NCBI GenBank assembly: GCA_030583765.1 | Contig: CP129474.1 | Span: 73,709-137,708, forward strand | Reading direction: 5' to 3' | Source of the DNA: Minisyncoccota bacterium | GTDB lineage: Bacteria > Patescibacteriota > Minisyncoccia > 2-02-FULL-40-12 > GWA2-44-9 | DNA length: 64,000 bases | Part shown: in pieces, positions 1-64,000 of the stretch | Position numbering within the stretch: position 1 is the stretch's first letter | How the letters are laid out: every line of letters begins with the position of its first letter | The notes under the pieces: model-generated | Told to the model about the DNA's origin: nothing | What the model saw: only the letters and a program-made list of their open reading frames with translations | Database searches by the model: none | Position numbers and translations under genes: made by a program

Positions 1-468
1 CCGCCCCCGATATTCAAAATCATGTTTCCAATCGGGCTGTTAATAGGAATACGTGCACCAATTGCCGCAAGTACCGGTTCTTTCACAAGATAGACGGCTT
101 TAGCGCCCGCATCGAGCGTTGACTCAATCACCGCACGCTTTTCTGTAGATGTAATGCCCGCGGGAACAGAAATAAGCACTTCGGGCTTGAGGAAAGAAAA
201 CAATCCTCCGGCACGCTTAATGAAGTAGCGGAGCATGGCACCAGTGATACGGTAATCGGCGATAGCGCCATCAATGAGTGGCCGAGAAATAATGATGCTA
301 TCCGGCGTGCGTCCGATCATTTCTTTCGCCTTATTGCCAACGGCGAGAATAGTGTTATCAAGCACCGAGACAGCAACAACCGAAGGCTCGTTAATGACGA
401 TCCCCTTACCGGGGACGAAAACAACTGTGTTTGTTGTACCGAGGTCTATGCCTATTTTCCGTGCCATA
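1..468 (-). CDS. mreB: Rod-shape determining protein MreB, N-terminal part; the gene runs off the left edge of the window
   Basis: Hand translation of the reverse strand from the ATG at 466-468 gives MARKIGIDLGTTNTVVFVPGKGIVINEPSVVAVSVLDNTILAVGNKAKEMIGRTPD..., the actin-like ATPase phosphate-1 motif and an MreB-type N-terminus. The ORF track misses it because it is edge-truncated. Confidence 0.85.
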
Positions 469-557
469 AAAGCAGAGAAAGTGTAGCGTGTTATGCGGGG
501 GTGTGCAACCTGACATTTCTGGCATTTAGTCAAGTTTTCCTGTATACTGGATTGGCT

Positions 558-1367
558 ATGGAAAGACGAAAGCGCCGCATATTACTTGCTATTGCAGTCC
601 TGATTTTTATCGTCGGGACCTATTGGGCAATCATGGACGCCCAAGGATACACCTACAGCTTCACAGAGGGGCGTTTTATTCGTACCGGAACTATTGTCGT
701 ACGCCTCAATGAAACAGCCAATGTTCTCCTTAATGGCGAGCGAAAGGGCAGCACGTCATTTCTCTCACGCTCTTTCGGCATTGAAGAGCTTCTCCCCGGA
801 TCTTACACTGTGAGCACCTATCGCGATGGCTTCTCAACGTGGAGCAAAGTAGCTTCTGTTTCAGAGGGTCTTATCACAGAATTTCCTCATGTCCTCATGC
901 TTCCTACCGATGAAGCACGGGTTGAAGTACTACGCTCTCGCCTCGAAAGTGACATGGTACAACCCGCGCTCACACCACTCCCCTCTCCTCGTCCACGCCA
1001 AATACCAGTCGTAAGCCCAATTCCAGATTCCGCACTTGCGTGGCGCGGTGACACACTCATGCTCATCCAAAAAGATGGCACGCGTACTGACATCGTAAAA
1101 CGCCCGACCGGCGCACGCCTTTCAGCGCGCCAAGATCGTGTATTGTGGTGGAGCGGCCGCGATCTCTGGGTCATGTGGCTTACGCCAAATGGTGTGCAAC
1201 CTTACTATCCTCAAGGTTATATGGAGCGTATTTTCCGCGCATCACGCCCCATTACTAACGCGGTGTGGTTTGATGAAAATGCTACACACATCGCATTCAA
1301 CGAAGGCGCTGGAATCCGCATCATCGAAATAGACACTCGCGGCGGCGTGAACATTATACGCCTGTAA
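558..1367 (+). CDS. Membrane-anchored hypothetical protein with a PEGA-like beta domain
   Basis: Long ORF 501..1367. An internal Met, MERRKRRILLAIAVLIFIV, leaves room for a divergent promoter shared with mreB. It has an N-terminal TM helix and the stretch VRLNETANVLLNGERKGSTSF...GSYTVSTYRDGFSTW, which resembles a PEGA domain. Confidence 0.5.
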   Translation: MERRKRRILLAIAVLIFIVGTYWAIMDAQGYTYSFTEGRFIRTGTIVVRLNETANVLLNGERKGSTSFLSRSFGIEELLPGSYTVSTYRDGFSTWSKVASVSEGLITEFPHVLMLPTDEARVEVLRSRLESDMVQPALTPLPSPRPRQIPVVSPIPDSALAWRGDTLMLIQKDGTRTDIVKRPTGARLSARQDRVLWWSGRDLWVMWLTPNGVQPYYPQGYMERIFRASRPITNAVWFDENATHIAFNEGAGIRIIEIDTRGGVNIIRL

Positions 1368-1376
1368 AAAGAAAGA

Positions 1377-1409
1377 ACCCCCACAAAGAGTGAGGATCCT
1401 TTTGTGGGG
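1377..1409. terminator. Stem-loop cccccacaaa...tttgtggggg with a 14-nt loop, probably a bidirectional terminator
   Basis: Perfect 10-bp stem read directly from the sequence. It lies between the end of the + gene (1367) and the end of the - gene (1411). Confidence 0.5.
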
Positions 1410-1410
1410 G

Positions 1411-1806
1411 CTAGGGCTGATCGTCGAGGCGACCATTGAGCACGCGCATGACGTCGGGCGAAATGCGATCTCTGACTTCTCTACGGAGCAGTATGTCTTC
1501 TTCTTCCCGCGTCAGAGCTCGTACCCTCTCGAATCTGCCATCAGTCCAGGTGATGACATCGTGAGTATGCCCTCCCTTGGCGAGCCTCCCCATGAATGGC
1601 CTAAAGCAAAACACCGGCGAATACGTCGTGCCCAACATCTTGGTAAGCGAGCGGGCGGCATCTTCTCGTTCGAAGAGAAATACACGAGGAGGCGCAACCT
1701 CTTGTTCCTCCCCAGCTCGCACCAAGAACGCGATACCTACCGTGAACCCATCGAATGGGGCAAACAGTTCCCGTAATGCTTCTATGGACTGATAATTGTG
1801 GCTCAA
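1411..1806 (-). CDS. Hypothetical protein, 131 aa
   Basis: ORF with protein-like composition (GIAFLVRAGEEQEVAPPRVFLFEREDAARSL...). The alternative + frame looks less protein-like. No recognisable family. Confidence 0.4.
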   Translation of the reverse strand: MSHNYQSIEALRELFAPFDGFTVGIAFLVRAGEEQEVAPPRVFLFEREDAARSLTKMLGTTYSPVFCFRPFMGRLAKGGHTHDVITWTDGRFERVRALTREEEDILLRREVRDRISPDVMRVLNGRLDDQP

Positions 1807-1879
1807 GCGTAACTCTCCCCTCTTCTCATGTGACGAACTGGCACATACGGTACATGAAATAGCTTATGAAGTCAATAAA

Positions 1880-1910
1880 ACCAAAACGCCCCGTGAAGGG
1901 CGTTTTGTCT
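1880..1910 (-). terminator. Rho-independent terminator downstream of rpsI
   Basis: Hairpin aacgccc-cgtgaa-gggcgtt. On the minus strand it is followed by TTTTGGTTTTATT. Confidence 0.6.
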
Positions 1911-1915
1911 ATCGT

Positions 1916-2446
1916 CTAGCGCTTTGACCACTGTGGTGACTTGCGCGCTTTCTTCAAGCCATACTTGCGGCGTTCCTTCATGCGAGGATCGCGAGTGAGG
2001 TAGCCTGCCTTCTTGAGCTTCTTGCGGAAGTTTGTATCAAACTGCTCAAGCGCACGAGAGATACCGTGACGAATCGCCTCTGCCTGTCCAGCGATGCCAC
2101 CACCATTCACCAGTGCAGTAACCTTGAACCGTGCAAGAGACTTCAATTTGCGAAGCGGAGCTTCAACGTGGAGCCAGAGAGACTTGTCGGAAAAGTATTC
2201 CGTGTAGTCTTTGCCGTTGACGACCACAAGAGCACGATCTTCTTTGAGTGCGTCTGTAGATTTGCGCGTAAAGAGGCGCACGCGAGCAACCGCGTTCTTG
2301 CGGCGTCCTACAGATTCAAAGTATTTCTCTTTGGTACCAAGCTCCTTATCGCTCTCTTCGAGAGAAGGAAGCGTGGGTTCGTCAGTGTCTTCGTCAGGCA
2401 CTGCGATTCCGAGAACATCTAATGGTTGTGTGTCGTTCTGTTGCAT
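1916..2446 (-). CDS. rpsI: 30S ribosomal protein S9 with an acidic N-terminal extension of about 45 aa
   Basis: C-terminal ...GGGIAGQAEAIRHGISRALEQ...YLTRDPRMKERRKYGLKKARKSPQWSKR is the canonical uS9 tail. Confidence 0.9.
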   Translation of the reverse strand: MQQNDTQPLDVLGIAVPDEDTDEPTLPSLEESDKELGTKEKYFESVGRRKNAVARVRLFTRKSTDALKEDRALVVVNGKDYTEYFSDKSLWLHVEAPLRKLKSLARFKVTALVNGGGIAGQAEAIRHGISRALEQFDTNFRKKLKKAGYLTRDPRMKERRKYGLKKARKSPQWSKR

Positions 2447-2455
2447 ACGATAAAA

Positions 2456-2812
2456 TTAGGCAAACACTAAGCGCAGGATCATGCGATCGCGGAGCTTGTT
2501 ATCAGGGAGCATGCCACGGACCATACGACGCAAGACTTCTTTTGGTTTCTTCTCCCACAGTGACCCGAGCGTGCGCGAGTTGAGACCACCTGGATAGCCA
2601 GAGAAGCGATAGATCTGCTTCTGTTCAAGCTTACTGCCCGTGAAGACAGCTTTGTCCAAGTTTAAGATACGAACAGAAATTTCTGGATCAACCGCAGGGT
2701 TATAGGTAGCCAAATGTTTACCACGAAGAACGGTTGCAATGCGTGTTGCAGCGCGGCCAATAGATTGGCCTGCCATGTCGATCTCAACGATGTTTTTAGG
2801 TGTGGCTGTCAT
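2456..2812 (-). CDS. rplM: 50S ribosomal protein L13
   Basis: MTATPKNIVEIDMAGQSIGRAATRIATVLRGKH... The ORF extends upstream, but the internal Met at 2812 abuts the rplQ stop. Confidence 0.9.
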   Translation of the reverse strand: MTATPKNIVEIDMAGQSIGRAATRIATVLRGKHLATYNPAVDPEISVRILNLDKAVFTGSKLEQKQIYRFSGYPGGLNSRTLGSLWEKKPKEVLRRMVRGMLPDNKLRDRMILRLVFA

Positions 2813-2813
2813 A

Positions 2814-3161
2814 TTATGCGACAAATTCAATGCGAACCATTGGCGAACCATCGGAAGGACGCTTGCCGAGTGGTACCAAACGAGTGTAGCCACCTGGGCG
2901 TGAGGCAAATCGGACCGAGATATCTTTGACGAGCTTCTCGGATGCCTTCTTACCAACACGAGTCATGAGCTCACGTCGAGCAGCAACGGTACCCTTTTTA
3001 CCAAGGGTGATCATCTTTGCCACCGCAGAAGTGAGCGTTTTGGCGCGTGCCGTTGTCGTTGTGATGGCACCGTGCTCAATTAAAGCCGTCGCAAGAGAGC
3101 GCACAAAGGCAATGCGTTGGTTTCGTTCCCGTCCGAATTTTCGTACGTTGCCTCGTTTCAT
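2814..3161 (-). CDS. rplQ: 50S ribosomal protein L17
   Basis: MKRGNVRKFGRERNQRIAFVRSLATALIEHGAITTTTARAKTL... is bL17. Confidence 0.9.
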   Translation of the reverse strand: MKRGNVRKFGRERNQRIAFVRSLATALIEHGAITTTTARAKTLTSAVAKMITLGKKGTVAARRELMTRVGKKASEKLVKDISVRFASRPGGYTRLVPLGKRPSDGSPMVRIEFVA

Positions 3162-3170
3162 GGGTAGTAA

Positions 3171-3917
3171 TTATGCCTCTTTCTCCTTCTTCTTGCTGCT
3201 CTTTGGCGCCGGAGCGTCTTGGGATGTTACATCAGGAACCTCAATCTTGGCAAGAGAACCGAAGTGGTCCGCAAGGATTTCCGAAGCGTTACGGAGTGCC
3301 GCTTCTGGCGTGATAGTGCCATCAGTTACGATCTCCATAGTCACTTTGTTGAAGTCAATGCGGTCGCCGACACGGATGTCGTCGATGCGGAAGTTCACCA
3401 GCTTTACTGGAGAAAAGATTGCATCCACAGCAATAACGCCGATAGGAAGCTTTTCCTTCTGGCGCTGCTCTGTAGGCACATATCCAACACCGCGCTCTAC
3501 GGTAAGTTCCATGCTTACAGAAGCCTTTTTGTCAGTGATGGTGAGGATCGGCTGCTCTGGGTTCACTACTTCCACATCGGCAGGAAGCTTCATGTCCCCT
3601 GCAGTCACAACGCCCTCTCCTTTCGCTTCAAGCACGAGTGTTACTGGGCCATCAGCAAAAGAGCGCAAGCGGATCTTCTTAACGTTGAGAATAATCTGAA
3701 TAGCGTCCTCGAGTACGTGATCAATCGCGGAAAACTCGTGATCGACGCCCTGGATTTTAATAGAAGTTACTGCGGCACCTTGCAACGATGAAAGCAAAAC
3801 GCGGCGCAGAGGATTTGCAACTGTGGCGCCATAACCAGGCATCAAAGGACCAATTTCAAAAACACCGCGAGTATTGCTGCGTTCGATCGTGGTGATTGTG
3901 TGGGGTGTTTGAATCAT
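3171..3917 (-). CDS. rpoA: DNA-directed RNA polymerase alpha subunit, N-terminal domain only (248 aa, no alpha-CTD)
   Basis: MIQTPHTITTIERSNTRGVFEIGPLMPGYGATVANPLRRVLLSSLQGAAVTSIKIQGVDHEFS... is an alpha-NTD. The protein ends in a short KKKEKEA tail. rplQ begins 10 nt after the stop, so no CTD is encoded here. Confidence 0.9.
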   Translation of the reverse strand: MIQTPHTITTIERSNTRGVFEIGPLMPGYGATVANPLRRVLLSSLQGAAVTSIKIQGVDHEFSAIDHVLEDAIQIILNVKKIRLRSFADGPVTLVLEAKGEGVVTAGDMKLPADVEVVNPEQPILTITDKKASVSMELTVERGVGYVPTEQRQKEKLPIGVIAVDAIFSPVKLVNFRIDDIRVGDRIDFNKVTMEIVTDGTITPEAALRNASEILADHFGSLAKIEVPDVTSQDAPAPKSSKKKEKEA

Positions 3918-4001
3918 ACGGGTGTGCGTTGTGATGTTAGGGTGAGCGGTCAGGAGGATTCATGTCGGGAGCGCTCGTATAACTCCACAATGCAACAGAA
4001 A

Positions 4002-4640
4002 TTATCGTGAATAATATTCAATAATCGCCTGCAAATCATCAACCTTCAAACCACTGGCATCCATCTTTGGGATCGTGTTTACCGTCGCAGTCATTGTCTG
4101 CTTATCAAGCGTCATCCATGCTGGCGCTTCATAATTTGCCAACCACTGTGGCATGAGACTACTCATGAACACATTCTTCTTACTGCCCTCGCGGATCCCC
4201 AAAACGTCGCCCTGCGAAACGCGGAACGAAGGGATGCTCACCTTGCGGCCATTCACGGTGACGTGGCCATGGTTTACAAGCTGACGCGCTTGATCGCGAG
4301 ATTGAGCAAGACCCATGCGGAACACCGCGTTATCTAAGCGAGTTTCAAGCGCGGCGATCATCGCATCGTACGGATCCATTTTCTCAGTAAGAGCGCGCTG
4401 AATGATGCTCTTAAACTGCTTCTCCATAAGGCGATAGGTCTTGCGGACCTTTTGCTTTGAACGGAGCTGAAGGCCGAATTCAGAGACCTTTCCAAAGTTA
4501 CCCGTCTTTCCATGTACACCGGGTGGATACGGGCGGCGCACTAATGCTGACTTCTGCGAGTGAGAACGCTCACCTTTTAAGGCAAGCTTTTCTCCTAAGC
4601 GACGCTCAATTTTCTCTCGTGGTCCAAGATATCGTGCCAT
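4002..4640 (-). CDS. rpsD: 30S ribosomal protein S4
   Basis: MARYLGPREKIERRLGEKLALKGERS...S4 domain...GLKVDDLQAIIEYYSR. Confidence 0.92.
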   Translation of the reverse strand: MARYLGPREKIERRLGEKLALKGERSHSQKSALVRRPYPPGVHGKTGNFGKVSEFGLQLRSKQKVRKTYRLMEKQFKSIIQRALTEKMDPYDAMIAALETRLDNAVFRMGLAQSRDQARQLVNHGHVTVNGRKVSIPSFRVSQGDVLGIREGSKKNVFMSSLMPQWLANYEAPAWMTLDKQTMTATVNTIPKMDASGLKVDDLQAIIEYYSR

Positions 4641-4652
4641 ATGTAATAAATA

Positions 4653-5090
4653 TTAGATGCGACGCGGCTTACGAGCGCGAACTCCGTTGTGTGCCACAGG
4701 AGTTCGATCTACGAGTGAAAGAATGTGCAACCCACTCGATGCGATGCCACGGATAGCTGACTCGCGAGCTGGGCCGACGCCGCGAACGACGATCTTGAGG
4801 TTCGCCACGCCATACTTCTTTGACTTCTCGAGACAGTCTTTTGCCACAAGGTTTGCGGCATACGGAGTTGATTTCTTCGTTCCCTTGAACCCAAGGAGGC
4901 CAGAGGATGACCACGAGAGCACGTTCCCCTTCATATCAGCGATTGAGATGATCGTGTTGTTGTATGAAATGGAGATATTCGCAATGCCATTCAACACCTG
5001 GCGCTTTGCGCCACGGCGCACCGGAGCAGCGCCACCTGCTGTTGCGGAAACCTCGGTATCAACTTTTGTGACAATTTTCTTCTTTCCCAT
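4653..5090 (-). CDS. rpsK: 30S ribosomal protein S11
   Basis: ...GIANISISYNNTIISIADMKGNVLSWSSSGLLGFKGTKKSTPYAA... is uS11. Confidence 0.92.
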   Translation of the reverse strand: MGKKKIVTKVDTEVSATAGGAAPVRRGAKRQVLNGIANISISYNNTIISIADMKGNVLSWSSSGLLGFKGTKKSTPYAANLVAKDCLEKSKKYGVANLKIVVRGVGPARESAIRGIASSGLHILSLVDRTPVAHNGVRARKPRRI

Positions 5091-5095
5091 ATGAA

Positions 5096-5482
5096 TTAGG
5101 TCTTTTGGTTTGCATCCTTACGGCCGGAACCCATGGTCTTACGAACATTACCACGCGTTGTGCGAGAATTGCGACGCGTGTTGCCCTTTAACGGCAAGCG
5201 GCGTGCAAGGCGACTCCCGTGGAGGGTGCCGATTTCTTTATAGCGTTTAATGTTCTGTCCGATTTCCTTACGAAGATCTCCTTCGAGCTTATGATCGCGC
5301 TCGAGAATCTTCTGAATGCGGTTGAGTTCATCTGCGCTCAGCTCTTGAGCACGCTTATCACCGTCTACCTTTGCCTCGGTGAGCACCTTCTTGCTTGTTG
5401 CCAAACCTACGCCATACAAATACTGCAGAGCGTAGAGCACTTTTTTATTATCTGGAATTTGAACACCAAAAATACGAGGCAT
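5096..5482 (-). CDS. rpsM: 30S ribosomal protein S13
   Basis: MPRIFGVQIPDNKKVLYALQYLYGVGLATSKKVL... Uses the internal Met at 5482; the upstream extension overlaps rpmJ. Confidence 0.9.
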   Translation of the reverse strand: MPRIFGVQIPDNKKVLYALQYLYGVGLATSKKVLTEAKVDGDKRAQELSADELNRIQKILERDHKLEGDLRKEIGQNIKRYKEIGTLHGSRLARRLPLKGNTRRNSRTTRGNVRKTMGSGRKDANQKT

Positions 5483-5486
5483 AGTC

Positions 5487-5600
5487 TTAACCTTGACGCT
5501 GCTTATGTTTAGGGTTTGAGCAAATGCAATAGATGCGCTTCTTGCGGCGCACAAGCTTACACTTATTACACATGGGGCGGACAGAAGCTCGTACCTTCAT
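5487..5600 (-). CDS. rpmJ: 50S ribosomal protein L36
   Basis: Hand translation of the reverse strand gives [37 protein letters not shown], 37 aa with the canonical bL36 zinc-ribbon CxxC...C...H. It is not in the ORF track because it is under 60 aa. Confidence 0.9.
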
Positions 5601-5625
5601 AACAATCGTCTTAAAAAATAATGAA

Positions 5626-5835
5626 TTAGTTGCGATACACGATCCGGCCACGAGAACCATCCGGGGCCATCTCCACTGCTACTGTATCTCCGAGCATGAC
5701 CTTAATCCGATGAAGGCGCATCTTGCCTGCCAAGTAGGCAAGGATGATGCGGCCGTCGGGCAATTGGACGCGAAAATTCGTGTCGGGCAATGCCTCGACT
5801 ATCACACCGGTTATTTTTTGCTTCTGGTCAGCCAC
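5626..5835 (-). CDS. infA: Translation initiation factor IF-1
   Basis: ...[63 protein letters not shown] is an S1-like IF-1. A GTG start is inferred; the ORF extends to 5892. Confidence 0.85.
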
Positions 5836-5914
5836 TCGTGAAAAGGAGCCGCGTCCGTCATACAAACGGCGCGAGCTTGCATATGGTAGCAAAGCTGCGT
5901 TCCGCTGTCAACGA

Positions 5915-8026
5915 CTACTCCTCTGTGGGGCTTGGTTGAGGCGTCGCATAGATAAGTTCGACCGAAATATTGTTCACGTTATCAGGAGCTTTTGTTGCCC
6001 ATCGGGGTGACAGGGTTACGCGAGCTGAGCCAATATTTGTCTCCTGAGACCGAATGAAGCTTTCGAGCTGTTCCTTTGTTTTACCCCGCACACCATCGCG
6101 GATCATGTCGGTGGAAATAGCAGCGAATGCGGTCCCGCCAACCTGTACCGTGCCTCGCAACGTGCCCGCCTTTTCATCAAATACAGGGTTCGAAATGCTA
6201 TACGTAATATATTCTGGCAACACGGTGATAGGGTGCTTTTCTTCAAGAATCTTCTTGATAAAAGCGTGTATATCCTCCTCACGGAAGCCAACGGTTGTAA
6301 GCGTCTGTTTTGCACTCGCGGTGAATGTGTCTGCGGCCTCGTCTTGCTGTGCTGACGTTGTAATTTGTACTTCAGAGATCTTACTCGCTTCGTCCAAGAT
6401 GACATCTCTGGTGCGCGCATCCGTGAGAGCGTCTGCCATGAGTTGCTTCAGCTCGTTTTCAACTGCAGCGCGCGCCTTGACGATATCCGCTTCGGTGACA
6501 ACCTTTGCCCTACCCTGAACACCCCCGGCCATGGGCGCCGATGACGTTGCAGTAAATTTTGCATAGCGCTCAGCATCGTTTCGCTCTTTAAACGCAGAGA
6601 AAACAAATGACGAAGGGGCAATGTTGTATGTAGTACCTGGCTTATCAGCAATGACCTCTACCGTTGCTTTTCCAGGCTCTGATCCACGCATGCCCGGCAC
6701 CGTAATGGTCCGGAGCGTGCGGAATACTAAGCCCTCTTTTGTCTCAAGGCGTGTAGTGGCAATAAAGGTTTGGGGCGTAGCACTAAAGGCATTCAGGATA
6801 GTAACCGTGCCGCGAGCCTTTTGAGCCACGTCACGTTCTCCGCTCGCTGGGAATGTTTGCGATGCTGTTTTTTCAATCGTAATAAATTGCCCGGGCATAA
6901 CGCCTGTAGCGCTACTCATTTCCTTTATGTTGCGGTCAGCGAGCATTGGCAAGCTGTATTCAAGTTTTGATGGGGCGGGTGAAATGGCAAGGTGCGCAGA
7001 TTGAGGGGTAAACAAATAGATAGCCAGCGCGGAGATAGCCAGCACAGTAAGCCCAATGCCTACTTTGCCAATCGTAGAAATGCCGCCGCCGCGCGATGCA
7101 ACAACACGCTGTGGCGATGCGCCTTTTCGGAAAAAACGAGAAAACCAAGATCCCTGCTTTCCAGCAGAAACCGGCGGTCCCCAAATACCACCCTCTTTAC
7201 TTGGCTCACCCCATACTGTGGCGAGATCTTCTACGCGCGCTTCTCTTTGAAGTGGTACCGCGGAACGCTTACCCTGTGTGCCGCGTACAGGAACAGCGCG
7301 CCCACGACCTATCGCCGAAGGGACCGCACTGTCGAGTCGACGCCCCGATGCCGCAAGTGTTGCGTGAGGCACGTTGCGAGAAACGGCGACCTCTTCCGCT
7401 TCCAAATCTTCAAGCTCTTCAGAGGAGGGCTCGAGATCATCTTCGAGTACGTCTTTGTCTACTTCATCTGCATCTAAATCATCACCCTCTTCTGCTTTAG
7501 TGCCGTCGGCATCGGAATCGAGCTCTAGTTCTTCTTCGTGGAATCCTTCGTCTTCTTTGTGGCGACTTGTTCCCGGCTCCTGGTCATCATAAAACCCGTC
7601 TCCATCCACATCAACGCCACGGTATGGGGCGTGATCAGGGATTTCGCCATCGTCTTCATCTGGCTCACCCATGACTTCATCTGACGGGAGCACAACATCT
7701 CGCCCAGAAACAGCTAGGCGCGCCGCGGGCTTCTTCCGCGCACCACCTTTTGGCGTGTTCAACACTACTTCAAATGCATGATCGCGCGCTAGCGCAGCGA
7801 TATCTGGGTTCGGCGTCATGAAGGTGACGCGCTTTTCATTGGCGAGCGCTTCGCTTGCAAGCGTCGCAAAATCGTCCGTTTGAGAAAACGCCTTTGAGCG
7901 CTTGGGAAGAATAAAAACAACCTCCGAGGCGGGCGTCCCTTGCACAATGCTAAGAAGCTCGTCGAAGGTATCGTCCTTGAGGACGTGTATGATCTTGGTG
8001 CCTGCCATCGCATAAAAGTATAGCAC
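5915..8026 (-). CDS. Large hypothetical membrane protein, 703 aa: N-terminal globular domain, highly acidic D/E-rich low-complexity region, one TM helix, C-terminal beta-rich extracytoplasmic domains
   Basis: Long ORF with D/E runs (EPDEDDGEIPDH...DDQEPGTS...EEELELDSDADGTKAEEGDDLDADEVDKDVLEDDLEPSSEELEDLEAEE) and a TM segment GISTIGKVGIGLTVLAISALAIYLF. It occupies the place where secY-adk-map normally sit upstream of infA. Confidence 0.6.
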   Translation of the reverse strand: MLYFYAMAGTKIIHVLKDDTFDELLSIVQGTPASEVVFILPKRSKAFSQTDDFATLASEALANEKRVTFMTPNPDIAALARDHAFEVVLNTPKGGARKKPAARLAVSGRDVVLPSDEVMGEPDEDDGEIPDHAPYRGVDVDGDGFYDDQEPGTSRHKEDEGFHEEELELDSDADGTKAEEGDDLDADEVDKDVLEDDLEPSSEELEDLEAEEVAVSRNVPHATLAASGRRLDSAVPSAIGRGRAVPVRGTQGKRSAVPLQREARVEDLATVWGEPSKEGGIWGPPVSAGKQGSWFSRFFRKGASPQRVVASRGGGISTIGKVGIGLTVLAISALAIYLFTPQSAHLAISPAPSKLEYSLPMLADRNIKEMSSATGVMPGQFITIEKTASQTFPASGERDVAQKARGTVTILNAFSATPQTFIATTRLETKEGLVFRTLRTITVPGMRGSEPGKATVEVIADKPGTTYNIAPSSFVFSAFKERNDAERYAKFTATSSAPMAGGVQGRAKVVTEADIVKARAAVENELKQLMADALTDARTRDVILDEASKISEVQITTSAQQDEAADTFTASAKQTLTTVGFREEDIHAFIKKILEEKHPITVLPEYITYSISNPVFDEKAGTLRGTVQVGGTAFAAISTDMIRDGVRGKTKEQLESFIRSQETNIGSARVTLSPRWATKAPDNVNNISVELIYATPQPSPTEE

Positions 8027-8068
8027 AGGGCCTGCAAAATACGTGTGGAATAGTGGGTAAAAGGGGCC

Positions 8069-8109
8069 TTGCTTTTTCCCCTATTTTGTGCTATAATGAG
8101 GGCTGGAGG
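8069..8109 (+). promoter_or_regulatory. Sigma70-like promoter plus SD: TTGCTT, 17-nt spacer, TATAAT, then GGAGG
   Basis: ttgctt 8069-8074, tataat 8092-8097, ggagg 8105-8109. It precedes the ATG at 8118. Confidence 0.55.
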
Positions 8110-8117
8110 TTGAAGCC

Positions 8118-8240
8118 ATGCCCTTTCTCAACGCGGTGCTGTTTCTGGCCCTCGTGGCCGGAGGCGGGCTCGTTCTTTACGGGATCGTCTGGGCAAGCAA
8201 TCTGCCCAGCGAGCCCGCCCACACCCCCGACAACAAGTAG
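8118..8240 (+). CDS. Small GC-rich membrane peptide, 40 aa
   Basis: MPFLNAVLFLALVAGGGLVLYGIVWASNLPSEPAHTPDNK*, with its own promoter and SD. Confidence 0.45.
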   Translation: MPFLNAVLFLALVAGGGLVLYGIVWASNLPSEPAHTPDNK

Positions 8241-8257
8241 TCGGGGGTCATTCTATT

Positions 8258-11170
8258 TTATACGCCAAAGCGCATCGTACAGTAGGCGCACTCGCGGTCA
8301 TCGCACTTTCGTTCCCAGAATGAGAGCGCCAGCACTTCAGAAATAACTTTTTTAATTGCCGCTTCTGTTTCTTCAATGGGAAGCTCTTCAAGTGCAAAAG
8401 CTTCGCCGCGGTACTTTTCTCGCGGATCAGGCTGTATATATTCTATTTGGCCAGACACCATACGCAGCGCACCCCCTTGGTAGCCACGAAGCAGAATAGA
8501 GTAAAATGCGAGCTGGCGCACCTCGTCGCCAGTTGCATCTTTTGTTTTTCCCAGAAGGGCGTTACGGGTTTTAAAAGCTCCTGTCTTATAATCAATGACG
8601 TGTACCTCTGTTGGCGATAGTTTTTCAAGCTTATCGAGCGCACCATGAAGAACAATCCCCTCGTGCGCGGGCACATCTGAAATGCGCAGTTCATAGAGCG
8701 CATCACGGCGCCACAGTGAAGCACGCTCTGCGAGATATCCTTCTACCATTTCTAAACCTCGTTCCGCGAGATGCTGGCGATCTCGCGCCGTAAGAGGTTC
8801 GTGTTCTAGCGCCTTTGTAAACGCCGCGTGCGCAAGAGCGGGTATATGCTCCCCTGTTTGTGTGAACGCTTCGCCATAGGCGCGAAGTGCTGCGTGAATT
8901 GCGGTGCCAAGTTGTGCGTGCGCATGAGGCGCCTCTGGCATACGTACCAAGTTGCGGAAGAAAAACTTCCACGGACACGAGAGGTAGTTGTTCAACGCCG
9001 TTACCGAGAGCCCAGAGGAAAGGAAAAGGTCTCGTACATATGCATGCACGTCAGCTGGAGGCTGCGGTGCTGCAGCGTGCGCAGTATAGGTGGTGAGATA
9101 TTCCGCTTCTAAGGCATCCGTCGCAAATGTTTCGATATGAGCTGGATGTAATTCTGTGAGAAAACGTGAGGGGAGGCGCTCTCTGTCTTCAAGATCACGA
9201 ACCGCATAGGTAATGTATGCGACATCTTTCGCGCGAGTAAGCGCAACATAAAAGACATTCCGTTCATCTCCCTCAGGGTCTTGAGTGGTTGCATCGGTAA
9301 TCCGGTATACCTTCTCTGGAAGTGAGAGGAGTTCGCGACGCTGTTTGCCACCCCACGTTCCGTCAACGGCGTGCGCAATAATAACTACTTTAAATTCGAG
9401 ACCTTTTGCACGATGCGCAGTCATCACACGCACATATCCAGGCGGCAGCGCGTGCACGGGAAGCGCAAGTGCACCGTGATCATGGGCGCGCATGAGCGCA
9501 CGCCACACCGTTTCAAGTGATGCATCGGGTGATCGCGCAACTATACCGCGTATCGCGGTATAGAGCGTGCGAAGCGCGCGCATGTCGGTCATATCTTCAG
9601 GAGCGTCAAAGAGGCGCACGAGTGGAATGAGAAGATCAAGCGCTGTAAGCGGTCCATGGCGCCGCCCCTCTTCATGGGCTTTCGTGATATGCCGCCCCAA
9701 TTCAAGGAATGGTCGAGGGTGCACAATCCCCACATCACGCATCGCCGCTTCAGAACGGATGAGGTCCCATGCTTCTTTCCCAGAGCGCAGTGAGCGGATA
9801 AATCGGAATACATCGATCGCATCACATTTCCCCGCACCGGCCTGGAGTGCTTCCGAAAGAGCAATCGGGTCGCCGATCATGCACGTTGCGCGAAAGAGCA
9901 ACAGAAGAGGGCGGATGTGGGGATGACGAAACAGCGACTGGTTCGCCGTATGAGCCGCGTGAATGCCCACACGACCAAGCGCTCGGACGATGGGCTCTGC
10001 ATGCGCATTGTCGCGCACGAGCACCGCAATCTCTTCTGGGGCGACACCTTCAGTGATGTGCGTTTGCACAATGCGCGAGATACCAAAAAGTTCTACATCG
10101 GTGTGTGAAAATTGAGCCAGACGTACTGGCATGCCTGCAAACGCACGGTGCGCGCGAAGCGGCTCACTGTGTGGCGCAAGGCCATGTGCCGCATCAAGAA
10201 CCCGCTGCGTCGAGCGATAGTTAGTATCCAGCGTCACCACGCGCATTTTTTTAAACGCGCGCTGGAGAGCATGGAAGTTTTCATACGACGCGCCTTGAAA
10301 ACGATAGATCGCCTGCTTTGCGTCACCCACGACAAAAATATTAGGGCTCGAATCTTCGTGGATAATGGCATCGATCAGCCCGTGCTGCGCTGCATTCGTA
10401 TCCTGGTGCTCATCAATAAGAATGTGCTGGTAGCGCTCGCGCACATCTGCAGCGACTTCATCGTCGCGCATCATGGCATCGCGCGCACGAATGATCATGT
10501 CATCGAAATCATACCAACGACGCGCAGTGCATGCGTCCTTATATGCCCTATAGAGCTTTACAAGCTCTGCACGGCGCGCATACATGCGATCCGATACCTC
10601 CTTATCATCATCTCCTGGCACATCGTCACGAACGATCTGTTCAAAATCTTCGGGCGACACGCCTTCACGCTTTAACTCACTAATAGCTCGAACACAGTGC
10701 TGAATATAATATTCAGGGTCACCGCTAGGTCGCAGTGCTTCATATTCGCCTGTCTGTAGCAGCTCGGAGAGTAGGTCTACGCCTTCAACGTCGGTCATAG
10801 CGCGACCTCCAATAATATCTGGAAACGCATCAGCGTGTGTCTGGATGATATTGTTGGCAAATCCGTGAAACGTGGTGATGGTAACGCGATACGCATCGGG
10901 TCCAATGATATCAGAAAGGCGCTTACGCATAGCGAGCGCACCGGATTCAGTGAAGGTGAGCGCGAGAATTGCCTCTGGTGGATAGTCTGTTTTTGAAAGA
11001 ATCGTAGCGATGCGCAATGTGAGCATCTGCGTTTTTCCTGTACCTGGTCCCGCAATCACCATAACTGGACCATCGAGCGCAGCGACCGCCTCACGCTGTC
11101 GCTCATTCAGAGTGGCGAATGCTTTTTCATACTGAGTCTCTGTCTTTTTGCGAGAAACAGGAGTGGGCAT
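8258..11170 (-). CDS. UvrD/PcrA-like superfamily-1 helicase fused to a C-terminal PD-(D/E)XK Cas4/AddB-type nuclease domain with a Cys cluster
   Basis: N-terminus ...LNERQREAVAALDGPVMVIAGPGTGKTQMLTLRIATIL... carries Walker A. Helicase motifs run throughout. The C-terminus ends in ...WERKCDDRECAYCTMRFGV, a CxxxxCxxC Fe-S-type cluster typical of AddB/Cas4 nucleases. Confidence 0.8.
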   Translation of the reverse strand: MPTPVSRKKTETQYEKAFATLNERQREAVAALDGPVMVIAGPGTGKTQMLTLRIATILSKTDYPPEAILALTFTESGALAMRKRLSDIIGPDAYRVTITTFHGFANNIIQTHADAFPDIIGGRAMTDVEGVDLLSELLQTGEYEALRPSGDPEYYIQHCVRAISELKREGVSPEDFEQIVRDDVPGDDDKEVSDRMYARRAELVKLYRAYKDACTARRWYDFDDMIIRARDAMMRDDEVAADVRERYQHILIDEHQDTNAAQHGLIDAIIHEDSSPNIFVVGDAKQAIYRFQGASYENFHALQRAFKKMRVVTLDTNYRSTQRVLDAAHGLAPHSEPLRAHRAFAGMPVRLAQFSHTDVELFGISRIVQTHITEGVAPEEIAVLVRDNAHAEPIVRALGRVGIHAAHTANQSLFRHPHIRPLLLLFRATCMIGDPIALSEALQAGAGKCDAIDVFRFIRSLRSGKEAWDLIRSEAAMRDVGIVHPRPFLELGRHITKAHEEGRRHGPLTALDLLIPLVRLFDAPEDMTDMRALRTLYTAIRGIVARSPDASLETVWRALMRAHDHGALALPVHALPPGYVRVMTAHRAKGLEFKVVIIAHAVDGTWGGKQRRELLSLPEKVYRITDATTQDPEGDERNVFYVALTRAKDVAYITYAVRDLEDRERLPSRFLTELHPAHIETFATDALEAEYLTTYTAHAAAPQPPADVHAYVRDLFLSSGLSVTALNNYLSCPWKFFFRNLVRMPEAPHAHAQLGTAIHAALRAYGEAFTQTGEHIPALAHAAFTKALEHEPLTARDRQHLAERGLEMVEGYLAERASLWRRDALYELRISDVPAHEGIVLHGALDKLEKLSPTEVHVIDYKTGAFKTRNALLGKTKDATGDEVRQLAFYSILLRGYQGGALRMVSGQIEYIQPDPREKYRGEAFALEELPIEETEAAIKKVISEVLALSFWERKCDDRECAYCTMRFGV

Positions 11171-11207
11171 CCCTTATTAGTACCATGGAGTATCCACTGT
11201 GCATATT

Positions 11208-11248
11208 TTGACTAAAATCAGAAAAAGGTAGATAATATGTAAAGGAGG
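11208..11248 (+). promoter_or_regulatory. Sigma70-like promoter: TTGACT, 17-nt spacer, GATAAT, then AAGGAGG SD
   Basis: ttgact 11208-11213, gataat 11231-11236, aaggagg 11242-11248, ATG at 11256. Confidence 0.6.
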
Positions 11249-11255
11249 CATACCC

Positions 11256-11546
11256 ATGGCGAAACGTCGGCCCTTGAAGCCCACCACCCCGCGGATCCAC
11301 GTCTTGAGACGCCGCGGCGAAGCGATCCCCGCGCCCGTTTTCACTGAAGATCTCGAGGCCACGCAGATCGACCAGGCCATTTACGAGATCTTCCTTCAGG
11401 AATCGGGCACTCCTGTGCCCGATCTCTACCCCACGTGCGGTTGCCTGCCGTCGTCGTGCGTCCTGGAAGAAGTCAGCGGCATCCGCCAGCAACGACTCGC
11501 CGACCCGCGCAGGGCACGAAAGTTCGTGCTCTCAGGCGACAACTAG
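11256..11546 (+). CDS. Small GC-rich hypothetical protein, 96 aa, basic N-terminus, CGC...C motif
   Basis: MAKRRPLKPTTPRIHVLRRRGEAIPAPVF...LYPTCGCLPSSCVLEEV... Strong promoter and SD. Codon usage is clearly GC3-richer than the neighbouring genes. Confidence 0.6.
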   Translation: MAKRRPLKPTTPRIHVLRRRGEAIPAPVFTEDLEATQIDQAIYEIFLQESGTPVPDLYPTCGCLPSSCVLEEVSGIRQQRLADPRRARKFVLSGDN

Positions 11547-11589
11547 TCCCTCCCCTCCCCGCCACAACACACCGTGGCGTGGGAATTTT

Positions 11590-12555
11590 TTATAAAGAGA
11601 ACTTCTGAAGCGCTTCTGTGGTAATAGCGCGAACGTCGGCAAATGTTTTTGCTTCCATGTAGTGCGTGCGGAGATCTTTCGCACCATCCCATCCTGAAAT
11701 ATAGATTTTGAAAAAACGTTTCAACGTATCAAAATTTCTCCCACGCGATCCCCACACTTCTTCAAACGCATCAGTATGGCGCTGAAGAAGGGTGATGCGC
11801 TCGCGCGGCGTTCGCTGACGATCTGCGTCGGGTGCGAAAAGCCATGGATTGTGAAAAATACCACGGCCAACCATGAGCCCATGAACACCGCTTTCTTGCG
11901 CACGCCTTTCACCGTCAGCACGAGAGAGTATATCTCCGTTTCCAACCACAAGCGTTCCGTAATCACGAGCCATACTTGCCACTTCAGTAATGCGATCCCA
12001 GTGCGCTGGAACAAGTGAAAGCTCCTTTGCGGTGCGTCCGTGGATGATAAGCACGGGAATGCGCTCATCGAGCAATGGACGGACCCACCCTTCAAGATCG
12101 ATGTGCGAAAAACCCAGTCGCGTTTTTACCGAGACGGGAAGATCGCCTGCTCCTTCTTTTGCGGCCGCGATAATAGCTCGCGCACGACTAGGATCTTTAC
12201 ATAATCCAATGCCGGCCCCCTGTTTCACCACTTTGCGATCAGGACATCCCATATTGATATCAACACCAGCAAAGCCAAGCTCACGTGCAAGCTTCGCCGC
12301 TTGGAACATCTGTTCTGGATCTGCTCCAAAAAATTGAGCAACGATTGGCTGTTCACTTGGTTCAAAGCGGAGAAGTGGCAAGAGTTTTTCACGTCCACGT
12401 GATGCGAGCCCCGCTGCCGCAACGAATTCCGTATACCACACATCGGGACGCCCACACTGAGCAATGATGCGCCGAAACGGCAGATCGGTAACATCTGCCA
12501 TTGGTGCGAGCACAAAAAATGGTTGCGGTAGTTCTTTCCAGAATCCGTAGTTCAT
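11590..12555 (-). CDS. dus: tRNA-dihydrouridine synthase
   Basis: FFVLAPMADVTDLPFRRIIAQCGRPDVWYTEFV...IIHGRTAKE... is a Dus TIM barrel. Confidence 0.85.
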   Translation of the reverse strand: MNYGFWKELPQPFFVLAPMADVTDLPFRRIIAQCGRPDVWYTEFVAAAGLASRGREKLLPLLRFEPSEQPIVAQFFGADPEQMFQAAKLARELGFAGVDINMGCPDRKVVKQGAGIGLCKDPSRARAIIAAAKEGAGDLPVSVKTRLGFSHIDLEGWVRPLLDERIPVLIIHGRTAKELSLVPAHWDRITEVASMARDYGTLVVGNGDILSRADGERRAQESGVHGLMVGRGIFHNPWLFAPDADRQRTPRERITLLQRHTDAFEEVWGSRGRNFDTLKRFFKIYISGWDGAKDLRTHYMEAKTFADVRAITTEALQKFSL

Positions 12556-12597
12556 AAAGTAACGGCCGCTGGGGTGAGCAGCGGCCATGGGACGGGT

Positions 12598-12837
12598 TTA
12601 GGGTATTGCGACTGCGCTGTAGAGTCCCCACGCCACACCAGCACCCCAAGCGACAAGCCAAAGGATACCGACGTAATCATGAAGATGCTGCAGCGCACCT
12701 CTTTCACGCCACACCTTCACTGCAAGCATCAGCGTCAGGGCCAGTAATGCAACCCCCAGGATGGCATGGAGCACTGCAAGCTCATAGCCAACTCGCCACA
12801 AGAGATAGCCGCACCCTGCCCAAATCAGCAGTTCCAT
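12598..12837 (-). CDS. Small integral membrane protein, 79 aa
   Basis: MELLIWAGCGYLLWRVGYELAVLHAILGVALLALTLMLAVKVW... Two TM helices. Confidence 0.45.
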   Translation of the reverse strand: MELLIWAGCGYLLWRVGYELAVLHAILGVALLALTLMLAVKVWRERGALQHLHDYVGILWLVAWGAGVAWGLYSAVAIP

Positions 12838-12878
12838 ACTGGCCTCCTTAGCAAGGCACTCTACAAGAAAACAGTTCT

Positions 12879-14615
12879 CTAGTCTACCAGCACTGCTCGA
12901 ATGCGGCGCACGCCGGCAGAGACCGCTTCCTCTTTTGCGATCTTGATGCCCTTAATCTCACTGGTGCGTTGCACGTGAGGACCACCGCAAAACTCTTTTG
13001 AGAACCACCCTGCCCCGCCAGAAGCGTCGGGGGCATCCCCCTCGCCGACTGTATACACATCGACATGTGCTGGGTATTTCATTTTAAAGAAGTGAAGCGC
13101 GCCTGTTTTTTCTGCGTCTTCACGAGAGAGGGTTACTTTTGATACGGGTAGGTCGTCTGCGATCGCCTTATTCACCAGCGATTCAACATCTCGAATTTCC
13201 GCGTCGGTCATTTTACGTGGGAATGTAAAATCAAAACGCGTGCGCTCGACGGTAATATCAGATCCCGCCTGGTGCACCTCTGGACCAAGTACTTTACGAA
13301 GCGCTGCCTGAAGCAGGTGCGTTGCGGTGTGAAGGCGAACAACAATACCGAGCTCGCGTTCGTCGGCGGCCTTAAGCTCGCCCGTATCGAGAAGGAGTCC
13401 GTGACCACCGAACTTCTTCTCCGCACCTGCGCGAGATTTTTCTTGATGTGCTTTGAATTGCGCATCGAATGCTTCGCGCGTGAGATGCTGTGCTCGTTCA
13501 CCACCAGCTTCTTTCATGACTTCATACGGAAGTCCGAAGCTTTCATATAGTTTAAATGCTCCTTCTGGTGTAAGGTCAGAAATTTTTTCAAGCTCACGAA
13601 GGCCCTGCGCAAGGGTACGCAGAAATTTTTCACGTTCTTGTGAGCACACTTCAATGATTTCAGCCTCCTGCATGCGTGGATAGAGCGACACATATTGAGA
13701 AATAACCGCGCGAATGGTTGCGAGCACACTCACATCGGAGCGCTGGAGTTGGTGTTCGCGCGCGATCATGCGGCGCAAGAGACGGCGCAAGACGTAGCCC
13801 TGATCTTTGTTCGATGGACGCACGCCGTCCATGATGAGAAACGCGCTCGTACGTGCATGATCTGCGATGACACGTCGTACACGCTCATCAATATCTGAAG
13901 GAATCGTTGCCATGATCTCCGTGAACAGATCCGTTTCAAAAACGGTAGGCACCTTTTGGCTCACGAGCGCCAAACGCTCAAGCCCCATGCCTGTATCAAT
14001 GCCTGGTGTTGCGAGTGGTTCGAGTGTTTTGTCTTTCTTCTGAAAGTATTGATTAAAAACCACGTTCCAGATTTCAATGCCGCCGACATAGATTTCAGTA
14101 GTCGGTCCACATGGCCCCTCGTCGCCCGTTGGTCCCCAGAAGTTGTCGGCACGGCCACATTCACGGATTTCAATAGATGGATCGAGGGATTTCCAAATCT
14201 CTGCGCTCTCTGTATCGCGCGGTACGCTTGGCTCACCCGCAAACACGGTTACGTAATCGATCGTGAGCCCCATTTCTTTTGTGACGAATTCGTGCGCCCA
14301 TGTAATCGCTTCTTTTTTAAAGTACCCGCCAAACGAAAAGTTACCGAGCATTTCAAAGAACGTGAGGTGGCGTTCGTCACCTACTTCATCAATGTCTGAC
14401 GTGCGCACGCATGTTTGCACCGATGCGGTATTCAGTGATTGAAAATCTTTTTGCGCATCAGCTTCGCCAGTGTAATAGGGTTTGAACTGCTGCATGCCCG
14501 CCGTGGTAAAGAGCACAGACGGGTCATTAGGAAGCAACGAAGACGAAGGAACGGGGGTGTGGCCCCGTGCTTTAAAAAAGGAGAGAAACTTCTCTCGAAT
14601 AGCTAGTTGCTGCAT
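12879..14615 (-). CDS. alaS: Alanine--tRNA ligase, short 578-aa form with catalytic and editing domains but no C-Ala domain
   Basis: MQQLAIREKFLSFFKARGHTPVPSSSLLPNDPSVLFTTAGMQQFKPYYTG... is the class II AlaRS core. ...HTATHLLQAALRKVLG...CGGPHV is the HxxxH/CxxxH editing motif. Confidence 0.88.
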   Translation of the reverse strand: MQQLAIREKFLSFFKARGHTPVPSSSLLPNDPSVLFTTAGMQQFKPYYTGEADAQKDFQSLNTASVQTCVRTSDIDEVGDERHLTFFEMLGNFSFGGYFKKEAITWAHEFVTKEMGLTIDYVTVFAGEPSVPRDTESAEIWKSLDPSIEIRECGRADNFWGPTGDEGPCGPTTEIYVGGIEIWNVVFNQYFQKKDKTLEPLATPGIDTGMGLERLALVSQKVPTVFETDLFTEIMATIPSDIDERVRRVIADHARTSAFLIMDGVRPSNKDQGYVLRRLLRRMIAREHQLQRSDVSVLATIRAVISQYVSLYPRMQEAEIIEVCSQEREKFLRTLAQGLRELEKISDLTPEGAFKLYESFGLPYEVMKEAGGERAQHLTREAFDAQFKAHQEKSRAGAEKKFGGHGLLLDTGELKAADERELGIVVRLHTATHLLQAALRKVLGPEVHQAGSDITVERTRFDFTFPRKMTDAEIRDVESLVNKAIADDLPVSKVTLSREDAEKTGALHFFKMKYPAHVDVYTVGEGDAPDASGGAGWFSKEFCGGPHVQRTSEIKGIKIAKEEAVSAGVRRIRAVLVD

Positions 14616-14684
14616 ATAAGAGCCATACTATTGCAAAAACTACATTTTTTCAATATACTAGTAACTTCACCAAGGAGGCTGTTG

Positions 14685-14975
14685 ATGAGTTTGTTGAGGA
14701 CGGACCCCAGCGCGATGCGCATTCGGCCGGACGATTCGGGCATTGCCGAACAGATCGCCATCCAAGATGCGGCGGCGGCAACGGCCCGCGCGCTCGCCAA
14801 CGCGACGCCCAACATCCAGGGCACCTGTCAGGAGTGCCAGAATCCGATTGGGGAGAAGCGTCTGGCGGCGCTCCCCACGGCAAAGCGTTGCATCGCATGC
14901 GAGGAAGCGCGCGAGAAGACGCTCAAGGGTGGCGCTCCGGTACGTCGCAAGCATCCGGCGTACCGCCTCCTGTAG
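14685..14975 (+). CDS. DksA/TraR-family C4-type zinc-finger protein, GC-rich small gene
   Basis: ...GTCQECQNPIGEKRLAALPTAKRCIACEEAREK... is a DksA/TraR C4 finger. AAGGAGG SD with the ATG at 14685. Confidence 0.7.
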   Translation: MSLLRTDPSAMRIRPDDSGIAEQIAIQDAAAATARALANATPNIQGTCQECQNPIGEKRLAALPTAKRCIACEEAREKTLKGGAPVRRKHPAYRLL

Positions 14976-15040
14976 AATCGCTCTACAAGGATCCCTCAAC
15001 ACCAGCGGACGACCACAGGTCGTCCGCTTTTACTTTTCTA

Positions 15041-15117
15041 TGGGGTGAACGACGGGACTCGAACCCGCAACCACCGGGACCACAACCCGATGCTCTACCA
15101 ATTGAGCTACGTCCACC
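15041..15117 (-). tRNA. tRNA-His (anticodon GTG), with G-1 and an encoded CCA
   Basis: Manual fold of the reverse strand: G-1, acceptor GTGGACG/CGTTCAC, D-arm GCTC-AATTGGTA-GAGC, anticodon stem TCGGG/CCCGG, loop TTGTGGT, T-arm GCGGG-TTCGAGT-CCCGT, then C73-CCA. Confidence 0.85.
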
Positions 15118-15200
15118 ATGCTACCGGAGCGCAGTATAGCACGAAAAAAGCACATCGTCGAGTAAGAACAAGGGGGCCGTAATGGCCCCCTTTCCAGATG

Positions 15201-15503
15201 TCATGCGTACGGTTCACAGATGCACTGTCGCGCCTGAAACTCTTGTAAACGGCGCGCCCCAAGCGTTGTGATGCGCAGACCGCACGGGATCGTGCGCGAC
15301 AACATGGGCGTGCCGTGACGGCGCACGCACGAAGCCCATCCACCACTCACACATACCCACCCTCGCGTTCGGGCATATTGAATGCCCGGACCCAAGAGTG
15401 AGATGACCTCTTTCGTGAGAACGAGAATGCCTCCTTTTGCCTCTTGTGCACGGAATAAGACTTCGTGCCCCAGCGCACACGCACAACGATCCGGTGCCGT
15501 CAT
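15201..15503 (-). CDS. Cysteine-rich hypothetical protein, 100 aa
   Basis: MTAPDRCACALGHEV...WVCVSGGWASCVRRHG...ARQCICEPYA with GGAGG 4 nt upstream. GC-rich. Several overlapping frames are open here, so the call is weak. Confidence 0.3.
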   Translation of the reverse strand: MTAPDRCACALGHEVLFRAQEAKGGILVLTKEVISLLGPGIQYARTRGWVCVSGGWASCVRRHGTPMLSRTIPCGLRITTLGARRLQEFQARQCICEPYA

Positions 15504-15556
15504 GCAGCCTCCTGTGTCACATGGTATAGCACAGAGAGGTTTAGATTGTCACGCTC

Positions 15557-16372
15557 CTATGGTTGGAGAATGTTTTCTGTGCCACCAAACACAGAGAAGA
15601 CTGTTTGTTTTACGGTTGGAAATTGCTTCAACGTTTTTTCCAGCTGCGCACGCCGTGCAGTCACTGCACACGAGCCGCCGCCCATGTCATTGCTGAAATC
15701 AACAGACGCAATGCCGTTGGAAATGGCAATGCGATTTACGCCGACATGTTTCGGAATGGTGGACGAAAATCCTTGAGCCGCCTCGGCTGGCCTCACGCCG
15801 GAAAGGAGTTCTTGAAGCGCCAGATATGCGACTTCACTTGTCTTAAATACCGTACGACTCACCGGAAATACAATGTCACAGGAAAGGAGCTGCGGATCAG
15901 ATGCTTTTTGCTTTTGTTCATGCTGAAAAAACACTTGGAACGTGGTTGTGGTTGTGTCTTTCACGCGCACAGGTACAGATACAAGGTTCACAATAGAACC
16001 ATCCTTTGCCGAATACTCAAATACTTGTAGTGTGAGATCCGCTGGTGCCCCTGAAGGGATCGGAACCTTTACTTCAAAGTCCCCGAACTGACCAATGTCA
16101 GGCGCGTCAGCAGTGCCGAAATACTCAAAGAGCACTTCGTTGTTTGCTCCCAAGAGTCGGTAACTAAATGTGTTCTCAAACACCCTTGCGCGCCCAGTCA
16201 CGGTGAAAGGATTACTCACGAGATCACCGGCACGCGGAGACGTCACCACGATATTCGGCTCGGGCGTAGGTGAAAGCGATGCTTCAGGAGCAGAAGCACG
16301 ATCCCGCGCCATAAACAGAACGCTCGCGATCACAAGAAGCGCAATAACGATAGCAGAAATACGCGTATTCAT
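15557..16372 (-). CDS. Secreted or lipoprotein-like protein with a Gmad2 Ig-like domain and a GerMN domain
   Basis: MNTRISAIVIALLVIASVLF is a signal/anchor. ...PFTVTGRARVFENTFSYRLLGANNEVLFEYFGTA...LTLQVFEYSAKDGS is Gmad2-like. ...IVFPVSRTVFKTSEVAYLALQELLSG...GIASVDFS is GerMN-like. Confidence 0.6.
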   Translation of the reverse strand: MNTRISAIVIALLVIASVLFMARDRASAPEASLSPTPEPNIVVTSPRAGDLVSNPFTVTGRARVFENTFSYRLLGANNEVLFEYFGTADAPDIGQFGDFEVKVPIPSGAPADLTLQVFEYSAKDGSIVNLVSVPVRVKDTTTTTFQVFFQHEQKQKASDPQLLSCDIVFPVSRTVFKTSEVAYLALQELLSGVRPAEAAQGFSSTIPKHVGVNRIAISNGIASVDFSNDMGGGSCAVTARRAQLEKTLKQFPTVKQTVFSVFGGTENILQP

Positions 16373-16450
16373 ATCCCCTATACTACTCTTCTCCAAAAAG
16401 CGCGCAAGCTGGTAAAATAAGGCCAATCTATGCTACAATGCGCTTCGAAT

Positions 16451-16524
16451 CCGCCTGTAGCTCAATGGATTAGAGCAGCTCCGTTCTAAGGAGTTGGTTG
16501 GGGGTTCGAGTCCCTCCGGGCGGA
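16451..16524 (+). tRNA. tRNA-Arg (anticodon TCT), no encoded CCA
   Basis: Manual fold: acceptor CCGCCTG/CGGGCGG, D-arm GCTC-AATGGATTA-GAGC, anticodon stem GCTCC/GGAGT, loop GTTCTAA, T-arm GGGGG-TTCGAGT-CCCTC, discriminator A. Confidence 0.8.
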
Positions 16525-16559
16525 CTGATTTTAAAGAAGTCTTCGGAGGAATTAACAAT

Positions 16560-16630
16560 CGGGCTGGCGTATGCCGGTAGTACACGTGCTTTGGGAGCAC
16601 GTAGACTGGGTTCGACTCCCAGCAGCCCGA
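16560..16630 (+). tRNA. tRNA-Pro (anticodon TGG), no encoded CCA; unusual G at position 8
   Basis: Acceptor CGGGCTG/CAGCCCG with C1-G72 as in bacterial tRNA-Pro. Anticodon stem CGTGC/GCACG, loop TTTGGGA, T-arm CTGGG-TTCGACT-CCCAG, 4-nt variable loop. Confidence 0.75.
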
Positions 16631-16658
16631 CTGAACGAAGTGAAGGAGGGGTGCGGCA

Positions 16659-16958
16659 GTGACCGAGCGTGAGCGAGGAAATACCAAAGCCAGCAGGCGT
16701 GGTGCCCGACTTTATCGAATACAGAGTGCCCTGCGGCACTCTGTATTCGTATATGGTATGGCGCAGCTGGGAGTCGAAGGACGGAGCGATGTGGTGAGTA
16801 GCAACGAGCCACCGCGAGTCCTGGTCAATATCGCATGGCGAGCGGCGGCGAGGCATGACGATATTGAGACGACCAGCAGCCTCCACAGTTTCATCACTAA
16901 CACACAGCCCCTTCTTGCATTTTGTAACATGAAGCGTACGGTATTTTTAGTTCTCTAG
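16659..16958 (+). CDS. Hypothetical ORF, 99 aa, GTG start after an AAGGAGGGG SD; contains a 15-bp perfect inverted repeat
   Basis: The SD and open frame were read from the sequence. Coding status is doubtful: composition is only weakly protein-like and the frame holds a strong palindrome. Confidence 0.25.
   Translation: MTERERGNTKASRRGARLYRIQSALRHSVFVYGMAQLGVEGRSDVVSSNEPPRVLVNIAWRAAARHDDIETTSSLHSFITNTQPLLAFCNMKRTVFLVL
16716..16749. repeat. Perfect 15-bp inverted repeat with a 4-nt spacer: CGAATACAGAGTGCC-ctgc-GGCACTCTGTATTCG
   Basis: Read directly from the sequence. No flanking T-run, so it is not a canonical intrinsic terminator. It could be an operator or an RNA hairpin. Confidence 0.7.
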
Positions 16959-16971
16959 ATTGGAGGAACGC

Positions 16972-17178
16972 ATGCTCGTGAAGAAGCATGACATTTGGGT
17001 ACAGCACATCAGAGCGATGCAAGCCTTAGAGGTTTGCTCGCGGAGGCATCCGAACGCGGACGAGCGTCCGTGTCCCGAATGTATCAAGGAATGCGAAGTG
17101 CAGCACCCAGCTCACCGCACCACCGCGCATTACCCGGATTTCTTTCGCACCGCTACGCCGAACGTCGAGACCCAGTGA
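16972..17178 (+). CDS. Small Cys-containing hypothetical protein, 68 aa
   Basis: GGAGG sits 5 nt before the ATG. MLVKKHDIWVQHIRAMQALEVCSRRHPNADERPCPECIKECEVQHPAH... Confidence 0.35.
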   Translation: MLVKKHDIWVQHIRAMQALEVCSRRHPNADERPCPECIKECEVQHPAHRTTAHYPDFFRTATPNVETQ

Positions 17179-17268
17179 CCTTCCACGCCCCAGACGCCGC
17201 GACACCCCTCGCGGCGTATTCTTTTGTGCACACTCTGCATACGAGAGAAGTGTTATACTTCTCAGTAT

Positions 17269-18303
17269 ATGCGTACCGATCAACACCGTTTTCTCTTTTG
17301 GTTTCTCATGGCTCTCTTTGCAGTTGCAGTTTTAATCTTGTGGCCGTTCTTTGGATCACTCGTGCTCGCCGGCGCTGTTGCCATTGCCCTTGCGCCAGTC
17401 ACAGCATGGACACATCGCCTCATCCCCATTAAGGGATTCGCAGCGCTCCTGAATGTTCTCGGTGTGGTGGTGTTGATTCTTGCACCAATTCTGACGCTCG
17501 GCGCACTCGCACTAGAACAGGCAACGGGGCTATATCTTGCGCTTGCAAACCAGACTGACGATATTCCGCGCATCACCCTAGCACTCCAAAATATGATCGG
17601 CGCGTTTCTGCCCGATTCATTTGCCTTCGCAGAAGTTGATGTAAGTGCATGGGCGACCACCGCCGTTCGCTGGGCCATTACACACATCGGCGCGCTGCTC
17701 TCCGGCATCCTCCAAGGGATTGCTACATTCGCACTTATGCTCTTGGTGCTTTACTACTTCTTCAAAGATGGACAGGATCTTCGAGCATTCATCATTCGTC
17801 ACAGTCCTCTTGCCGACACTTACGATGAACGCGTTCTTCATCGTGTAGGAGTTGCCGTGAATGCGGTAATGCGCGGCTCGCTTCTCATCGCACTTGTGCA
17901 GGGAGCGATTACAGGATTTGGGTTTTATCTCTTTAGCGTTCCCAATCCGGCTTTATGGGGCAGTGTCGCCGCCGTCGCCGCGCTTGTACCCACGTTTGGG
18001 ACAACGCTGGTGAATATCCCTGCAATTGCTTTTCTCGTCATTACTGGTGAAACAAGCGCGGCATTTGCGCTCGCAATTTGGGCAGCGATCGCAGTTGGCA
18101 TGATTGATAACCTCCTAGGGCCAAAACTTATGGGACAAGGCACACATCTCCATCCCCTTATTGTGCTCCTCAGCGTTCTCGGAGGCGTGAGCTTCTTTGG
18201 CCCTCTCGGGATCTTACTCGGCCCCCTCACGTTCAGCACGCTCTTTGCAGTATGGGATATCTATATGGAAACCCGCGAAGGCGGGACCATAGAATCGGCC
18301 TAG
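17269..18303 (+). CDS. AI-2E family (PerM/YdiK-like, UPF0118) transporter
   Basis: Eight predicted TM helices. ...LLALVQGAITGFGFYLFSVPNPALWGSVAAVAALVPTFGTTLVNIPAIAFL... is typical of AI-2E. Confidence 0.75.
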   Translation: MRTDQHRFLFWFLMALFAVAVLILWPFFGSLVLAGAVAIALAPVTAWTHRLIPIKGFAALLNVLGVVVLILAPILTLGALALEQATGLYLALANQTDDIPRITLALQNMIGAFLPDSFAFAEVDVSAWATTAVRWAITHIGALLSGILQGIATFALMLLVLYYFFKDGQDLRAFIIRHSPLADTYDERVLHRVGVAVNAVMRGSLLIALVQGAITGFGFYLFSVPNPALWGSVAAVAALVPTFGTTLVNIPAIAFLVITGETSAAFALAIWAAIAVGMIDNLLGPKLMGQGTHLHPLIVLLSVLGGVSFFGPLGILLGPLTFSTLFAVWDIYMETREGGTIESA

Positions 18304-18339
18304 CGCGTTCTCGCCATCACTGCTATACTCTTCCCGTTA

Positions 18340-18413
18340 GCGGGATTAGTATAGTGGCAATACGATTGCTTCCCAAGCAATAGACACGGGTTCGATTCCC
18401 GTATCCCGCTCCA
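18340..18413 (+). tRNA. tRNA-Gly (anticodon CCC), with an encoded CCA
   Basis: Acceptor GCGGGAT/ATCCCGC, D-arm GTAT-AGTGGCAA-TACG, anticodon stem ATTGC/GCAAT, loop TTCCCAA, T-arm ACGGG-TTCGATT-CCCGT, T-CCA. Confidence 0.88.
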
Positions 18414-18416
18414 ATA

Positions 18417-18445
18417 TAAAACATGCCTCTACGGCGTGTTTTATA
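18417..18445 (+). terminator. Terminator hairpin after tRNA-Gly: aaaacatgcc-tctac-ggcgtgtttt followed by a T-run
   Basis: A 7-bp stem with one G.T pair, then TTTTATATT. Confidence 0.5.
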
Positions 18446-18487
18446 TTGTGGACGGATAAGGGAGGGAATCGAACGGCCGGAACGATG

Positions 18488-18575
18488 CCCCGCAAGCTTG
18501 CGGGGCCGAGAGGCCGGGTCCTGAGGCGTATGTCTGCGACGGCAGACATACGACCGAAGGCGATTCCCGTATCCC
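18488..18575. repeat. Two perfect palindromes, CCCCGCAAGCTTGCGGGG at 18488-18505 and CGTATGTCTGC-gacg-GCAGACATACG at 18527-18552, followed at 18561-18575 by a 15-nt exact copy of tRNA-Gly positions 56-70 (CGATTCCCGTATCCC)
   Basis: All read directly from the sequence. The copy matches 18393-18407 inside the tRNA gene. Confidence 0.8.
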
Positions 18576-18667
18576 AGCAGAACTATACAATCCCATATTT
18601 CTGTGGTATGGTGTCAGCTCTTGCTCATTGATAAGGGGTGCATTCAGCATCCCGGGGAGGCAAACAG

Positions 18668-18865
18668 ATGTTCATGGTTCTCGGACTCGCGATCAAGAAC
18701 CAGCCGATGCGCGTCTGCATGGATGTGGAGTGCAGAGGTTGCAAGCGCGCCGCGAAGAGACATGCATACCTTTCGGATAAGATGTGGTGTGATCACTGTG
18801 GCGTTCTCGCCCAGAATGTGGAAGAGGTCCAGCGCCTCTTCCAGCCCCGCATCAGCAGCAACTAG
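18668..18865 (+). CDS. Small zinc-ribbon protein, 65 aa
   Basis: GGGGAGG SD 7 nt upstream. MFMVLGLAIKNQPMRVCMDVECRGCKRAAKRHAYLSDKMWCDHCGVLAQN... has CxxC...CxxC. Confidence 0.5.
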   Translation: MFMVLGLAIKNQPMRVCMDVECRGCKRAAKRHAYLSDKMWCDHCGVLAQNVEEVQRLFQPRISSN

Positions 18866-18873
18866 CCCCTCCC

Positions 18874-18950
18874 GGCGTGGGCACTTTCAGCCCACGCCAC
18901 CCCTTATCAGCGAGCAAAATCAAAACACCCCTTATCGGGGTGTTTTGATT
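18874..18950. terminator. Tandem hairpins: GGCGTGGGC-actttca-GCCCACGCC, then AAAACACCCC-ttatc-GGGGTGTTTT, a bidirectional rho-independent terminator
   Basis: The second hairpin is flanked by an A-run and a T-run. It serves the + small gene and the - strand hup gene. Confidence 0.7.
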
Positions 18951-18969
18951 AGAGCTCTCGAGAACTCTC

Positions 18970-19254
18970 TTACTGAACTGCTTCTTTGAGGACTTTAGCT
19001 GGCGTGAAGCGCATCTTCTTCGATGCCTTAATGTGGATTGTTTCGCCAGTGCGAGGGTTGCGGCCTTCGCGGGCTTTGCGGTCAGCAACCTTAAAAATGC
19101 CGAAACCGCTCAAGTTGATTTTGTCACCCTTGCGGAGATGGTTGGTCAACAACTCGATAAACGATTCGAGCCACATGACGCCGTCTTTCTTCGAGACGCC
19201 CATCTTTTCTGCGAGCATCTGTGCTACTTGGTTCTTTTTGATTGTATTCATCAT
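18970..19254 (-). CDS. hup: DNA-binding protein HU
   Basis: MNTIKKNQVAQMLAEKMGVSKKDGVMWLESFIELLTNHLRKGDKINLSGFGIFKVADRKAREGRNPRTGETIHIKASKKMRFTPAKVLKEAV is the HU/IHF fold. Confidence 0.9.
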   Translation of the reverse strand: MMNTIKKNQVAQMLAEKMGVSKKDGVMWLESFIELLTNHLRKGDKINLSGFGIFKVADRKAREGRNPRTGETIHIKASKKMRFTPAKVLKEAVQ

Positions 19255-19386
19255 CGCACCCCCTTTCCATGTGCAAGAATCGATCGCACGCTGGCACGAA
19301 TGCCTGCTTACGCCGGCTCATTGCTCGTTCCTGGCCATTTTCAAGGGTTTTCGCGGAAAAAGCAAGGGTTGTGTGGATAGCGTACC

Positions 19387-20865
19387 TTAGCGCGCGTACT
19401 CAATAGCCCTTGTTTCACGGATCACCGTCACCTTAATTTCTCCAGGATATTTCACTTCTTGCTCCACCTTTTTAGCAATTTCACGGGCCAAAAACACCGC
19501 GGCACTGTCTGATATCTCCTTAGGGTGCACGAACATGCGCAATTCGCGCCCTGCCTGCACTGCATATGCCTTCTCAACGCCCTGGAAGGTCATTGCAACG
19601 CGTTCGAGGTCCTCCATGCGCTTAATATACGCCTCAGCGGTATCGCGGCGTGCTCCAGGACGCGCGGCCGAAATAGCGTCGGCAGCCTGCACAATGCGTG
19701 ATTCAAGCGTCACATAGGGGTACTCCTCATGATGCGACTCCATCGCATGAATAACACGCGGATCTATGTTGAATTTCTGCAGAATCTTTCTTCCAATGTC
19801 TACGTGCGTTCCAGGCACTTCGTGATCAACCGCCTTGCCAATATCATGGAGAAGCGCGCCGCGCTTTGCGATCAATACATCACCGCCAAGCTCTGCTGCA
19901 AGCATGCCGGCGATATGTGCCATTTCAATAGAATGGAGAAGCACGTTCTGTCCAAAGCTCGTACGAAATGCGAGACGCCCCAACAACATAACCAGCTTCG
20001 GGTCCATCATGCCAACGCCTGTTTCCAGAATCGCTGCCTGACCAGCTTCTCTAATTTTTTCATGCACTTCTTCCCGAGCAAGTTTCACCGACTCCTCGAT
20101 GCGCACAGGATTAATACGGCCATCGATGACAAGTTTTTCAAGAGCAATGCGCGCCACCTGACGGCGATATGGATCAAATCCAGAAATCACCACTGTTTGC
20201 GGCGTATCGTCCACAATTAAATCAACGCCGGCAACGCGTTCGAATGTTTTAATATTACGCCCCTCTTTCCCAATGAGTCTCCCTTTTACTTCATCAGATG
20301 GGAGCTGCACGGTTGTGGTGGTCAATTCCGCAACGTGAGATTTTGCATAACGCTGGATAGTGCTTGTGAGAATCTGTTGGGCTCTTTTCTCAAGCGACTC
20401 ACGTGCGCTTTGCTCAAGGGCGTGCATACGCTTCACCAGATCTTCATCAGCTTGCTCTTGCACATGTTCTAAGAGCATCTTGCGCGCGTCTGCAATGCTC
20501 ATATCGCCCACTTGCCCAAGGGCATGTACATACGCGTGGCGCTCTTGCGTCAAAGCTTCGCGCTCTTTGCGCAATGTGTCACGAAGCGTTTCGGCTTCAT
20601 GGGCAGCTTCGTGGGCTTCGCGCTCGCGCTCTAGTGCTGCGGTTTCAAGGCGCGTAATACGAGAACGTGCCTCCTGATCCTCAGATTTTGTTGCCTCAAT
20701 AATACGTATAGATTCCTTCTGCGCTCGCAAAATAATCTCTTGGGCTCGGCTTTCTGCCTGTAGGGTGCGCCGTGAAGCAATAATGTGGCGCGTTATATAG
20801 CCAATGCCCATCCCTACAAGGATGCCCAGAATACCTATAGTGGTCAGCTGAAATGTAATAACCAT
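19387..20865 (-). CDS. rny: Ribonuclease Y
   Basis: N-terminal TM helix, coiled-coil region, KH domain (...VISGFDPYRRQVARIALEKL...) and HD domain (...GALLHDIGKAVDHEV...). Confidence 0.9.
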   Translation of the reverse strand: MVITFQLTTIGILGILVGMGIGYITRHIIASRRTLQAESRAQEIILRAQKESIRIIEATKSEDQEARSRITRLETAALEREREAHEAAHEAETLRDTLRKEREALTQERHAYVHALGQVGDMSIADARKMLLEHVQEQADEDLVKRMHALEQSARESLEKRAQQILTSTIQRYAKSHVAELTTTTVQLPSDEVKGRLIGKEGRNIKTFERVAGVDLIVDDTPQTVVISGFDPYRRQVARIALEKLVIDGRINPVRIEESVKLAREEVHEKIREAGQAAILETGVGMMDPKLVMLLGRLAFRTSFGQNVLLHSIEMAHIAGMLAAELGGDVLIAKRGALLHDIGKAVDHEVPGTHVDIGRKILQKFNIDPRVIHAMESHHEEYPYVTLESRIVQAADAISAARPGARRDTAEAYIKRMEDLERVAMTFQGVEKAYAVQAGRELRMFVHPKEISDSAAVFLAREIAKKVEQEVKYPGEIKVTVIRETRAIEYAR

Positions 20866-20979
20866 AACGTGTTGTATCGCGAGCAGTCTAGCAAAGTCCC
20901 AGAAAAGGAAAAGGCCCGCCCACGACGTGATGTGGACGAGCCAGGAAGAGCTAGGGAGGCAGGGCCTCCTACCGCTTGG

Positions 20980-21095
20980 GGAGCGGCTTGGTCAGCAGCA
21001 CGCGCGGCTTGAGATGGTGGGGAGTTCGCAACAGCCCTCCGGTCCGACTGATCCTGAGCCGCGTGGCCTCGTGCATGTGTTCCCCCCTGACCAAC
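20980..21095. ncRNA. Candidate structured RNA: GC-rich ~110-nt imperfect long hairpin in the rny/gpmI intergenic region. SRP (4.5S) RNA or another small RNA is possible but not confirmed.
   Basis: The ends pair (GGTCAG...CTGACC; GCACG...CGTGC; GCGGCT...AGCCGC). There is no convincing ORF; the overlapping ORFs 20844..21263 and 20927..21115 look spurious. No conserved SRP GNRA tetraloop motif was recognised. Confidence 0.3.
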
Positions 21096-21206
21096 GTAGT
21101 GACTACCCAATGTAGTCCAGACGCTGCACGCTAATGAAAGAGCTGAAGTGCCCAGTATACACAAAAGAGGCCCAATGGTCAAAAAAGACGTGTATACTAG
21201 AAGCGT

Positions 21207-22760
21207 ATGCCATATCGTCCTGTTGTGCTCGCAATTTGTGATGGGTGGGGTTTCTCTCGGCAAAGCGTTGGCAACGCTATTTTTGCTGCAGGAACCACAA
21301 ACTTTGATGCTATTGGGAAAACATACCCATCAACGCTCCTTCAGGCGTCGGGAAAATCAGTGGGACTTGATTGGGGTGAGTTAGGAAATAGTGAGGTAGG
21401 CCACTTGAGCCTTGGAGCTGGGCGCATTGTACTGCAATACTCGGCACGCATTGCGCGAGCTATTGAAACAAAAACTTTTTTTGCAAACGAGACGCTCGAG
21501 CGAGCAACGGCGCATCTCCAAAAAACAAGTGGCTCGCTACACCTCATCGGCCTTTTAACCTCCGGCACCGTACACGCCAGCTTCCCGCTCCTTATCGCGC
21601 TCATTGATTACGCAAAACAGAAGAATATTACGAAGCTGTATTTACATCTTTTTGGTGATGGAAAAGATTCGGGACTGAAAGAGGCTCCTGAGCTACTCGC
21701 AAAAGTGCGTAAACATATTGCAGAGAGTGGGGTAGGTGTTATTGCAACATTCGTAGGACGCAACTTTTCAATGGATCGCGACAACAACTGGGACCTTACT
21801 GCGCAAGCGTATGCCCTTTTCACGCAAGGCACCGGAGAAAAAATCACAGATCTTGAAGCAACACTGCAGAGCTACTATGCCAAAGGCACGAATGATAATG
21901 CCATCCCCCCACTCGTATTGGATGAAAAAGGTATTGTAAAAGACGGCGACGCCATTGTGCTCTTTAACTTCCGCGAAGATAGCATTCGCCAGTTGGGCCA
22001 AATGTTTGCACAAGAGCCGTTTGATCGCGTCCCCGTGAAGCGCCCACAGAACACATTCTGCGCACTCATGACTCCGTATTTCGACCAAGAAGGTCTCCCC
22101 GTTGTTTTCCCCGCACCGAGTATAAAAAACAACCTCGCGGAATTTCTTAGTTCACAGGGCCTGCGCCAGCTTCATGTCGCAGAAACGCAAAAGTATGCGC
22201 ATGTCACCTATTTCTTTAATGGCCTCAACAATACACCCTTCCCCGGAGAAGATGACGTGCTTATTGAATCTCATAAGAAAGCAAAAGAACATCCGGAAAT
22301 GCGCGCAAAAGAAATCGCCGACACGGTGGTAGAAGCGCTTCAGACGGATGAGTATGATTTTATTGTCCTCAATTTTGCCAATGCCGACATCCTCGCTCAT
22401 GCGGGAGATCTCGAAGGCGCTACCAAGGGCGCCAAACTGATAGATGAAAGCATTGGGCGTATTCGAGATGCTGTGTTGGCACGTAATGGCATTATGATCA
22501 TTACATCAGATCATGGGAATGCCGAGTCACTTGTATATAAGAGTACTGGTGATATAGAAACGAAACATAATGCGAATCCGGTTCCCTTTTATCTCATCGC
22601 GCAAGAATATGCGGGCCAACGCACCATTGATCACCTGAGCGAAACGAAAGGAGACTCAATGGGAGTACTCGGGGATGTCGCGCCAACTATTGTGGCTCTT
22701 ATGGGCCTTCAAAAGCCACCGGAAATGAGTGGCGACAGCCTCCTTCCCCGCCTTTTCTAA
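21207..22760 (+). CDS. gpmI: 2,3-bisphosphoglycerate-independent phosphoglycerate mutase
   Basis: MPYRPVVLAICDGWGFS...GNSEVGHLSLGAGRIV... is an iPGM metalloenzyme. Confidence 0.9.
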   Translation: MPYRPVVLAICDGWGFSRQSVGNAIFAAGTTNFDAIGKTYPSTLLQASGKSVGLDWGELGNSEVGHLSLGAGRIVLQYSARIARAIETKTFFANETLERATAHLQKTSGSLHLIGLLTSGTVHASFPLLIALIDYAKQKNITKLYLHLFGDGKDSGLKEAPELLAKVRKHIAESGVGVIATFVGRNFSMDRDNNWDLTAQAYALFTQGTGEKITDLEATLQSYYAKGTNDNAIPPLVLDEKGIVKDGDAIVLFNFREDSIRQLGQMFAQEPFDRVPVKRPQNTFCALMTPYFDQEGLPVVFPAPSIKNNLAEFLSSQGLRQLHVAETQKYAHVTYFFNGLNNTPFPGEDDVLIESHKKAKEHPEMRAKEIADTVVEALQTDEYDFIVLNFANADILAHAGDLEGATKGAKLIDESIGRIRDAVLARNGIMIITSDHGNAESLVYKSTGDIETKHNANPVPFYLIAQEYAGQRTIDHLSETKGDSMGVLGDVAPTIVALMGLQKPPEMSGDSLLPRLF

Positions 22761-23812
22761 GCCCCAACCGCAGTGATGATACCGCCGCCAAGCACGCGAG
22801 AATCACGATACAATACCGCAGATTGGCCCACCGCAACTCCCTGTTGTGGCTGTGTGAATATACACGTTCCATCTGCATACACAGAACATGTTGTCACGGG
22901 CGCACGATAGCGAATGCGAACCTCACACGACACAGGAAAGGACGGCGCTGTGTCCATCCAGTGGATGTCGGTCATAGTAATGCGCGATGCCTGTGCATGC
23001 TCGCGCGGACCTACGGTGATGGTGTTGTGCGCAACATCTTTAGAAACAACGTAGAGCGGTGTTTTTTGACCCCCGAGCGCAAGACCGTGACGCTGACCAA
23101 TAGTATAGAGCTGCACACCGTCGTGCATCCCTATCTGCGCTCCGCTTTCATCAAGGATGGGGCCGCGTTGCGTTGGAATGTGGCGTTGTAAAAAATCGTG
23201 CATATCAAACGCTCCTATAAAACACACCCCCTGGCTATCTTTTTTGTCGTGCGTACCGAGGCCTCGTTCTTTTGCAAAAACACGAACATCTCTCTTTTGC
23301 ATGTCACCAATTGGGAAAATGACGTGAGGAAGCTGATCTTGGCGCAGCGTCCAGAGGAAATATGACTGATCTTTTTGAGCGTCACGGCCGGTGTGCAGTG
23401 AAAAAATACCGCTCTTCTCTTCAATGCGCGCGTAATGTCCAGTCGCTATCGCATCGGCGCCACGAGCGCGTGCCTGATCATAAAAAATACCAAATTTAAT
23501 CTCCTGGTTACACAGCACGTCAGGATTTGGGGTTTCTCCTCGTGCATATGCATCTAACATGACCTTGCCGACACGCTTGCCATACTCTTCAGCGACGTCC
23601 CATGTTTCAAATGGGATGCCAAGACGCGTTGCGACACGAAGCGCATCTGCTCGATCTTCTTCCCATAGACACCGCACACCTTCCGGTTGCCATGGTTTGA
23701 GAAAAACACCGGTAACAGCAAAACCACGCTCTTGTAAAAGCGCGGCTGCGACAGACGAATCAACGCCACCTGACATGCCCACAAACACCTTTTTCACACG
23801 CACATTTTGCAA
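22757..23812 (-). CDS. mnmA: tRNA-specific 2-thiouridylase MnmA
   Basis: KVFVGMSGGVDSSVAAALLQERGF... is a PP-loop. ...DSQGVCFIG... is MnmA-like. Confidence 0.88.
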   Translation of the reverse strand: MQNVRVKKVFVGMSGGVDSSVAAALLQERGFAVTGVFLKPWQPEGVRCLWEEDRADALRVATRLGIPFETWDVAEEYGKRVGKVMLDAYARGETPNPDVLCNQEIKFGIFYDQARARGADAIATGHYARIEEKSGIFSLHTGRDAQKDQSYFLWTLRQDQLPHVIFPIGDMQKRDVRVFAKERGLGTHDKKDSQGVCFIGAFDMHDFLQRHIPTQRGPILDESGAQIGMHDGVQLYTIGQRHGLALGGQKTPLYVVSKDVAHNTITVGPREHAQASRITMTDIHWMDTAPSFPVSCEVRIRYRAPVTTCSVYADGTCIFTQPQQGVAVGQSAVLYRDSRVLGGGIITAVGA

Positions 23813-23929
23813 TAAAAATGTGTCTTTGGCAATGTGCAGAAAAGTACTTCCTGCGGTAGCATGCTACACATGCGCCACAAGGCTATTCGTTCTGTCTCCA
23901 TCCTCCAACGCCCATCAAGTGCTCGCGCG

Positions 23930-24721
23930 ATGACATGGACAAAAAAGATCCGCGCACATATTGCGCGACACCATCCTCGCGTCAACGTTCTTGAGCCGCA
24001 TACGTGCCCCGATGCCGTTATCGCGCTTGGAGGAGACGCGACGATCATGCATGCGGCAAAGCTCTGTCGCAGTAAACATACTCGCGTTTTAGGTCTTCAT
24101 GTAGGAACACTTGGGTTTCTTGCGGCGGAGCGCGATCCACGAAACTTCTTGACCGCTGTCGACGCGCTCCTTGCAGGAGATGTACGCATTGAAAAGCGAC
24201 ACGCACTTACTGCCCGCATTATTCGGTCCAAAAAGATTATCGCAAAGTGGGATATTATGAATGACGTTGTCATACACAATCCTCTAGGCATTGTCTCGCT
24301 TGATGTCTCGATTGATCATCAACGCATTCAGACGATTCGTGGTAGTGGCGTACTCGTAAGTACAGCAAGCGGTTCTACTGCATATAACTTATCAGCACAC
24401 GGCCCAATCGTATCTCCAGAAATGCCGTGCATGATTATCACCGAACTCCTTGATCACAATACACCAACGCCAAGCGTCGTGATCGACACCAAGCACACAA
24501 CATCTATTCGTATCACCGACTTTCGCATCCGACATGCTCTCACTTTGGCTGGTACACAAGAGCTCGCGAACGTTGTTGCAATAGGCGATGGATCTGAGCT
24601 TGTATCTTTACAGAAAGAAGATACGATAGAGGTGACTCGTGGCACATTCCCTACGTTATTTGCCCATACGCACGAACATCATTTTTTCCAGACACTGCAT
24701 GATGCATTCTCTTTCCGATAA
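23930..24721 (+). CDS. nadK: NAD kinase
   Basis: ...VIALGGDATIMHAAKL... is a GGDG-like motif. ...RGSGVLVSTASGSTAYNLSAHGPIVSP... is the conserved NADK motif. The start is set at the internal Met to leave a divergent promoter with mnmA. Confidence 0.8.
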   Translation: MTWTKKIRAHIARHHPRVNVLEPHTCPDAVIALGGDATIMHAAKLCRSKHTRVLGLHVGTLGFLAAERDPRNFLTAVDALLAGDVRIEKRHALTARIIRSKKIIAKWDIMNDVVIHNPLGIVSLDVSIDHQRIQTIRGSGVLVSTASGSTAYNLSAHGPIVSPEMPCMIITELLDHNTPTPSVVIDTKHTTSIRITDFRIRHALTLAGTQELANVVAIGDGSELVSLQKEDTIEVTRGTFPTLFAHTHEHHFFQTLHDAFSFR

Positions 24722-25329
24722 TGTTTGACGACCTCCCATCACTTATCAGAGCTGCGGGATACCTCGGAATCGCAGGCATCCTCTTTGCCGAATCGGGCAT
24801 CCTCATCGGGCTTTTTTTGCCGGGAGATAGCCTCCTCTTTACGGCTGGGATTTTGGCCTCGCAAGGATATTTAAATATTTGGGTTCTCTGTATTGTTGGG
24901 TGGATTGCGGCAATTGCGGGAGATTCGGTAGGCTATGCTTTTGGACAACACGTGGGGCCGCGTATTTTTACCCGAGACGACTCGCGTTTTTGGAACAAGC
25001 AACACATCGAACACGCTCGAGCCTTTTACACAAAGTATGGAGCGAAAACCATTCTCTTAGCACGCTTTGTTCCCATTGTACGCACTTTCGCTCCTATACT
25101 CGCTGGCGTGGGTCACATGCGATACCGCACCTTTCTAGCATACAACATCATCGGAGGCGCTCTCTGGGCCGTTGGTCTTCCCTTGCTAGGATACTTCCTC
25201 GGGAATGTCATCCCTGACGTCGATCGCTACCTCCTTCCAATCATTGCCGCTATCGTGCTCATCTCCGTTATGCCCGCCGTCGTTCCTATTATTCGATCAT
25301 GGATTCGTAATCGCACACACACATTATGA
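24721..25329 (+). CDS. DedA/SNARE-associated family membrane protein
   Basis: ...LFLPGDSLLFTAGILASQGYLN...ILLARFVPIVRTFAPILAGV... is DedA. Its start overlaps the nadK stop (ATAATG). Confidence 0.8.
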   Translation: MFDDLPSLIRAAGYLGIAGILFAESGILIGLFLPGDSLLFTAGILASQGYLNIWVLCIVGWIAAIAGDSVGYAFGQHVGPRIFTRDDSRFWNKQHIEHARAFYTKYGAKTILLARFVPIVRTFAPILAGVGHMRYRTFLAYNIIGGALWAVGLPLLGYFLGNVIPDVDRYLLPIIAAIVLISVMPAVVPIIRSWIRNRTHTL

Positions 25330-26603
25330 AAAAAATACTATTTATTATTATCAGCATAGGAGCGCTTGTGATATGGAACGGGTCACGTCAAGGAGAGCCA
25401 AGTGACGCGCAATCCCCAACCGCACCTCCAGGTGCGAGCGCAACTCTTACCGCGTTGACGCAACCAGTATCGTATGCAGCCAGCGCGCAGAGCACTCTCG
25501 AAAAACTTTCGGGAACGATTTCTATTGCAGAGGGCGCGATTATTGAAACGGGACAAAGCGGACGAGCTCGAATTGCGTATCCGAATGGCACTATCACCGT
25601 TGTCGATGAAAGTACGCGCATTGTCATAACAACCCTTTCACAAGATGGCGGCACCTCATTGATCGATCTTGTTTCAGGAGGCATGTGGTCTAAGGTGCGC
25701 GCAGCACTTTCGAAAGATGAAGCCTACGATGTACGCACTGAAACAACCGTTGCATCCGTCCGCGGCACCATCTTTGGTACTGAATATAGAAACAAGAAAG
25801 CGCATATCACCGGCATTGAAGGCAAGGTGAAAGCGAAAGCGCGCAATCCAAACACTCAGCAAGAGATCGAAGGCACCGATACTGATGTCGAGCCGGGTGA
25901 AATAGTAGCTGTCGACAGCACTACCCTACCAATGCCGAAACAAAAACTCCAAAAGCGAACGCTCGCCGCTGATGACTTTAAGAAGCCGTTTGTACAAAAT
26001 CTCTTGTTGGACATTGAGCTCGAAGATATTAAAAATCCAGAGAATGCACAGCTGAGAACATTTATCCGGGACGCTATTGAAAAGCGCATTGATGATCCGG
26101 CGTTCAAGAAAAAGATTGAGAACAGACCTATTATTCAGCGCATCATCCAGCAACTACAGAGCCCCGCTCCTTCACGGCTCCCCTCTCCATCACCGCGCCC
26201 CAGCCAACTTACTTCCCCTTCACCACTTGCGAAGCCCAGCTCTCTTGTAGCACCGCTGGGCACTCCACTTCCATCGAGTACGCCGCTCAGCTCTCCGACA
26301 GTCTCTGCGTCAAGCACACCGGAACCACTTCCTCCGGTGCTCCGCTCTGTCTTGCCTAAAATAGTTCGCCCCGGTGAACAGTTCGCACTCAATGGTGAGC
26401 GCTTCACGGAGGGGAGAAACTTACCTGCGATTGCCGAAGTGATGGTCGGATCCGCGGGAACACCCTTTAGCACCATTGACTCATTTACGCTCTTTGTGAC
26501 CACGCCGGAACTTGCTCCAGGCACCTATAGCATCTTTGTGCGCGCGAAGAATGGCTTAAAAGCAGAGCTGCCCGCTGCGCTCACTATCTCGCCGCTTAAT
26601 TAA
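25326..26603 (+). CDS. FecR-domain protein with a Pro/Ser-rich linker and a C-terminal Ig-like (IPT/TIG-like) domain
   Basis: Signal/anchor, then ...ARIAYPNGTITVVDESTRIVITTLS...VASVRGTIFGTEY..., a FecR-like beta fold. Then a PSP-rich linker. Confidence 0.55.
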   Translation: MKKILFIIISIGALVIWNGSRQGEPSDAQSPTAPPGASATLTALTQPVSYAASAQSTLEKLSGTISIAEGAIIETGQSGRARIAYPNGTITVVDESTRIVITTLSQDGGTSLIDLVSGGMWSKVRAALSKDEAYDVRTETTVASVRGTIFGTEYRNKKAHITGIEGKVKAKARNPNTQQEIEGTDTDVEPGEIVAVDSTTLPMPKQKLQKRTLAADDFKKPFVQNLLLDIELEDIKNPENAQLRTFIRDAIEKRIDDPAFKKKIENRPIIQRIIQQLQSPAPSRLPSPSPRPSQLTSPSPLAKPSSLVAPLGTPLPSSTPLSSPTVSASSTPEPLPPVLRSVLPKIVRPGEQFALNGERFTEGRNLPAIAEVMVGSAGTPFSTIDSFTLFVTTPELAPGTYSIFVRAKNGLKAELPAALTISPLN

Positions 26604-26605
26604 TT

Positions 26606-28447
26606 ATGCATGCACGTTTTAGCTTTGGTCTTGGAGTCCTTATCGTCACAATCCTTGGCGCATGGTTTATAGGTCTTGGAGAGATCCTCGACGCACGTCT
26701 TCAAGATGGCTTCCTGCAACCGCGCCTAGTGCGAGACCAAATCATCATTGTTGATATTGATGATGCGAGCCTTCGCGCACACGGACAGTGGCCATGGCCA
26801 CGCGCTTCGTTCGCTCAATTGATTCAGCGCCTCGGCAACGCGCGTATCATTGGTATCGATGTAAATTTTAAAGAACCGTCACGACTCGGCCCCCATGATG
26901 ACGCGACGCTCGCGCAAGCAATAGCAAGATCGTCTGCTTCAATTGTGGTCACGAGTGATATCGCGCCCGATGGCACTTTTGCCCCGCTCATTCCTGCCGT
27001 TACGAACGCGGATATAGGATTTGCAAACATCGCTGTTGACGCTGACGGTGTTGCACGACACGTGCGCACCCAACGAGGAGATGTGATGAGTTTTAGTGCG
27101 AAGATCGCCAACATTGCTGGCGCTCAACTCCTAGGTGATACGCAGCGCCTAGAGCGCATCTTTTTTGCTGGAGGCGAACAATCCTTCCCTCACGTGCGGG
27201 CGATCGATGTATTAAATGGCGTAACCGACCCCACCCTTTTTGCAAATAATATTGTGCTCATCGGGGCAACGGCCGCCGATCTGCAGGACACACACCCAAC
27301 ACCGTTTGGCGTCATGAGTGGCGTCACGATTCAAGCGCACACCGTTGAACAACTTCTCAATGGTGTGCGCGAGCGTCATTTCAATAATTGGACACCGCTC
27401 TTCATCGTTCTCGCATCTTGCGTGGGCGCATTCGTGATGCGCTATGCCCCCATGCGCATCAGTATTCCGAGCGTTATCGGCGCCTCATTTGCATACATAG
27501 GTATAGCATCGTTTCTTATGTCTCGCGCCGCAACATTACCCATCCTCTATCCAATTGTTGCTCTTGTTGGAGGCGCAAGTTATGGGCTTATCGCACGATA
27601 TCGTGCAACACATCAAGAGAAAAAATTCATTCAGGAGAGCTTCTCTCGATACCTTGCCCCAGCGGTCATTCAGCAAATCGTACGCAACCCGAGCATGCTA
27701 CGACTTGGCGGCTCACGCGCAACGCTTTCCATTCTTTTTTCTGACGTACGCGGATTCACCACGCTCTCAGAAACACTCACCCCAGAGCAGCTCACTGCAT
27801 TTCTTAATCGCTATCTGACGCGCATGACAACTATTATCTTAGAGCGACGTGGCGTCATTGATAAATATATCGGCGATGCAATTATGGCATTCTGGGGCGC
27901 ACCGCTTCCGTCCGAAACCCACGCTTATGACGCGGTGACCTCTGCGCTTGCGATGACCACCGCGCTCGACGCTTTTAATGCTGAGAGCGCCGAGCGCGGC
28001 GATCCACACATTGATATTGGCATTGGCATTAATACGGGAGACGTCACCGTGGGCAACATGGGCTCAGAACAACGCTTTGATTACACCGTCATGGGCGATG
28101 CCGTGAACCTTGCCTCTCGCCTTGAGAGTCTCACAAAAATGTATGGGGTACGCATTCTTATCACCGAGAAAACAAAACTCGCACTCGGAGATGACGCGGC
28201 GCAGATACCAATGCGTGACATTGATTGTGTACAGGTAAAAGGAAAAACCGAAGGTGTTACTATTTATGAAGTCATCCCCTCAGAACGTGTCTCCGTATGG
28301 GAATCTATCGCAACAGATTTCTCCGAACTACGTAGAGCATACGCACAAGGAGCATGGGACCTTGCGTGCACGCATGCAGAACGATTCTTTCCGCACACCA
28401 AACGATGGCCCAACAAAACTTCTCGCGGAACGGAGTGCTTACTTTAG
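26606..28447 (+). CDS. CHASE2 sensor-domain class III adenylate/guanylate cyclase
   Basis: N-terminal CHASE2 domain with TM helices. C-terminal ...FSDVRGFTTLSE...IGDAIMAFWGAP... is a class III cyclase catalytic domain. Confidence 0.8.
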   Translation: MHARFSFGLGVLIVTILGAWFIGLGEILDARLQDGFLQPRLVRDQIIIVDIDDASLRAHGQWPWPRASFAQLIQRLGNARIIGIDVNFKEPSRLGPHDDATLAQAIARSSASIVVTSDIAPDGTFAPLIPAVTNADIGFANIAVDADGVARHVRTQRGDVMSFSAKIANIAGAQLLGDTQRLERIFFAGGEQSFPHVRAIDVLNGVTDPTLFANNIVLIGATAADLQDTHPTPFGVMSGVTIQAHTVEQLLNGVRERHFNNWTPLFIVLASCVGAFVMRYAPMRISIPSVIGASFAYIGIASFLMSRAATLPILYPIVALVGGASYGLIARYRATHQEKKFIQESFSRYLAPAVIQQIVRNPSMLRLGGSRATLSILFSDVRGFTTLSETLTPEQLTAFLNRYLTRMTTIILERRGVIDKYIGDAIMAFWGAPLPSETHAYDAVTSALAMTTALDAFNAESAERGDPHIDIGIGINTGDVTVGNMGSEQRFDYTVMGDAVNLASRLESLTKMYGVRILITEKTKLALGDDAAQIPMRDIDCVQVKGKTEGVTIYEVIPSERVSVWESIATDFSELRRAYAQGAWDLACTHAERFFPHTKRWPNKTSRGTECLL

Positions 28448-28501
28448 AGAACATCCGCCGGATGTCATGGAACGGCGTCTATGAAATGAAGCATAAATAA
28501 T

Positions 28502-28710
28502 ATGCGTATCACCGTTCGCGTACAAACCGGTGCATCACGCACACAGATTACCATTCTTGAAGATGGGGACCTATCGCGTTGCCGTTCACGAGCACCCTGA
28601 AAAAGGAAAAGCAAATGAGGCGATCCGTAAAGCCCTCGCGGATCATTTCCATGTAGCGCCTTCGCGCATTTCTATTGTCGCAGGCACGCCGCCCGTACAA
28701 AGATTATAGA
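28502..28710 (+). pseudogene. DUF167 (YggU-like) gene with an apparent +1 frameshift in a G-run near 28555
   Basis: Frame 1 reads MRITVRVQTGASRTQITILEDGDLSRCRSRAP*. The next frame continues YRVAVHEHPEKGKANEAIRKALADHFHVAPSRISIVAGTPPVQRL*. Together they reconstruct a DUF167 protein. Confidence 0.5.
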
Positions 28711-28763
28711 AGTTGCATGAAGAAGCGCCCCGCATGATTGCGAGGGCGCTTGAGCAAGAACCT

Positions 28764-29075
28764 CTACGCAGCATACCCAGCTTCAGGGTGAGCGTTGAGA
28801 TAGCCCTTCGCAACGCGCGATGATCTCGTGCTGTTCTTGCGATGAGAGATCGCGCTTGTCTTTCTCGTGTGATATGACTGTCTTCTCTCTTTCCCAGCTG
28901 CGTCATAAAACACTTGCACAAGACGCAGATCTCCTTCAGAGCTTCGTACGCCCACCACGAGCTTGTACGCATTGTCTCCAAGAGTGAAACGATGCACACC
29001 TCCCGCATGCCATGTTTCTTTTTTTACTTCAAACTTTTTTCTGATTCCTGCATGCGCGCATCGTACAAAATAAAT
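28764..29075 (-). pseudogene. Remnant of a BrnT (DUF497)-like type II toxin gene with no N-terminus or start codon. A possible BrnA-like antitoxin C-terminal fragment lies in another frame at about 28779-28880.
   Basis: Reverse-strand frame ...TWHAGGVHRFTLGDNAYKLVVGVRSSEGDLRLVQVFYDAAGKERRQSY... matches the BrnT C-terminal pattern (ERRF.T.G...LLVVA.T.R..D.IR.ISAR.AT.KERR.Y). No in-frame start exists upstream; the frame instead runs into AT-rich sequence. Confidence 0.4.
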
Positions 29076-29247
29076 ATTTTTTGTCGAATATTTTTTCTGT
29101 GAAGTTATCCACTATTTTTTTATCACGAATGCGCGCGACGCGTATAATTATACATAAGAGTACGTTGCAACGTAGAACGCGTGACATGTACGGTGCAGAA
29201 ATTGTACGGTCGGTGTCATGCATTAGTACTCTAGAAGGAGGGATGAG

Positions 29248-29289
29248 ATGAAGTGTTGTGAATCTTACATCCACACATTTGATCTCTGA
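29248..29289 (+). CDS. 13-aa micro-ORF MKCCESYIHTFDL with a strong SD (AAGGAGGG)
   Basis: SD 5 nt upstream of the ATG. It lies in the AT-rich insertion. Function unknown. Confidence 0.25.
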   Translation: MKCCESYIHTFDL

Positions 29290-29305
29290 CTACTAAACGA
29301 TTCAT

Positions 29306-29383
29306 ATGGCAGCAAAAAAGAAAAAAGCAGCAAAGAAGAAAGTCGCAAAGAAAAAGGGCGGCGCCAAGAAGAAGCGCCTCTAA
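29306..29383 (+). CDS. 25-aa extremely lysine-rich micro-ORF MAAKKKKAAKKKVAKKKGGAKKKRL, immediately followed by a strong terminator
   Basis: Open frame read from the sequence with no clear SD. The terminator at 29394-29426 gives it a transcript-unit context. Confidence 0.3.
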   Translation: MAAKKKKAAKKKVAKKKGGAKKKRL

Positions 29384-29393
29384 TGGCCTTGCG

Positions 29394-29426
29394 AAAAATC
29401 CCCCATTTCGGGGGATTTTTCGTTTT
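29394..29426. terminator. Strong bidirectional rho-independent terminator AAAAATCCCCC-attt-CGGGGGATTTTT
   Basis: An 11-bp stem including flanking A/T, with a T-run and an A-run on both sides. It also serves the minus-strand gene ending at 29433. Confidence 0.8.
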
Positions 29427-29432
29427 ACAAGA

Positions 29433-30707
29433 CTAGAGATATTTGTCAGGAATTCGATACTGTTTCCAAATACGCAGCTTAGTGATAAAGCCCTGTGTTT
29501 CCGATGCTAATTCAGCAATCCAATCTTCTCCCTGCTTTGCCTCGCGTATAGCGCTCAATGCTCGCGCGGGCGGACCATTATATGCCGCTGCGAGATACTC
29601 CTCAAGGCGCGGGTCGGAAAGAATACTCTCTCCAAGATTCCGAATAAAGTACGCGAGATTCTCATCGTGTAAAAGTATTGCTGCTTTCATGCTGTTAAGA
29701 TGATCTGAAGCACCTTTCTCAAAATCAGGTTCCAAGAGTGCCTTCGGATACAATCGGCGAAGTTGCGTGTACGTTCCTGGTTGTGTGCGAATTTTATTAT
29801 CAGTAAATTGGAGCCACCCGCGAGCCCCAGCAGAACTTTCTGTATGCGCAAATGCACGCGCCCCGTTATATCCAAGTGTGCCCAGAATACGACGCGCTAC
29901 ATACTCTGCATCCACGAGCACCTCCAATAGATCTCCTTGCTCTAGAAATGGAATGCGTTGAAACACATCGACGGGAAGCACATCAACTACAAGCTTGCCT
30001 GGAACTGCGCGTGACTGCACGCCTTGCGCGCGCAAATCTTCCCGCGCTTTTGCAACAGTGTCTGCGATGTAGCGCGCGCCCGCTTCGAAAAACGCGCGGT
30101 CGCTCAACTCTTCCGTGTATGCGGTATAGAGCACTGGTTCAATGCGGACATCAGTAGCACGTCCAACGCGCACCGTCTCTGAGAGGGGGAATTTTGTCAT
30201 GATCACGACGCGGTGCTTCGGTTCTTCAACCACGAACTGCGTTGCCCAATAATTCCAAGCTATTCCATTTGCGCGCGGTGCAATGCTTATACGATATCCG
30301 TCTGGCGCCACTACATCAGCGCCGCGCTTTATCACTGGGATCACAGAAATTTCTCCGCTTTTTTTATCCAACACCGCGAGCGCCAACTGGCGCTCGACAT
30401 CGGTAAACTCTCTGTTTACTACAACAGGGCCACTGCCGTTATTTACAATGCGTTGCTCAGCATAGGTAAGAGGAAGCTCGCCAATAGAGATTGGAGCTTC
30501 TTTGAGCAGCTCCTCGGCGCGCATGAGGAGCGCACGCATATTGTCCGCATCTAAAGGGTATGTCGGGGAGAACACTCGATCAAAAGCGAGCGCACTCTGT
30601 ATATCAAAGGAGCGCACTCCAAGTGCATCCGGTTTTTGTAGAAACCAAACGACAGCGAAGAGACCAAACACCGTGCTTGCGGTGGCAATATTAAAAAATC
30701 GTCGCAT
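29433..30707 (-). CDS. Membrane-anchored extracytoplasmic hypothetical protein, 424 aa
   Basis: N-terminal TM helix MRRFFNIATASTVFGLFAVVWFL, then a large soluble domain. No confident family. Confidence 0.5.
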   Translation of the reverse strand: MRRFFNIATASTVFGLFAVVWFLQKPDALGVRSFDIQSALAFDRVFSPTYPLDADNMRALLMRAEELLKEAPISIGELPLTYAEQRIVNNGSGPVVVNREFTDVERQLALAVLDKKSGEISVIPVIKRGADVVAPDGYRISIAPRANGIAWNYWATQFVVEEPKHRVVIMTKFPLSETVRVGRATDVRIEPVLYTAYTEELSDRAFFEAGARYIADTVAKAREDLRAQGVQSRAVPGKLVVDVLPVDVFQRIPFLEQGDLLEVLVDAEYVARRILGTLGYNGARAFAHTESSAGARGWLQFTDNKIRTQPGTYTQLRRLYPKALLEPDFEKGASDHLNSMKAAILLHDENLAYFIRNLGESILSDPRLEEYLAAAYNGPPARALSAIREAKQGEDWIAELASETQGFITKLRIWKQYRIPDKYL

Positions 30708-30710
30708 ACA

Positions 30711-32039
30711 TTATTCTCCTAAGTTTTCTTCAATCGTAGCAGCTTTCTTTTGAATAGCATTTGCGTATGAGTTACATGAACTAGAGGAGCATTTAGAATT
30801 TCCACTATAGTATGCTTTTGAAGCCGCAACTTCACTTGCCCGGGTCTGTGCCGTCGCCCCACCTCGCGCAAGTTTGACTGCCGCCGCCATAAACGCATCT
30901 TCAATGTTCCATGGATTTGCAGGCGAGCGCCCCACAAGACGCGCCACCTCTTCTGCATACGCCACCCACGTGGAAGGAATGAACTGCGCCGGCCCCATAG
31001 CGCCACCCCAGCCTAATTGCCGACCATTAACAATCTGTGGGCATGATACGGGCGTGTTATTCGGATCAAGACCCAGCTGCGCCGTTACCGCAAGAAATGG
31101 CTTATGATCTCGTGTATGCATGATCGCTTCCCACTTCTTTGATGCGGGGTCATCAGCACGATTGCAGCGTCCGACATTTCGCCCAAGGCCAGATTCAACT
31201 TCTAGCACGGCAATGAGATATGCCGGACGAATGCCAGCGCGCCGTGCCGCAAGTTGCCCAAACTTTACCGCATCTTCAGCGGTCACACCATTCTGTTGCA
31301 AATAGGTAATCTGATCACGGATACGCTCAAGATCAAGTTTTTTCTGGCGTACCAATTCTTGGTACTTAGATTCTTGTCCTTTCGTCTCGCGCAACACGCG
31401 ATCTTTTTGCGCCTTGGTCGTGTCAATCATGCGCTTCTCTATCTCTTGAATACTCTTGAGACGCTCAAGCTCCTCTTTCTTTTCCTCAAGAGACATCTTC
31501 TTTTCCTCAAGGCCAGTTTTTAGTTCTCGAATACTCGCAATAGCCGACCGTAGACTATCTTGCGTTGTCTGCACATTATTGAGATCACTAAAGAAATCCG
31601 AGAGCGTGTCATTATTAAGCAGCACTTCAGTAAGTGAGAGCTTATCAAGCTCATAGGCATATTGCACATATTTACCGAGTGCACCCTTGTGTTTCTGTAA
31701 TTCTGTTTCGGCTTCTGAAATATTGTCTGACGTGCCACGAATATCAATAGTAGTCCGCTCGATAGAAAGATTGAGGCTCCGGATTTCTAGATTAAGTTGG
31801 TTGATCTGACCATTCAGGCGATTTATTTCTCCTTGAAGCGTTGAGGCCTTTCCCCTGTTTGCATCAACTTGTGCCTGCAACTCATTAATCTGTCGCTGGA
31901 TCTCTTCAATCTGACGCGTGCGCTCCGCAATTTCATCAGCAACCGCAGCAGACGCCGATTGAATAGCAAAAACACCCCCACAGAGAGAAAAGAGGAGTAC
32001 GAATACGCCGATGGATAAACGATAAAATGATTTCACCAT
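30711..32039 (-). CDS. Coiled-coil protein with a C-terminal lytic transglycosylase (SLT-like) domain
   Basis: Signal peptide, long heptad coiled coil (IEEIQRQINELQAQVDANRGKASTLQGEINRLNGQINQLNLEIRSLNLSIERT...), then ...AYLIAVLEVESGLGRNVG..., the E-S-G catalytic motif of SLT-family transglycosylases. Confidence 0.65.
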   Translation of the reverse strand: MVKSFYRLSIGVFVLLFSLCGGVFAIQSASAAVADEIAERTRQIEEIQRQINELQAQVDANRGKASTLQGEINRLNGQINQLNLEIRSLNLSIERTTIDIRGTSDNISEAETELQKHKGALGKYVQYAYELDKLSLTEVLLNNDTLSDFFSDLNNVQTTQDSLRSAIASIRELKTGLEEKKMSLEEKKEELERLKSIQEIEKRMIDTTKAQKDRVLRETKGQESKYQELVRQKKLDLERIRDQITYLQQNGVTAEDAVKFGQLAARRAGIRPAYLIAVLEVESGLGRNVGRCNRADDPASKKWEAIMHTRDHKPFLAVTAQLGLDPNNTPVSCPQIVNGRQLGWGGAMGPAQFIPSTWVAYAEEVARLVGRSPANPWNIEDAFMAAAVKLARGGATAQTRASEVAASKAYYSGNSKCSSSSCNSYANAIQKKAATIEENLGE

Positions 32040-32048
32040 GTAAGAACG

Positions 32049-32531
32049 CTACTGCACACGGATAACTCCCTTAAACGCACTGCTGGGGTTCGTGTGGTTG
32101 TGGAAAGAGCATGTTTGCGCTCTCGGGAATGTCACTGAGTATGTTTCGCCAATTGCCATGCGCTTATCGGCATCAAAAAATGGACACAGCGTATGAGACG
32201 GATGCGGATCTGATGCTGGCCATGCGCCTTCGGCGCTCTCATTCACGAATGTTACGGAATCACCCGGACGAATCGTGAGCTCCTGTGGCGAGACTCCGGA
32301 TGAGCGGATGGTAATAGTATAATTCTTACTCGCCTCTGGCGTGGCGCTCTGAGCTGGCGACGTTGACGTAGGAGAAGCGCTCGTTGGGGAAGGAGTAACA
32401 CTCACCGAGGGCGACACTTCGGGTGGTGTAGGCGTTGGAGAAATAATGGAGCTTAGTTGCTGATCCTCAGGCCATAGCCACGCACCAACGATAACGCCTA
32501 AGAGAACAAAGAATAAGATGCCCAGTGATTT
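32049..32531 (-). CDS. Secreted cupredoxin-like (plastocyanin fold-like) protein with a Pro/Ser/Thr-rich linker
   Basis: MKSLGILFFVLLGVIVGAWLW is a signal. The PTPTPPEVSPSVSVTPSPTSASPTSTSP linker follows, then ...YTITIRSSGVSPQELTIRPGDSVTFVN...HTLCPFFD...FHNHTNP. Confidence 0.45.
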   Translation of the reverse strand, partial: KSLGILFFVLLGVIVGAWLWPEDQQLSSIISPTPTPPEVSPSVSVTPSPTSASPTSTSPAQSATPEASKNYTITIRSSGVSPQELTIRPGDSVTFVNESAEGAWPASDPHPSHTLCPFFDADKRMAIGETYSVTFPRAQTCSFHNHTNPSSAFKGVIRVQ

Positions 32532-32626
32532 CATAGCACCATGATACAAGATGACCTCAGAATCGCAACGGAGCTTATAGACATTCCTTAAAAAAACAAA
32601 GCAAAAAAAGGGATATAATAGAGTAT

Positions 32627-33370
32627 ATGCGCACACTGCACGTCTTTTTATCAGTTTTTGCAAGCTCTCTTGCCTTCCTGCTACTACCACAGAACGCTTA
32701 TGCCGCGTGTACGCTTACAAGCGCGTCGTGGAGCCAAACAAACGTAGTGCCCGGCAATGGACAACAGGTTAATATGCAGGTGTTTGGCAATGACTGTACA
32801 AACACCGTTGTACATATAGAAGTTTATAGCGGCTCTCAAAAGGTTAATACGACCTATACGGCCATATTCCCAAGCGATGGCCGAGCATCGACAGAAGCTC
32901 CCTTTGCTTTAAGTGATGCAATATGGAACCAGCTTGGTGGTGGGGAGAATCCGTCGATCGCATTATCCTTTAAAGTAAGAGTTGGCAATCAGACGCCATC
33001 TGTGCAATCCTCGCCACTCTCGTTCCAAAAACCGTTTTTGGCAATAACTCCAGCCCCTTCGTCCACAGCATCGCCAGCACCTATCACCACCGATAAAACG
33101 CTCGGGGGCATGATCGCACAGGTCTATGAGTGGGCCATATTACTTCTTGGCGCCATTATGTTCTTTATGATTGTAAAGAGTGGCTTTACGATCCTTATGA
33201 ATGCCGACAACCCAAGCGCAGTCACAAAAGCACGCAGCGACATTCAAGATGTCTTCGTCGGTGCACTGTTCCTTCTCGCCGCATACGCAATTCTCAAAAC
33301 TATTAATCCTGATCTGGTTAATTTCCAGCAGAACCTTCCTCCCCTTCCGACGCCTACGCCAAGATCATGA
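32627..33370 (+). CDS. Secreted protein with an N-terminal signal peptide and two C-terminal hydrophobic helices (pilin/VirB2-like topology)
   Basis: MRTLHVFLSVFASSLAFLLLPQNAYA is the signal. The C-terminus has ...EWAILLLGAIMFFMIVKSGFTILM...VFVGALFLLAAYAILKTI. Confidence 0.45.
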   Translation: MRTLHVFLSVFASSLAFLLLPQNAYAACTLTSASWSQTNVVPGNGQQVNMQVFGNDCTNTVVHIEVYSGSQKVNTTYTAIFPSDGRASTEAPFALSDAIWNQLGGGENPSIALSFKVRVGNQTPSVQSSPLSFQKPFLAITPAPSSTASPAPITTDKTLGGMIAQVYEWAILLLGAIMFFMIVKSGFTILMNADNPSAVTKARSDIQDVFVGALFLLAAYAILKTINPDLVNFQQNLPPLPTPTPRS

Positions 33371-33822
33371 TGTACCTGATTCTCCTTGTGGGGGCGCTCG
33401 TGGGCATTTTCTCTCTTTCATTAGGGCAGCTTCCTTTTCCTGATCAAATTTCTTCGCTCCGAAGCCAGCTTATAGATGCCGTTATTCCTAAAACGCAAAA
33501 TGAGATTCTGATTGAGAATCTTGCGCCGCACCAAGAAGCCCTCCGCACTTTTTTTGCAGAGCAAGCCCCCTTACTCCTTCAGTCAAAGAATTTAAGTGCC
33601 GTGGAGCGTACAACGCTTCAAAAAGCGGTAGAGCAGTTTCAAAATTCTGACGCCGTCATTCAATCGCTTCAAGAATCAATTTCTGAACGATCGCCAACAC
33701 AAATACTTTTAGACCGCATAGGCACGACAAGCTCTCAGCAATCCACGCCGGCCGCGAGCGCGCTCCCAAGTAGCACGCCACAACTCACCCCGTCTCCCAA
33801 TTGTGAAGTAATCTGCAAATAA
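33367..33822 (+). CDS. Hypothetical membrane-anchored protein, 151 aa
   Basis: ORF with an N-terminal TM helix. Its start overlaps the stop of the previous gene. Confidence 0.45.
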   Translation: MMYLILLVGALVGIFSLSLGQLPFPDQISSLRSQLIDAVIPKTQNEILIENLAPHQEALRTFFAEQAPLLLQSKNLSAVERTTLQKAVEQFQNSDAVIQSLQESISERSPTQILLDRIGTTSSQQSTPAASALPSSTPQLTPSPNCEVICK

Positions 33823-33872
33823 CAACCGGCATAAGCCGGTTGTTCTATCGCTATACATGAGAAGCACGGACC

Positions 33873-34637
33873 TTATTTATCAGCCAGTATCTGCTCAATA
33901 GCCGCTTGAAACGTCTCGTATGGTTGTGCTCCCACCAATAGATTGCCGTTGATGAAGAAGCTTGGAGTTCCCGAGACGCCGGATGCGACTCCATCTTTGA
34001 GATCCTTCGCAATCTCTTCGTTATATTTCCCGCTATCTAAACAGGCGTTAAATTCATTCTGCTTAAGCCCAATTTTACCAGCCCAGCGCTTAAGGTCGTC
34101 GCTAGAGAATGAGACCGTCCCCACGCCTTTAGCATCCTGCTCGGCAAAGATAATATCGTGCATCTCCCAGAACTTGCCCTGCTCTTCCGCACACTCACTT
34201 GCGTGAGCTGCTGGAATTGCCGCGGGATGACTCGAGAGAGGAAAATCGCGGAACACAAGACGTACCTTGCCTGTTTCTATGAAATCCTTTTTGAGACGTG
34301 GGTAGGTTTCACGCCAAAACGCACGACAGAATGGACACTGATAATCACTAAATTCGATGATGGTCACGGGCGCCTTGGTGTCTCCTAAAATTGCATCGTC
34401 ATCAACCGATACCTTTGCAGTACGCGGAGAGCCGTCTGCAGGCTGGCGCATATTAGTCCAAATCACCGCACCCGCCACGAGAACACCGGCAAATACAATG
34501 GCTCCGGCGAGAATAAGCTTGTTCACGTCCAAAGGAGGGCGCCCACCCGTAGCATCATGAAAAAAGGGCGCTGGCGCATGCGGTTCGCTGTGCGATTGGG
34601 CTTCGTGGGATTGTGGGTCAATGTGATTCATAGTCAA
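33873..34637 (-). CDS. DsbA-like thiol:disulfide oxidoreductase (CPFC active site), membrane-anchored
   Basis: ...VTIIEFSDYQCPFCRAFW... is a thioredoxin fold with a CxxC. Confidence 0.8.
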   Translation of the reverse strand: MTMNHIDPQSHEAQSHSEPHAPAPFFHDATGGRPPLDVNKLILAGAIVFAGVLVAGAVIWTNMRQPADGSPRTAKVSVDDDAILGDTKAPVTIIEFSDYQCPFCRAFWRETYPRLKKDFIETGKVRLVFRDFPLSSHPAAIPAAHASECAEEQGKFWEMHDIIFAEQDAKGVGTVSFSSDDLKRWAGKIGLKQNEFNACLDSGKYNEEIAKDLKDGVASGVSGTPSFFINGNLLVGAQPYETFQAAIEQILADK

Positions 34638-34642
34638 TGTAG

Positions 34643-35494
34643 TTATTTCTTTTTAGCGATATACTGCGTAAAAAGACTTTTTGTTTTATGCTCCGGCTCA
34701 AAATCGTAGAATGTATGCTCGATAGTGAAATATTCACTCAGCAATGATGCCATTTCTTCCGGGAACAGTGGGAAGATATCGAGCTTGCTCCATATCTTCT
34801 TTTCTGTGTCATAGAAATGCATGACAACAAGGCTGTCGCTCACATACGCGGGAAAGGTCACCACGTGACTCTGGAACCCATGGTAGTAGGTCGAAGGGTC
34901 AATGACCACTTCTCCGGCACGTTCCGGCTCATGCATGAGAAGCGCAAGGTGGCTATAGTTACGAAGATCAATGAAGATGTGCCCACCCGGTTTTATGAGA
35001 GATGTGAGTCGACGAATAACACTTTTCTGGAGAGCTCGCGTATGCGCGAGCGTCCCACCACCCACATAGGACAAAGAAGTGCCAGTCAGAATGCCGAACT
35101 CAAAAGATTCCGGCGCATACGGAGGAATCCCTTCTGGTAGATCAAGCCAATTCGCTTGATGTAGCTCAACTTTCTGTCCCCTTTCTTCAAAGAGTCCGCG
35201 GGCGCGACTCAAAAAGGAATCTTGCACGTCGTTTCCAGCGACACGCTCAAGCGTATGCCCGTTCTCGGCAAGTTTTGTAAGAAGCGCAGAGAGTGTCACT
35301 CCACTCCCCACGCCGAAGTCGATGACCGAACGAATACCGTGCTCTCGTATGAAGGTGGCGAAGAAATGAGTCTCTACGTCACTGACGCCCGCTTTGAACT
35401 GAGGGTGCATGTCTCGCTCCCAACTCACAAACGTGAAGTCAGCAAACTCTTGGATTGGTCGTGCAACGCTGGGAATGCTCGTGAGCTTTTCCAT
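34643..35494 (-). CDS. Class I SAM-dependent methyltransferase
   Basis: ...VIDFGVGSGVTLSAL... is a glycine-rich motif I. An acidic motif II follows. Confidence 0.7.
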   Translation of the reverse strand: MEKLTSIPSVARPIQEFADFTFVSWERDMHPQFKAGVSDVETHFFATFIREHGIRSVIDFGVGSGVTLSALLTKLAENGHTLERVAGNDVQDSFLSRARGLFEERGQKVELHQANWLDLPEGIPPYAPESFEFGILTGTSLSYVGGGTLAHTRALQKSVIRRLTSLIKPGGHIFIDLRNYSHLALLMHEPERAGEVVIDPSTYYHGFQSHVVTFPAYVSDSLVVMHFYDTEKKIWSKLDIFPLFPEEMASLLSEYFTIEHTFYDFEPEHKTKSLFTQYIAKKK

Positions 35495-35500
35495 GAGTGG

Positions 35501-36214
35501 TTATTGCTGCTCGATGACAGCGCGAATACTGTTCAGGAAGCCTTCGCTGGAAGAAGGAGTAAGTTTTTTGCCATTCAGGAAAAAAGATGGCGTACCCGTT
35601 ACTCCCGATGCGACTCCGGAAGCAAGGTCCCGATCAATGCGGGCTTTTGTTGCATCGGCATCCATATCGCGGACGAATTGCTGCGCATTAAGACCAAGTT
35701 GGCGGGCATAGCCTATCATGAGGTCGCGGGCATTCTGTGCATTGGCCCATGCCTGTTGCTGGTCAAAGATAATGCGATGCATCTCCCAAAACTTGCCCTG
35801 GGCACCAGCGGCTTCTGCCGCCTGTGCGGCAAGATTCGCGTTGGCATGAATAGTGCGGAGAGGGAAATGGCGATATACCAATGTAAGCTTGTCTCCAAAT
35901 TCATCTTGTGCCTGCTTAATCAACGGCTCAAACTGTGCGCATGCAGGGCACTGGAAGTCACTGTACTCGACAAGCACCGCGGGAGCGGTGAGCGATCCCT
36001 GGATACGGTCCTCCCCTTCTACAGGAGCACTTGAAAGTGTGCCCGATCCATTTTGAGAAGGTCGATACGTGAGCAAGACGAGCGCGGCAACACTCGCCAC
36101 CATAAGCAGAACCACCCACAGGGTGCCGCTTCCCCGTTGTGAAAAAGGAAATTGCATATCAGTGAGTATACCCTGTCTCGCCACGAAATCAACGTGTAGC
36201 CGACGATATAACAA
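35501..36214 (-). CDS. Second DsbA-like thiol:disulfide oxidoreductase (CPAC active site)
   Basis: ...VLVEYSDFQCPACAQFEP... Confidence 0.8.
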   Translation of the reverse strand: MLYRRLHVDFVARQGILTDMQFPFSQRGSGTLWVVLLMVASVAALVLLTYRPSQNGSGTLSSAPVEGEDRIQGSLTAPAVLVEYSDFQCPACAQFEPLIKQAQDEFGDKLTLVYRHFPLRTIHANANLAAQAAEAAGAQGKFWEMHRIIFDQQQAWANAQNARDLMIGYARQLGLNAQQFVRDMDADATKARIDRDLASGVASGVTGTPSFFLNGKKLTPSSSEGFLNSIRAVIEQQ

Positions 36215-36956
36215 TCATGGATTTTTGCACCGCCGGTATAGGCTCATGGTTACCCGTGGGATAATCACGAATGCCGTTATAGAGAGTGGCATAAGGATAC
36301 TCAAACGATGCACCGTGTCGGGTTCCTGGGTCGTTCGTGATAAAAACACCACGCGCATCGTCGTACCCGATAATCAGCAACATGTGATATGCAGATCCTG
36401 GGAGCGTATAATACGGATTCCCAATGACTTGTCCGTTCGTCGGCACCGCAACAACGGCGCCATCGGCCAGCGCACGCCGAATATCATCAATACTTATATT
36501 GTGGCGCACGGACACGTGGGGATAATTGAAAAACTCTGTAGCAAATAATGCTGTGTCTTGCGCTGACGTATCACGGATAGTACCAAAGCGCGCTTTTCCA
36601 AAATCAGAAAGAGCAAAGATGTCCTCAAGCGCTGACTGTGGGTGGATGGCCTCTCCGCGTGCCCACCGCACCGCCATGAGCATCGTGGCTTCTTCACATG
36701 CGCCTTGCTGACGCGGATCAGCCCAATCACCAAATGGCGCTTGGGCGATAAACGGCACAGCGTGCGAAACGCGCTCTGGGGTCGCGCGCACTGAAGGATA
36801 TGGAGTTGGTGTGGCAGCAGGAAGTGTGGGCGATGGTAGCTGAGAAGGGACAGCGGCTTGTTGCGGCTCTCCTTGAAAAAGACCGAGCGCGTACGCGGCA
36901 ACCACGAGAATCGCGCCAATGCCGAAAAATAGTGAGGTAAATACGTTACGCATCAC
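36189..36956 (-). CDS. C39-like (peptidase_C39_2 / BtrH-like) papain-fold cysteine peptidase, membrane-anchored
   Basis: N-terminal TM. ...QQGACEEATMLMAVRW... is the catalytic Cys context. ...YHMLLIIGYDD... is the His/Asp context. Confidence 0.6.
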   Translation of the reverse strand: MMRNVFTSLFFGIGAILVVAAYALGLFQGEPQQAAVPSQLPSPTLPAATPTPYPSVRATPERVSHAVPFIAQAPFGDWADPRQQGACEEATMLMAVRWARGEAIHPQSALEDIFALSDFGKARFGTIRDTSAQDTALFATEFFNYPHVSVRHNISIDDIRRALADGAVVAVPTNGQVIGNPYYTLPGSAYHMLLIIGYDDARGVFITNDPGTRHGASFEYPYATLYNGIRDYPTGNHEPIPAVQKSMIVISSATR

Positions 36957-38070
36957 GTTTTGCCATATAGGCTGCTATAAGCGTCGTGGCTGGAACGGCG
37001 AGCGCTAAACCTGTCGAAGAAATGAGTGTGCGCACAATTTCTTCGGCGACAATCTCTCCATTCACCACAAATGAAAGTGGAAACTTACGAACGCTCACCA
37101 AGAGTACCAGCGGCAACGACGCGCCCGCATACGCGAGTACTAATGTGTTAATCACCGCAGAAACATGATCTCGACCCACATCCATCGCTCGTATGAATAG
37201 TTGCATACGCGTAAGGCGCGGATCGGTCCGCGCGAGACTAAATACCGTTGCCGCCTGTGTGATAGCAATATCATCAAGCACGCCGATAGCGGCGATGATG
37301 ATACCCGCCACTACGAGGGCTACTAAATTCACCGTATACTCCGACTCCATATTTAAATACACGGCTTCTTCCGCGGAAAACCCGGAGAAATGGAGTGCGC
37401 CTACCGCCACGCGAGAAAGGGCAGCGACCACGAGTAAGGCGATCATGATGCCAAGAAGCGCTGAAATAGATTTACGATTAACGCCATATGAAACCGCAAG
37501 TGTCACGATGAGAATAAGCAGAGAGCCCACGAGGCCGACAATCACCGGATCATCTCCAGCCAAAATGCGCGGCACAATCCAAGTGATAATAAGAGCAAAA
37601 CTAAAAATGAGACCCGACAGCGCATAGAGCCCCTTTCTCCCCGCCATAGCAACAACTACACCAAAAAACAGGGCCGCAAGCGCCAGCAAACCCCGTCCAC
37701 GCTGCACGTCAACGATAAAAAACTGCTCACTTTCACTTCCCCCTGTCTGTTGTACGTATACTCGATCTCCAGTCGCCAATGGTACAAAATCATTCATAAC
37801 AGAAACGGTACGCACGCCATCGGGAAGCGATGCCTGTACGGCAAGTTTTTGCTCGCGAATAGTGCGATCGGGCACAATACTTGGAACCGTGCGCTCTTCG
37901 AGCACTTCTAATACAGATCCGGAGAAAATGCGTTCATCAGCCAAATCAGTGCTACGCGCAGCAGAGAAAAAACCTCCAAACCAAAGCATCGCGAGGGAAA
38001 TACAAAAAATGCCTACCGCAAGAAGGCCGTGTGGCTTATGATTATGAAATTCATGATGGTGCTCACTCAT
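36946..38070 (-). CDS. YibE/F-family integral membrane protein with a His-rich N-terminus
   Basis: MSEHHHEFHNHKPHG..., then 7-8 TM helices: ...LVGSLLILIVTLAVSYGVN...VAGIIIAAIGVLDDIAITQAATV... Confidence 0.65.
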   Translation of the reverse strand: MSEHHHEFHNHKPHGLLAVGIFCISLAMLWFGGFFSAARSTDLADERIFSGSVLEVLEERTVPSIVPDRTIREQKLAVQASLPDGVRTVSVMNDFVPLATGDRVYVQQTGGSESEQFFIVDVQRGRGLLALAALFFGVVVAMAGRKGLYALSGLIFSFALIITWIVPRILAGDDPVIVGLVGSLLILIVTLAVSYGVNRKSISALLGIMIALLVVAALSRVAVGALHFSGFSAEEAVYLNMESEYTVNLVALVVAGIIIAAIGVLDDIAITQAATVFSLARTDPRLTRMQLFIRAMDVGRDHVSAVINTLVLAYAGASLPLVLLVSVRKFPLSFVVNGEIVAEEIVRTLISSTGLALAVPATTLIAAYMAKRDA

Positions 38071-38764
38071 TGTCTTTTGTATGAGTGCGGGCATATTCTT
38101 CGCGTGACATGACGGCCCGCTCAAATGCTTCAGCTCGTCTTGCGCGTCGCAGTGCACGCGCTGGAGCGATTGGCTCATGAGGCGACGCATCCAGGGCATC
38201 ACCAATATACCAAAGCGGCTCGTCAGAAGCCACCCACTGCACTCCAAACCGCTCAAGAGAAAATGGGCGCGAGTAGGCGCGCAATGTTTTTTCTCCTGAA
38301 TCAAGAAAATACTCATGAAAATAGGAGAGGGCAAGCTCGCGAACTGTTCTATAGATAGGATCTCGCCACCGCAATACCGCATGGTTAGTTTTACTAATTG
38401 CGCCCCACAGGCCATCGCGTTGGAATAGAGCGACTACGTGATCAAAATCATGCGGAGCCGTTTGAAGATCGAGCAGTAGTGGTTTATGTCCGTGATACCA
38501 TAACGTCGTTGCCGCAAAGAGGGCACCCTCAAAACAATGTGCGTTTCTTTCGCGCATCACAATTCGTGGTGAATGGCATGAATCGCCGCCAATCTCGTGA
38601 TTTGCGGGAAGCGCAGAAAGGAAGTCTTGGATACGCTCTGGGGTGCGTAACGAGCGCATCAGGGAACGCTCCTTCTGGGTAAGGATTGTTTTGAGCTCAC
38701 GTCTCAACGCATCACGAGACTTCATAGGCATGGCACATCTTCGCATATTTTCGTGGGTTGCCAC
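38063..38764 (-). CDS. Transglutaminase-like / papain-like Cys-His-Asp fold protein, function unknown
   Basis: ...IGGDSCHSPRIVMRERNAHCFEGALFAATTLWYHGHKPLLLDL...FDHVVALF... fits a Cys...His...Asp transglutaminase-core-like arrangement. Confidence 0.4.
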   Translation of the reverse strand: MATHENMRRCAMPMKSRDALRRELKTILTQKERSLMRSLRTPERIQDFLSALPANHEIGGDSCHSPRIVMRERNAHCFEGALFAATTLWYHGHKPLLLDLQTAPHDFDHVVALFQRDGLWGAISKTNHAVLRWRDPIYRTVRELALSYFHEYFLDSGEKTLRAYSRPFSLERFGVQWVASDEPLWYIGDALDASPHEPIAPARALRRARRAEAFERAVMSREEYARTHTKDNE

Positions 38765-38812
38765 AATAACAATAAACCGGCTTCCGCCGGCTTATTGTTA
38801 TACATGCACTTT

Positions 38813-39052
38813 CTAGAGGCCCTGAGCCGCGCTATCGATTTCTCGTAATTCCTGATCGAGATTTACATCTTCAATAGCATTCACTTCAAGCACGTCAGGC
38901 GTTGGAGATGCCGCAACTGAAGGCGCTGGCATTTTCTTGAGATCAGCTTCTTCTGACGCACCTTGTTGCATAAGCACCCATCCTATAACGACGGCGAGTG
39001 CGATGAGCACAATTGCCCACAGCCAGCTAAACGAACCATTCGAATCATTCAT
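38813..39052 (-). CDS. Small membrane-anchored protein with an acidic C-terminal tail, 79 aa
   Basis: WLWAIVLIALAVVIGWVLM is a TM helix. The tail is acidic. Confidence 0.45.
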   Translation of the reverse strand: MNDSNGSFSWLWAIVLIALAVVIGWVLMQQGASEEADLKKMPAPSVAASPTPDVLEVNAIEDVNLDQELREIDSAAQGL

Positions 39053-39059
39053 AGAATTA

Positions 39060-39851
39060 TTATTGCGTTACTGCGGGAGATGCACTTGGCATCGGAGATG
39101 GAGAGACATCATCATCCGCTTCTGGCCCACGGATGATATTGCGCACGATCTCGGAAAGCGATTTTACAGCACTATGCGCATCGCGCACAGCCTCCTGCGC
39201 CTCTTTCAAATCCTCATGGAGATTTTTACGGACAGTAGACACCGCTGAACCAAGTTTATCCTCAGTCGTGATGGTGATAACGTATGCCTCACCTGCCTGC
39301 GCTTCAACGCGCGCCCGCGCTTCTGCAATTGCCTCTTTCGCAGCAACAACAGCAGCCTCAGCTTTTGTTACATCCTTCCCTTCGCTCTTAAGCCCTGCAA
39401 CACGAGCTTCAATGCGCGAGAGAGCATTTTCGATCTTCTCAAGCACATTAGCAAAGTGGTTTGTAATCCGTGCATTGAGAGCATCAATTTGACCATCAAT
39501 GCGCTCTACGATTTGCTTCTTTTTCTCATCTTTCAGCGCTTCGAGCTTCTTTTTAAAAGCTTCGCGCTCTTTTTCACGCTGATCTTTTAGCGCCTCGCGC
39601 TCTTTTTCCATTTTCTGTTTGAGCGCTTCGCGATCCTCTTCACGCTTTGTTTTTTCAACCTCTTGCCTCTTTTTTACGGCTTCTTTTTCAGCTTCGAGCT
39701 TCTTTTTTAGCTCCTCGCGCTCTCGCTCACGCAACTCGATCTTTGGCGATGGAGATGCTGATTTTACATCATTCTCTGCGCGCGCTGCAGGCACATATGC
39801 ACCCACTAACGCTACAGCGACTGCAACAAACACGATTGAATGTCGTTTCAT
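39060..39851 (-). CDS. Secreted coiled-coil protein with internal E/K-rich repeats (EKEREALK-type)
   Basis: Signal peptide, then REREELKKKLEAEKEAVKKRQEVEKTKREEDREALKQKMEKEREALKDQREKEREAFKKKLEALKDEKKK. The DNA has imperfect tandem repeats at about 39540-39730. Confidence 0.6.
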   Translation of the reverse strand: MKRHSIVFVAVAVALVGAYVPAARAENDVKSASPSPKIELREREREELKKKLEAEKEAVKKRQEVEKTKREEDREALKQKMEKEREALKDQREKEREAFKKKLEALKDEKKKQIVERIDGQIDALNARITNHFANVLEKIENALSRIEARVAGLKSEGKDVTKAEAAVVAAKEAIAEARARVEAQAGEAYVITITTEDKLGSAVSTVRKNLHEDLKEAQEAVRDAHSAVKSLSEIVRNIIRGPEADDDVSPSPMPSASPAVTQ

Positions 39852-39903
39852 GAAATAAGTATATAACGCTGCCCCCTAAGCGCAAGAACGCTTATGCACA
39901 CCA

Positions 39904-40392
39904 CTAGAAACGAATATCCCACGAATCTCGCGCAGAATCGAGCGTATGGAAAAGCGCCGCGATAGGGTTCTTCCACACATCAGCAATTGGTTTGTCGAGC
40001 AGTGGATCAAACCGCCCATCTCCGTCATCAGCATAGAGCACCGCGACATATCCCTCTCCGTGCTTACTCGGGCTCGAGAGTACAATTTCTATGCCCTGAT
40101 GCTCACCAACCTTAAGAAGGGGTGTTGCGCCAGCATAGGAACGCGCACCAGGACGCACAATCGCATATTGAATGACAACAAAACCTGGACGATCAAGCGC
40201 GGCAAGCTCCACACGAGCTGCAAGCCCAGGACGCTGATCAACCACAAGTAGCGCATTCTTGCCAACCTGCACGCCGGGGAATGTGATCGTTTGGCCCTTT
40301 AAAATAAACCACCCCGCGGTAAAAATAAGCGCGGCAAAAAGGAGTGGGTAGCTATTCGTGCGTAGAAATCGTTGTAACGCGCGTGCTGTCAT
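39904..40392 (-). CDS. Hypothetical membrane-anchored protein, 162 aa
   Basis: ORF with an N-terminal TM helix. Confidence 0.45.
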   Translation of the reverse strand: MTARALQRFLRTNSYPLLFAALIFTAGWFILKGQTITFPGVQVGKNALLVVDQRPGLAARVELAALDRPGFVVIQYAIVRPGARSYAGATPLLKVGEHQGIEIVLSSPSKHGEGYVAVLYADDGDGRFDPLLDKPIADVWKNPIAALFHTLDSARDSWDIRF

Positions 40393-40398
40393 TGTTTT

Positions 40399-41160
40399 TT
40401 AGTCGCCCATCACGAACATCATTGCAACACCGATGAGAAACATCATAAAGGAAAGCGCGGAAGTATTGAATTGCGTCTCTCGGCGCAACTCAGGCATCAG
40501 ATCAGAGGCGGCGATATATAAGAATCCACCAGCAGCAATAGGAAGTAAGAGTGGCACAATGTCGGTAACATGCTCAACCGCATACCAACCCACAATCCCA
40601 CCGAACACGACGCCAAGGGACACAAACAAATTCCATGCAAGAGCTCGTCCACGCGAGAAGCCCGAGTAAAGGAGCACGCCAAAATCACTAATTTCTTGAG
40701 GGATTTCGTGCATCGCAACCGCTAGGGCAGTCACCCACCCTAATGAAACGTCGACAGCAAATGTCGCAGCAAGAATAAGCCCGTCGATGAAGTTGTGCAC
40801 GAAATCTCCAATGAGATTCATCGTGCCGAATGAATGCTCGGGACATACGCCATTATGGCAATGGCGCCAGTGCAACACCTTCTCGATAAGGAAGAAGACG
40901 ACAAACGAGACGAGAACGAGACGGAATAGCAATACGCTTTCAAGAGACTCAGCCGCTTCTGGTAATAGGTGGAGAAACGCATTACCGATGAGCGCTCCTG
41001 CAGAAAGCCCCACAAGCAGCAGTAAAACCTTTTTCCCCTGAGCACCCTGCCAAAAAAGAGTAAGTGCGCCAATAAGAGATCCGGCGCTTATGAGGAGCGT
41101 TGCCCCTATCAGAGAACTAAATGCTGACATAGAGATAGAATACCCTATTTGAGCGAACAT
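40399..41160 (-). CDS. zupT: ZIP-family zinc transporter
   Basis: ...HNFIDGLILAATF...AVAMHEIPQEISDFGVLLYSGF... carries ZIP signature helices. Confidence 0.8.
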   Translation of the reverse strand: MFAQIGYSISMSAFSSLIGATLLISAGSLIGALTLFWQGAQGKKVLLLLVGLSAGALIGNAFLHLLPEAAESLESVLLFRLVLVSFVVFFLIEKVLHWRHCHNGVCPEHSFGTMNLIGDFVHNFIDGLILAATFAVDVSLGWVTALAVAMHEIPQEISDFGVLLYSGFSRGRALAWNLFVSLGVVFGGIVGWYAVEHVTDIVPLLLPIAAGGFLYIAASDLMPELRRETQFNTSALSFMMFLIGVAMMFVMGD

Positions 41161-41191
41161 CGGAAGAGCACCTGATGCTATTTCTTACGTA

Positions 41192-41767
41192 CTATTTGCA
41201 GTTAAGAGCCTGCTTGCACGCTGCCTGTTGATCTGCTGGCAATGATGCACACATGCCGCATTGTGAGCTTGCCCCAGAAGAGCCGCTCGTGTTGCCGCCG
41301 GGCACAAGAGAAGAAAGATCACGGAACGTGACGTCTTTTGGAATCTCGAACAGCGACATGTCGGCGCGCCAATTTTCGCACGAGACTTTCACCCGATCAT
41401 CAAAACTATCACCGTCAGTACTCGCAGCTTCGGCGGTTGGCTCAATTTTTATACCAACCGATTCCCCATCTCGCCATATATACACGATATCATCGCTAAG
41501 AAGACTATGAGCCCCCTCTACGGCTTCGAGACGAATTCTACCACCGGCAATATATGCCGTAGCCGTTTGGTCAGCCGGAGAATTTGGTAACGCATATATG
41601 CACTTCTGTGATTCCCTACCAAGCAGCGAGCGAAGCGTCGTCTCTTCTTGCCCCGCAAGCGTAGTGCCGCCACTAAGGTCACTTTCGTCCCCGCCACTCA
41701 TAACCGTCCACGCAATACCGCCAACGACAACAACTCCTCCAATCCCAAGTAATAAGGCTTTATTCAT
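41192..41767 (-). CDS. Secreted hypothetical protein with a C-terminal Cys cluster
   Basis: Signal/TM, then ...SSQCGMCASLPADQQAACKQALNCK at the C-terminus. Confidence 0.45.
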   Translation of the reverse strand: MNKALLLGIGGVVVVGGIAWTVMSGGDESDLSGGTTLAGQEETTLRSLLGRESQKCIYALPNSPADQTATAYIAGGRIRLEAVEGAHSLLSDDIVYIWRDGESVGIKIEPTAEAASTDGDSFDDRVKVSCENWRADMSLFEIPKDVTFRDLSSLVPGGNTSGSSGASSQCGMCASLPADQQAACKQALNCK

Positions 41768-41807
41768 ATGCCGCTAGTATAGAAAACCAGTTGCAACGCG
41801 CAAGGCT

Positions 41808-42770
41808 CTATTTTTCTTTCTGTATGTCCCGCAATATTGCCTCAACGCGAGCGAGGCTTTCAGAGTCATGAATAGAGAGCGGCTCCGCTGATATGCCCGC
41901 ATTTTTGAGTGCCAGAAGACGTTCAGCGCACACTTCAGGCGCAACCACGTCGCTCTTGCTCAAAAACACATGCTCACTTTTCTCGGCGAACGATGCGCGA
42001 TATGCCGTCAATTCACCGCGCACCGTGTTATAATCCGCGACCGGATCAAGTGATTCTGCAGAGATGAGGTGAAAGAGCGTCTTTGTACGCTCAACGTGCT
42101 GTAAGAAGCGAATACCCAACCCCTTCCCCTGCGACGCACCCTCAATAAGCCCGGGGATATCCGCAAGAATGAGCCCGTAGTATGAACCAAGATACGGCTC
42201 CAGTGTCGTAAAAGGATAATTCGCAACGCGACTTTTCGCGTTCGTGAGTTCATTGAGCAAGCTCGACTTTCCCGCATTCGGAAGCCCAACGAAACCGACA
42301 TCGGCGATAAGTTTTAATTCAAGGCGAATATGAAAAAACTCTCCCGGCAACCCTTCTTGGAACTCCTTAGGGCTCGTGTTGGTCGAAGAACGGAAGTGAA
42401 AGTTACCTTTCCCACCCTTTCCACCACGAGCCACGAGCACGCGATCATGCGTGCTGATGATCTCCTGATCTTCTCCCGTATCAAGATTATGAATAACGGT
42501 GCCCACAGGAACCTTGAGCACTACTGGCTCCCCATCGCGACCATCACGAAACTGAGGATTACCATCTTCACCGTTATCTGCTTTGATCTCTTTTTTATTG
42601 CGAAACTGTGCAAGCGCGCCAATGTCCGCAACGCCCTCCATAAAAATATCTGCGCCATTTCCACCGCTGGCCCCAGAAGGGCCGAGGCTCATTTTGTTTT
42701 TATCAAAAGCGACGGCACCCGTGCCGCCATCACCAGCTTTTACGGTAATAGTTACGTCATCAACTAACAT
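41808..42770 (-). CDS. obg: GTPase Obg
   Basis: MLVDDVTITVKAGDGGTGAVAF... is the Obg fold. ...ADVGFVGLPNAGKSSLLN... is the G1 motif. Confidence 0.9.
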   Translation of the reverse strand: MLVDDVTITVKAGDGGTGAVAFDKNKMSLGPSGASGGNGADIFMEGVADIGALAQFRNKKEIKADNGEDGNPQFRDGRDGEPVVLKVPVGTVIHNLDTGEDQEIISTHDRVLVARGGKGGKGNFHFRSSTNTSPKEFQEGLPGEFFHIRLELKLIADVGFVGLPNAGKSSLLNELTNAKSRVANYPFTTLEPYLGSYYGLILADIPGLIEGASQGKGLGIRFLQHVERTKTLFHLISAESLDPVADYNTVRGELTAYRASFAEKSEHVFLSKSDVVAPEVCAERLLALKNAGISAEPLSIHDSESLARVEAILRDIQKEK

Positions 42771-42809
42771 AAGAAAAGTATGCCACAAATAAGAGGCACA
42801 CGCTACCAA

Positions 42810-44090
42810 CTAGAATGAGCGGCGGCGAGGACGAAAACCACGGCGTGCACCGAATGTACGGCGGCGAGCGGCAAACGGACGATTACCCTGACTGCTCTGG
42901 CGAGCAAGCGGTGGCATCCCCGGACCTTCTGATGTAGGAATCTCCATGCGAATAATGCGTTCAATGTTACGCAACGTGCCACGTTGATCAGGTGTTGCGA
43001 GAGAAATAGCATGGCCCCCCGCACCTGCACGAGCGGTGCGACCAATGCGATGCACGTAATCTTCCGGATTCATCGGCAAATCAAAGTTAATGACTAGCTC
43101 AATACCTGTGACATCAATGCCACGAGACGCAATATCGGTAGCAACGAGCACGCGATACGCACCCGACTTAAACCCCGCAAGCGCCTCACGACGTTGGCCC
43201 AACGAACGATCAGCGTGCAGCTCAGCAACCGTGTGGCCCATGCCGCGGATCATATCCGTAAGCTTGCGTGCGCCATGTTTTGTTTTAGAGAAAATCAGTG
43301 TCGTGCCTGGATACTGTGTGAGCAGTTTCTCCACCATAGGAATCTTTGCTTCACGTGGCACAATGAAGATTTCTTGCGTCACACGAGACGCAGTAGTCCC
43401 TGCGGGCGCGATTTCAATACGAATAGGCAACTGCATGTGTCCCGTTGCAAGCTTCATAATCTCCGGAGGCATTGTTGCTGAAAACAGCATGGTTTGTCGC
43501 TCCTTGGAAATCATCTTCAGGATGGTGGTGATTTGATGCGCGAATCCCATGTCCAACATGCGGTCTGCTTCATCAAGAACCGCAATGCGCACACGCGTAA
43601 GATTAAAATTCTTCTGCTTGAGGTGATCCATGAAGCGTCCAGGGGTCGCTATGATGATGTGCGGATGGTTCCGCAGTGAGCGCACCTGCGGATACATAGG
43701 AGCACCACCAATGAGCACCGCCGTGCGCACGCCCATGCCTGCGCTTATATTCTGGATAGATTCTTCAACTTGCGTTGCAAGCTCACGCGTTGGCACAAGC
43801 ACCAAGCCTTGCGCGTCCATATTGGAGAGGCGCTGAAGCATGGGCAGACAGAACGCGAGCGTTTTTCCAGTGCCTGTTTGAGCAATGCCGACAATGTCCT
43901 TACCTTCGATAGCAACGGGGATAACCTGCTGCTGAATAGGCGTCGGCTCTGTGTAGTGAATGCGTGCAAGCGCCTCCAAAAATAGGGGCGCGATGTTGAG
44001 TCCGGAAAACCCGGACGATGAAAGCGATGTGTTATTTTCCAAGGTAAAATACGAACTAGAGAACCCGCCGCGCGTTTCACAGAACCTCAC
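42810..44090 (-). CDS. DEAD-box ATP-dependent RNA helicase; exact start uncertain
   Basis: Q-motif ...HYTEPTPIQQQ..., AQTGTGKT, VLDEADRMLDMGF, SAT, HRIGRTARAG. Confidence 0.85.
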   Translation of the reverse strand: MRFCETRGGFSSSYFTLENNTSLSSSGFSGLNIAPLFLEALARIHYTEPTPIQQQVIPVAIEGKDIVGIAQTGTGKTLAFCLPMLQRLSNMDAQGLVLVPTRELATQVEESIQNISAGMGVRTAVLIGGAPMYPQVRSLRNHPHIIIATPGRFMDHLKQKNFNLTRVRIAVLDEADRMLDMGFAHQITTILKMISKERQTMLFSATMPPEIMKLATGHMQLPIRIEIAPAGTTASRVTQEIFIVPREAKIPMVEKLLTQYPGTTLIFSKTKHGARKLTDMIRGMGHTVAELHADRSLGQRREALAGFKSGAYRVLVATDIASRGIDVTGIELVINFDLPMNPEDYVHRIGRTARAGAGGHAISLATPDQRGTLRNIERIIRMEIPTSEGPGMPPLARQSSQGNRPFAARRRTFGARRGFRPRRRSF

Positions 44091-44152
44091 CGCGAGAGAT
44101 CAAAGCTACGTAGGGTAATCATACCATAAAACTGAAAAGAGATCAAATACGT

Positions 44153-44314
44153 TTACAGGCCAAGAAAGCGATACACCAGTAGCGCGGGCCAGATAAATGC
44201 TTTGAGAAGGCCTAAGACTCCCGCTCCAAATGAGTCTGCTTGCTGAATAAAATAAACAGCCGCGCCGATAAGTCCCATACCATATACCGCATCCGAAGAA
44301 GTGTTGTGATTCAT
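44153..44314 (-). CDS. Small hydrophobic protein, 53 aa, not in the ORF track
   Basis: Hand translation gives MNHNTSSDAVYGMGLIGAAVYFIQQADSFGAGVLGLLKAFIWPALLVYRFLGL*. GGAGAGG lies about 14 nt upstream. Confidence 0.35.
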   Translation of the reverse strand: MNHNTSSDAVYGMGLIGAAVYFIQQADSFGAGVLGLLKAFIWPALLVYRFLGL

Positions 44315-44344
44315 ACGCCCACTGTATACCTCTCCAACTCTTCT

Positions 44345-44380
44345 GAAAAGAACGGCCCCCGCGTTTCGGCGGGGGTAAGA
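44345..44380 (-). terminator. Rho-independent terminator for the gene ending at 44395
   Basis: Hairpin CCCCGC-gtttcg-GCGGGG. On the minus strand it is followed by TTCTTTTC. Confidence 0.55.
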
Positions 44381-44394
44381 GGAACAGGAACGGA

Positions 44395-44781
44395 CTACTT
44401 GTAGTACGCATAGAGCTGCTGGGCGAGAAAGCGCCTGCGGAGAATCGCTGCTTCCTGCTCTAGCTCTGTCACATGCTGAGAGAGCAAGCGCTCGATATCC
44501 ACGAGTACTTCCTGATCGAGCGAGATGATGTCAATCTCGTGCAGAGAGGCGTGCACCAACACCGGAGTAGCAACGCCAATCGAGCGCCATACGTGCACAT
44601 CAATCCCCTGCGTCACACACCGAAAGCCAGAGCCCCAGCGGCGAACGGATCGCACCTTGTCGGATCGGTCCCGCAGAAGATCGCGTAGGCGCAGAAAGAA
44701 CTTTCGCGAGATGCGCTCGATGATCTGGTCTTCCGACTCGTCATCAGGTCGCTCACCCGGAAACGGATTACTCATTGCCAC
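44395..44781 (-). CDS. Hypothetical protein, 128 aa
   Basis: ORF with no recognisable family. Confidence 0.4.
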   Translation of the reverse strand: MAMSNPFPGERPDDESEDQIIERISRKFFLRLRDLLRDRSDKVRSVRRWGSGFRCVTQGIDVHVWRSIGVATPVLVHASLHEIDIISLDQEVLVDIERLLSQHVTELEQEAAILRRRFLAQQLYAYYK

Positions 44782-44846
44782 ATGGCACCTCCCAACGCAG
44801 AACGCTACACAGAAACGCCATTTTCGTCAAAAGAAAAAGGAGCTGG

Positions 44847-45092
44847 TCAGGCCACCTTACGAATGCGTGCTTCTTTTTGCGCTCGTGAAAGCCGCTTGAT
44901 AGCCGCTTCACGTTTGAGCGCGGCACTCCGCGAAGCACACCGTTCTTGATACACCATCCGCAGCGCACCGTGAGCGCGCGTGTAGTTGCCACCTTTCCCC
45001 GCTTTGTGTTCACGCAAACGCCGCGCCACATCGGTGGTGATACCTGTATACAAACTCCCATCACGGCACTTCAGAATATAGACGACGTACAT
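44847..45092 (-). CDS. GIY-YIG nuclease-domain protein (UPF0213/YhbQ-like)
   Basis: MYVVYILKCRDGSLYTGITTDVARRLREHKAGKG... is the GIY...YIG core. Confidence 0.75.
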   Translation of the reverse strand: MYVVYILKCRDGSLYTGITTDVARRLREHKAGKGGNYTRAHGALRMVYQERCASRSAALKREAAIKRLSRAQKEARIRKVA

Positions 45093-45094
45093 TC

Positions 45095-45385
45095 CTACTC
45101 TTTAGGCGCGCCCCACTGCCAGCGCGGCTTTTCCCCTGTCGCATATGCTACGCATAAAAACGCAGCGGTGAGCACAAGGACGGGAATCACGAACTCTCGC
45201 ATGTTTGCTTGTATCGGAAGCGACGCGTCAATAAATCTGCTCAAGCGAATCACCAACCCAATATATATAAGAGTCACGAGCCACCCCTGCCACCGCACTG
45301 GTGTCCAGCCCCACCCGTACCACTTCCGCTTAAACCACAAACGATCGGGATTTTCGTGTATATAGCGAAGATAGGTTTTGATCAT
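45095..45385 (-). CDS. Small membrane protein, 96 aa
   Basis: Two TM helices (WLVTLIYIGLVI..., VIPVLVLTAAFLCVAY). Confidence 0.45.
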   Translation of the reverse strand: MIKTYLRYIHENPDRLWFKRKWYGWGWTPVRWQGWLVTLIYIGLVIRLSRFIDASLPIQANMREFVIPVLVLTAAFLCVAYATGEKPRWQWGAPKE

Positions 45386-45413
45386 AGAACAGGGGTATAT
45401 GCCCTCTTCTATT

Positions 45414-46880
45414 CTACTCCCCTAATTCCAAAATTTCATCAATCCGAATTTGGTGCACAAACTCTGGCACGTGACTCACGAGAATCATCGCACCTTGGTA
45501 TGCATCGAGCGCCTTTGCAATCACGGGAATATGGCGGAAGTTTATGTGGTTTGTGGGTTCATCTAAAATTAAGAGGCCGGGCTTCTGGAGCACGAGATGA
45601 ATAAACGCCACCAATCCCTTCTGGCCCTCAGACAAACTCCCGATTTTTGTGAAAATAGTATCTCCGGTGATGAGAAAACTCGCCGCAACACCGCGCAGCT
45701 CCTCGTCACTCAGTCCGGTGCCCAACTCTTTTAAAGATTCGAGCACAGTACGGTCAAAGGGCAGCGTTGAGAAGTCCTGACGGTAGTACCCGATCTTCAC
45801 TCCCGGTGCGATAACCGCACCTTTTGCCTTTCCAGACGCAAGCGCCTCTAGGAGCGTACTCTTTCCAATGCCGTTCGGGCCAGAAAGTAACAAGTGCCGA
45901 TTTTTGTGAAGTACAACGTTTACTTTTTTAGTCGTCGCTTTGTGGTTCTTGATCACCGAGACGGAAGAAATACTCACCACGGGCCCAATCAGTCCCTGCT
46001 GTGCAGGGATGGTGAACGGACGGATAGTTTTGTCTTCTTTGCGCACGTCTACCTGTGACTCTTCCATTTCTGCCGCATCTTCACGCATGCGTTTTGCAAG
46101 CAAGCGCAAGCGACCACCCTTCATGGCAAAGTAGTTCGCCTTCTCTTTCTTCTCTATAGCCTCTTTCGCCAGCCGGGCGTTTTTACTGTTTTCTTTTTCG
46201 ATACGCGCGGCAATTTGTTCAACGACATCAAAGTAGTTGCCTTGGTACTGCTCAATTTTGCGCGTAAAGACATCAAGATACAGCACGCCATCGGTAAACG
46301 CGTTCAAAAAGTCTGCATCGTGAGAAATAACAACGCACGTTTTCTTATACTGCACCAAAAACTGCCGCAGATGCGCAATCCCCTCTTTGTCTAAATTATT
46401 TGTTGGCTCATCTAACAGAAGTACATCTGCGTCTTGAATAAGCGCGGATGCGAGCAAGAGACGGGCCTGTTGGCCTCCAGAAAAAGAGCGCACGATACGA
46501 TCGTGTGGCGCATGGAGATTCACCACTTCAAGCACGGCGTCGATTTTGGGATCGATATCATGCACTTTGTGCGCAAAGCATTGCTGGAAAAATTCTCGCA
46601 CCGTCATGTCCAACTGATCTCTCGCTATAACCTGACGAGCCATGGCAATCGTAAGCCCTGGTGCACGATGCACCGAACCAGATTCCGGAACCAGCGCGCC
46701 CGCGTGTCCTGATGGTGTCATGAGATGAAACAACGTGCTTTTACCAGCACCATTTTGCCCCATGATGGTTATTTTGGCACCGCGACGAATGGAAAAATCT
46801 ACCTCGGAAAGGATTGGTTTCTTGTGCCCATATTCAAAGGACACTTTCTCAAAACGAATAATAGATTCCCCGTGTGCCAT
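45414..46880 (-). CDS. ABC-F family ATPase with two ABC domains and no TM domain
   Basis: Two Walker A sites (GQNGAGKST; GPNGIGKST) and two signature/Walker B pairs (LSGGQQARL...LLLDEPTNNLD; LSEGQKGLV...LILDEPTNHIN). Confidence 0.85.
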   Translation of the reverse strand: MAHGESIIRFEKVSFEYGHKKPILSEVDFSIRRGAKITIMGQNGAGKSTLFHLMTPSGHAGALVPESGSVHRAPGLTIAMARQVIARDQLDMTVREFFQQCFAHKVHDIDPKIDAVLEVVNLHAPHDRIVRSFSGGQQARLLLASALIQDADVLLLDEPTNNLDKEGIAHLRQFLVQYKKTCVVISHDADFLNAFTDGVLYLDVFTRKIEQYQGNYFDVVEQIAARIEKENSKNARLAKEAIEKKEKANYFAMKGGRLRLLAKRMREDAAEMEESQVDVRKEDKTIRPFTIPAQQGLIGPVVSISSVSVIKNHKATTKKVNVVLHKNRHLLLSGPNGIGKSTLLEALASGKAKGAVIAPGVKIGYYRQDFSTLPFDRTVLESLKELGTGLSDEELRGVAASFLITGDTIFTKIGSLSEGQKGLVAFIHLVLQKPGLLILDEPTNHINFRHIPVIAKALDAYQGAMILVSHVPEFVHQIRIDEILELGE

Positions 46881-47093
46881 GGCCTAAAAAGAGAGGAGAG
46901 TATGCCATATTTTTTCACCGCAGTAAAGCGCTTTGGTGTTATCCACAGGAATATTCTTGACGCTCCAAAATAAGAGGCGCAATATTTACATAGGGTCTGG
47001 GAGTACGGAAGTTGTACCGCAAGGGATAGCTGGGCGGCCGTACTGCAAGGGAACGTCGTGGAGTAAGTAAGATTACTCGCGTGCTCTTAGGCC

Positions 47094-47184
47094 CTACAAA
47101 AAACACCACATTGCGTGGTGCTTTTTGTTTCTCTGAAACCGAGATATCTGAGCTGTTCAGTGTTTTAGAAAACCAATACCTACT
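47094..47184. repeat. Copy 1 of a ~90-nt direct repeat: bidirectional terminator hairpin AAAAAACACCAC-attgc-GTGGTGCTTTTT plus ~55 nt
   Basis: Matches copy 2 with about 2 mismatches over about 88 nt. Confidence 0.85.
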
Positions 47185-47185
47185 T

Positions 47186-47464
47186 CTATTCTCCAAATTC
47201 TTTAAGAATCCGCTCCCCAGCACCCGGGCCCAATTCATGGATAAGATCGACAAGTTCTTGATGTGAAAAATGCGAGAGGTCGCGCATGAGCTGGCGCACC
47301 GTCTCTTCAGAAGCCCCTGCAGCTTGTCGTTCGCGGAGCCACACTATTGCCAACGTTGCGAAAGAAAGAGTACTCGCAAGAGAGCGCACTCGTTCTAACA
47401 GAGCTTCGTCCCATGCGTCACCCGAAGAAAGCACTCCTTTTGTATGAGAGATCGGAATATCCAT
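47186..47464 (-). CDS. Hypothetical protein, 92 aa
   Basis: ORF between the two repeat copies with protein-like composition. Confidence 0.4.
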   Translation of the reverse strand: MDIPISHTKGVLSSGDAWDEALLERVRSLASTLSFATLAIVWLRERQAAGASEETVRQLMRDLSHFSHQELVDLIHELGPGAGERILKEFGE

Positions 47465-47509
47465 ATAAAAATAGGGGGCAGTTTTTTGAGATGCCCAGCT
47501 CTCCTCCGA

Positions 47510-47710
47510 CTACTTGTTGCGAAGGTCCACCGTCTGCGGCAGGTCCGTGCGGATGTCCTGCGTGGTCGGCTTGGACTCGTCGTAGTCGATCTTCATGTCG
47601 GTATGATGCGGCTGATCACGCTTGCCTCGATCATCCGTATGGTACACGTCGATGTGCCGCCCGATCGGACTGTCCGAGTCGTGTGGCTTGCTTGCCTTCC
47701 AGAAGCCCAT
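47510..47710 (-). CDS. Small hydrophilic His/Asp-rich protein, 66 aa, GC3-rich
   Basis: AAGGAG SD 6 nt upstream. A TTGATT-16-TATATT promoter lies at about 47745-47780 on the minus strand. MGFWKASKPHDSDSPIGRHIDVYHTDDRGKRDQPHHTDMKIDYDESKPTTQDIRTDLPQTVDLRNK. Confidence 0.5.
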   Translation of the reverse strand: MGFWKASKPHDSDSPIGRHIDVYHTDDRGKRDQPHHTDMKIDYDESKPTTQDIRTDLPQTVDLRNK

Positions 47711-47800
47711 GGGCTTCTCCTTTTCAAAAGAACGACGTTAAACGGCCAAACGTCCTTTCCATAATATAGAATTAATCTTTTAAAAATCAATCCCCCTAGC

Positions 47801-47890
47801 AAACAAAAAACACCACATTGCGTGGTGCTTTTTGTTTCTCTCAAACCGAGATGACTGAGCTGTTCAGTGTTTTAGAAAACCAATACCTAA
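47801..47890. repeat. Copy 2 of the ~90-nt direct repeat
   Basis: See copy 1. The same terminator hairpin and trailing sequence (ctgagctgttcagtgttttagaaaaccaatacct) are present. Confidence 0.85.
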
Positions 47891-48113
47891 CTATGTTTGC
47901 TGAGGCCGAGTGACAAAATAAAGCGAAATGCTTACGAGTCTATATGCCTGAAAGATAGCTAGAATCTAACGAAATAGATACGACCTGCCTGCCGTCAGGC
48001 AGGGATACTGGCTTTCTGAAGCCCTGAAAGTGAGAGGTGGTGAGCTCTACTGCTCAGTGTGGTAATACTATCATATTTCGCTAAAAAAGTCAATACCCTC
48101 TCATGTATGCGTT

Positions 48114-48359
48114 CTACTCACTCTCTCCGCCAATACCAAGCAAGAACTTAAATCTCTTTATATCCTTGGCCTTTATTTTTATGCCGTCTTTTGTCGAAAT
48201 GACGAGCACTCTTTTCCAAATCCATATTCGCATGTAGTAATCGGAGATTTTTTTAGGGAGAAGAAATTGTGAAACACGACGCTCGTTCAACCCCTCTTCT
48301 ATTTCTGTGGAAAAGAAGCTGCCATTTCCTATTCCCATCTCGGCAAAAAGATACTTCAT
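48114..48359 (-). CDS. Hypothetical protein, 81 aa, in a locally AT-rich segment; may be a gene fragment
   Basis: ORF in an AT-rich segment (~48110-48370) that contrasts with the neighbouring sequence. Confidence 0.35.
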   Translation of the reverse strand: MKYLFAEMGIGNGSFFSTEIEEGLNERRVSQFLLPKKISDYYMRIWIWKRVLVISTKDGIKIKAKDIKRFKFLLGIGGESE

Positions 48360-48365
48360 AGCAAT

Positions 48366-48875
48366 CTATCGAGAAACCTCTTTTAGGACATTATTCTCTA
48401 TACGGAACATTCGAGAGACCCCAACCGAAGGGTCAGCAGTCATAGGCTCTCCAGGCTTTCGGTCTGCGTAATTCACGATAATAACGCCGTCGCGCAATTC
48501 AGTTGTTTGCGGTGCGATGCGATCACCTAATAAGAGAGCATTCGTGCCCACGTAACCACTCTCGAAACCACGGGCAACGGCGATGTAGTAAAAGGTACCC
48601 GTGCCGCCAGGCTGCTGCGCCAAGATGAACGCGACATCCGCGATGCCGTCGCCTGACATGTCCCCCGTCACTTCGTTGCCAAACTCTTGTGTAATAACGC
48701 CATCAGATTCCGCGGCACCATCTACTAATTGCACGCGCGTACCTTCTATAACATACGCCGCATTTCCGTAATCACTCGCATATCCAGGAATGGTGTCCCC
48801 TTTTTGCCATAGTAACCAACCACCGCACATAACAACAATAAGAAGAATGATATAACGCATACCCAATACTACCAT
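48366..48875 (-). CDS. Membrane-anchored hypothetical protein
   Basis: TM helix YIILLIVVMCGGWLLW, then a soluble domain. The start was chosen at an internal Met to limit overlap with pyrD. Confidence 0.45.
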   Translation of the reverse strand: MVVLGMRYIILLIVVMCGGWLLWQKGDTIPGYASDYGNAAYVIEGTRVQLVDGAAESDGVITQEFGNEVTGDMSGDGIADVAFILAQQPGGTGTFYYIAVARGFESGYVGTNALLLGDRIAPQTTELRDGVIIVNYADRKPGEPMTADPSVGVSRMFRIENNVLKEVSR

Positions 48876-48879
48876 ACGT

Positions 48880-50007
48880 TTAACGATGCGCCGCTCCCAC
48901 CGCTTCATGAATGTGCGCGTATCCGTCTCGCTTTAAGAGGCGCACTAATCCTTTATTAATCTCTCCAATCCGCTGTGGGCCGAAGTAGACCATGCCCGTG
49001 ATCATCTGCACGAGCGATGCGCCAAGGCGGATTTTTTCATACGCATCCTCTGCGGTAAATATACCGCCGCATCCAATGATGATAAAACGCTTGCCGTAAT
49101 GTTGCGCCACGTGGCTAATCAACGCGTTTGCCCCCTCGCGCGTTGGCGCACCGCTGAAATTACCCTTGCCCGCACTCGCGACTTCCTGCGGATCAAGGCG
49201 CGGGTTACTGCGATCCTTCACCAGATTCGAAAACACAAACCCGCGAATAAACATAAACGGCTCTGCAACCGCAACCAGTGCATCTATTTCTTCGCGCGTG
49301 CGCTCAAGTGGCATTTTTATGAACACTGGGCGCGAGAGAGGAAGAGCGGAGAGTGCAGAGAGAATGCGTGCCAATCCTTCGGGCGTATCAGGGCGCTCTT
49401 GAAACGACGTCACGTGAATAAGGTTCGGACAGCTAATGTTTAATTCAAAATAGGAGAAGAGAGGATGCTCAATCGCCTTTTGAAAACCGCTCACGATGTC
49501 CGCTACCACCGCATCAAATGAAGGGTAGGGGCGATTCGTGGAACCAATGCTTATCCCCACTGGCCCCCGAGCATGTAGCGGCACCTGAGAAAGGATGTGC
49601 TCCACACCGGCGTTCTTAAACCCCTTGTTCACTAACAGGGCCTGCGAGCGAGGCAGGCGGCCTAGCATGGGGCGCGGGTTACCCTCATAGGGAAGATGGG
49701 TGACCGTGCCAATGGTATGAAACCCAAATCCCACGCTTGGGATAATATGAATAAGTCGCCCGTTGTAATCAAAACCAGCAGCCAGCCCAACAGGATTTTG
49801 GAAAGAGATGCCTGCGACCTCGGTCTGTAGACTCGGGTGCGCGAAAGAGAGAAACGCACCCGCGATGCCGCGCGTGAACGAAAAGCGCCCAAACCACTCC
49901 CCCATGGTAAGCGCCCACTCATGCACGAGATCTGCCGGAAACAAAAACAGAATAGGTTTTACAATGTGGCGGTAAAGGACGCCAATCGCGAATGCCATGC
50001 CTCCCAA
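48880..50007 (-). CDS. pyrD: Dihydroorotate dehydrogenase (quinone), class 2
   Basis: N-terminal membrane-association region. ...NPVGLAAGFDYNG...IIIGCGGIFTAEDA... are the DHODH FMN-binding motifs. Confidence 0.85.
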   Translation of the reverse strand: MGGMAFAIGVLYRHIVKPILFLFPADLVHEWALTMGEWFGRFSFTRGIAGAFLSFAHPSLQTEVAGISFQNPVGLAAGFDYNGRLIHIIPSVGFGFHTIGTVTHLPYEGNPRPMLGRLPRSQALLVNKGFKNAGVEHILSQVPLHARGPVGISIGSTNRPYPSFDAVVADIVSGFQKAIEHPLFSYFELNISCPNLIHVTSFQERPDTPEGLARILSALSALPLSRPVFIKMPLERTREEIDALVAVAEPFMFIRGFVFSNLVKDRSNPRLDPQEVASAGKGNFSGAPTREGANALISHVAQHYGKRFIIIGCGGIFTAEDAYEKIRLGASLVQMITGMVYFGPQRIGEINKGLVRLLKRDGYAHIHEAVGAAHR

Positions 50008-50036
50008 CTGTACGCCTCTTAGAAATCCCCTGCAAG

Positions 50037-50459
50037 CTACTTTCCGCTCGAACCAAAGCCATTCGCACCACGTTTAGTTGCGGAAAGGGAGGCAACTTTT
50101 TTAAGAGAAACATGCTCCACTTTTTGTATAAGCATCTGCGCTACTTTATGTCCGGCTTCGAGCGTTACGGCTTTCGTGCCAAGGTTGATGATCCCCACCT
50201 GTACTTCACCCCGATAGCCAGAATCAATCACGCCGCCCATCACCTTGAGCCCATGCTTTGTTGCGAGTCCGCTTTTGTCCCAAATAAGCCCCACTGTACC
50301 CCGTGGAAGCGCCATTGCGATCCCCGTAGGCACCACCACAAGCTGTTTTGGTTTTATCACCACGCGCGTAACCGTATAGAGATCCATGCCCGCATCACCG
50401 CTGTTAGCATAGCTGGGCATCATGGCGTCTGAGCGCAAAAGCTGAATATTGAGTTTCAT
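50037..50459 (-). CDS. dut: dUTP diphosphatase
   Basis: ...SGDAGMDLYT...GVIDSGYRGEVQVGIINLG... are dUTPase motifs. Confidence 0.88.
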   Translation of the reverse strand: MKLNIQLLRSDAMMPSYANSGDAGMDLYTVTRVVIKPKQLVVVPTGIAMALPRGTVGLIWDKSGLATKHGLKVMGGVIDSGYRGEVQVGIINLGTKAVTLEAGHKVAQMLIQKVEHVSLKKVASLSATKRGANGFGSSGK

Positions 50460-50470
50460 AATGTGTGAGG

Positions 50471-51505
50471 TTACTTCTTTTGGTTTGGCATCTCACTAAA
50501 ATCGTTTGCTATCCTACGAAAAGCACCTTTTCCTAAAATACCCTCCACAATGCGTGCTAATGGGAGATAGCGTCCAGAAAAATGTGCTTTCGCAAATTCG
50601 GCAAAAATATCAGACCGCTGCATATATACGCCCTGTGATTTCTCTACAAGCTCGTCAAGGAGCGCATTAAACTTTTTGCGCTCGAAATATCTTTCTTTCA
50701 TTTCAACGGCTCCGTGTTGTTTCATTCCATCAATAAGACCCGCGGCGTATGCAGGCCATTTATCTTCGGACGGATATGCTGCTTTAATTGTTTCAAGCGT
50801 ACGGATCGGATCCTCTACATATTCCGTTTCCTCTGCATACTCCTGCATCTGCTGCTGCGTCCAACCTAGACGCTGATGGTATGCATTCGCCAAATCATGC
50901 AATTCTTTCATAGCTTTATATTCTTCGCCAAAAAAGCCACGTTCCCCCAACATTGCCACCAGCTGTGATGCGCATTCTGTAACAATAGCCTCTTCAAGCT
51001 GAGCAAAGTACTCTTTTTCATCACCAAGCTCTACGGAAGAATCTTTTTGATCAATCATTTGAATGCCACTACGATAGAGAGCCCCCTCACCATCGGGTCG
51101 AATATAAAAAGATTTAAAGCCTTTTGCGTGAAAGAGCTCGTGTGCAAGGCTTCCACAGAAAGGAATTTTTGATGATCGCTTCTCTACGCCAACATGGAGA
51201 GAAAGGGGTTTATGGATACCATCACGAAGCTTTCCCCGTGTAAGTTCAAATACAGCGCCCGGCTTAAGAATGTGTATATTTTCTATCGGCAAATGCTTCG
51301 CCGCGCCTCCATATAGTACAGCGATCTCATCTACTAGTCCTTGAACCTCCCTTATAACTGCGAGATCTTCCGGCGTCTTTTCCAGCTCAAATGGCGCGAA
51401 GGCTTCGGGGGGATTTGAAAAAAGATTTTGGAGAAATTCAGAAACCTCTTCTTTATCTTTTTCGCTCCCGCCGACGATGTGCTCAAAGTGAGTTTTTTCT
51501 CCCAT
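50471..51505 (-). CDS. Hypothetical protein with an HExxH motif (SLAHELFHAKG), possible zinc metallopeptidase-like
   Basis: The motif was read from the ORF. No further family assignment. Confidence 0.4.
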   Translation of the reverse strand: MGEKTHFEHIVGGSEKDKEEVSEFLQNLFSNPPEAFAPFELEKTPEDLAVIREVQGLVDEIAVLYGGAAKHLPIENIHILKPGAVFELTRGKLRDGIHKPLSLHVGVEKRSSKIPFCGSLAHELFHAKGFKSFYIRPDGEGALYRSGIQMIDQKDSSVELGDEKEYFAQLEEAIVTECASQLVAMLGERGFFGEEYKAMKELHDLANAYHQRLGWTQQQMQEYAEETEYVEDPIRTLETIKAAYPSEDKWPAYAAGLIDGMKQHGAVEMKERYFERKKFNALLDELVEKSQGVYMQRSDIFAEFAKAHFSGRYLPLARIVEGILGKGAFRRIANDFSEMPNQKK

Positions 51506-51509
51506 GTTT

Positions 51510-52595
51510 TTATAGTCCGTTTATCTGTGCCATTGTACCAAGAAAATGCGCGTAGCGCTCGCCTGCCTCGTGCACTGCAGTTTTTACTTTTGCAGAAGGT
51601 TTATCAAAAAAGTGTAGTGAAATCTGCACCGCATCTTTTACGATCGCCCGCTTCCATGTGCCCAGCACTTGCCCATCAACCACGATAATAGGTTGCAACA
51701 TGCCATTGGCGCCTGGGTTAATGTGGTGCGCATGCAATGCCTCCAGCGAAGCACTACGGTCGCGGTAGGCAACAAAAAATTCATCAAACGCCGGAAGGAG
51801 AAATGCGGTGCCCGTTACCTTAGGAACGGCTCGCTGTGGCGCCATCCAATAGGTTGCGCCTTCAACCTCTACACTCGCCAGCGCTTTCCCCGCGTGCGCA
51901 ATCCCCGCACGAACATCTTTCAGAGCAAGCCCCGACCACCATGCGAGATCCTTTTCTTGCGCAGGACCGTGGCTGGTAAAGTAGCGAATCGCCAATTCAC
52001 GCAATGCGTCATCTCGCTCGCGCGGCTTTCCTTTGCGAGGCACCCATTCATCTAACAGCACCAGCGTTTGTTGCTTGCCTCGTCGCGGACCAAAACAGAG
52101 CAGTTGCTCATGCGCTAAGCGCCCAATGATGTGTAAACCCAAACTTGCTCGCCTTGCAGGAATACCCGCCGCCTCGAGAATGGCGTAGAGTTCTTCGCGC
52201 ACCAGCGCCTTACCGCCCTTCAGCGCTTTTTCAAAAAGCATTCTGCTTTTGTCATAGGTTGCCGTGGTAATCCCGTGAAAACGCATGCGGTGCCCATAGG
52301 CGGAGAGGACGCGGGGAGTCATGAGATCGAGCATCCAGCGCACGTCTTCCCGCGCAACAAAGTGAAGCGTGGAACGCATAGGCCACGTACGCACAATGCT
52401 CCCCTCTGCAAGTGCATCAAGAATAGTCTGTTCGTTCGCACGTTTCATGCGCAAACCCACAGCCCAGAACGCGCTGGGGAGATCTTGCGCCTGTACGGCA
52501 CCCAAGTGGTGCACCACGTCTTTAGGCTTATGAAATGGCGCACTCCCGATGTGCTGGTTCTGCAACCGAATGAGTGCAATGTCAGAAATATCCAT
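51510..52595 (-). CDS. Winged-helix DNA-binding protein of the YcaQ/DUF1006 family (DNA crosslink glycosylase-like)
   Basis: The overall pattern, including ...AFLLPAFDEFFVAYRDRS..., is typical of the YcaQ family. Confidence 0.45.
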   Translation of the reverse strand: MDISDIALIRLQNQHIGSAPFHKPKDVVHHLGAVQAQDLPSAFWAVGLRMKRANEQTILDALAEGSIVRTWPMRSTLHFVAREDVRWMLDLMTPRVLSAYGHRMRFHGITTATYDKSRMLFEKALKGGKALVREELYAILEAAGIPARRASLGLHIIGRLAHEQLLCFGPRRGKQQTLVLLDEWVPRKGKPRERDDALRELAIRYFTSHGPAQEKDLAWWSGLALKDVRAGIAHAGKALASVEVEGATYWMAPQRAVPKVTGTAFLLPAFDEFFVAYRDRSASLEALHAHHINPGANGMLQPIIVVDGQVLGTWKRAIVKDAVQISLHFFDKPSAKVKTAVHEAGERYAHFLGTMAQINGL

Positions 52596-52846
52596 TAGGC
52601 AGACATTGAGCCGGCGAGTTTCTGTGCTAGCTCCTTTTGAATCTTCTCGCGAGCTTCTTTCAAAAGCGCCACAACCACGGTTGACTGCGTGCGCGCATCA
52701 AGTTGGTCATTGAGCGCAAGATGAGTTACTTCGAAATCACCTCGCATAGAAAGCTTCACGCCACGTCGCTCCACCACAACAACGTGCTTTTTGATTTCTT
52801 CCTGCATCTTTCGCAACTCCATGATTTGTTTCAGTTGGTCAAACAT
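52595..52846 (-). CDS. YbaB/EbfC-family nucleoid-associated protein
   Basis: MFDQLKQIMELRKMQEEIKK...VVVVERRGVKLSMRGDFEVTHLALNDQL... is a YbaB-like pattern. Confidence 0.55.
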   Translation of the reverse strand: MFDQLKQIMELRKMQEEIKKHVVVVERRGVKLSMRGDFEVTHLALNDQLDARTQSTVVVALLKEAREKIQKELAQKLAGSMSA

Positions 52847-52887
52847 AGAAAAGCACTATACCGCACCCCTGCGCCGACCCGCAACCA

Positions 52888-53919
52888 CTACTGCTGATAT
52901 GCTTGGTATGAAATCGAGATGCCCAAACGTTCGCACGAAGTGATGTAGGTGTCTATAGCACGCGCAATCTGCTTGGAATCAGCCGCGTTCCGTTTCGCAC
53001 TCGCCAGTTGCACACTCAGCGTTTCTAAACTCGCAAAGCGCTCCACAACACGTAGCGTCCTTTCTGGAAGTGAGGCGGTGAAGCGCATCATGGCCATTTG
53101 CATCTTTGCAGCAATGGGAACGCCATTCACCTTCTTGCGCACCTGTTCTATGCGCTTTGCTGGGTGTGCGTCTTGTATGCCCCACTCCCGCATCTGCGCA
53201 TGCTCTTCGGCAGTTAGCGCATCGTTTACCGCGCGCTCTAAGCCTTCACGAAAACGGAGGAACGTACGCACGGCAGTATGCTCTTCATCAACGGAATATT
53301 CCCACATGCCCGTAGGGTCATAGACACGCCCACGAATTGCGGTGTCACTCTCACGAAAATGTTCCGCCGCATCAATGGCGCCGATGATATCAGTGAAGCT
53401 GGGAGGCATGGGCGCGGGTGCTTCACCGCGCGCACGCAGTGTTTCTATCTCTTCTGTGGAGTATCCCACATTGCGATATACCGAAAGCGGATGCGTGTGG
53501 CCAATGACTGGCACCCCTTCACCGCGATCCATCAGCTCTTGAATAGTAGAGAAAGAAACACCACCCCACTCGCCACGGCCTTCTGCTACACGGGTTAGTT
53601 TTGTTTCCGTGCCTAAAAACATGCGTTCACCCATGTCATAGCGAAGCATGGTGCGGATTTGTGCTTCAGTCACCACATCGGCGCTTGCTCGTTCACTGTG
53701 CGTTGTTGTTTCTGCAGAAGATTCTTCATGTGCGTGGCCCGTGTATGCCTTTGATTCCGCGCTTTCCGCGCCTTGCGCCGTTGCCACACCAAGCATGCCC
53801 ATTACCGCGGCGCGACGAAGCACATCCAACACCGGACGAATATCTTTTTTCTCTTTCTGCGGAAGCGGCATGCCCTCTTTCATGCATGCAGTATACCGCG
53901 TTCGCGTCCGCGCACACAA
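52888..53919 (-). CDS. Hypothetical protein, 343 aa; start uncertain
   Basis: Long ORF. It has an IGHTHP motif but no confident family. Confidence 0.45.
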   Translation of the reverse strand: MCARTRTRYTACMKEGMPLPQKEKKDIRPVLDVLRRAAVMGMLGVATAQGAESAESKAYTGHAHEESSAETTTHSERASADVVTEAQIRTMLRYDMGERMFLGTETKLTRVAEGRGEWGGVSFSTIQELMDRGEGVPVIGHTHPLSVYRNVGYSTEEIETLRARGEAPAPMPPSFTDIIGAIDAAEHFRESDTAIRGRVYDPTGMWEYSVDEEHTAVRTFLRFREGLERAVNDALTAEEHAQMREWGIQDAHPAKRIEQVRKKVNGVPIAAKMQMAMMRFTASLPERTLRVVERFASLETLSVQLASAKRNAADSKQIARAIDTYITSCERLGISISYQAYQQ

Positions 53920-53971
53920 TAAAAATCCCAGAGTGGAGGCCGCGCCCCACCCTGGGAAGAAGAACTACGTG

Positions 53972-54214
53972 CTACTTGCCGGACCCACCAGAGGAACCTT
54001 CGGAAATCTTGCGGGTTCCGGACGAGTCGGTCTTCCAGAGGCTCCCGTCCTTGTGCTCCGTGACGTGACCACTCGGAGTGCCGTGGTACGCACGAGTGTT
54101 CGCCTCGGGATCCGATGTGCGCGAGACACGCACCTCGGACTCCGCCACCACGTTCTTGTTGTTCCCCTGCCAGTATTTCACGTCGGCTCGTTCGGTTCTG
54201 TCCTGTTTTCCCAC
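53972..54214 (-). CDS. Small Hva1_TUDOR/DUF2945-like protein with a GTG start, GC3-rich
   Basis: AAGGAGG 6 nt before the GTG. VGKQDRTERADVKYWQGNNKNVVAESEVRVSRTSDPEANTRAYHGTPSGHVTEHKDGS... matches the DUF2945 pattern (D.V.W..G...G.V.E...). Confidence 0.45.
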   Translation of the reverse strand: MGKQDRTERADVKYWQGNNKNVVAESEVRVSRTSDPEANTRAYHGTPSGHVTEHKDGSLWKTDSSGTRKISEGSSGGSGK

Positions 54215-54215
54215 G

Positions 54216-54770
54216 TTAGCCTCCTTGGCTAGTGATTGTGTAACGTCCACGCAAGGCGCCAAACGTTCGGCTACCTCGCAGAATGTTTGCGAAACTTTGC
54301 TCTGTGATCACGAAAGAAATGAGGTCTTTGCGTGATGCGTGCTGCTGTTCCAGTAATGCGCACCTTCGCAACAGTGCGGCCGCATTTTTATTCTCTTTGC
54401 AGACGTCAAACCTAACGCTTTCTGCTCGAAGATAACGAAATGCGTACTCCACCGCCGCAACCGTTGCAAGGATGCCGTAACCAGCGTGACGGAATTGAGT
54501 ATCAATGAAGACAGAAACGAGAAGCTGAGTGCGGTCGCCATCCTCGTAGATGATCGCCGTCCCGCAAGGTACGCCGGTACCCGTACTGCACAAAAACTGC
54601 TCTTTACGATCGCACTCAAAGTCATGCGCCAATTCTCGTGCGAAGACCTCAGATGAGACGGCGTACTTACGGTGCGTAACAAAACGTACGAAGTCGTCTT
54701 GGTTTCTCCACGCCAGCAGCTGCTCAAAATGCGCCACAGAGACGGGAGACAACGAGATTACAAAACTCAT
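54216..54770 (-). CDS. GNAT-family N-acetyltransferase
   Basis: ...QLLVSVFIDTQFRHAGYGILATVAAVEYAFRYL... is GNAT motif A. Confidence 0.6.
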   Translation of the reverse strand: MSFVISLSPVSVAHFEQLLAWRNQDDFVRFVTHRKYAVSSEVFARELAHDFECDRKEQFLCSTGTGVPCGTAIIYEDGDRTQLLVSVFIDTQFRHAGYGILATVAAVEYAFRYLRAESVRFDVCKENKNAAALLRRCALLEQQHASRKDLISFVITEQSFANILRGSRTFGALRGRYTITSQGG

Positions 54771-54836
54771 ACAAGCCTCCCCTTGGTTTGCATAATACGG
54801 ATGATCACATATACTGTCAACATCATTCCACCCATG

Positions 54837-55523
54837 CAAATCGCCACATCTCAAACACTTCGTGCATTCTTTATCTCTGAGGCTCTCTGGCATCACCAAG
54901 GCCTTATTAAAGACTTCCCATTACCTCTCTTTGTCCGAAAGGCAATGCAGATAAAACGCATGCCTCGCATGCTCCGTGTACTCGTCGCGCACTACGTTCT
55001 CTGGCAGCTCGATAGGAAATATAGGCCATCCGTGCATCGCATGTACGAGCTATTGAATAGCGAAAAAGTCAAAGAGATCATCACCGCAATCGAGTGTAAA
55101 ACCGCAGAACGCTTTCAAGTATCCATTCCTATCAACACATATATTGTAGTAACTCCACACGAATGGGCGCTCTCTTCTGACAATGCCATTTCTCTGGGCA
55201 TCCGCCCCCCAGAGCTTCTTGAGCACTTTTCAACCAATCTTTTACGCCACGAGTTTTTGCATATTGCCTTCGCCTACTGTATGCGCACGTGGAAAAGCGA
55301 AGGGTTCACACTCCGCCATCCTCAAGAGGCCACCGAGGTTGCTATCGCGCTTTTAACTCAAGAATACGAAACGGGTATACCAGAGCTTCACCATTATTCA
55401 CGGACGTTACGTACATTCGCGACAGATAACCACGAGGAGCTCCGACGCCTACGCAACGAGAAACTCAGCCCACGCCAGTTGCTTGCTCACGTTGACGAGC
55501 TTTTTGCACGCTCTACACAATAA
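54837..55523 (+). CDS. Hypothetical protein with an HExxH motif (RHEFLH)
   Basis: ORF with the start set at the internal Met MQIATSQ. It contains HEFLH. Confidence 0.4.
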   Translation, partial: QIATSQTLRAFFISEALWHHQGLIKDFPLPLFVRKAMQIKRMPRMLRVLVAHYVLWQLDRKYRPSVHRMYELLNSEKVKEIITAIECKTAERFQVSIPINTYIVVTPHEWALSSDNAISLGIRPPELLEHFSTNLLRHEFLHIAFAYCMRTWKSEGFTLRHPQEATEVAIALLTQEYETGIPELHHYSRTLRTFATDNHEELRRLRNEKLSPRQLLAHVDELFARSTQ

Positions 55524-55550
55524 AAAATCCCAGAGTGAAAGAGAGATGCG

Positions 55551-55919
55551 CTATTGTTCGTCAGGGATAAATTCCATGGAAAGGGAGTTCACGCAGTGGC
55601 GGATGTTCTTTGGGGTGAGCTGTTCGCCTTCAAACACGTGTCCTAAGTGCCCGCCGCAACGCGTGCAGGTGATTTCTGTGCGCACACCATCAGCATCACG
55701 CGTGCGCGTCACCGCTCCCGCGATTGCATCATCAAAACTAGGCCAGCCGCACCCGGAATCAAACTTTGCTTCGGAATGGTACAGCGGCGCTCCACATTGC
55801 CGGCAAACATAGGTCCCCCGTGCCGTAGTGTGCACGTAGGCACCAGAAAACGGCGCCTCGGTTCCCTTTTCGAGAATGACGTGCTTCTCCTCTTCAGTAA
55901 GTGGTTTTCGTGCTACATC
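55551..55919 (-). CDS. msrB: Peptide-methionine (R)-S-oxide reductase MsrB
   Basis: ...[26 protein letters not shown]...[12 protein letters not shown]... is SelR with two CxxC motifs and a catalytic Cys. Confidence 0.88.
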
Positions 55920-56329
55920 CATGTTCGTTTTAATGCCGCGATGATCCACAGCGCAGTTACCGATGTCAGCGCCGTTACCACAACACCCCAGAGGATATCA
56001 ACCACGGTGATCACGAGTGGCCATTTGGCAATGGTTGCATGATTAGTGAGATCGTAGGCTCCGTAGGCAGCAAGCCCCAAGAGGGCACCCCGCCACAACA
56101 CTTCACCCCACGAACCACTCGCCACAGCAGGCGCTACCACAAGGCCGTAGACAGCAAGGGCATAGAGCGGGTAGAAAAGCACAACGGGAGCGAGGTTGAT
56201 TGTTTTCTGGAACAAGAAGCCCATGCGCTCTGCATAGAATCCTTTTGCAATCACCATCAACCAGAGCGCATCGAACACTGCGAGTGGCACGAGCGTAGCA
56301 AGATAGGCAAGGAATGAGTTCATGCGCAC
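55913..56329 (-). CDS. DUF2177-family membrane protein
   Basis: Four TM helices. ...[17 protein letters not shown]... is typical of DUF2177. Confidence 0.55.
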
Positions 56330-56441
56330 AGTATACTACATGCCGTGCCTCGCACAGAAGCACGGGCAAAAATTCCTTCCCCCCACACCCCCCCCTTCCG
56401 CCGTGTTCTTGCGGGGACGGACGGAAATTTTGGCGGCGGCA

Positions 56442-58304
56442 TTATGAATTGCTAAAGCCCGTCGCTATCTTATCAAATATTACTTCAAAATTTTTGATAG
56501 TATCCTGCGACAAAGTAATTTTGGATTTATCAGTTTTGACTTTCTCAAAAAACTTTTTGGAAAGGAGTACCTTATCTATTTTTTGATCTTTCAAAAATTT
56601 TGAATTAGCGACGGCTTTATCCTTACTCTTTCCATCATCAAGAACAAAATTGTTGAAATCGTCATGGGTGAACAAATCCTCTATCGAATTTCCATCTTGG
56701 TCAGAAACTGGAATTATTTTATTCTCTGGAACCGCTAATTTTTCCGCAAGCTCTTTCGCGATTCTCTTACCTTCGGCATCATTATCTAAAACCGCTAAAA
56801 ACTCCAAATCCCAACCCAAAAGCAAAGATGCTATCTGTGGCGCCTTCGGCGCACCAACACACGGGATAAGATTTGCATTAGTTGTTTTTCCCTTCGTCAT
56901 AAATTCTTTGAGGGCTTGCAGAAAATAGTAATCCGAAATTCCCTCAAGTAAAACATTGTGCTTTCCGGCGATTGAAAAATCTTGCGTCAAATCAAGGCCG
57001 ATTGCTGTAATAATCGGAGTCAGTGTTTCGTTATCAGCGTTTTTATGGATTTTATTCTCAACTTTTGTTCCGTTGGCATCGTCCTTAATAACGAGACGTA
57101 CTCTATCTAAACGTTGAGCGTCAATGAGATACGGGGAATGTGTGCTAAAAATAACTTGCGACTCCTTTGCAATTTCTTCAAAAACTTTCAAAACATCTTT
57201 TTGCGCTTTCGCGTGGAGATAAAGTCCGGGCTCGTCAATTAAGATTATATTCGTTTCGTCTTTTTCCGCATTGAGTCGCAGGTAGAATGATAAAAACCAT
57301 TGAAAGCCCTTACTTCTCTGCTCTGGTTTGAAAAGCATCGTTTTTCCGGCCTCTCTAACTCCAAGACGCAACTTGTCTCCGTCGGCCTCTGCGACTAAAT
57401 CAAGTTGATTTTGGCCCCAATATCCCATAAAGTCGCCGGTGATACTGGCAGAATGTTTACTTAATAGATTTCGCCGTAATTGAGTATTAGTGGTTTTTAC
57501 TACGTCGTCTAAGCTTAAACCGGCGACTTTCGCAAAATCACTCACGGGTTTATTGTTTTTTGCTTCAGCAAGCGGAAGTTCAAAAGGCAAAATATCGAGA
57601 AAGTCACTGAAGAATATAAAATTTGGAATATATGCTTGGATTTCTTCAAGAAAAACATCTGAAGCGGTCGGGCTTTGTAATGTGCCATTTTCGGCAGTAA
57701 TTGTCGCAATAATTGAATCAGCCTGACTTTTCTTTTCGGTTTCAGTAATTGCGGCTGCCTTTGCTGTTGCTTGAGCGACAAATTGCGTCAACGCATTTTT
57801 TATTTCTTCAATAGAACCGGATATTTTAGGATCGACAAGATCGGTCAATCCGTCTATCTTTTTTAATTTGTCTAACGAAGTTTTTATCTTTGTAATAATT
57901 TGAGCATTCTTGTCGCTTACCGATTTATCAAGCAATTTTTCGAGTGCTTCATCGGATAAATCATAACTTCCGTCAAAATACTTAAAAATCGCTACACCAT
58001 TTTTTGCGATGTGCTCGCGTGTGGCTTTATCAATAGTTATACTTTTTTCTTGTGCAATAGCATCAAGGGTTGCCTTATCGGCATCAAAGACCAATTCAAT
58101 CATTGGTTCCCCACTTTGATCAAGTGGTAACGCCTCATCGGATATTTTCTCAATGTTGGTATCAAAATCTCGCAACGCTTCCAAAATTCCGCTTTTCCCG
58201 GACTCATTCTTCCCAGCAAGTGTTGTTACGTCAGAAGCAAGCCAGCAATAGCCGGAATCTTTAATTGATTTGTATTCTGTTACGCGGAATTTTATAAGTT
58301 TCAT
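56442..58304 (-). CDS. Class-1 OLD-family nuclease: N-terminal ABC-type ATPase fused to a C-terminal Toprim domain
   Basis: Walker A GKNESGKSGILEAL, signature-like QRSKGFQWF, Walker B IILIDEPGLYLH, H-loop IFSTHSP. Toprim motifs VLLEGISDYYFL (Glu) and AVLDNDAEGK (DxD). Confidence 0.75.
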   Translation of the reverse strand: MKLIKFRVTEYKSIKDSGYCWLASDVTTLAGKNESGKSGILEALRDFDTNIEKISDEALPLDQSGEPMIELVFDADKATLDAIAQEKSITIDKATREHIAKNGVAIFKYFDGSYDLSDEALEKLLDKSVSDKNAQIITKIKTSLDKLKKIDGLTDLVDPKISGSIEEIKNALTQFVAQATAKAAAITETEKKSQADSIIATITAENGTLQSPTASDVFLEEIQAYIPNFIFFSDFLDILPFELPLAEAKNNKPVSDFAKVAGLSLDDVVKTTNTQLRRNLLSKHSASITGDFMGYWGQNQLDLVAEADGDKLRLGVREAGKTMLFKPEQRSKGFQWFLSFYLRLNAEKDETNIILIDEPGLYLHAKAQKDVLKVFEEIAKESQVIFSTHSPYLIDAQRLDRVRLVIKDDANGTKVENKIHKNADNETLTPIITAIGLDLTQDFSIAGKHNVLLEGISDYYFLQALKEFMTKGKTTNANLIPCVGAPKAPQIASLLLGWDLEFLAVLDNDAEGKRIAKELAEKLAVPENKIIPVSDQDGNSIEDLFTHDDFNNFVLDDGKSKDKAVANSKFLKDQKIDKVLLSKKFFEKVKTDKSKITLSQDTIKNFEVIFDKIATGFSNS

Positions 58305-58307
58305 AAT

Positions 58308-58952
58308 TTAACTCGCAATTTCAAAAATCTTTTTCACTAACCCCGTTCGCGCGTAAAACGCGCGAGTAATGGGACGGCGTTCTCCTGTCCGCGGGTTCAC
58401 GCCACCGATTCCTTTTGTTCGCGCCTGTATCCACTTTCCGTCTTTACCAGTAAGCGCGGTAAACCCGTGTTTGATAAGTTTTGCGCGGATAAAATCATAA
58501 TCGGCCTTTATTTCCTGTATCAATTCGTCATCCTCGGCAAAATCCAAACTCGCTACCCGCAAAAGTTTTGATCCTTTGGCGTTTAAGCCGTCCCATTGCA
58601 CCGCGCAAAACACAATGGTTTTGAGTTTTGCCCAAACATGGCTTTCAAAAAACGAATGGGCTTTCAATTCTTCAGAATTTATCATTGTAATCGCCATTGT
58701 TTCTTTGGGCACGAGAATTTCTTTCATCTCGTGAAAAGCAACAGATTTTAATTCGTAAGTAAGCCCATTTGGTGCTTTTGATACGTTTGTTTGAAGTCCT
58801 GCCAACCGCTCCAAAACAAGGCCTTTCCAGCCCTTGTTTTGCTTGCCATTCAGATAAGGATTGATTCCAAATTGAGGCGCAAGCTCGGCAAGGTCTTTAC
58901 CGATATACTTTTTCAGATTTTTTATGGCGGTTGCGCGGGTTACGATTTTCAT
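58308..58952 (-). CDS. MutH/Sau3AI-family type II restriction endonuclease, probably GATC-specific
   Basis: ...NKGWKGLVLERLAGLQTNVSKAPNGLTYELKSV... parallels MutH (KGWVGQLLE...ELGVELKTIP). Confidence 0.65.
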   Translation of the reverse strand: MKIVTRATAIKNLKKYIGKDLAELAPQFGINPYLNGKQNKGWKGLVLERLAGLQTNVSKAPNGLTYELKSVAFHEMKEILVPKETMAITMINSEELKAHSFFESHVWAKLKTIVFCAVQWDGLNAKGSKLLRVASLDFAEDDELIQEIKADYDFIRAKLIKHGFTALTGKDGKWIQARTKGIGGVNPRTGERRPITRAFYARTGLVKKIFEIAS

Positions 58953-59761
58953 ACTTTTGATTTCTTATTTTTCATATTTCGATCCAAATCCTCAAATCGC
59001 TTTATTGATACATCCAAAAACTTTTTGTCCAAATCAATTCCGATAAATTTTCTGCCGAACAAATGCGCGGCAATTCCCGTTGTTGAACTTCCGGTAAACG
59101 GATCAAGAACAATGTCACCTTTGTTCGTGCTTGAAAGGACAACTCGTTTTAGCAAATCTTCCGGTTTTTGCGTTGGATGTTTGCCGTACTTTTTTTCAAT
59201 CGCTTTTGGTGTTCCCATAGACCAAACCGAACGCATTTGAAGTCCGGGCTTTTTCAACGCGTCCTCCGGCCAAGTGCCATTTTTCATCAAGTCGTAATTG
59301 AAAATATGTTTTGCTTTTTTATCTTTTCTTGCCCAAATAAGCGTTTCATGGCTTGCGGTGAAAAAACGGCAACTCAAATTCGGTGATGCGTTCGGTTTGA
59401 ACCACGCAATATCATTGAGAACATGAAAACCCGCAACTTGGAGAGCAAAGCCGCATTGGTAAATGGAGTGATAAGTCCCACTAATCCAAATCGTGCCGTG
59501 CGGCTTCAGCACTCGTTTGACGGCTTGCACCCATTCAAGATGAAATTCAAAATCTTTTTTTAGTCCGTTGCTTTTGTCCCATTCTCCCTTGTTTACGCTC
59601 ACACGCCGTCCGGCGTGAACGGTGAACCCGCCGTTTGAGAGAAGATAAGGCGGATCAGCAAAAACCATATCAATTGAATTTTCGGGGATGTCAGCGAGAA
59701 TATCCAGACAATTTGCTTGGTATAAAACGAAGTCGTCTTTTTGATAATAGGGTTTTTGCAT
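58949..59761 (-). CDS. Beta-class DNA methyltransferase with a DPPY motif (N6-adenine or N4-cytosine; DpnA/M.MboI-like)
   Basis: Motif IV VFADPPY near the N-terminus and motif I ...VLDPFTGSSTTGIAA... near the C-terminus give the beta-class order. Confidence 0.8.
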   Translation of the reverse strand: MQKPYYQKDDFVLYQANCLDILADIPENSIDMVFADPPYLLSNGGFTVHAGRRVSVNKGEWDKSNGLKKDFEFHLEWVQAVKRVLKPHGTIWISGTYHSIYQCGFALQVAGFHVLNDIAWFKPNASPNLSCRFFTASHETLIWARKDKKAKHIFNYDLMKNGTWPEDALKKPGLQMRSVWSMGTPKAIEKKYGKHPTQKPEDLLKRVVLSSTNKGDIVLDPFTGSSTTGIAAHLFGRKFIGIDLDKKFLDVSIKRFEDLDRNMKNKKSKV

Positions 59762-59763
59762 AA

Positions 59764-60423
59764 CTATTTTCCTCTCTCTATATCAGCTTGCATCTGCAGC
59801 CATGCGTCACCAGCCCCCTCCATGGCCTCAGACTCCCCTTCGTCCATCCTTCGTCGTCGATCGTCTAAAATTTCATCTTCATACTCAAAATATAACGTAC
59901 CTTGCGGTCTCCGCTTATATCCCAATAAATCACGAGCCATATTTGATAGAAAATCAATCTTATCTCCGATTTTTATTTTGTCGCCCTCTACTACTTCAGC
60001 AACTATGTTGGAATCTCTTGTAAAAGTGAGTTTCGATCCAATAGGTATCCCGTATTTCCCAAAATGAAATTTTGAGCGCCTTGTCTTTACTTCGTCGACC
60101 TCCTTCTCTTGCTCTTGGGTTAAGCCACTGTCAATACTAACTTCTCTAATTTCTGCTCGCTTTAATGCAAGTGCCGCATATTCTGGATTCATTTTAAAAA
60201 ACTCTCGGTTAACTCGCGCACGACGGTCTGCGAAAATAGAGTGAAGCCATTTTTCCTCTCTTTCAGCGTCTTCAACGGTTGCCGCGTAATAGACCTCAAA
60301 AGGAAGCGGCACACCTGTCCGATCTAGCTGCCTTAGTCTTTCCTTAACATCGCCATGAGTAAACCCTATTTTTATATACTCGGGCATTGCTTCGTTTTTT
60401 AAAATATAAACGATTTGGCTCAT
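59764..60423 (-). CDS. T5orf172 / GIY-YIG-like domain protein
   Basis: IVYILKNEAMPEYIKIGFTHGDVKERLRQLDRTGVPLPFEVYY... is the T5orf172 (Mug113-like) pattern. It is the first gene of the AT-rich operon. Confidence 0.55.
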   Translation of the reverse strand: MSQIVYILKNEAMPEYIKIGFTHGDVKERLRQLDRTGVPLPFEVYYAATVEDAEREEKWLHSIFADRRARVNREFFKMNPEYAALALKRAEIREVSIDSGLTQEQEKEVDEVKTRRSKFHFGKYGIPIGSKLTFTRDSNIVAEVVEGDKIKIGDKIDFLSNMARDLLGYKRRPQGTLYFEYEDEILDDRRRRMDEGESEAMEGAGDAWLQMQADIERGK

Positions 60424-60498
60424 AGATAACTAGACACATAGCTTTTCTGCCATTATCCTCTCAAAAACACACAAGAAAGGCAATCGGGGATTGGCCGC

Positions 60499-62052
60499 CT
60501 ATTCATCATACACCTCTTGGATGTTGGACTCCCAAAGGCGCAGCTGGCCGCCAACAGAGCGGACGGTCCAGGAACCAACGAAAGAGCGGTAGACAATGTC
60601 GCCGTCAATAAGGTCTGTTGATTCTAGCTCTACGAATACGCGGGAATGGTTCTTCGGATCAGCGGTTATGTGGTAAACGGCGGTTTGGAGCTGTGTTTCA
60701 AATCCCACAACCCAATCTGCATAGGTAACCCTGCCGATAAAATGCGAAGAGAGTAAGGCGAATGCCGCTTCGTAGTTGCGCGCACTGATGTAGTGGTAAT
60801 AGGCACGGACCGTATCAATGGGCGATGCGTTGGGGTTAATGTCTTTGTCGGGATTATCCCACGGCACACTCGTGCCAATGCGCAATGATTCATCCACCCA
60901 CTCCCGCGCAATATCAGTACTGATGCCGATGCTCAAACTTTCACCACCTGCGGCGTTAATGCCCACCACCCTGCCGCAAAAAGTAATCATCGGGCCGCCA
61001 CTCATGCCCTCGACAAGGCCGCCATCTGTTTGCAGGTAGTGCCGCTCGCCTGCCTTATTGCCACGAAATGCACTAATCGTAGCACGGTTTACGGTAACCT
61101 CTCCGTTCAGCGAACCGCCGTAAGGGTAGCCGAGAATAAACAGCTGTTGGCCCAATTGCGCATTCTGCCAGGCTTCCCACGGGAGGGGGCGCATGTTCCG
61201 TTCCACGGAAATGAGCGCTAAATCCAATCCTGGATGGCCATCCACAATGATGCCTGCTTCAAATGATCCGTCTGCATATACTATTTTGGGGCTTGGTTCG
61301 CCATCAATGACGTGATAGTTGGTGAGGATGAAATGCTCTTTTACAGCAAAGCCACTTCCCTCTCCAAAGGCTCCGATGATGCGTACAACGGAAGGGCCTG
61401 CTTCCGCAATGGTGTCTTGCGCACTGCATTGTAATGCCTCTCTCCCGCCAAGAGCGCGCTCAATGTCTGCAAGTCTCTCAAGTGTTGTGTACGCGAGCCA
61501 TGCGCCTGCCACTAGCATCAATAGTACGATAGCTGACACGATGCGGAGCAAGATGATTGGGCGCGGAAGCCACTTTCGTTGCATGAGACGCTCTAAAAAT
61601 GCATCACCACCATAGTCAGCAAATAATTTAAAGCCAAACGGCGTGAGAAAGCCAAACATAAACCAAGCCGTGGAGAAAATGAGTGCCGTAGTAATATTTA
61701 AAAGCACATAGCGCCATTGGGGCGTTTCGGGATAGTCAATGAATGAAAGTGCTAGCAGGCCCGCAAAGCCACAGAGCATGCCTAGGAGAAGGAGCGGTCT
61801 CTGTTTTCGGCTCAACGACTCGGACCATTCATATTCCTCTCCAACGCGGTATCCCTGTATCACAAGGCCGGCCGTACATATAAGAAAAGGGACGCCAACG
61901 GACAAGAAGTCCTCTAATCCCGTACGCTCATTATCTGAGAAAATAATGATGACGACGAGTAAAAGAGTATAAAAGACCGCCATGCGGATGTCCCATGACG
62001 TTGCGAGCCAGCGAGAGCGCGTTTCACGCAATTTCTGTATAAATGGATGCAT
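60499..62052 (-). CDS. Polytopic membrane-anchored trypsin-like (S1/HtrA-type) serine protease with a C-terminal extension
   Basis: Five or six N-terminal TM helices. ...GFAVKEHFILTNYHV... is the His region. ...GLDLALISV... is the Asp region. ...GMSGGPMI... is the Ser region. Confidence 0.7.
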   Translation of the reverse strand: MHPFIQKLRETRSRWLATSWDIRMAVFYTLLLVVIIIFSDNERTGLEDFLSVGVPFLICTAGLVIQGYRVGEEYEWSESLSRKQRPLLLLGMLCGFAGLLALSFIDYPETPQWRYVLLNITTALIFSTAWFMFGFLTPFGFKLFADYGGDAFLERLMQRKWLPRPIILLRIVSAIVLLMLVAGAWLAYTTLERLADIERALGGREALQCSAQDTIAEAGPSVVRIIGAFGEGSGFAVKEHFILTNYHVIDGEPSPKIVYADGSFEAGIIVDGHPGLDLALISVERNMRPLPWEAWQNAQLGQQLFILGYPYGGSLNGEVTVNRATISAFRGNKAGERHYLQTDGGLVEGMSGGPMITFCGRVVGINAAGGESLSIGISTDIAREWVDESLRIGTSVPWDNPDKDINPNASPIDTVRAYYHYISARNYEAAFALLSSHFIGRVTYADWVVGFETQLQTAVYHITADPKNHSRVFVELESTDLIDGDIVYRSFVGSWTVRSVGGQLRLWESNIQEVYDE

Positions 62053-62103
62053 ACCCTCTGTTATGCATACGTTATACGCGCAAACGCCGAAAGAAGAAAG
62101 GGG

Positions 62104-62523
62104 CTATTTCTTTGTTATTTTAATCTTCGCTTTTTTGTTCAGCTCAGCTAGGCGACCTAATGAAAAAGATTTCTGCTTCTCTCTAAACAACAGCGCAACT
62201 TCGCCATTATATTTTTCTTTAAAATCTCCGTCTGGCTGTAGTTGTAATACTAAAAGCAAAAGATCTTTTGGAGATTTTTTCGTTAATTGGATGGAACCAT
62301 GTTGTGTTGTTTTTATCTGAACATCGTACTTACCCCATTCTGCGTCTATATATGGATTACCGGGGCGATGGAGCGTGAGACCATATTGCCATTGTGCCCA
62401 CACCTCCCCCGAACTCCCGATCGCAAACCCATCAAGAGTAAAGGGCCTGCCGGTATCTCGGGTAAGCTCGGAGCATATATCTAGTAATTGTTTGAGTAAC
62501 TTTTTATATTGAAGGGCTTTCAT
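62104..62523 (-). CDS. Hypothetical protein (about 140 aa from the internal Met) in an AT-rich segment
   Basis: ORF 62104..62616. An internal start, MKALQYKK, avoids a long overlap. Composition is AT-rich relative to the neighbours. Confidence 0.4.
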   Translation of the reverse strand: MKALQYKKLLKQLLDICSELTRDTGRPFTLDGFAIGSSGEVWAQWQYGLTLHRPGNPYIDAEWGKYDVQIKTTQHGSIQLTKKSPKDLLLLVLQLQPDGDFKEKYNGEVALLFREKQKSFSLGRLAELNKKAKIKITKK

Positions 62524-62848
62524 GTGTGATCGCTTCAATGCGTTCGTCACAACGGGCGACGATGTCGTCTTTCTGGGCTTCGTAGGCTTGTTGGGCGATG
62601 GATTCGTATTCCTCAAGCGCTTCGTTCACGAAGCCTGCAGAGAAGAGGATCTCGGCACGTTGCAGATCCGCCTCCCACCGTGCTTCGTCGGAAAGGGCTT
62701 CACGCGCAGTCCACCACTCTTGAATGCACTGTTTGGTGCGCTCCCCTGCAAGGCCTTCGGTGCGGAGGGCTTCTCCTAAACGTTCTGCAAGGGTAAGTTC
62801 TTTTTCTTTGCGTTCTGGTGCGGGCGTTGATGGGTTTTCGAATGACAT
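62504..62848 (-). CDS. Hypothetical acidic helical protein
   Basis: ORF with no recognisable family. Confidence 0.4.
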   Translation of the reverse strand: MSFENPSTPAPERKEKELTLAERLGEALRTEGLAGERTKQCIQEWWTAREALSDEARWEADLQRAEILFSAGFVNEALEEYESIAQQAYEAQKDDIVARCDERIEAITHESPSI

Positions 62849-62858
62849 AGATAGGCTT

Positions 62859-64000
62859 TTAGTCTGCAAGCTGGAGATGACGTGCAAAGAAAGACAGCGT
62901 CAACGCCTGGCTCTCAACAATTTTAATAATAGGTTTCCCCGAACCGTGGCCGGCATCAAGTTCTGTAAATATGAGTACCTGATTATGCTTATTCACCTCT
63001 TGGAGTCTCGCGGCCATCTTGCGGGCGTGGAGTGGATCAACACGCGTATCTTTCTCGCCAGTGGTGAAGAGAAAATGGGGATACTCTACATTCTCACGCA
63101 CGTTGTGATAAGGACTCCATCGCAAGATGTTCCCAAGGTCTTCTTTTATCGCTGGATCACCGTATTCATGCACCCAACGCATAGCAATGCCAAATTGAGG
63201 AAAGCGCACCATATCAGTCAGTGGCACACGCGAGCACACTGCGCTCCAGAGCTCGGGCCGCTGGACGCCCACGGCAGATACGAGGAGGCCACCGTTACTT
63301 CCGCCGAGAATGCCAAGATGTTGCGGATCCGTGTATTTTTGCGCAACAAGATATTCACCGGCTGCGATAAAATCGTCAAAAGAATTCTGTTTTAATTCTT
63401 TGATGCCATCGGTATGCCACGCTTCGCCAAACTCGCCTCCTCCACGGATATTTGCGATAGCAAAAATCCCACCCCTCTGAAACCAAGGAACCCAACTGCG
63501 CAAGAACGAAGGGGCCTGAATTACCGCAAAGCCACCATACCCATAGAGAATTGTTGGGTTGTTAGCGTCCAACTGGATATCCTTCCCGTGCATGATAAAA
63601 ATAGGAATCTTGGTGCCATCCTTGGAGTGATACCATTCCTGTTTTACGATATATTCCGTTGCATCGATTGGGTTGTCTGTCGCGCGGTATTCGGAGTACG
63701 TTCGTGTCTCCGGATCATATCGGTATACAATCTTTGGAAAAAGGAACGATTCCACACCATAGAAGAATTCCTCCTCAAACCTATTGGTAGTAATGCCCGC
63801 CATGGTCGCATGTGCTGGGAGCGGAATTTTCTCTAGCAATTTCCCATCATAGTCAAATATATGGGCCTCAAGACATGCGTTGACGAGATATTCTACGAGA
63901 ATCTTACTCTTTGTAGCGCGGCACGTCGTAAGTACGGACTCCCGCGCAGGTATGAATTCCTGCCACTCATCCAGGGAACGATACATCTCCTCATATGACG
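62859..64000 (-). CDS. Prolyl oligopeptidase (S9 family), C-terminal catalytic domain; the N-terminal part lies beyond the right edge of the window
   Basis: ...ILGGSNGGLLVSAV... is the GxSxGG nucleophile motif. ...TELDAGHGSGKP... is the catalytic His region. Confidence 0.8.
   Translation of the reverse strand, partial: SYEEMYRSLDEWQEFIPARESVLTTCRATKSKILVEYLVNACLEAHIFDYDGKLLEKIPLPAHATMAGITTNRFEEEFFYGVESFLFPKIVYRYDPETRTYSEYRATDNPIDATEYIVKQEWYHSKDGTKIPIFIMHGKDIQLDANNPTILYGYGGFAVIQAPSFLRSWVPWFQRGGIFAIANIRGGGEFGEAWHTDGIKELKQNSFDDFIAAGEYLVAQKYTDPQHLGILGGSNGGLLVSAVGVQRPELWSAVCSRVPLTDMVRFPQFGIAMRWVHEYGDPAIKEDLGNILRWSPYHNVRENVEYPHFLFTTGEKDTRVDPLHARKMAARLQEVNKHNQVLIFTELDAGHGSGKPIIKIVESQALTLSFFARHLQLAD

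Follow-up and report, generated by a model that had tools for sequence, protein, structure and literature searches.

Integration into a tRNA gene leaves, in the textbook case, a direct repeat of the gene's 3′ part that begins in the T-loop, and where tRNA 3′ ends are duplicated over a short length it is routine to see in them the att scars of prophages, a reading that can hide a structured element. The described systems closest to the case presented here are the integrative elements of tRNA 3′ ends with their attL and attR copies, the folded recombination sites of integrons (attC) and of CTX-phi (attP), the small structured elements of the MITE and REP types, and RNAs such as tmRNA, those of the mascRNA type and YrlA, in which a tRNA-like module is found. 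The locus comes from a metagenome-assembled genome of the Patescibacteria (CPR), whose genomes are tiny and for which descriptions of mobile elements and regulatory RNAs are scarce, and more precisely from a stretch of 64,000 nt of a Minisyncoccota bacterium (GCA_030583765.1, CP129474.1:73709-137708), here called the window, whose coordinates are used throughout. The original prediction for this locus had pointed to a tRNA-Gly gene, an exact 15-nt copy of its 3′ end at 18561-18575 and two perfect palindromes, all of which are present, and had taken them for the scar of a lost element or for a miniature one. In fact a single folded non-coding module of ~125 nt (18450-18575) takes in both palindromes and the 15-mer copy, along with an inverted copy of the tRNA end; we call this module E, or E-Gly at this locus, and together with the tRNA and the spacer it is composed as follows:

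18340..18413, + strand: tRNA-Gly(CCC) with encoded CCA, whose positions 56-70 (18393-18407) are the repeat copy A (ARAGORN; Rfam tRNA, 71.2 bits)
18414..18449, + strand: spacer with a terminator-like hairpin, AAAACATGCC / GGCGTGTTTT (18418-18427, 18433-18442), then TATATT (sequence, inverted repeat I4)
18450..18474, + strand: A*, which repeats in inverted form the T-loop and the 3′ strands of the T-stem and acceptor of the tRNA, and forms the 5′ strand of P1 (reverse-complement match, folds)
18475..18515, + strand: P2 (GGCC/GGCC), internal loop GGA.../...GA, and hairpin P2a, which is the 18-bp palindrome (18487-18506) (folds, family covariation)
18516..18560, + strand: junction GGG and the long hairpin P3, which is the repeat with 11-bp arms (folds, family covariation)
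18561..18575, + strand: A′, identical to tRNA positions 56-70 and in the same orientation, which supplies the 3′ strand of P1 and ends the module on the right (repeat search)

The 15-mer, CGATTCCCGTATCCC, which is found exactly at 18393-18407 and at 18561-18575, is not one of the common words of this DNA, as had been considered possible: with up to two mismatches it has three matches in the window against 0.11 expected, a count equalled in none of 100 shuffles. The 18-bp palindrome (18488-18505) extends to 20 bp as GCCCCGCAAGCTTGCGGGGC (18487-18506), and the other is an inverted repeat with arms of 11 bp at 18527-18537 and 18542-18552. The full sequence of A* is GGACGGATAAGGGAGGGAATCGAAC, with 11 nt of exact match to the tRNA end, and within it GGGAATCGAAC is the exact reverse complement of tRNA-Gly positions 53-63. 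As A* pairs with the second 15-mer, in both the MFE and the centroid folds, all the features listed earlier are parts of one folded unit: the single-strand fold of 18440-18640 is a stable three-way junction (z = -4.5), which is closed by P1 (A*/A′), and whose arms are P2/P2a and P3, that is, both palindromes. The apical motif of P3, GCGACGGC, is common to other members of the family described below. The spacer, together with A and A*, could form a hairpin with arms of 31 nt, and its own hairpin (18418-18442) received no call in a simple terminator consensus scan. The promoter consensus scan gives a sigma-70-like site just 5′ of the tRNA-Gly (18266-18295) and none between the tRNA-Gly and E.

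With the integrative elements of tRNA 3′ ends, E shares a direct repeat which bounds it and which runs from the T-loop to the tRNA 3′ end or past it, an intact tRNA (71 bits), serial or tandem occupancy and the condition of a hotspot. However, the insert of E is of ~160-200 nt (167 nt here), non-coding and with no integrase found; it adds to the repeat an inverted copy of the target and a conserved, strand-specific three-way junction; and the length of the repeat varies from 15 to 61 nt within one core type. The integration signature that had been claimed is thus upheld insofar as the segment between the copies acts as a tRNA-linked insertion, but not as regards the classical integrase model. 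The likeness to integron attC and to the CTX-phi attP hairpin lies in an imperfect hairpin of ~60-150 nt, in the selection of structure over sequence, in the favouring of one strand, and in a stem that would copy the target site in double-stranded form, to which may be added the cassette-like ORF, folded site and boundary repeat of locus L022. In contrast to attC, E lacks the R″/L″/L′/R′ boxes and the GTTRRRY consensus (inspection shows ...TCGAAC at the end of A* and GTTCGAT in the T-loop, the latter at odds with RRRY), and in contrast to both systems no link with IntI or Xer was found, the target is the tRNA T-loop, and the core is a branched structure whose junction nucleotides are conserved. 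The resemblance is a lead, by analogy only.

Like MITEs, REP and other palindrome-associated elements, E is small, non-coding and structured, with inverted repeats at its ends, a patchy distribution and no internal transposase; unlike MITEs, its terminal repeats are not element-specific TIRs but copies of the local tRNA that differ at each locus, its duplication is long and variable and not a fixed short TSD, and its copies, in the loci screened, appear not to be dispersed, all of them lying beside particular tRNAs. As in the tRNA-like domain of tmRNA, the mascRNA-type modules and YrlA, P1 joins the T-stem and the acceptor stem of a tRNA, here the neighbouring one, in one helix with a single-stranded 3′ tail, but the T-loop, the D-arm and the anticodon arm are all missing from E, which is undetected by ARAGORN and by the Rfam tRNA, tmRNA and YrlA models. 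There is finally an order of parts (A, spacer, A*, core, A′) which we take to resemble that of an LTR element (R, U5, PBS, body, R), and the fold on the sense strand, the variable right edge of the duplication and the CCA of some A′ copies (L075, the third copy of L022) would presumably recall, as leads only, retroelements of fixed site that pair with a host transcript or a tRNA, such as those with the R2 5′ ribozyme, LTRs or the a1/a2 stem of retrons; nevertheless, no reverse transcriptase is found near E, and complementarity to the CCA end is inconsistent.

E is a member of a family of non-coding modules of ~100-150 nt which in Patescibacteria lie 20-140 nt downstream of tRNA-Gly (UCC, GCC, CCC) or tRNA-Pro(UGG). 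The order is always that of the tRNA, a spacer (usually with a terminator-like hairpin), A*, a core and A′, where A* is the reverse complement of the adjoining tRNA from its T-loop to the 3′ strand of its acceptor, A′ repeats that tRNA directly from a point in the T-loop onwards, and the two pair as P1. In a screen of 80 distant loci anchored on RNase Y, about 11 of the 45 tRNA-Gly genes carry copies of their own 3′ end, inverted and then direct, and tRNA-Pro(UGG) does so in several genomes; in the same screen no such copies follow the His, Arg, Leu, Val or Phe tRNAs. Five segments share the fold and the junction motifs GAATCGAA(A)G, NNC-GGA...GA-GNN, GGGGTCGCG...GTGACC and an apical GCGRCGGC, the last of these being kept in L022, L075, L093 and the E-Pro copies. 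A covariance model (R1), built on these five segments with their shared fold, has 12 matches in 0.82 Mb of loci, all of them at most ~250 nt downstream of a tRNA-Gly or a tRNA-Pro and on the same strand. Further copies of the segment, for which the original prediction proposed a search, do exist, one of them in the window itself:

16760..16885, + strand: E-Pro, second member of the family in the window, downstream of tRNA-Pro(UGG) (16560-16630) (R1, 50 bits, E-value ~1e-9)

In E-Pro, A* is found at 16766-16778 and A′, decayed, at ~16870-16881. There is also at least one other type of core, type B (L060, L061 and the tRNA-Pro copy of L083), with the same A*-core-A′ layout, and in L061, L074 and L075 an extra hairpin stands exactly at the acceptor/T-stem boundary of P1.

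The fold is under selection on the strand that has the sense of the tRNA. In the eight confident members, 86.7% of the cells are paired as against 35-43% in slid controls, and 36 of the 42 pairs change on both sides as against 11-22, values reached by none of 500 shuffles, although the counts are inflated in that the alignment was fitted to the model. Changes on both sides occur across the family in all 15 pairs of P3, and P2 covaries as GAC/GUC, GUC/GAC and GGC/GCC. G-U pairs outnumber A-C mismatches by 20 to 7, or by 15 to 2 if the divergent P3 of the window is left aside, and in eight of eight members folding is more favourable for the sense than for the antisense strand; the G-U excess and the better folding of the sense strand indicate that the fold acts in the sense single strand, as RNA or as top-strand DNA.

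Among the sequences close to the window, the Logan contigs L001-L006 are 100% identical to it and thus give no comparative signal; two more informative loci, L101 (a strain-level relative) and L102 (a different species-level genome), were retrieved by means of the AI-2E transporter protein, and in a third, L007, this transporter has 84% amino-acid identity to that of the window. In the alignment of these related loci, the site proves to be occupied in L101 and L102, whereas L007 has no E but a different block of 837 nt, so that the empty or occupied site that had been anticipated is obtained only in the second form. L101 and L102 carry E-Gly at the same site as the window, with A* kept and with a spacer homologous to 18414-18449, and they have the duplication along with the segment, the opposite of what had been put forward as an argument against an insertion. 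E-Gly of the window and of L102 present 10 differences over 125 nt, eight of which are four fully compensated pairs of P2a (GCCCCGCAAGCTTGCGGGGC in the window, GTGACGCCAGCTGGCGTCAC in L102, with L101 having the L102 version). The length of A′ is 15 nt in the window, 17 nt in L102 and 19 nt in L101, and the sequence directly past it differs in the three: L102 continues with 47 additional nt, the last of which form a second GGGAATCGAAC, and in L101 it runs on like the tRNA's own flank up to the end of the contig (SRR31091725), 11 nt later, a continuation that suggests a tandem unit.

In L007, the homology runs to the CCA of the tRNA (18414) and restarts at 18582, 6 nt past the second copy, the interval being of 167 nt in the window as against the 837 nt of an unrelated AT-rich block. 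This block (L007 5147-5983, the same as in L103) is an islet of 32-44% GC situated exactly at the position of E-Gly, with genes for a PEMT/ICMT-type methyltransferase and a DUF4440 protein; it holds no integrase and no flanking repeat, and L007 is without the second tRNA-end copy. E-Pro, on the other hand, occupies the corresponding site in all of L007, L101 and L102, in two allele classes that differ by compensatory changes in the stems: the window and L102 are 86% identical, L007 and L101 77.5%, and identity between the classes is 56-62%. The flanking genes of L101 are 96-99% identical to those of the window, and yet its E-Pro allele is in the other class. In the four E-Pro copies A* is still complementary to the tRNA, and A′ has decayed differently in each; a model in which P1 is purely a functional helix does not explain that A* is kept while A′ decays. 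Within the tRNA-Pro spacer of the window, a stretch of ~78 nt (~16636-16711), absent from L007, L101 and L102, contains GTGACCGAG and ends in a partial copy of the tRNA-Pro 3′ end (CCAGCAG...CCCGACT), and may be a decayed extra unit.

Across the family, the left edge of the direct repeat is always in the T-loop (tRNA positions 54-60, mostly 56/57), and the right edge is at tRNA positions 69-75 or else 12, 38 or 44 nt past the tRNA, with a unit length of 161-209 nt and a duplication of 10-61 nt. The repeats of L051 (56 nt) and L060 (61 nt) are perfect, which points to recent events, and both include flank that is not tRNA, and in the tandem array of L060 the copies of the element are only 93% alike. 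The nearest relatives often differ in the occupancy of the tRNA site, and in older copies A′ decays, with A* and the core persisting. No clean empty site was recovered, as that of L007 holds other DNA and the pairs L061/L091 and L074/L078 are too diverged downstream.

At L022 (9086-9817) there is a cassette-like array made up of a first module (E1) with its A′, an ORF of 143 aa that matches no Pfam family, then a terminator, another structured segment (z = -4.9), which begins with GGAAATCGAAC, and a third copy of the tRNA end. In this third copy the sequence is GCTCCA, whereas no CCA is encoded in the tRNA gene of L022. Other A′ copies likewise have, after the discriminator, a CCA or CC that is missing from the adjoining tRNA gene (L075 ACTCCA, L061 GCACCG, L074 GCACCCA). 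Such copies, few and noticed post hoc, may be derived from RNA or from a donor tRNA with an encoded CCA.

The search for known families, enzymes and carriers gave the following picture. In Rfam 15, whose families include tmRNA, T-box, ribozyme, SRP, 5S, retron msr and omega-RNA-type ones, a scan of the whole window at the gathering threshold finds only tRNAs, and a permissive scan of 18250-18950, as well as scans of six other member loci and of the L075 member, finds nothing relevant; of the folding and Rfam comparison that had been suggested, it is thus the stable junction that emerges, with no family beyond tRNA. The sub-threshold matches to SpF41, which overlaps the tRNA, and to GcvB, on the wrong strand, are due to chance. 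Hammerhead, HDV-like, T-box, 5S, SRP, retron and group II domain V RNAs were dropped, there being no core motifs (by eye) or model matches, as was a second tRNA or pseudogene within E, where ARAGORN and the Rfam tRNA model find nothing. By Pfam, no integrase, reverse transcriptase or transposase appears in 26 ORFs of the window or in the two ORFs of the L007 islet, nor does one appear in the annotated neighbourhoods, which answers the search for integrase genes proposed in the original prediction, and no autonomous relative of E was found, the scope for this genome being the 64-kb window. Copies of E are likewise not found in viral contigs (exact and gapped motif scans) or in phage and plasmid records (blastn); five gapped-pattern matches in that search were set aside as chance, having neither an R1 match nor a tRNA. 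Full-text searches of the literature gave no description of an E-like element. In this way, although the duplication of a tRNA end is a known signature, a recurrent folded core resting on inverted and direct copies derived from the target is absent from Rfam 15, from the phage, viral and plasmid records and from the literature searched.

We consider it rather probable, with a confidence that is moderate at best, that E is an insertion module, miniature and non-autonomous, directed at the T-loop and 3′ end of tRNAs, with a single-strand fold under selection, and of the two alternatives offered originally, a scar or a miniature non-autonomous element, it is the latter that fits better. E would enter the tRNA gene at the T-loop, bringing with it a replacement tRNA 3′ end and a terminator, in such a way that the tRNA would be restored and the displaced original end would stay behind as A′. 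The form that matters would be the folded single strand, RNA or ssDNA: an enzyme provided in trans would take it as its substrate, or it would be a small RNA in which P1 imitates the acceptor/T-arm helix; the reading as an insertion module and that as a small RNA are not mutually exclusive. A more specific version, which we put forward only tentatively, is that of a mobile nucleic acid that bears its own guide: a single-stranded unit of ~160-200 nt that would find tRNA genes by base-pairing via A* and A′, which would read the two strands of the T-loop/acceptor region, and that would be inserted at the T-loop, with the 3′ end re-supplied, by an enzyme acting in trans, its movement taking place through folded-site recombination or through reverse transcription linked to the tRNA. 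A small RNA that mimics a tRNA minihelix and spreads by the same route would be equally new. In any case, what is found is a conserved covarying fold that is tied to specific tRNA genes, is partly built of tRNA sequence and turns over between strains; if it is an insertion module, it would be the smallest tRNA-targeting one known and would raise the question of the enzyme that recognises it, and otherwise it would be a new tRNA-mimicking RNA.

The main alternative, which we regard as possible but somewhat doubtful, is that E is not mobile but is a vertically inherited gene for a small structured RNA, transcribed with the tRNA or just after it, whose P1 would mimic the acceptor/T-arm stack in order to borrow the processing by RNase P, RNase Z and the CCA-adding enzyme or to bind a tRNA-binding protein; local gene conversion would keep its identity with the tRNA, and the arrays would arise by unequal crossing-over between A and A′. 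The strong covariation and the strand specificity of the fold agree with this, as do the junction nucleotides and the apical loop of P3, which are conserved while the stems vary, the core that L090 has retained despite the decay of its P1, the terminators that follow E in L072, L074 and L075, and the synteny of tRNA-Gly, E, HU and RNase Y, which recurs in distant lineages; moreover, between the window and L102 both E-Gly and E-Pro are ~91-92% identical and the flanking genes 74-80%, as would be expected of a vertical RNA under purifying selection. Nevertheless, only about a quarter of the tRNA-Gly genes carry E and the nearest relatives differ in occupancy, sites of one kind hold cores of different types (A, B and others), the allele classes are incongruent with the relatedness of the genomes, and A′ decays in older copies; the perfect repeats of 56-61 nt include a non-tRNA flank that the mimicry of P1 would not need, and there is neither a promoter-like site between the tRNA and E nor a match to a known RNA family.

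That E is a classical scar, in which a prophage or island integrated at the 3′ end of the tRNA-Gly by means of a tyrosine integrase and an internal deletion then left attL, attR and ~150 bp, is in our view improbable. It is true that the direct repeat has the form expected of such an event, that the site is a hotspot, with the foreign AT-rich islet of L007, and that L022 has serial copies of the tRNA end; but random deletions would not recreate the same architecture of 100-150 nt, with the same junction motifs and compensatory stems, in many genomes and at two tRNAs, an inverted copy such as A* is unexpected from att recombination, and no integrase or phage gene is found nearby, nor any phage or viral similarity. 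The lost element of the original prediction gives way, then, to a conserved covarying structure of constant architecture in many genomes. Even less credible, to the point of being very improbable, is that E controls the zinc-ribbon gene in cis, as a leader or an operator, with hairpins that bind a regulator or that form an attenuator or riboswitch. Such a role could be suggested by the position of E, ~90 nt upstream of the ORF 18668-18865 and on the same strand, and by the small ORF that likewise follows E-Pro. It is contradicted by L007, which has the gene and its leader (18582-18667, 87-91% identical in L007 and L102) without E, and by other copies of E, which precede a terminator and a convergent HU gene or unrelated ORFs; no riboswitch or leader family is matched. 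The palindromes, once thought to be operators of this gene, are the stems P2a and P3, in which the sequence is free to vary and only the pairing is kept, and they are missing in L007.

The small zinc-ribbon ORF itself (18668-18865) is real, as had been proposed, and is conserved in the relatives; the protein has no Pfam family, and a collection of 5.8 billion proteins holds only two clusters of it. In L007 its leader is more conserved than its coding sequence, which is 74% identical. The ORF is bracketed by inverted repeats of 20 nt, TTGCTCATTGATAAGGGGTG / CACCCCTTATCAGCGAGCAA (18621-18640 and 18898-18917, also 18926-18942), which in L007 show a compensatory change (GATAAGG/CCTTATC to TATAAGG/CCTTATA), and the motif CACCCCTTAT recurs in the terminator downstream of the ORF. 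These putative elements could be a pairing between the 5′ and 3′ UTRs or a repeated binding site. The assemblies of L005 and L006 (SRR26372205) break at ~18883-18895, near the right arm of the repeat, which, together with the end of the L101 contig past A′, is consistent with repeats or strain heterogeneity at the locus.

Elsewhere in the window, ARAGORN calls a "tRNA-Stop(tta)" of 93 nt at 5155-5247, which is absent from the Rfam tRNA matches at the gathering score and is probably a false positive. A direct repeat of 87 nt and 97% identity (47096-47182 and 47803-47889), with a terminator-like hairpin, flanks an ORF of 140 aa (47347-47769). Finally, at 56442-58304, on the - strand, there is a protein of 620 aa with AAA_15/AAA_21 ATPase and OLD-like TOPRIM domains, which from this domain composition looks like a defence nuclease of the OLD/Gabija type.

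Follow-up and report, generated by a model that had tools for sequence, protein, structure and literature searches.

A strain-variable mini-cassette of two small genes at the duplicated tail of a candidate small RNA in a Minisyncoccota bacterium

Islets and islands lying in the 3' ends of stable-RNA or protein genes are well known, with examples in the att sites of tRNA and tmRNA genes, e14 in icd and the tycheposon islands. Campbell-type integration, a single homologous crossover, leaves direct repeats of the common homology, is reversible and requires no dedicated recombinase, and homology-facilitated recombination following DNA uptake is a comparable known process. The genomes of the CPR/Patescibacteria are tiny, and few mobile elements have been recognised in them. 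The locus described here belongs to a Minisyncoccota bacterium and lies within a 64-kb stretch of DNA, the whole of which is referred to as the window and which makes up about 10% of the 615-kb genome. In this locus an 87-nt direct repeat brackets two small genes, and the repeat is probably the last 87 nt of a candidate small RNA (ncRNA-A), carried on either side of an inserted accessory module with two genes. The features involved are collected in Table 1.

Table 1. Features of the cassette locus, in order of their position in the window.
Feature	Positions	Strand	Description
ncRNA-B promoter-like site	46957..46986	+	TTGACG-18-AATATT; weak, less conserved
ncRNA-B	46992..47130 (body 46992-47095)	+	candidate small RNA of ~105 nt, ended by the copy-1 hairpin
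Repeat copy 1	47096..47182	-	partial duplicate of the 3' end of candidate ncRNA-A
Terminator T2 hairpin	47098-47127		within copy 1
Gene B	47186..47464	-	92 aa; predicted five-helix protein, motif FSKQELIDIIHExGPExG
A-B spacer hairpin	47476..47496	-	GGGCA-N11-UGCCC with T-run
Gene A	47510..47710	-	66 aa; small conserved family, core IGRHIDVYHTDDRGKRDQPH
Cassette promoter	47763..47790	-	TTGATT-16-TATATT; AAGGAG Shine-Dalgarno site after it, before gene A
Repeat copy 2	47803..47889	-	true 3' terminal 87 nt of candidate ncRNA-A
Terminator T1 hairpin	47805-47834		within copy 2
20-nt hairpin in ncRNA-A	47984..48003	-	CCUGCCUGACGGCAGGCAGG; inserted, window only
ncRNA-A	47803..48058	-	candidate rod-like small RNA of ~255 nt; 5' end at ~48058 inferred
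ncRNA-A promoter	48065..48093	-	TTGACT-17-(TG)TAGTAT; extended TG

The initial annotation had described repeats identical at roughly 86 of 88 positions. The repeats are real and the count was slightly off, with 84 of 87 positions found to be identical and the mismatches located at 47135 (G/C) and 47146-47147 (AT/GA); copy 2 is offset from copy 1 by 707 bp. By inspection, the unit is composed of a perfect terminator palindrome and 55 nt of small RNA sequence. The palindrome, with 14-nt arms and a 5-nt spacer, occurs at either end of the insert, and its hairpin, CACCAC-ATTGC-GTGGTG between an A-run and a T-run, receives a terminator score in each copy. It thus qualifies as a predicted bidirectional intrinsic terminator, readable on either strand, in agreement with what had been claimed for each repeat. 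Copy 2 holds T1 together with the 3' strands of both long-range helices of ncRNA-A, and in a relative with an empty site (L007) the repeat segment runs unbroken into the ncRNA-A body. Copy 1 begins 3 nt past the stop codon of gene B, and its hairpin, judged from the sequence, can serve as the end point of two transcripts, that of the cassette (minus strand) and ncRNA-B (plus strand). The identity of the repeat as a small RNA 3' end, as well as the use of the same terminator by a second, convergent candidate RNA, had been missed earlier. The only other internal repeat of the window is a direct pair of ~45 nt, 87% identical and 1.6 kb apart (34138-34181 and 35757-35800).

The region at 47890-48110 had been reported to carry no convincing open reading frame, and no conserved one was found there; on the basis of sequence and folding it appears instead to be the body of the structured candidate ncRNA-A. 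The whole RNA is predicted to fold at -93 kcal/mol (z = -6.8), and in this fold the non-terminator part of the repeat, whose folding had been proposed as a check, pairs with the 5' half of the molecule: 5' ACUGAGCAG with 3' CAGCUCAGU, and 5' AGAAAGCCAGUAUC with GGUAUUGGUUUUCU, the second partner of each pair lying inside the repeat. Across three lineages ncRNA-A is 92-95% identical, against differences at 38-61% of third codon positions in the flanking genes, and this conservation begins at the -35 box, the DNA upstream of the box being unalignable. Indels of 20 nt and 1 nt between the lineages argue that the RNA is non-coding; the former is the 20-nt hairpin of Table 1, which folds as its own stem-loop and is cleanly missing in L002 and L007. 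Among the variable base pairs of ncRNA-A, six still pair and five are broken. In L007, two substitutions in the region of the 3' closing stem convert U-A to predicted U-G, and a G-C to G-U change is seen there too in a hand alignment.

Directly upstream of the ncRNA-A promoter the DNA is variable (48094-48113 in the window, and the syntenic parts of L007 and L008). DUF3977 occupies this position in the window, a 192-aa gene takes its place in the H51 lineage, and in L007 DUF3977 is accompanied by ~230 nt of extra sequence beginning with ATG.

The convergent candidate, ncRNA-B, has a predicted fold with z = -5.6, consisting of a closing stem of ~17 bp and three hairpins, two of which are GCAA-capped. 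Its identity among four sequences is 92-97%, compared with just 73% in the adjoining spacer, and all six of its variable stem pairs still pair, through one-sided changes. No pair in either RNA has changed on both sides, the sequences being too close, and for this reason ncRNA-A and ncRNA-B stay candidates, with structure, signals and conservation as their support. Searches of Rfam 15, at the gathering score and at E<=10, gave no family for ncRNA-A, ncRNA-B or the repeat; the best match, to AgrB, owed its score of 25.7 bits (cut-off 40) to the terminator. An nhmmer profile search of 28 loci plus the window (245 kb) found homologues of either RNA in the three close lineages and in no other. As an analogue of ncRNA-A, the sequence preceding the related module in L016 was considered and rejected, being unstructured (z = -1.35). 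Elsewhere in the window, at 5155-5247 on the plus strand, ARAGORN calls a 93-nt 'tRNA-Stop (anticodon tta)', which is probably a false positive since the Rfam tRNA model is silent there at its gathering score.

The insert itself measures ~620 bp and comprises a promoter, gene A, an attenuator-like hairpin and gene B, all on the minus strand, an orientation that the initial annotation had not recognised. The promoter and Shine-Dalgarno site described there are present on that strand, before gene A, and with its own promoter, two genes and a repeat copy on either side the insert matches the self-contained transcription unit that had been proposed. The promoter is 90% identical in H51. Both open reading frames are real, and the description of them as GC3-rich applies to the 66-aa gene only (GC3 0.82 for gene A and 0.43 for gene B, with neighbours at 0.48-0.61). 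The hairpin in the spacer between the two genes, CUGGGCAnnUCnAnAAACUGCCC, looks like an attenuator or terminator, and if it acts as an attenuator it may lead to more A than B being made. Compensatory changes are found in distant modules (GGACA/UGUCC in L015, AGGCA/UGCCU in L019), and the hairpin with its T-run is conserved at the nucleotide level also in L024, L027, L019, L015, L022, L013 and L020, in modules whose proteins are only 40-60% identical.

Neither protein has a match in Pfam, NCBIfam, PADLOC or PHROGs, nor a significant PDB match by sequence profile, and across these resources no similarity to defence, phage or toxin-antitoxin families was detected; two viral contig scans also gave no match. 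A Foldseek search of the PDB with the gene B model returned nothing significant, while the AF2 model of protein A, at pLDDT 64, was too low for a fold search. A selfish or accessory role for the two genes, for instance an addiction- or defence-like one, is a guess from their patchy distribution.

Three lineages could be compared at this site through cluster members of the neighbouring ABC-F protein: that of the window (with L001, L011 and L012), that of the Patescibacteria MAG H51-bin004_1 (H51; L002, L008-L010 and L017) and L007. A strain comparison for the ~700-bp insert had been suggested, and it shows the insert to be absent in L007 and present in H51. In L007, ncRNA-A continues as ...GAGAAACAAAAAGCACCAC-AATAC-GTGGTGTTTTTTGT and is met directly by AGGGCC..., the sequence of ncRNA-B, with exactly one copy of the unit and with genes A and B absent from the site. 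The empty site was read in L007; five more contigs with the same ABC-F gene are known by their mostly same neighbour genes alone, and given these contigs a collapse of the assembly at L007 is less likely. In H51 this site holds the insert, and gene B there has 94 aa. There the copy adjoining ncRNA-A has the loop GCAAT, and the copy adjoining ncRNA-B has the loop AATAC, as in L007, and retains only the last ~46 nt of the unit; copy 1 of the window is full length with the loop GCAAT. A weak nhmmer match prolonging the short H51 copy into the end of gene B, ~45% identical by eye, was regarded as noise. The difference between 87 nt in the window and ~46 nt in H51 can be explained either by gene conversion from copy 2 or by a loss of ~41 nt in H51.

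A sister relationship of L002 and L007, suggested by shared variants in ncRNA-B, was dropped, as third codon positions in the ABC-F and DHODH genes show three roughly equidistant lineages, a pattern that fits either insertion or ancestral presence followed by precise deletion in L007. The ABC-F relatives in L003-L006 (82-83% amino acid identity) were tried as an outgroup; they have no synteny with the locus, are without ncRNA-A or ncRNA-B and were rejected for this purpose. At 2 kb from the cassette there is an 81-aa stand-alone gene for a GIY-YIG nuclease domain (44847-45092, minus strand). Relatives have this gene whether or not they carry the cassette (L008, L011), so that it appears to be unlinked to it.

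The layout is not an assembly artefact, considering that an independent Logan contig, L001, is 100% identical across 47773-45830 and that the H51 relative shares the same layout. L001 ends 30 nt short of copy 2, and the contigs L011 and L012 start within the terminator. These starts fit the effect of a repeat on k-mer assembly and give a hint, though only a hint, that the site is occupied there as well.

The cassette is far less diverged than its surroundings. Between the window and H51, third codon positions differ by 0.076 in gene A and 0.239 in gene B, compared with 0.49 in the ABC-F gene, 0.54 in the DHODH gene and 0.44 in a 180-aa gene of the flanks, and the flanking genes range from 0.38 to 0.61 over all three-lineage comparisons. 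The A-B spacer is 100% identical between the two, and the codon changes comprise five synonymous and one non-synonymous in gene A and 18 synonymous and seven non-synonymous in gene B. The low divergence of the module, taken with its absence in L007, is most readily explained if lineages have recently exchanged the cassette at a homologous site. Constraint or codon bias (GC3 0.82) could account for part of the low divergence of gene A.

A coherent account can be proposed from these observations. In the uninterrupted state, seen in L007, the candidates ncRNA-A and convergent ncRNA-B abut and have one predicted bidirectional intrinsic terminator in common. In the window, a unit of ~620 bp lies exactly at that terminator, flanked on each side by the ncRNA-A tail and the terminator. 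The candidate ncRNA-A would be kept intact, including its base-paired 3' strand, and terminated at copy 2, and copy 1 would terminate the module and ncRNA-B; one bidirectional terminator having become two, each of the three transcription units would retain a terminator. The earlier proposal of a regulatory element reused at two loci is therefore half right, in that each copy supplies a terminator to a transcription unit. The module may have entered, and spread among related lineages, by recombination at this site, with Campbell-type or homology-anchored recombination as the likely routes and the conserved RNA genes or the terminator as the homology; the RNA genes on either side would offer ready homology arms. 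Recombination between the copies would excise the module exactly, giving the arrangement of L007, and a crossover in the segment AAACAAAAAGCACCAC would explain the pattern of loops seen in H51 and L007.

Additional modules of this kind occur at other loci. Homologues of gene A, with 39-82% identity, are found in Paceibacteria/Minisyncoccia contigs, and gene B has only about 10 remote relatives (alignment A4). The open reading frame downstream of A, where present, encodes a small helical protein; by the criterion applied here it is missing at four loci, and one further contig ends at A. These partners belong to at least two unrelated families (hhalign of alignments A4 and A7, probability 1%). 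The contexts differ as well, with the pair lying between ychF and fba in L015 and adjoining an acetyltransferase gene in L013. Local direct repeats bracket the modules in L016 (39 nt), L024 (107-122 nt) and L013 (51 nt), and the repeats around these other A-B modules are unrelated sequences, namely promoters and 5' UTRs. In L024 a promoter, 5' UTR, Shine-Dalgarno site and ATG are duplicated (3171-3291 and 3890-4011), one duplicate preceding the A-B module and the other preceding the next gene, a short acidic open reading frame recognised by eye. In L013 a promoter-plus-Shine-Dalgarno element of 51-61 nt occurs four times in 5.4 kb (at 1629, 2580, 4291 and 4990), each time before a different small gene, including two copies of the A-B pair, in an array-like layout. 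In L021 an A gene stands alone, and just downstream of it a 61-nt direct repeat (3579-3638 and 4870-4930) encloses an insert of two other genes, namely an 84-aa open reading frame and the gene of a 245-aa HARE-HTH (restriction-endonuclease-type HTH) protein. Only about 10 such local repeats, mostly beside modules, were found in ~186 kb of non-redundant sequence, a count from loci centred on modules and thus from a biased sample.

Taking into account these other loci, the initial interpretation is partly right, and its suggestion of a duplicated or mobilisable cassette is supported by an empty site in a relative, a divergence lower than that of the flanks and other contexts for the gene A family. 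A broader and much more tentative proposal is that small accessory modules of the Paceibacteria may enter at promoters or terminators through a process that needs no recombinase, or is of a kind still unknown, and duplicates 35-120 nt of the local regulatory DNA. If so, insert and resident gene would both keep their signals, and reduced CPR genomes would have a separate way of gaining and losing cassettes, with the A-B pair and the L021 HARE-HTH pair as examples and the locus of the window as one instance, at the common terminator of two new small RNA genes.

Several other explanations of the locus can be weighed against the insertion of a module at the ncRNA-A tail. The one that survives best, unlikely as it is, involves no mobility: the terminator would have been duplicated locally and the copies later homogenised by gene conversion, and the module would be old, vertically inherited and lost in L007. 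Loss between the copies would yield exactly the L007 sequence. The loops differ in H51 (GCAAT and AATAC) and are identical in the window, as would be expected of gene conversion in the window lineage. This account is hard to reconcile with a module several-fold less diverged than the genes on either side of it, and with a gene family that other genomes carry at unrelated loci, there too flanked by repeats.

Movement by a site-specific recombinase, whether integron-like, Xer/dif-module-like or through an integrase acting in trans, with the hairpin as the recombination site, is improbable. A palindrome with 14-nt arms and a 5-nt spacer at both insert ends is what such a site might look like, the empty site is precise, and the switch of loops between the H51 copies would fit a crossover in the left arm. 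The bidirectional terminator, however, fully accounts for the hairpin, and the unrelated repeats of the other A-B modules leave no common site. Moreover, for L007 and L008, the syntenic loci, the Pfam tables cover ~6 kb on each side of the locus and contain no recombinase or integrase, and the cassette has its own promoter. Together with the lack of a visible GTTRRRY box, this speaks against the integron-like module that the initial annotation had offered as an example.

Copy 1 might alternatively be a functional 3' UTR of the module mRNA, whose pairing in trans with the ncRNA-A 5' half would link module expression to the small RNA. Copy 1 does contain the exact strands that pair with this half; its first ~41 nt, where these strands lie, are missing in H51 while the module is otherwise conserved, so that the pairing strands are evidently not required, and the chance that this explanation holds is very small. 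Finally, the view that the unit is a dispersed repeat of the REP-like or MITE-like type, found in two copies here by chance, named at the outset as the finding that would overturn the cassette, has almost nothing to recommend it beyond a hairpin and an intergenic position, given that either half of the unit has two matches in 64 kb (0.00 expected from shuffles), that self-BLAST and an nhmmer profile find no third copy in this tenth or so of the genome, that the two copies lie only 707 bp apart, that a 21-mer from it has one match, at a single place, among 185,579 species-representative genomes (locus L002 of H51) and that in the predicted fold of ncRNA-A the unit is base-paired and belongs to the structure itself.

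The insertion of an accessory module at the tail of ncRNA-A, as the preferred reading, provides a concrete CPR case of accessory gain and loss without an obvious recombinase, in the form of a precisely bounded presence/absence cassette. It draws on one lineage in which the site is empty, two in which it is occupied, and the signs of recent exchange. Two candidate new small RNAs come out of the locus as well, together with a new family of two-gene modules in which a 60-aa protein and the hairpin between the genes are conserved and the partners are interchangeable. For genome annotation, DNA that would pass as 'ORF-free' reads here as candidate RNA-coding sequence, and repeats of this kind break short-read assemblies, as the ends of L001, L011 and L012 illustrate.

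When compared to integron cassettes, the locus shares a small size, a content of one or two genes and a structured repeat as its boundary. It differs in that its repeats are direct copies of host sequence, unlike attC sites, in that the cassette carries its own sigma-70-like promoter, and in that related modules are flanked by unrelated sequences. No intI tyrosine recombinase or attI was seen, the Pfam tables of L007 and L008 listing no recombinase in ~6 kb on either side, and inspection of the unit showed no attC architecture or GTTRRRY box. The two small co-directional genes, with their own promoter, patchy distribution and several contexts, recall type II toxin-antitoxin or addiction modules, which is a resemblance in organisation only. 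In contrast to those modules, a hairpin with a T-run separates the genes, there is no similarity to known toxin-antitoxin, defence or phage proteins, the upstream gene is the conserved one and its partner is drawn from at least two unrelated families.

The closest parallel lies with the islets found in 3' ends of genes. As in these, the 3' end of the target gene forms the direct repeat, one side keeps an intact target, a partial copy lies beyond the cargo and a relative holds a single-copy empty site. The element described here is far smaller, at ~620 bp, with two tiny open reading frames (66 and 92 aa, neither with a family match) as its entire content and no integrase seen in or near it; its target is an uncharacterised candidate small RNA and not a tRNA or tmRNA, and the length of the second copy varies (87 and ~46 nt). 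Campbell-type integration fits the finding that the flanking repeats have a different sequence at every locus, and does not account for the first source of local homology on the incoming DNA. Set beside these systems, the locus is a strain-variable mini-cassette at the duplicated tail of a candidate small RNA, and constitutes a modest but clean example of its kind.

Follow-up and report, generated by a model that had tools for sequence, protein, structure and literature searches.

A block of four co-directional minus-strand genes at 56442-60423 of the window (the whole stretch of 64,000 nucleotides of Candidatus Paceibacterota DNA that was analysed) raises the question of whether a type II restriction-modification (R-M) pair, together with a T5orf172 gene and an OLD-family nuclease gene, constitutes a new four-gene anti-phage system or a combination of separable modules. 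The preliminary description favored a composite or novel module, and its gene coordinates, with gaps or overlaps of at most 4 nt, agree exactly with the ORF listing. In the 5' to 3' order, 2 nt separate the first gene from the second, the second overlaps the third by 4 nt, and 3 nt lie between the third and the fourth; it is from this spacing that the four genes are predicted to be co-transcribed. Matches to sigma-70-type promoters and to terminators at 56200-60700 were no commoner than in shuffled sequences, and thus no promoter is demonstrated for the operon. The features of the block are as follows.

60424-60498, minus strand: intergenic region upstream of T5orf172 (75 nt), an island boundary and the only non-coding room for an operon promoter
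59764-60423, minus strand: T5orf172/GIY-YIG-superfamily gene (219 aa), first gene of the operon
58949-59761, minus strand: beta-class N6-adenine/N4-cytosine DNA methyltransferase gene (270 aa), modification half of the type II R-M pair
58308-58952, minus strand: MutH/Sau3AI-fold endonuclease gene (214 aa), presumed restriction half, whose first 4 nt are shared with the end of the methyltransferase gene
56442-58304, minus strand: OLD-family ABC ATPase-Toprim nuclease gene (620 aa, class-1-like sequence), starting 3 nt past the endonuclease stop
56377-56441, minus strand: conserved non-coding 3' tail of the OLD cassette (65 nt), ending in a C-rich tract (G-rich on the coding strand) at the island boundary

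The block is AT-richer than its surroundings, as had been claimed: the GC content is 0.411 at 56380-60424 and 0.511 in the remaining window, which makes the block the lowest-GC 4-kb stretch of the window, approximately 3.8 SD under the mean. When 1-kb windows were slid over the window, values below 0.44 were found at the block only. This composition supports horizontal acquisition of the block. The C-rich tract previously noted at the left boundary lies at 56379-56399 and coincides with the end of homology to related cassettes, since the homology with L082-L085 and with L081 covers the OLD gene from its start and stops at 56377 and 56380. At the other end, the homology with L081 starts at 60424, one base ahead of the T5orf172 ATG. 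The 65-nt tail occurs once in the window, and a perfect inverted copy of it (393-452) lies in L082 upstream of an entire module of C protein, methyltransferase, endonuclease, and OLD genes. Predicted folding of the tail is not significant for the window copy (z 0.24), and the L082 copy gives z -2.47.

Profile searches against Pfam, PADLOC, and NCBIfam upheld all four of the original domain assignments. The methyltransferase matches Pfam N6_N4_Mtase (1.7e-57) and PADLOC MTase_II (7.4e-98), and its motifs follow the beta-class order, DPPY (residues 36-39) preceding FTGSS (222-226). Its nearest solved structures are CcrM (6PBD, 4.1e-57) and then DpnA (5HEK, 4.2e-29), which it resembles in size; it is thus nearer to the GANTC enzyme CcrM than to the GATC enzyme DpnA. 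Neither GATC nor GANTC sites are avoided in the window DNA, and the recognition site of the pair is probably GATC-like. The endonuclease matches Pfam MutH (2.7e-8; 34 bits against a cut-off of 23), NCBIfam Sau3AI (8.8e-14, under the cut-off of that model), and the MutH structure 1AZO (2.9e-5), and its AF2 model (pLDDT 62.6) gives TM scores of 0.61-0.68 to MutH and Sau3AI. Compared with Sau3AI, DpnII/MboI, and MutH, it has the MutH/Sau3AI fold as a single 214-aa domain, whereas Sau3AI comprises approximately 470 aa in two domains. The partner of Sau3AI is an m5C methyltransferase. Glu48 and the motif Pro61-Asn62...Glu67-Leu-Lys69 are invariant in 80 sequences, and all of these carry an Asn in place of the catalytic Asp70 of MutH, which makes the endonuclease activity uncertain. 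The endonuclease has more than 2000 homologs, each of the listed ones being exactly 214 aa long, and the few of them that carry a taxon name are assigned to candidate phyla radiation (CPR) groups. The methyltransferase and endonuclease genes adjoin each other in 78 of 80 related loci, the remaining two being cut at the contig end, and the pair was recovered in very many environmental contigs. As proposed at the outset, they are therefore a genuine conserved type II R-M pair.

The OLD protein contains AAA_15 (1.4e-20) and AAA_21 of Pfam together with an OLD-like_TOPRIM match (1.3e-3) under its cut-off, and its best PADLOC model is Old (5.2e-27), followed by AriA (4.3e-21, residues 1-394). The complete ATPase and Toprim motifs attributed to it were confirmed in 20 homologs with identities down to 50%, in which Walker A (G31-K37), Walker B (D357/E358), and H389 of the H-loop, as well as the Toprim residues E454, D507, D509, E542, and D543, are invariant. 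The nearest solved structure is the class 1 OLD of Thermus scotoductus (TsOLD, 6P74; 1.4e-15). The protein shares all catalytic motifs with class 1 OLDs (P2 Old, TsOLD, Vibrio cholerae OLD, and E. coli YbjD/OldB) and likewise lacks a helicase, retron, or split Toprim partner, since the ORF listing contains no helicase, reverse transcriptase, or separate Toprim gene adjoining it. At 620 aa, it is approximately 90 aa longer than TsOLD (528 aa). In vitro, both TsOLD and P2 Old act as 5'-3' exonucleases that digest linear dsDNA non-specifically (PMC10568477). Inhibition of RecBCD leads P2 Old to cleave tRNA (PMC12445682), and the Vibrio cholerae OLD nicks DNA (PMC12392090). Because the characterised class 1 enzymes vary in substrate (tRNA or DNA), the Toprim effector of the window OLD could act on either.

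The T5orf172 protein matches Pfam T5orf172 (9.5e-16) and MUG113 (6.5e-14) and, over nearly its full length (residues 2-195), the PADLOC phage-defence candidate family PDC-S57 (4.9e-60). T5orf172 belongs to the GIY-YIG superfamily (PMC8096241), and the GIY-YIG-type positions Y6, Y/F16, R29, E74, and N79 are conserved; the C-terminal half (approximately residues 100-195) has no match in Pfam or PDB. Compared with T5orf172-domain proteins among phage homing-endonuclease relatives and the PLE CapR lineage, it lacks a Bro-N or KilA-N DNA-binding domain. Homologs with 76-91% identity lie next to R-M genes in eight distinct contexts; they are the first operon gene in seven of these, heading type I, type II, and type IIG/ISP operons, and lie beside R-M genes in the other. 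The role of this gene is the least certain part of the locus: its product might serve as a nuclease-type backup effector, or the gene might be a leader, homing-like or regulatory in character, that moves from one R-M operon to another.

Synteny does not favor a fixed module. All four genes occur in the same order only in L081, one near-identical relative, in which the OLD is 94% identical to that of the window and the nucleotide identity is 94-98% in the flanks and 88% in the island; this near-identity points to shared ancestry rather than independent conservation. The T5orf172 gene is missing from all 80 loci that carry a related methyltransferase-endonuclease pair. The pair is followed by an OLD gene in 5 of 50 evaluable loci, and these five OLDs belong to four other lineages (23-38% identity) and start 5-7 nt past the endonuclease stop. 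L001 and L052 have an R-M system in common (methyltransferases 89% identical), yet their OLDs are only 37% identical. Conversely, a 94%-identical OLD (P0005) lies behind a C protein, an N6_N4 methyltransferase, and an MvaI/BcnI endonuclease with a 4-nt overlap, and the DNA homology of that locus to the window begins 2 nt before the OLD ATG and stops 65 nt after the OLD stop. Among 80 OLD-homolog loci from species-representative genomes, none has a T5orf172 or MutH-like gene nearby. At least 23 of 83 OLD homologs are nevertheless co-directional with adjoining R-M genes, from which they are spaced by -4 to +82 nt; the spacing is 36 nt or less in all linked loci except the two of type IIG. The linked loci comprise nine of type I, one type III-like, two type IIG, ten type II, and one type IV Mrr; the type II loci include at least seven endonuclease families, and the linked OLDs are spread over three separate clades. 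Relatives of the window OLD are embedded in type I loci (L065-L080), and insertion of an OLD gene between hsdM and hsdS occurs. Stand-alone homologs are also common, and some of them are plasmid-borne, in Lactococcus lactis and Bacillus thuringiensis. Of the objection anticipated earlier, the lack of synteny in relatives holds for the four-gene set outside L081, but mere adjacency does not, as each accessory gene is recurrently joined to many unrelated R-M systems.

Because each add-on is found on many unrelated restriction systems, 56377-60424 is best read, with a probability of roughly 0.6, as a horizontally acquired modular defence cassette, in which an R-M core carries two promiscuous accessory modules and OLD is a co-expressed second-line effector. 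The T5orf172 gene would have been spliced onto the core at the 5' end and the OLD gene at the 3' end, both being independently mobile, and neither product would be a subunit of this R-M system. Placement of the four genes on one transcript would allow the accessory genes to be expressed and transferred together with restriction. The R-M pair may act as the first line of defence by cutting unmethylated incoming DNA. By analogy with P2 Old, PARIS, and PrrC, OLD may be an autonomous second-line effector, whose ABC ATPase would respond to a phage product, or to a condition signalling failed or inhibited defence. The Toprim domain could then cleave DNA or tRNA to abort the infection. The many pair loci that lack OLD (45 of 50) and the stand-alone OLDs weigh against this reading, since the linkage may stem from co-mobility only and have no functional basis.

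A cooperative arrangement, in which R-M enzymes, whatever their type, introduce double-strand breaks into foreign DNA and OLD degrades the fragments as a 5'-3' exonuclease or nickase, appears unlikely, as does its corollary that OLD takes the post-restriction role of RecBCD/AddAB so that restricted phage DNA is neither repaired nor recombined. The linkage of OLD to every class of DNA-cutting R-M system, whatever its specificity or fold, would fit a partner that acts on a common product, DNA ends; the in vitro exonuclease activity of TsOLD and P2 Old agrees with this, and spacing of 2-12 nt or stop/start codon overlap suggests translational coupling. However, 45 of the 50 evaluable pair loci are without OLD, so that restriction has no need of it, many family members stand alone, and the in vivo target of P2 Old is tRNA. 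Improbable to the same degree is simple hitch-hiking, whereby T5orf172, R-M, and OLD would be independent selfish or defence genes gathered at a variable hot spot with no regulatory or functional link. The site is indeed variable, since L081 differs from the window in its set of flanking genes and has an extra 215-aa gene, the island is more diverged than its flanks, and OLD homologs often stand alone. Ordinary defence-island clustering, however, would not be expected to yield such tight same-strand junctions with seven or more endonuclease families and with four types of R-M system, an OLD between hsdM and hsdS, or T5orf172 in the first position in seven of eight R-M contexts. A system that requires all four genes is very improbable, for tight packing on one strand and a shared order in L081 are outweighed by the ancestry of that relative and by the near-complete separation of the genes elsewhere, and the synteny tests contradict it.

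Whether the arrangement is undescribed, as had been supposed, depends on the literature considered. In reviews, class 1 OLDs are by definition single, isolated genes that lie apart from other defence genes (PMC10568477, PMC6755086), whereas the window OLD closes an R-M operon. On the other hand, the embedding of defence genes, including ATPase-Toprim genes and PDC-S57, in other defence systems is already published. [quoted passage not shown] As in the window, an ATPase-Toprim gene runs in the same direction as the methylation-based system within or next to which it lies, and is a proposed second-line effector. Those hosts are multi-gene systems with add-ons between their genes, whereas in the window the host is a minimal type II system of two genes with OLD at its end; furthermore, HEC-01A matches the window OLD more weakly than Old and partially, and HEC-04 is not among the 25 PADLOC matches shown. 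The embedding of the PDC families in BREX, DISARM, and type I R-M systems matches L171 and L174, and the window copy heads a type II operon.

PARIS (AriA/AriB, class 4 OLD) is triggered by the anti-restriction protein Ocr (PMC11464382), and triggering by such proteins provides a rationale for the linkage of OLD to R-M. It shares the OLD-type ABC ATPase and Toprim nuclease with the window OLD but is split rather than fused; the window OLD has no DUF4435-type Toprim match, and in PADLOC its match to Old outscores those to AriA and AriAB. An R-M system with a backup effector has its classical precedent in EcoprrI-PrrC (PrrC/RloC), in which an ABC-ATPase effector in a type I R-M locus is silenced by the R-M system and freed by a phage anti-restriction peptide. 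The window likewise has an ABC-ATPase gene in an R-M operon, and in L171 and L172 an AAA_13 ATPase occupies the position equivalent to an embedded effector; the nuclease domain of PrrC is, however, an anticodon nuclease and that of the window OLD a Toprim domain. The type II host and the scale of the combinatorial module shuffling extend the published embedding principle.

The block at 56377-60424, carried by a metagenome-assembled genome of Candidatus Paceibacterota (candidate phyla radiation, CPR), is a restriction-modification (R-M)-centred modular defence cassette. Its four reading frames, which lie exactly where the preliminary description had placed them and as tightly packed as it had claimed (a 2-nt gap, a 4-nt overlap and a 3-nt gap in succession), are followed by a non-coding tail that contains the C-rich tract formerly noted near 56377:

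60423-59764, minus strand, T5orf172 gene (gene 1)
59761-58949, minus strand, methyltransferase gene (gene 2)
58952-58308, minus strand, MutH/Sau3AI-fold endonuclease gene (gene 3)
58304-56442, minus strand, OLD gene (gene 4)
56377-56441, 65-nt non-coding tail after the OLD gene
56379-56399, C-rich tract in which the tail ends

The AT-richness attributed to the block is real, since its GC content is 0.411 at 56380-60424 against 0.511 in the remaining window, of which it is the lowest-GC 4-kb stretch and the sole place with 1-kb windows below 0.44. What had been observed at this locus stands, and so does part of its interpretation: the cassette is foreign and has a conserved R-M core, but synteny contradicts an obligate four-gene system. 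Scans for sigma-70 promoters and intrinsic terminators across 56200-60700 gave counts equal to those of shuffles, so that they are uninformative on operon structure, and it is from spacing only that the four genes are predicted to be transcribed together. An Rfam scan of 56000-60800 returned a sub-threshold chance match only. Milder low-GC stretches (0.43-0.47) occur in the window at 50250-51500 and at 62000-62500, the latter covering a 170-aa reading frame (62104-62616) near the island, and both may represent other acquired genes. Elsewhere, ARAGORN called a 93-nt tRNA on the plus strand (5155-5247), the anticodon of which, TTA, would decode UAA stop codons; it could be a suppressor, contain an intron or be a false prediction.

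The boundaries of the cassette were drawn from two relatives. In L081, a near-identical locus, 5815-9861 aligns with window 60424-56380 at 88% nucleotide identity, whereas the flanking host genes are 94-98% identical, and the island looks to have diverged faster than its flanks or to have been exchanged. L081 also has an extra 215-aa neighbour and is without the 517-aa and 170-aa genes of the window, and the site resembles a variable hot spot. In the case of L082, a close OLD cassette with a controller-methyltransferase-endonuclease-OLD module, homology starts 2 nt ahead of the OLD ATG (58306) and reaches 65 nt past the stop codon (56377). The 65-nt tail is conserved in all close OLD cassettes, and L082 carries two copies (393-452 and 4160-4219), the upstream one being a perfect inverted copy, so that inverted repeats of about 60-80 nt enclose the module. 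The tail may act in mobility or recombination; in the window, the island lacks a flanking inverted copy. Its identity as a genome-wide repeat or MITE was rejected in view of its single occurrence within the window, and a stable RNA hairpin was rejected because the window copy was not significant.

The R-M core is formed by genes 2 and 3. Gene 2 encodes the beta-class methyltransferase that had been proposed, with DPPY (residues 36-39) preceding FTGSS (222-226), and it matches Pfam N6_N4_Mtase (1.7e-57, 195 bits) and PADLOC MTase_II (7.4e-98); its nearest solved relatives are CcrM (4.1e-57) and then DpnA (4.2e-29). The assignment of gene 3 as a MutH/Sau3AI-like endonuclease is borne out by Pfam MutH (34 bits, above the cut-off of 23) and by an AF2 model of moderate confidence that compares with MutH and Sau3AI at TM 0.61-0.68 (Foldseek), with the NCBIfam Sau3AI match falling under the model cut-off. 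Homologs of gene 3 number more than 2000; among the matches listed, every one is exactly 214 aa long and the few with a named taxon are CPR. The two genes had been taken as a pair, and indeed the methyltransferase adjoins the endonuclease in 78 of 80 metagenome loci carrying gene 3 relatives (71-92% identity), the other two being truncated by the contig end. In the alignment of the catalytic triad, MutH D70 falls on N62 of gene 3, beside a 2-residue gap, and the motif P-N62...E67-L-K69 occupies the place of MutH D70...E77-L-K79. N62, E48 and E67-L-K69 are invariant across 80 sequences of the family, and the AF2 model has pLDDT <50 at residues 56-68, too uncertain for reading N62 as the Asp replacement. 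Judged from the alignment, the substitution of Asn for the catalytic Asp may denote a variant active site or a nickase.

MutH and Sau3AI act at GATC. The clues to specificity diverge: family membership of the endonuclease is the sole pointer to GATC, and among solved structures CcrM (GANTC) is a closer relative of the methyltransferase than DpnA; observed/expected ratios in host DNA of 1.00 for GATC and 1.01 for GANTC give no avoidance signal for either site. Some relatives of the pair carry additional genes between methyltransferase and endonuclease, including a full GmrSD type IV enzyme (L108, 1997-3745), a DUF6996/DUF6997 protein (L116, 2474-4120) and recurrent inserted reading frames (114-142 aa and 186-189 aa) for which Pfam gave nothing at E <0.001; further insert-bearing loci are L109, L115, L137, L146, L147, L153, L157, L158, L160, L162 and L166. 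These inserted genes are candidates for embedded defence genes in a type II system.

The two outer genes of the cassette are promiscuous accessory modules whose catalytic motifs are intact. The identification of gene 4 as an OLD protein holds, with PADLOC Old as its top model (5.2e-27) and the class 1 OLD of Thermus scotoductus (TsOLD, 6P74) as its nearest solved structure, the profile match to which covers Walker B through Toprim (1.4e-15); Pfam matches are AAA_15 (1.4e-20) and AAA_21 (1.2e-15). The ABC ATPase is complete, as had been stated: Walker A (G31-K-N-E-S-G-K37), the signature/Q region (EQRSKGFQ, 328-335), Walker B (D357-E358) and the H-loop (H389) are invariant in 20 homologs down to 50% identity. 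The Toprim catalytic residues E454, D507-x-D509 and E542-D543 are likewise invariant, although the Pfam OLD-like_TOPRIM model by itself stays under its cut-off (19.6 vs 23.2 bits). The absence of Toprim catalytic residues, which the preliminary description had named as a refutation, is thereby dismissed. A phage origin of OLD was rejected, with only four weak partial matches among 50,697 phage records. In the proposed mechanism, OLD would be an autonomous second-line effector, in which the ATPase may sense infection or failed restriction and the Toprim domain could cut DNA or tRNA.

OLD proteins are classified as isolated single genes (class 1), Gabija (class 2), retron-linked (class 3) and PARIS (class 4), and an R-M-linked context is described in none of these sources (PMC10568477, PMC6755086, PMC12392090, PMC13261556). 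The window OLD starts 3 nt past the endonuclease gene and is therefore not isolated from defence genes, but it resembles class 1 in having no fixed partner, since its partners vary. Downstream of it, a 112-nt spacer is followed by a DUF2177 gene rather than a Gabija partner, and GajA profiles score far below Old. No reverse transcriptase reading frame occurs within 56200-60700, and the NCBIfam retron Eco8 effector model gives 40.9 bits against a cut-off of 250. The PARIS profiles AriA (4.3e-21) and AriAB (5.4e-17) both rank lower than Old, and DUF4435 was not found by Pfam in the protein.

A one-genome-per-species scan returned 432 stretches encoding OLD relatives, of which 80 (34-66% identity) were fetched; these include Patescibacteria (CPR), DPANN archaea, Nitrospirota, Planctomycetota, Omnitrophota, Proteobacteria and Bacillota, and the clade comprises more than 1600 protein clusters. 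Flanking genes were called in 83 loci and Pfam-scanned, and OLD was co-directional with R-M genes in at least 23 of them, at -4 to +82 nt and, apart from two type IIG loci, at 36 nt or less. L043, with a controller-type HTH and an HNH endonuclease, was left out of the count because no methyltransferase was visible.

R-M types joined to OLD genes
Type I, 9 loci: hsdM-OLD-hsdS-hsdR
Type II, 10 loci: NgoPII, HaeII (+Vsr), BsaWI, HNH, GmrSD_N-HNH, MvaI/BcnI or MutH-like endonucleases, with m5C, EcoRI-like or N6_N4 methyltransferases
Type IIG, 2 loci
Type III-like, 1 locus: Mod-OLD-RhuM-Res
Type IV, 1 locus: OLD after Mrr

The main rival to the second-line effector, in which OLD would degrade the DNA ends left by restriction, also fits such independence from R-M type. 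Partners differ even between close relatives. The OLD protein P0005 (94% identical) follows an HTH controller, a 250-aa N6_N4 methyltransferase and an MvaI/BcnI endonuclease, the stop of which its start overlaps by 4 nt, and P0007 (79%) has no recognisable R-M neighbour. Among 50 R-M-pair loci with enough downstream sequence, five have an OLD-family gene after the endonuclease; these proteins (593-629 aa, top PADLOC model Old, 23-38% identical to the window OLD) represent four lineages, each beginning 5-7 nt past the endonuclease stop, and one is 80% identical to the OLD of the NgoPII system in L052. L052 and L001 in turn have that NgoPII R-M system in common (methyltransferases 89% identical) and OLDs only 37% identical. 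From these comparisons, the same OLD can be attached to more than one R-M system, and a given R-M system can carry differing OLDs or lack one. A Candidatus Zapsychrus contig (L034) has tandem OLD/AAA_15-type genes at 159-1787 and 1940-3799.

In a neighbour-joining tree, R-M-linked OLD loci occupy three separate clades; members of other clades stand alone, and so do plasmid homologs in Lactococcus lactis and Bacillus thuringiensis. Pure hitch-hiking of the cassette genes would fit the many stand-alone homologs, but the repeated operonic junctions do not fit it. An obligate four-gene system is contradicted by synteny, given that a T5orf172 or MutH-like gene lies within 6 kb of OLD in 0/80 fetched loci, T5orf172 occurs in 0/80 R-M-pair loci (endonuclease 71-92% identity), and among the loci compared the same four genes recur in L081 alone (OLD 94%).

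Gene 1 shows matching behaviour at the 5' end. It is a T5orf172/GIY-YIG-like gene, as had been suggested (Pfam T5orf172, 9.5e-16; MUG113, 6.5e-14), and belongs to the PADLOC phage-defence candidate family PDC-S57 (PDLC05041, 4.9e-60; residues 2-195 on profile positions 5-208 of 212), a name not found in the literature searched. The GIY-YIG-type positions Y6, Y/F16, R29, E74 and N79 are conserved among 26 homologs. The C-terminal half gave no match, a PDB sequence search was empty and the AF2 model (pLDDT 47) was unusable. Its homologs share 76-91% identity, and those with a named source belong to several CPR groups and Caldatribacteriota. T5orf172 lies beside R-M genes in 8 of 8 distinct contexts examined and heads the operon in seven, with gaps of a few nt or short overlaps.

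Distinct contexts of T5orf172
HTH-T5orf172-EcoRI-like methyltransferase-GmrSD_N/HNH
T5orf172-hsdM-hsdS-AAA_13-hsdR (L171/L172)
T5orf172-hsdM-RhuM-hsdS-hsdR (L174/L175), adjoining a serine recombinase
Upstream of a ResIII+Eco57I fusion
Upstream of an HSDR_N_2 helicase and an MmeI-like methyltransferase/specificity protein
Heading the operon in the window
Heading the operon in L081
Next to an opposite-strand HNH gene and a multi-domain methyltransferase (eighth context)

The AAA_13 ABC ATPase lies between hsdS and hsdR in the PrrC/RloC position (L171, 7468-8594; L172, 4178-5304), and the serine recombinase of L174 and L175 is immediately upstream of the type I operon on the opposite strand.

PrrC is kept in check by EcoprrI, and Krishnan et al. 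in 2020 reportedly gave what is likely an earlier description of ABC-ATPase-anchored R-M-like systems. Payne et al. found defence genes to be commonly embedded, in the same orientation, within Hma, BREX, DISARM and type I R-M systems, with ABC ATPases and their Toprim partners as the commonest embedded family; they validated HEC-04, a fused ATPase-Toprim, and released 145 PDC families, a series that includes PDC-S57, as untested candidates (bioRxiv 10.1101/2024.01.29.577857). A 2026 survey ascribed a suicidal, backup effector role to the OLD-ABC/TOPRIM modules found in BREX (PMC12839542). PARIS is triggered by the anti-restriction protein Ocr (PMC11464382), and P2 Old cleaves tRNA under RecBCD inhibition (PMC12445682). 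The embedding surveys and the PARIS, P2 Old and PrrC precedents thus make the principle already known. The arrangement had been thought undescribed, which is true of R-M-linked OLD in the OLD literature cited but not of embedding as such. The additions made here are minimal type II pairs, the breadth of R-M types, the shuffling of modules in varying combinations and the parallel behaviour of T5orf172 at the 5' end.

A broader reading, to which we assign a probability of about 0.3, is that the OLD clade and, separately, PDC-S57 T5orf172 are dedicated and interchangeable plug-ins for every R-M type, with OLD activity tied to restriction and the T5orf172 leader mobilising or controlling R-M cassettes. 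If the plug-in reading is true, it would in effect establish a fifth, R-M-linked context class of OLD nucleases, and OLD would fire on restriction inhibition or finish off restricted DNA. According to OLD reviews, the role of class 1 OLDs in cellular genomes is largely unknown; here, in a large and mostly uncultivated clade, class-1-like OLDs have been joined to restriction operons repeatedly and independently. The combinatorial pattern, in which the same OLD meets different R-M systems, the same R-M system meets different OLDs and T5orf172 does likewise at the 5' end, is unusually clean comparative evidence that selection favours the pairing of restriction with a second-line effector. It carries the guilt-by-embedding idea to minimal type II systems, extending a published principle rather than defining a new kind of system, and it offers compact three- and four-gene constructs for the cooperation of R-M with abortive effectors.
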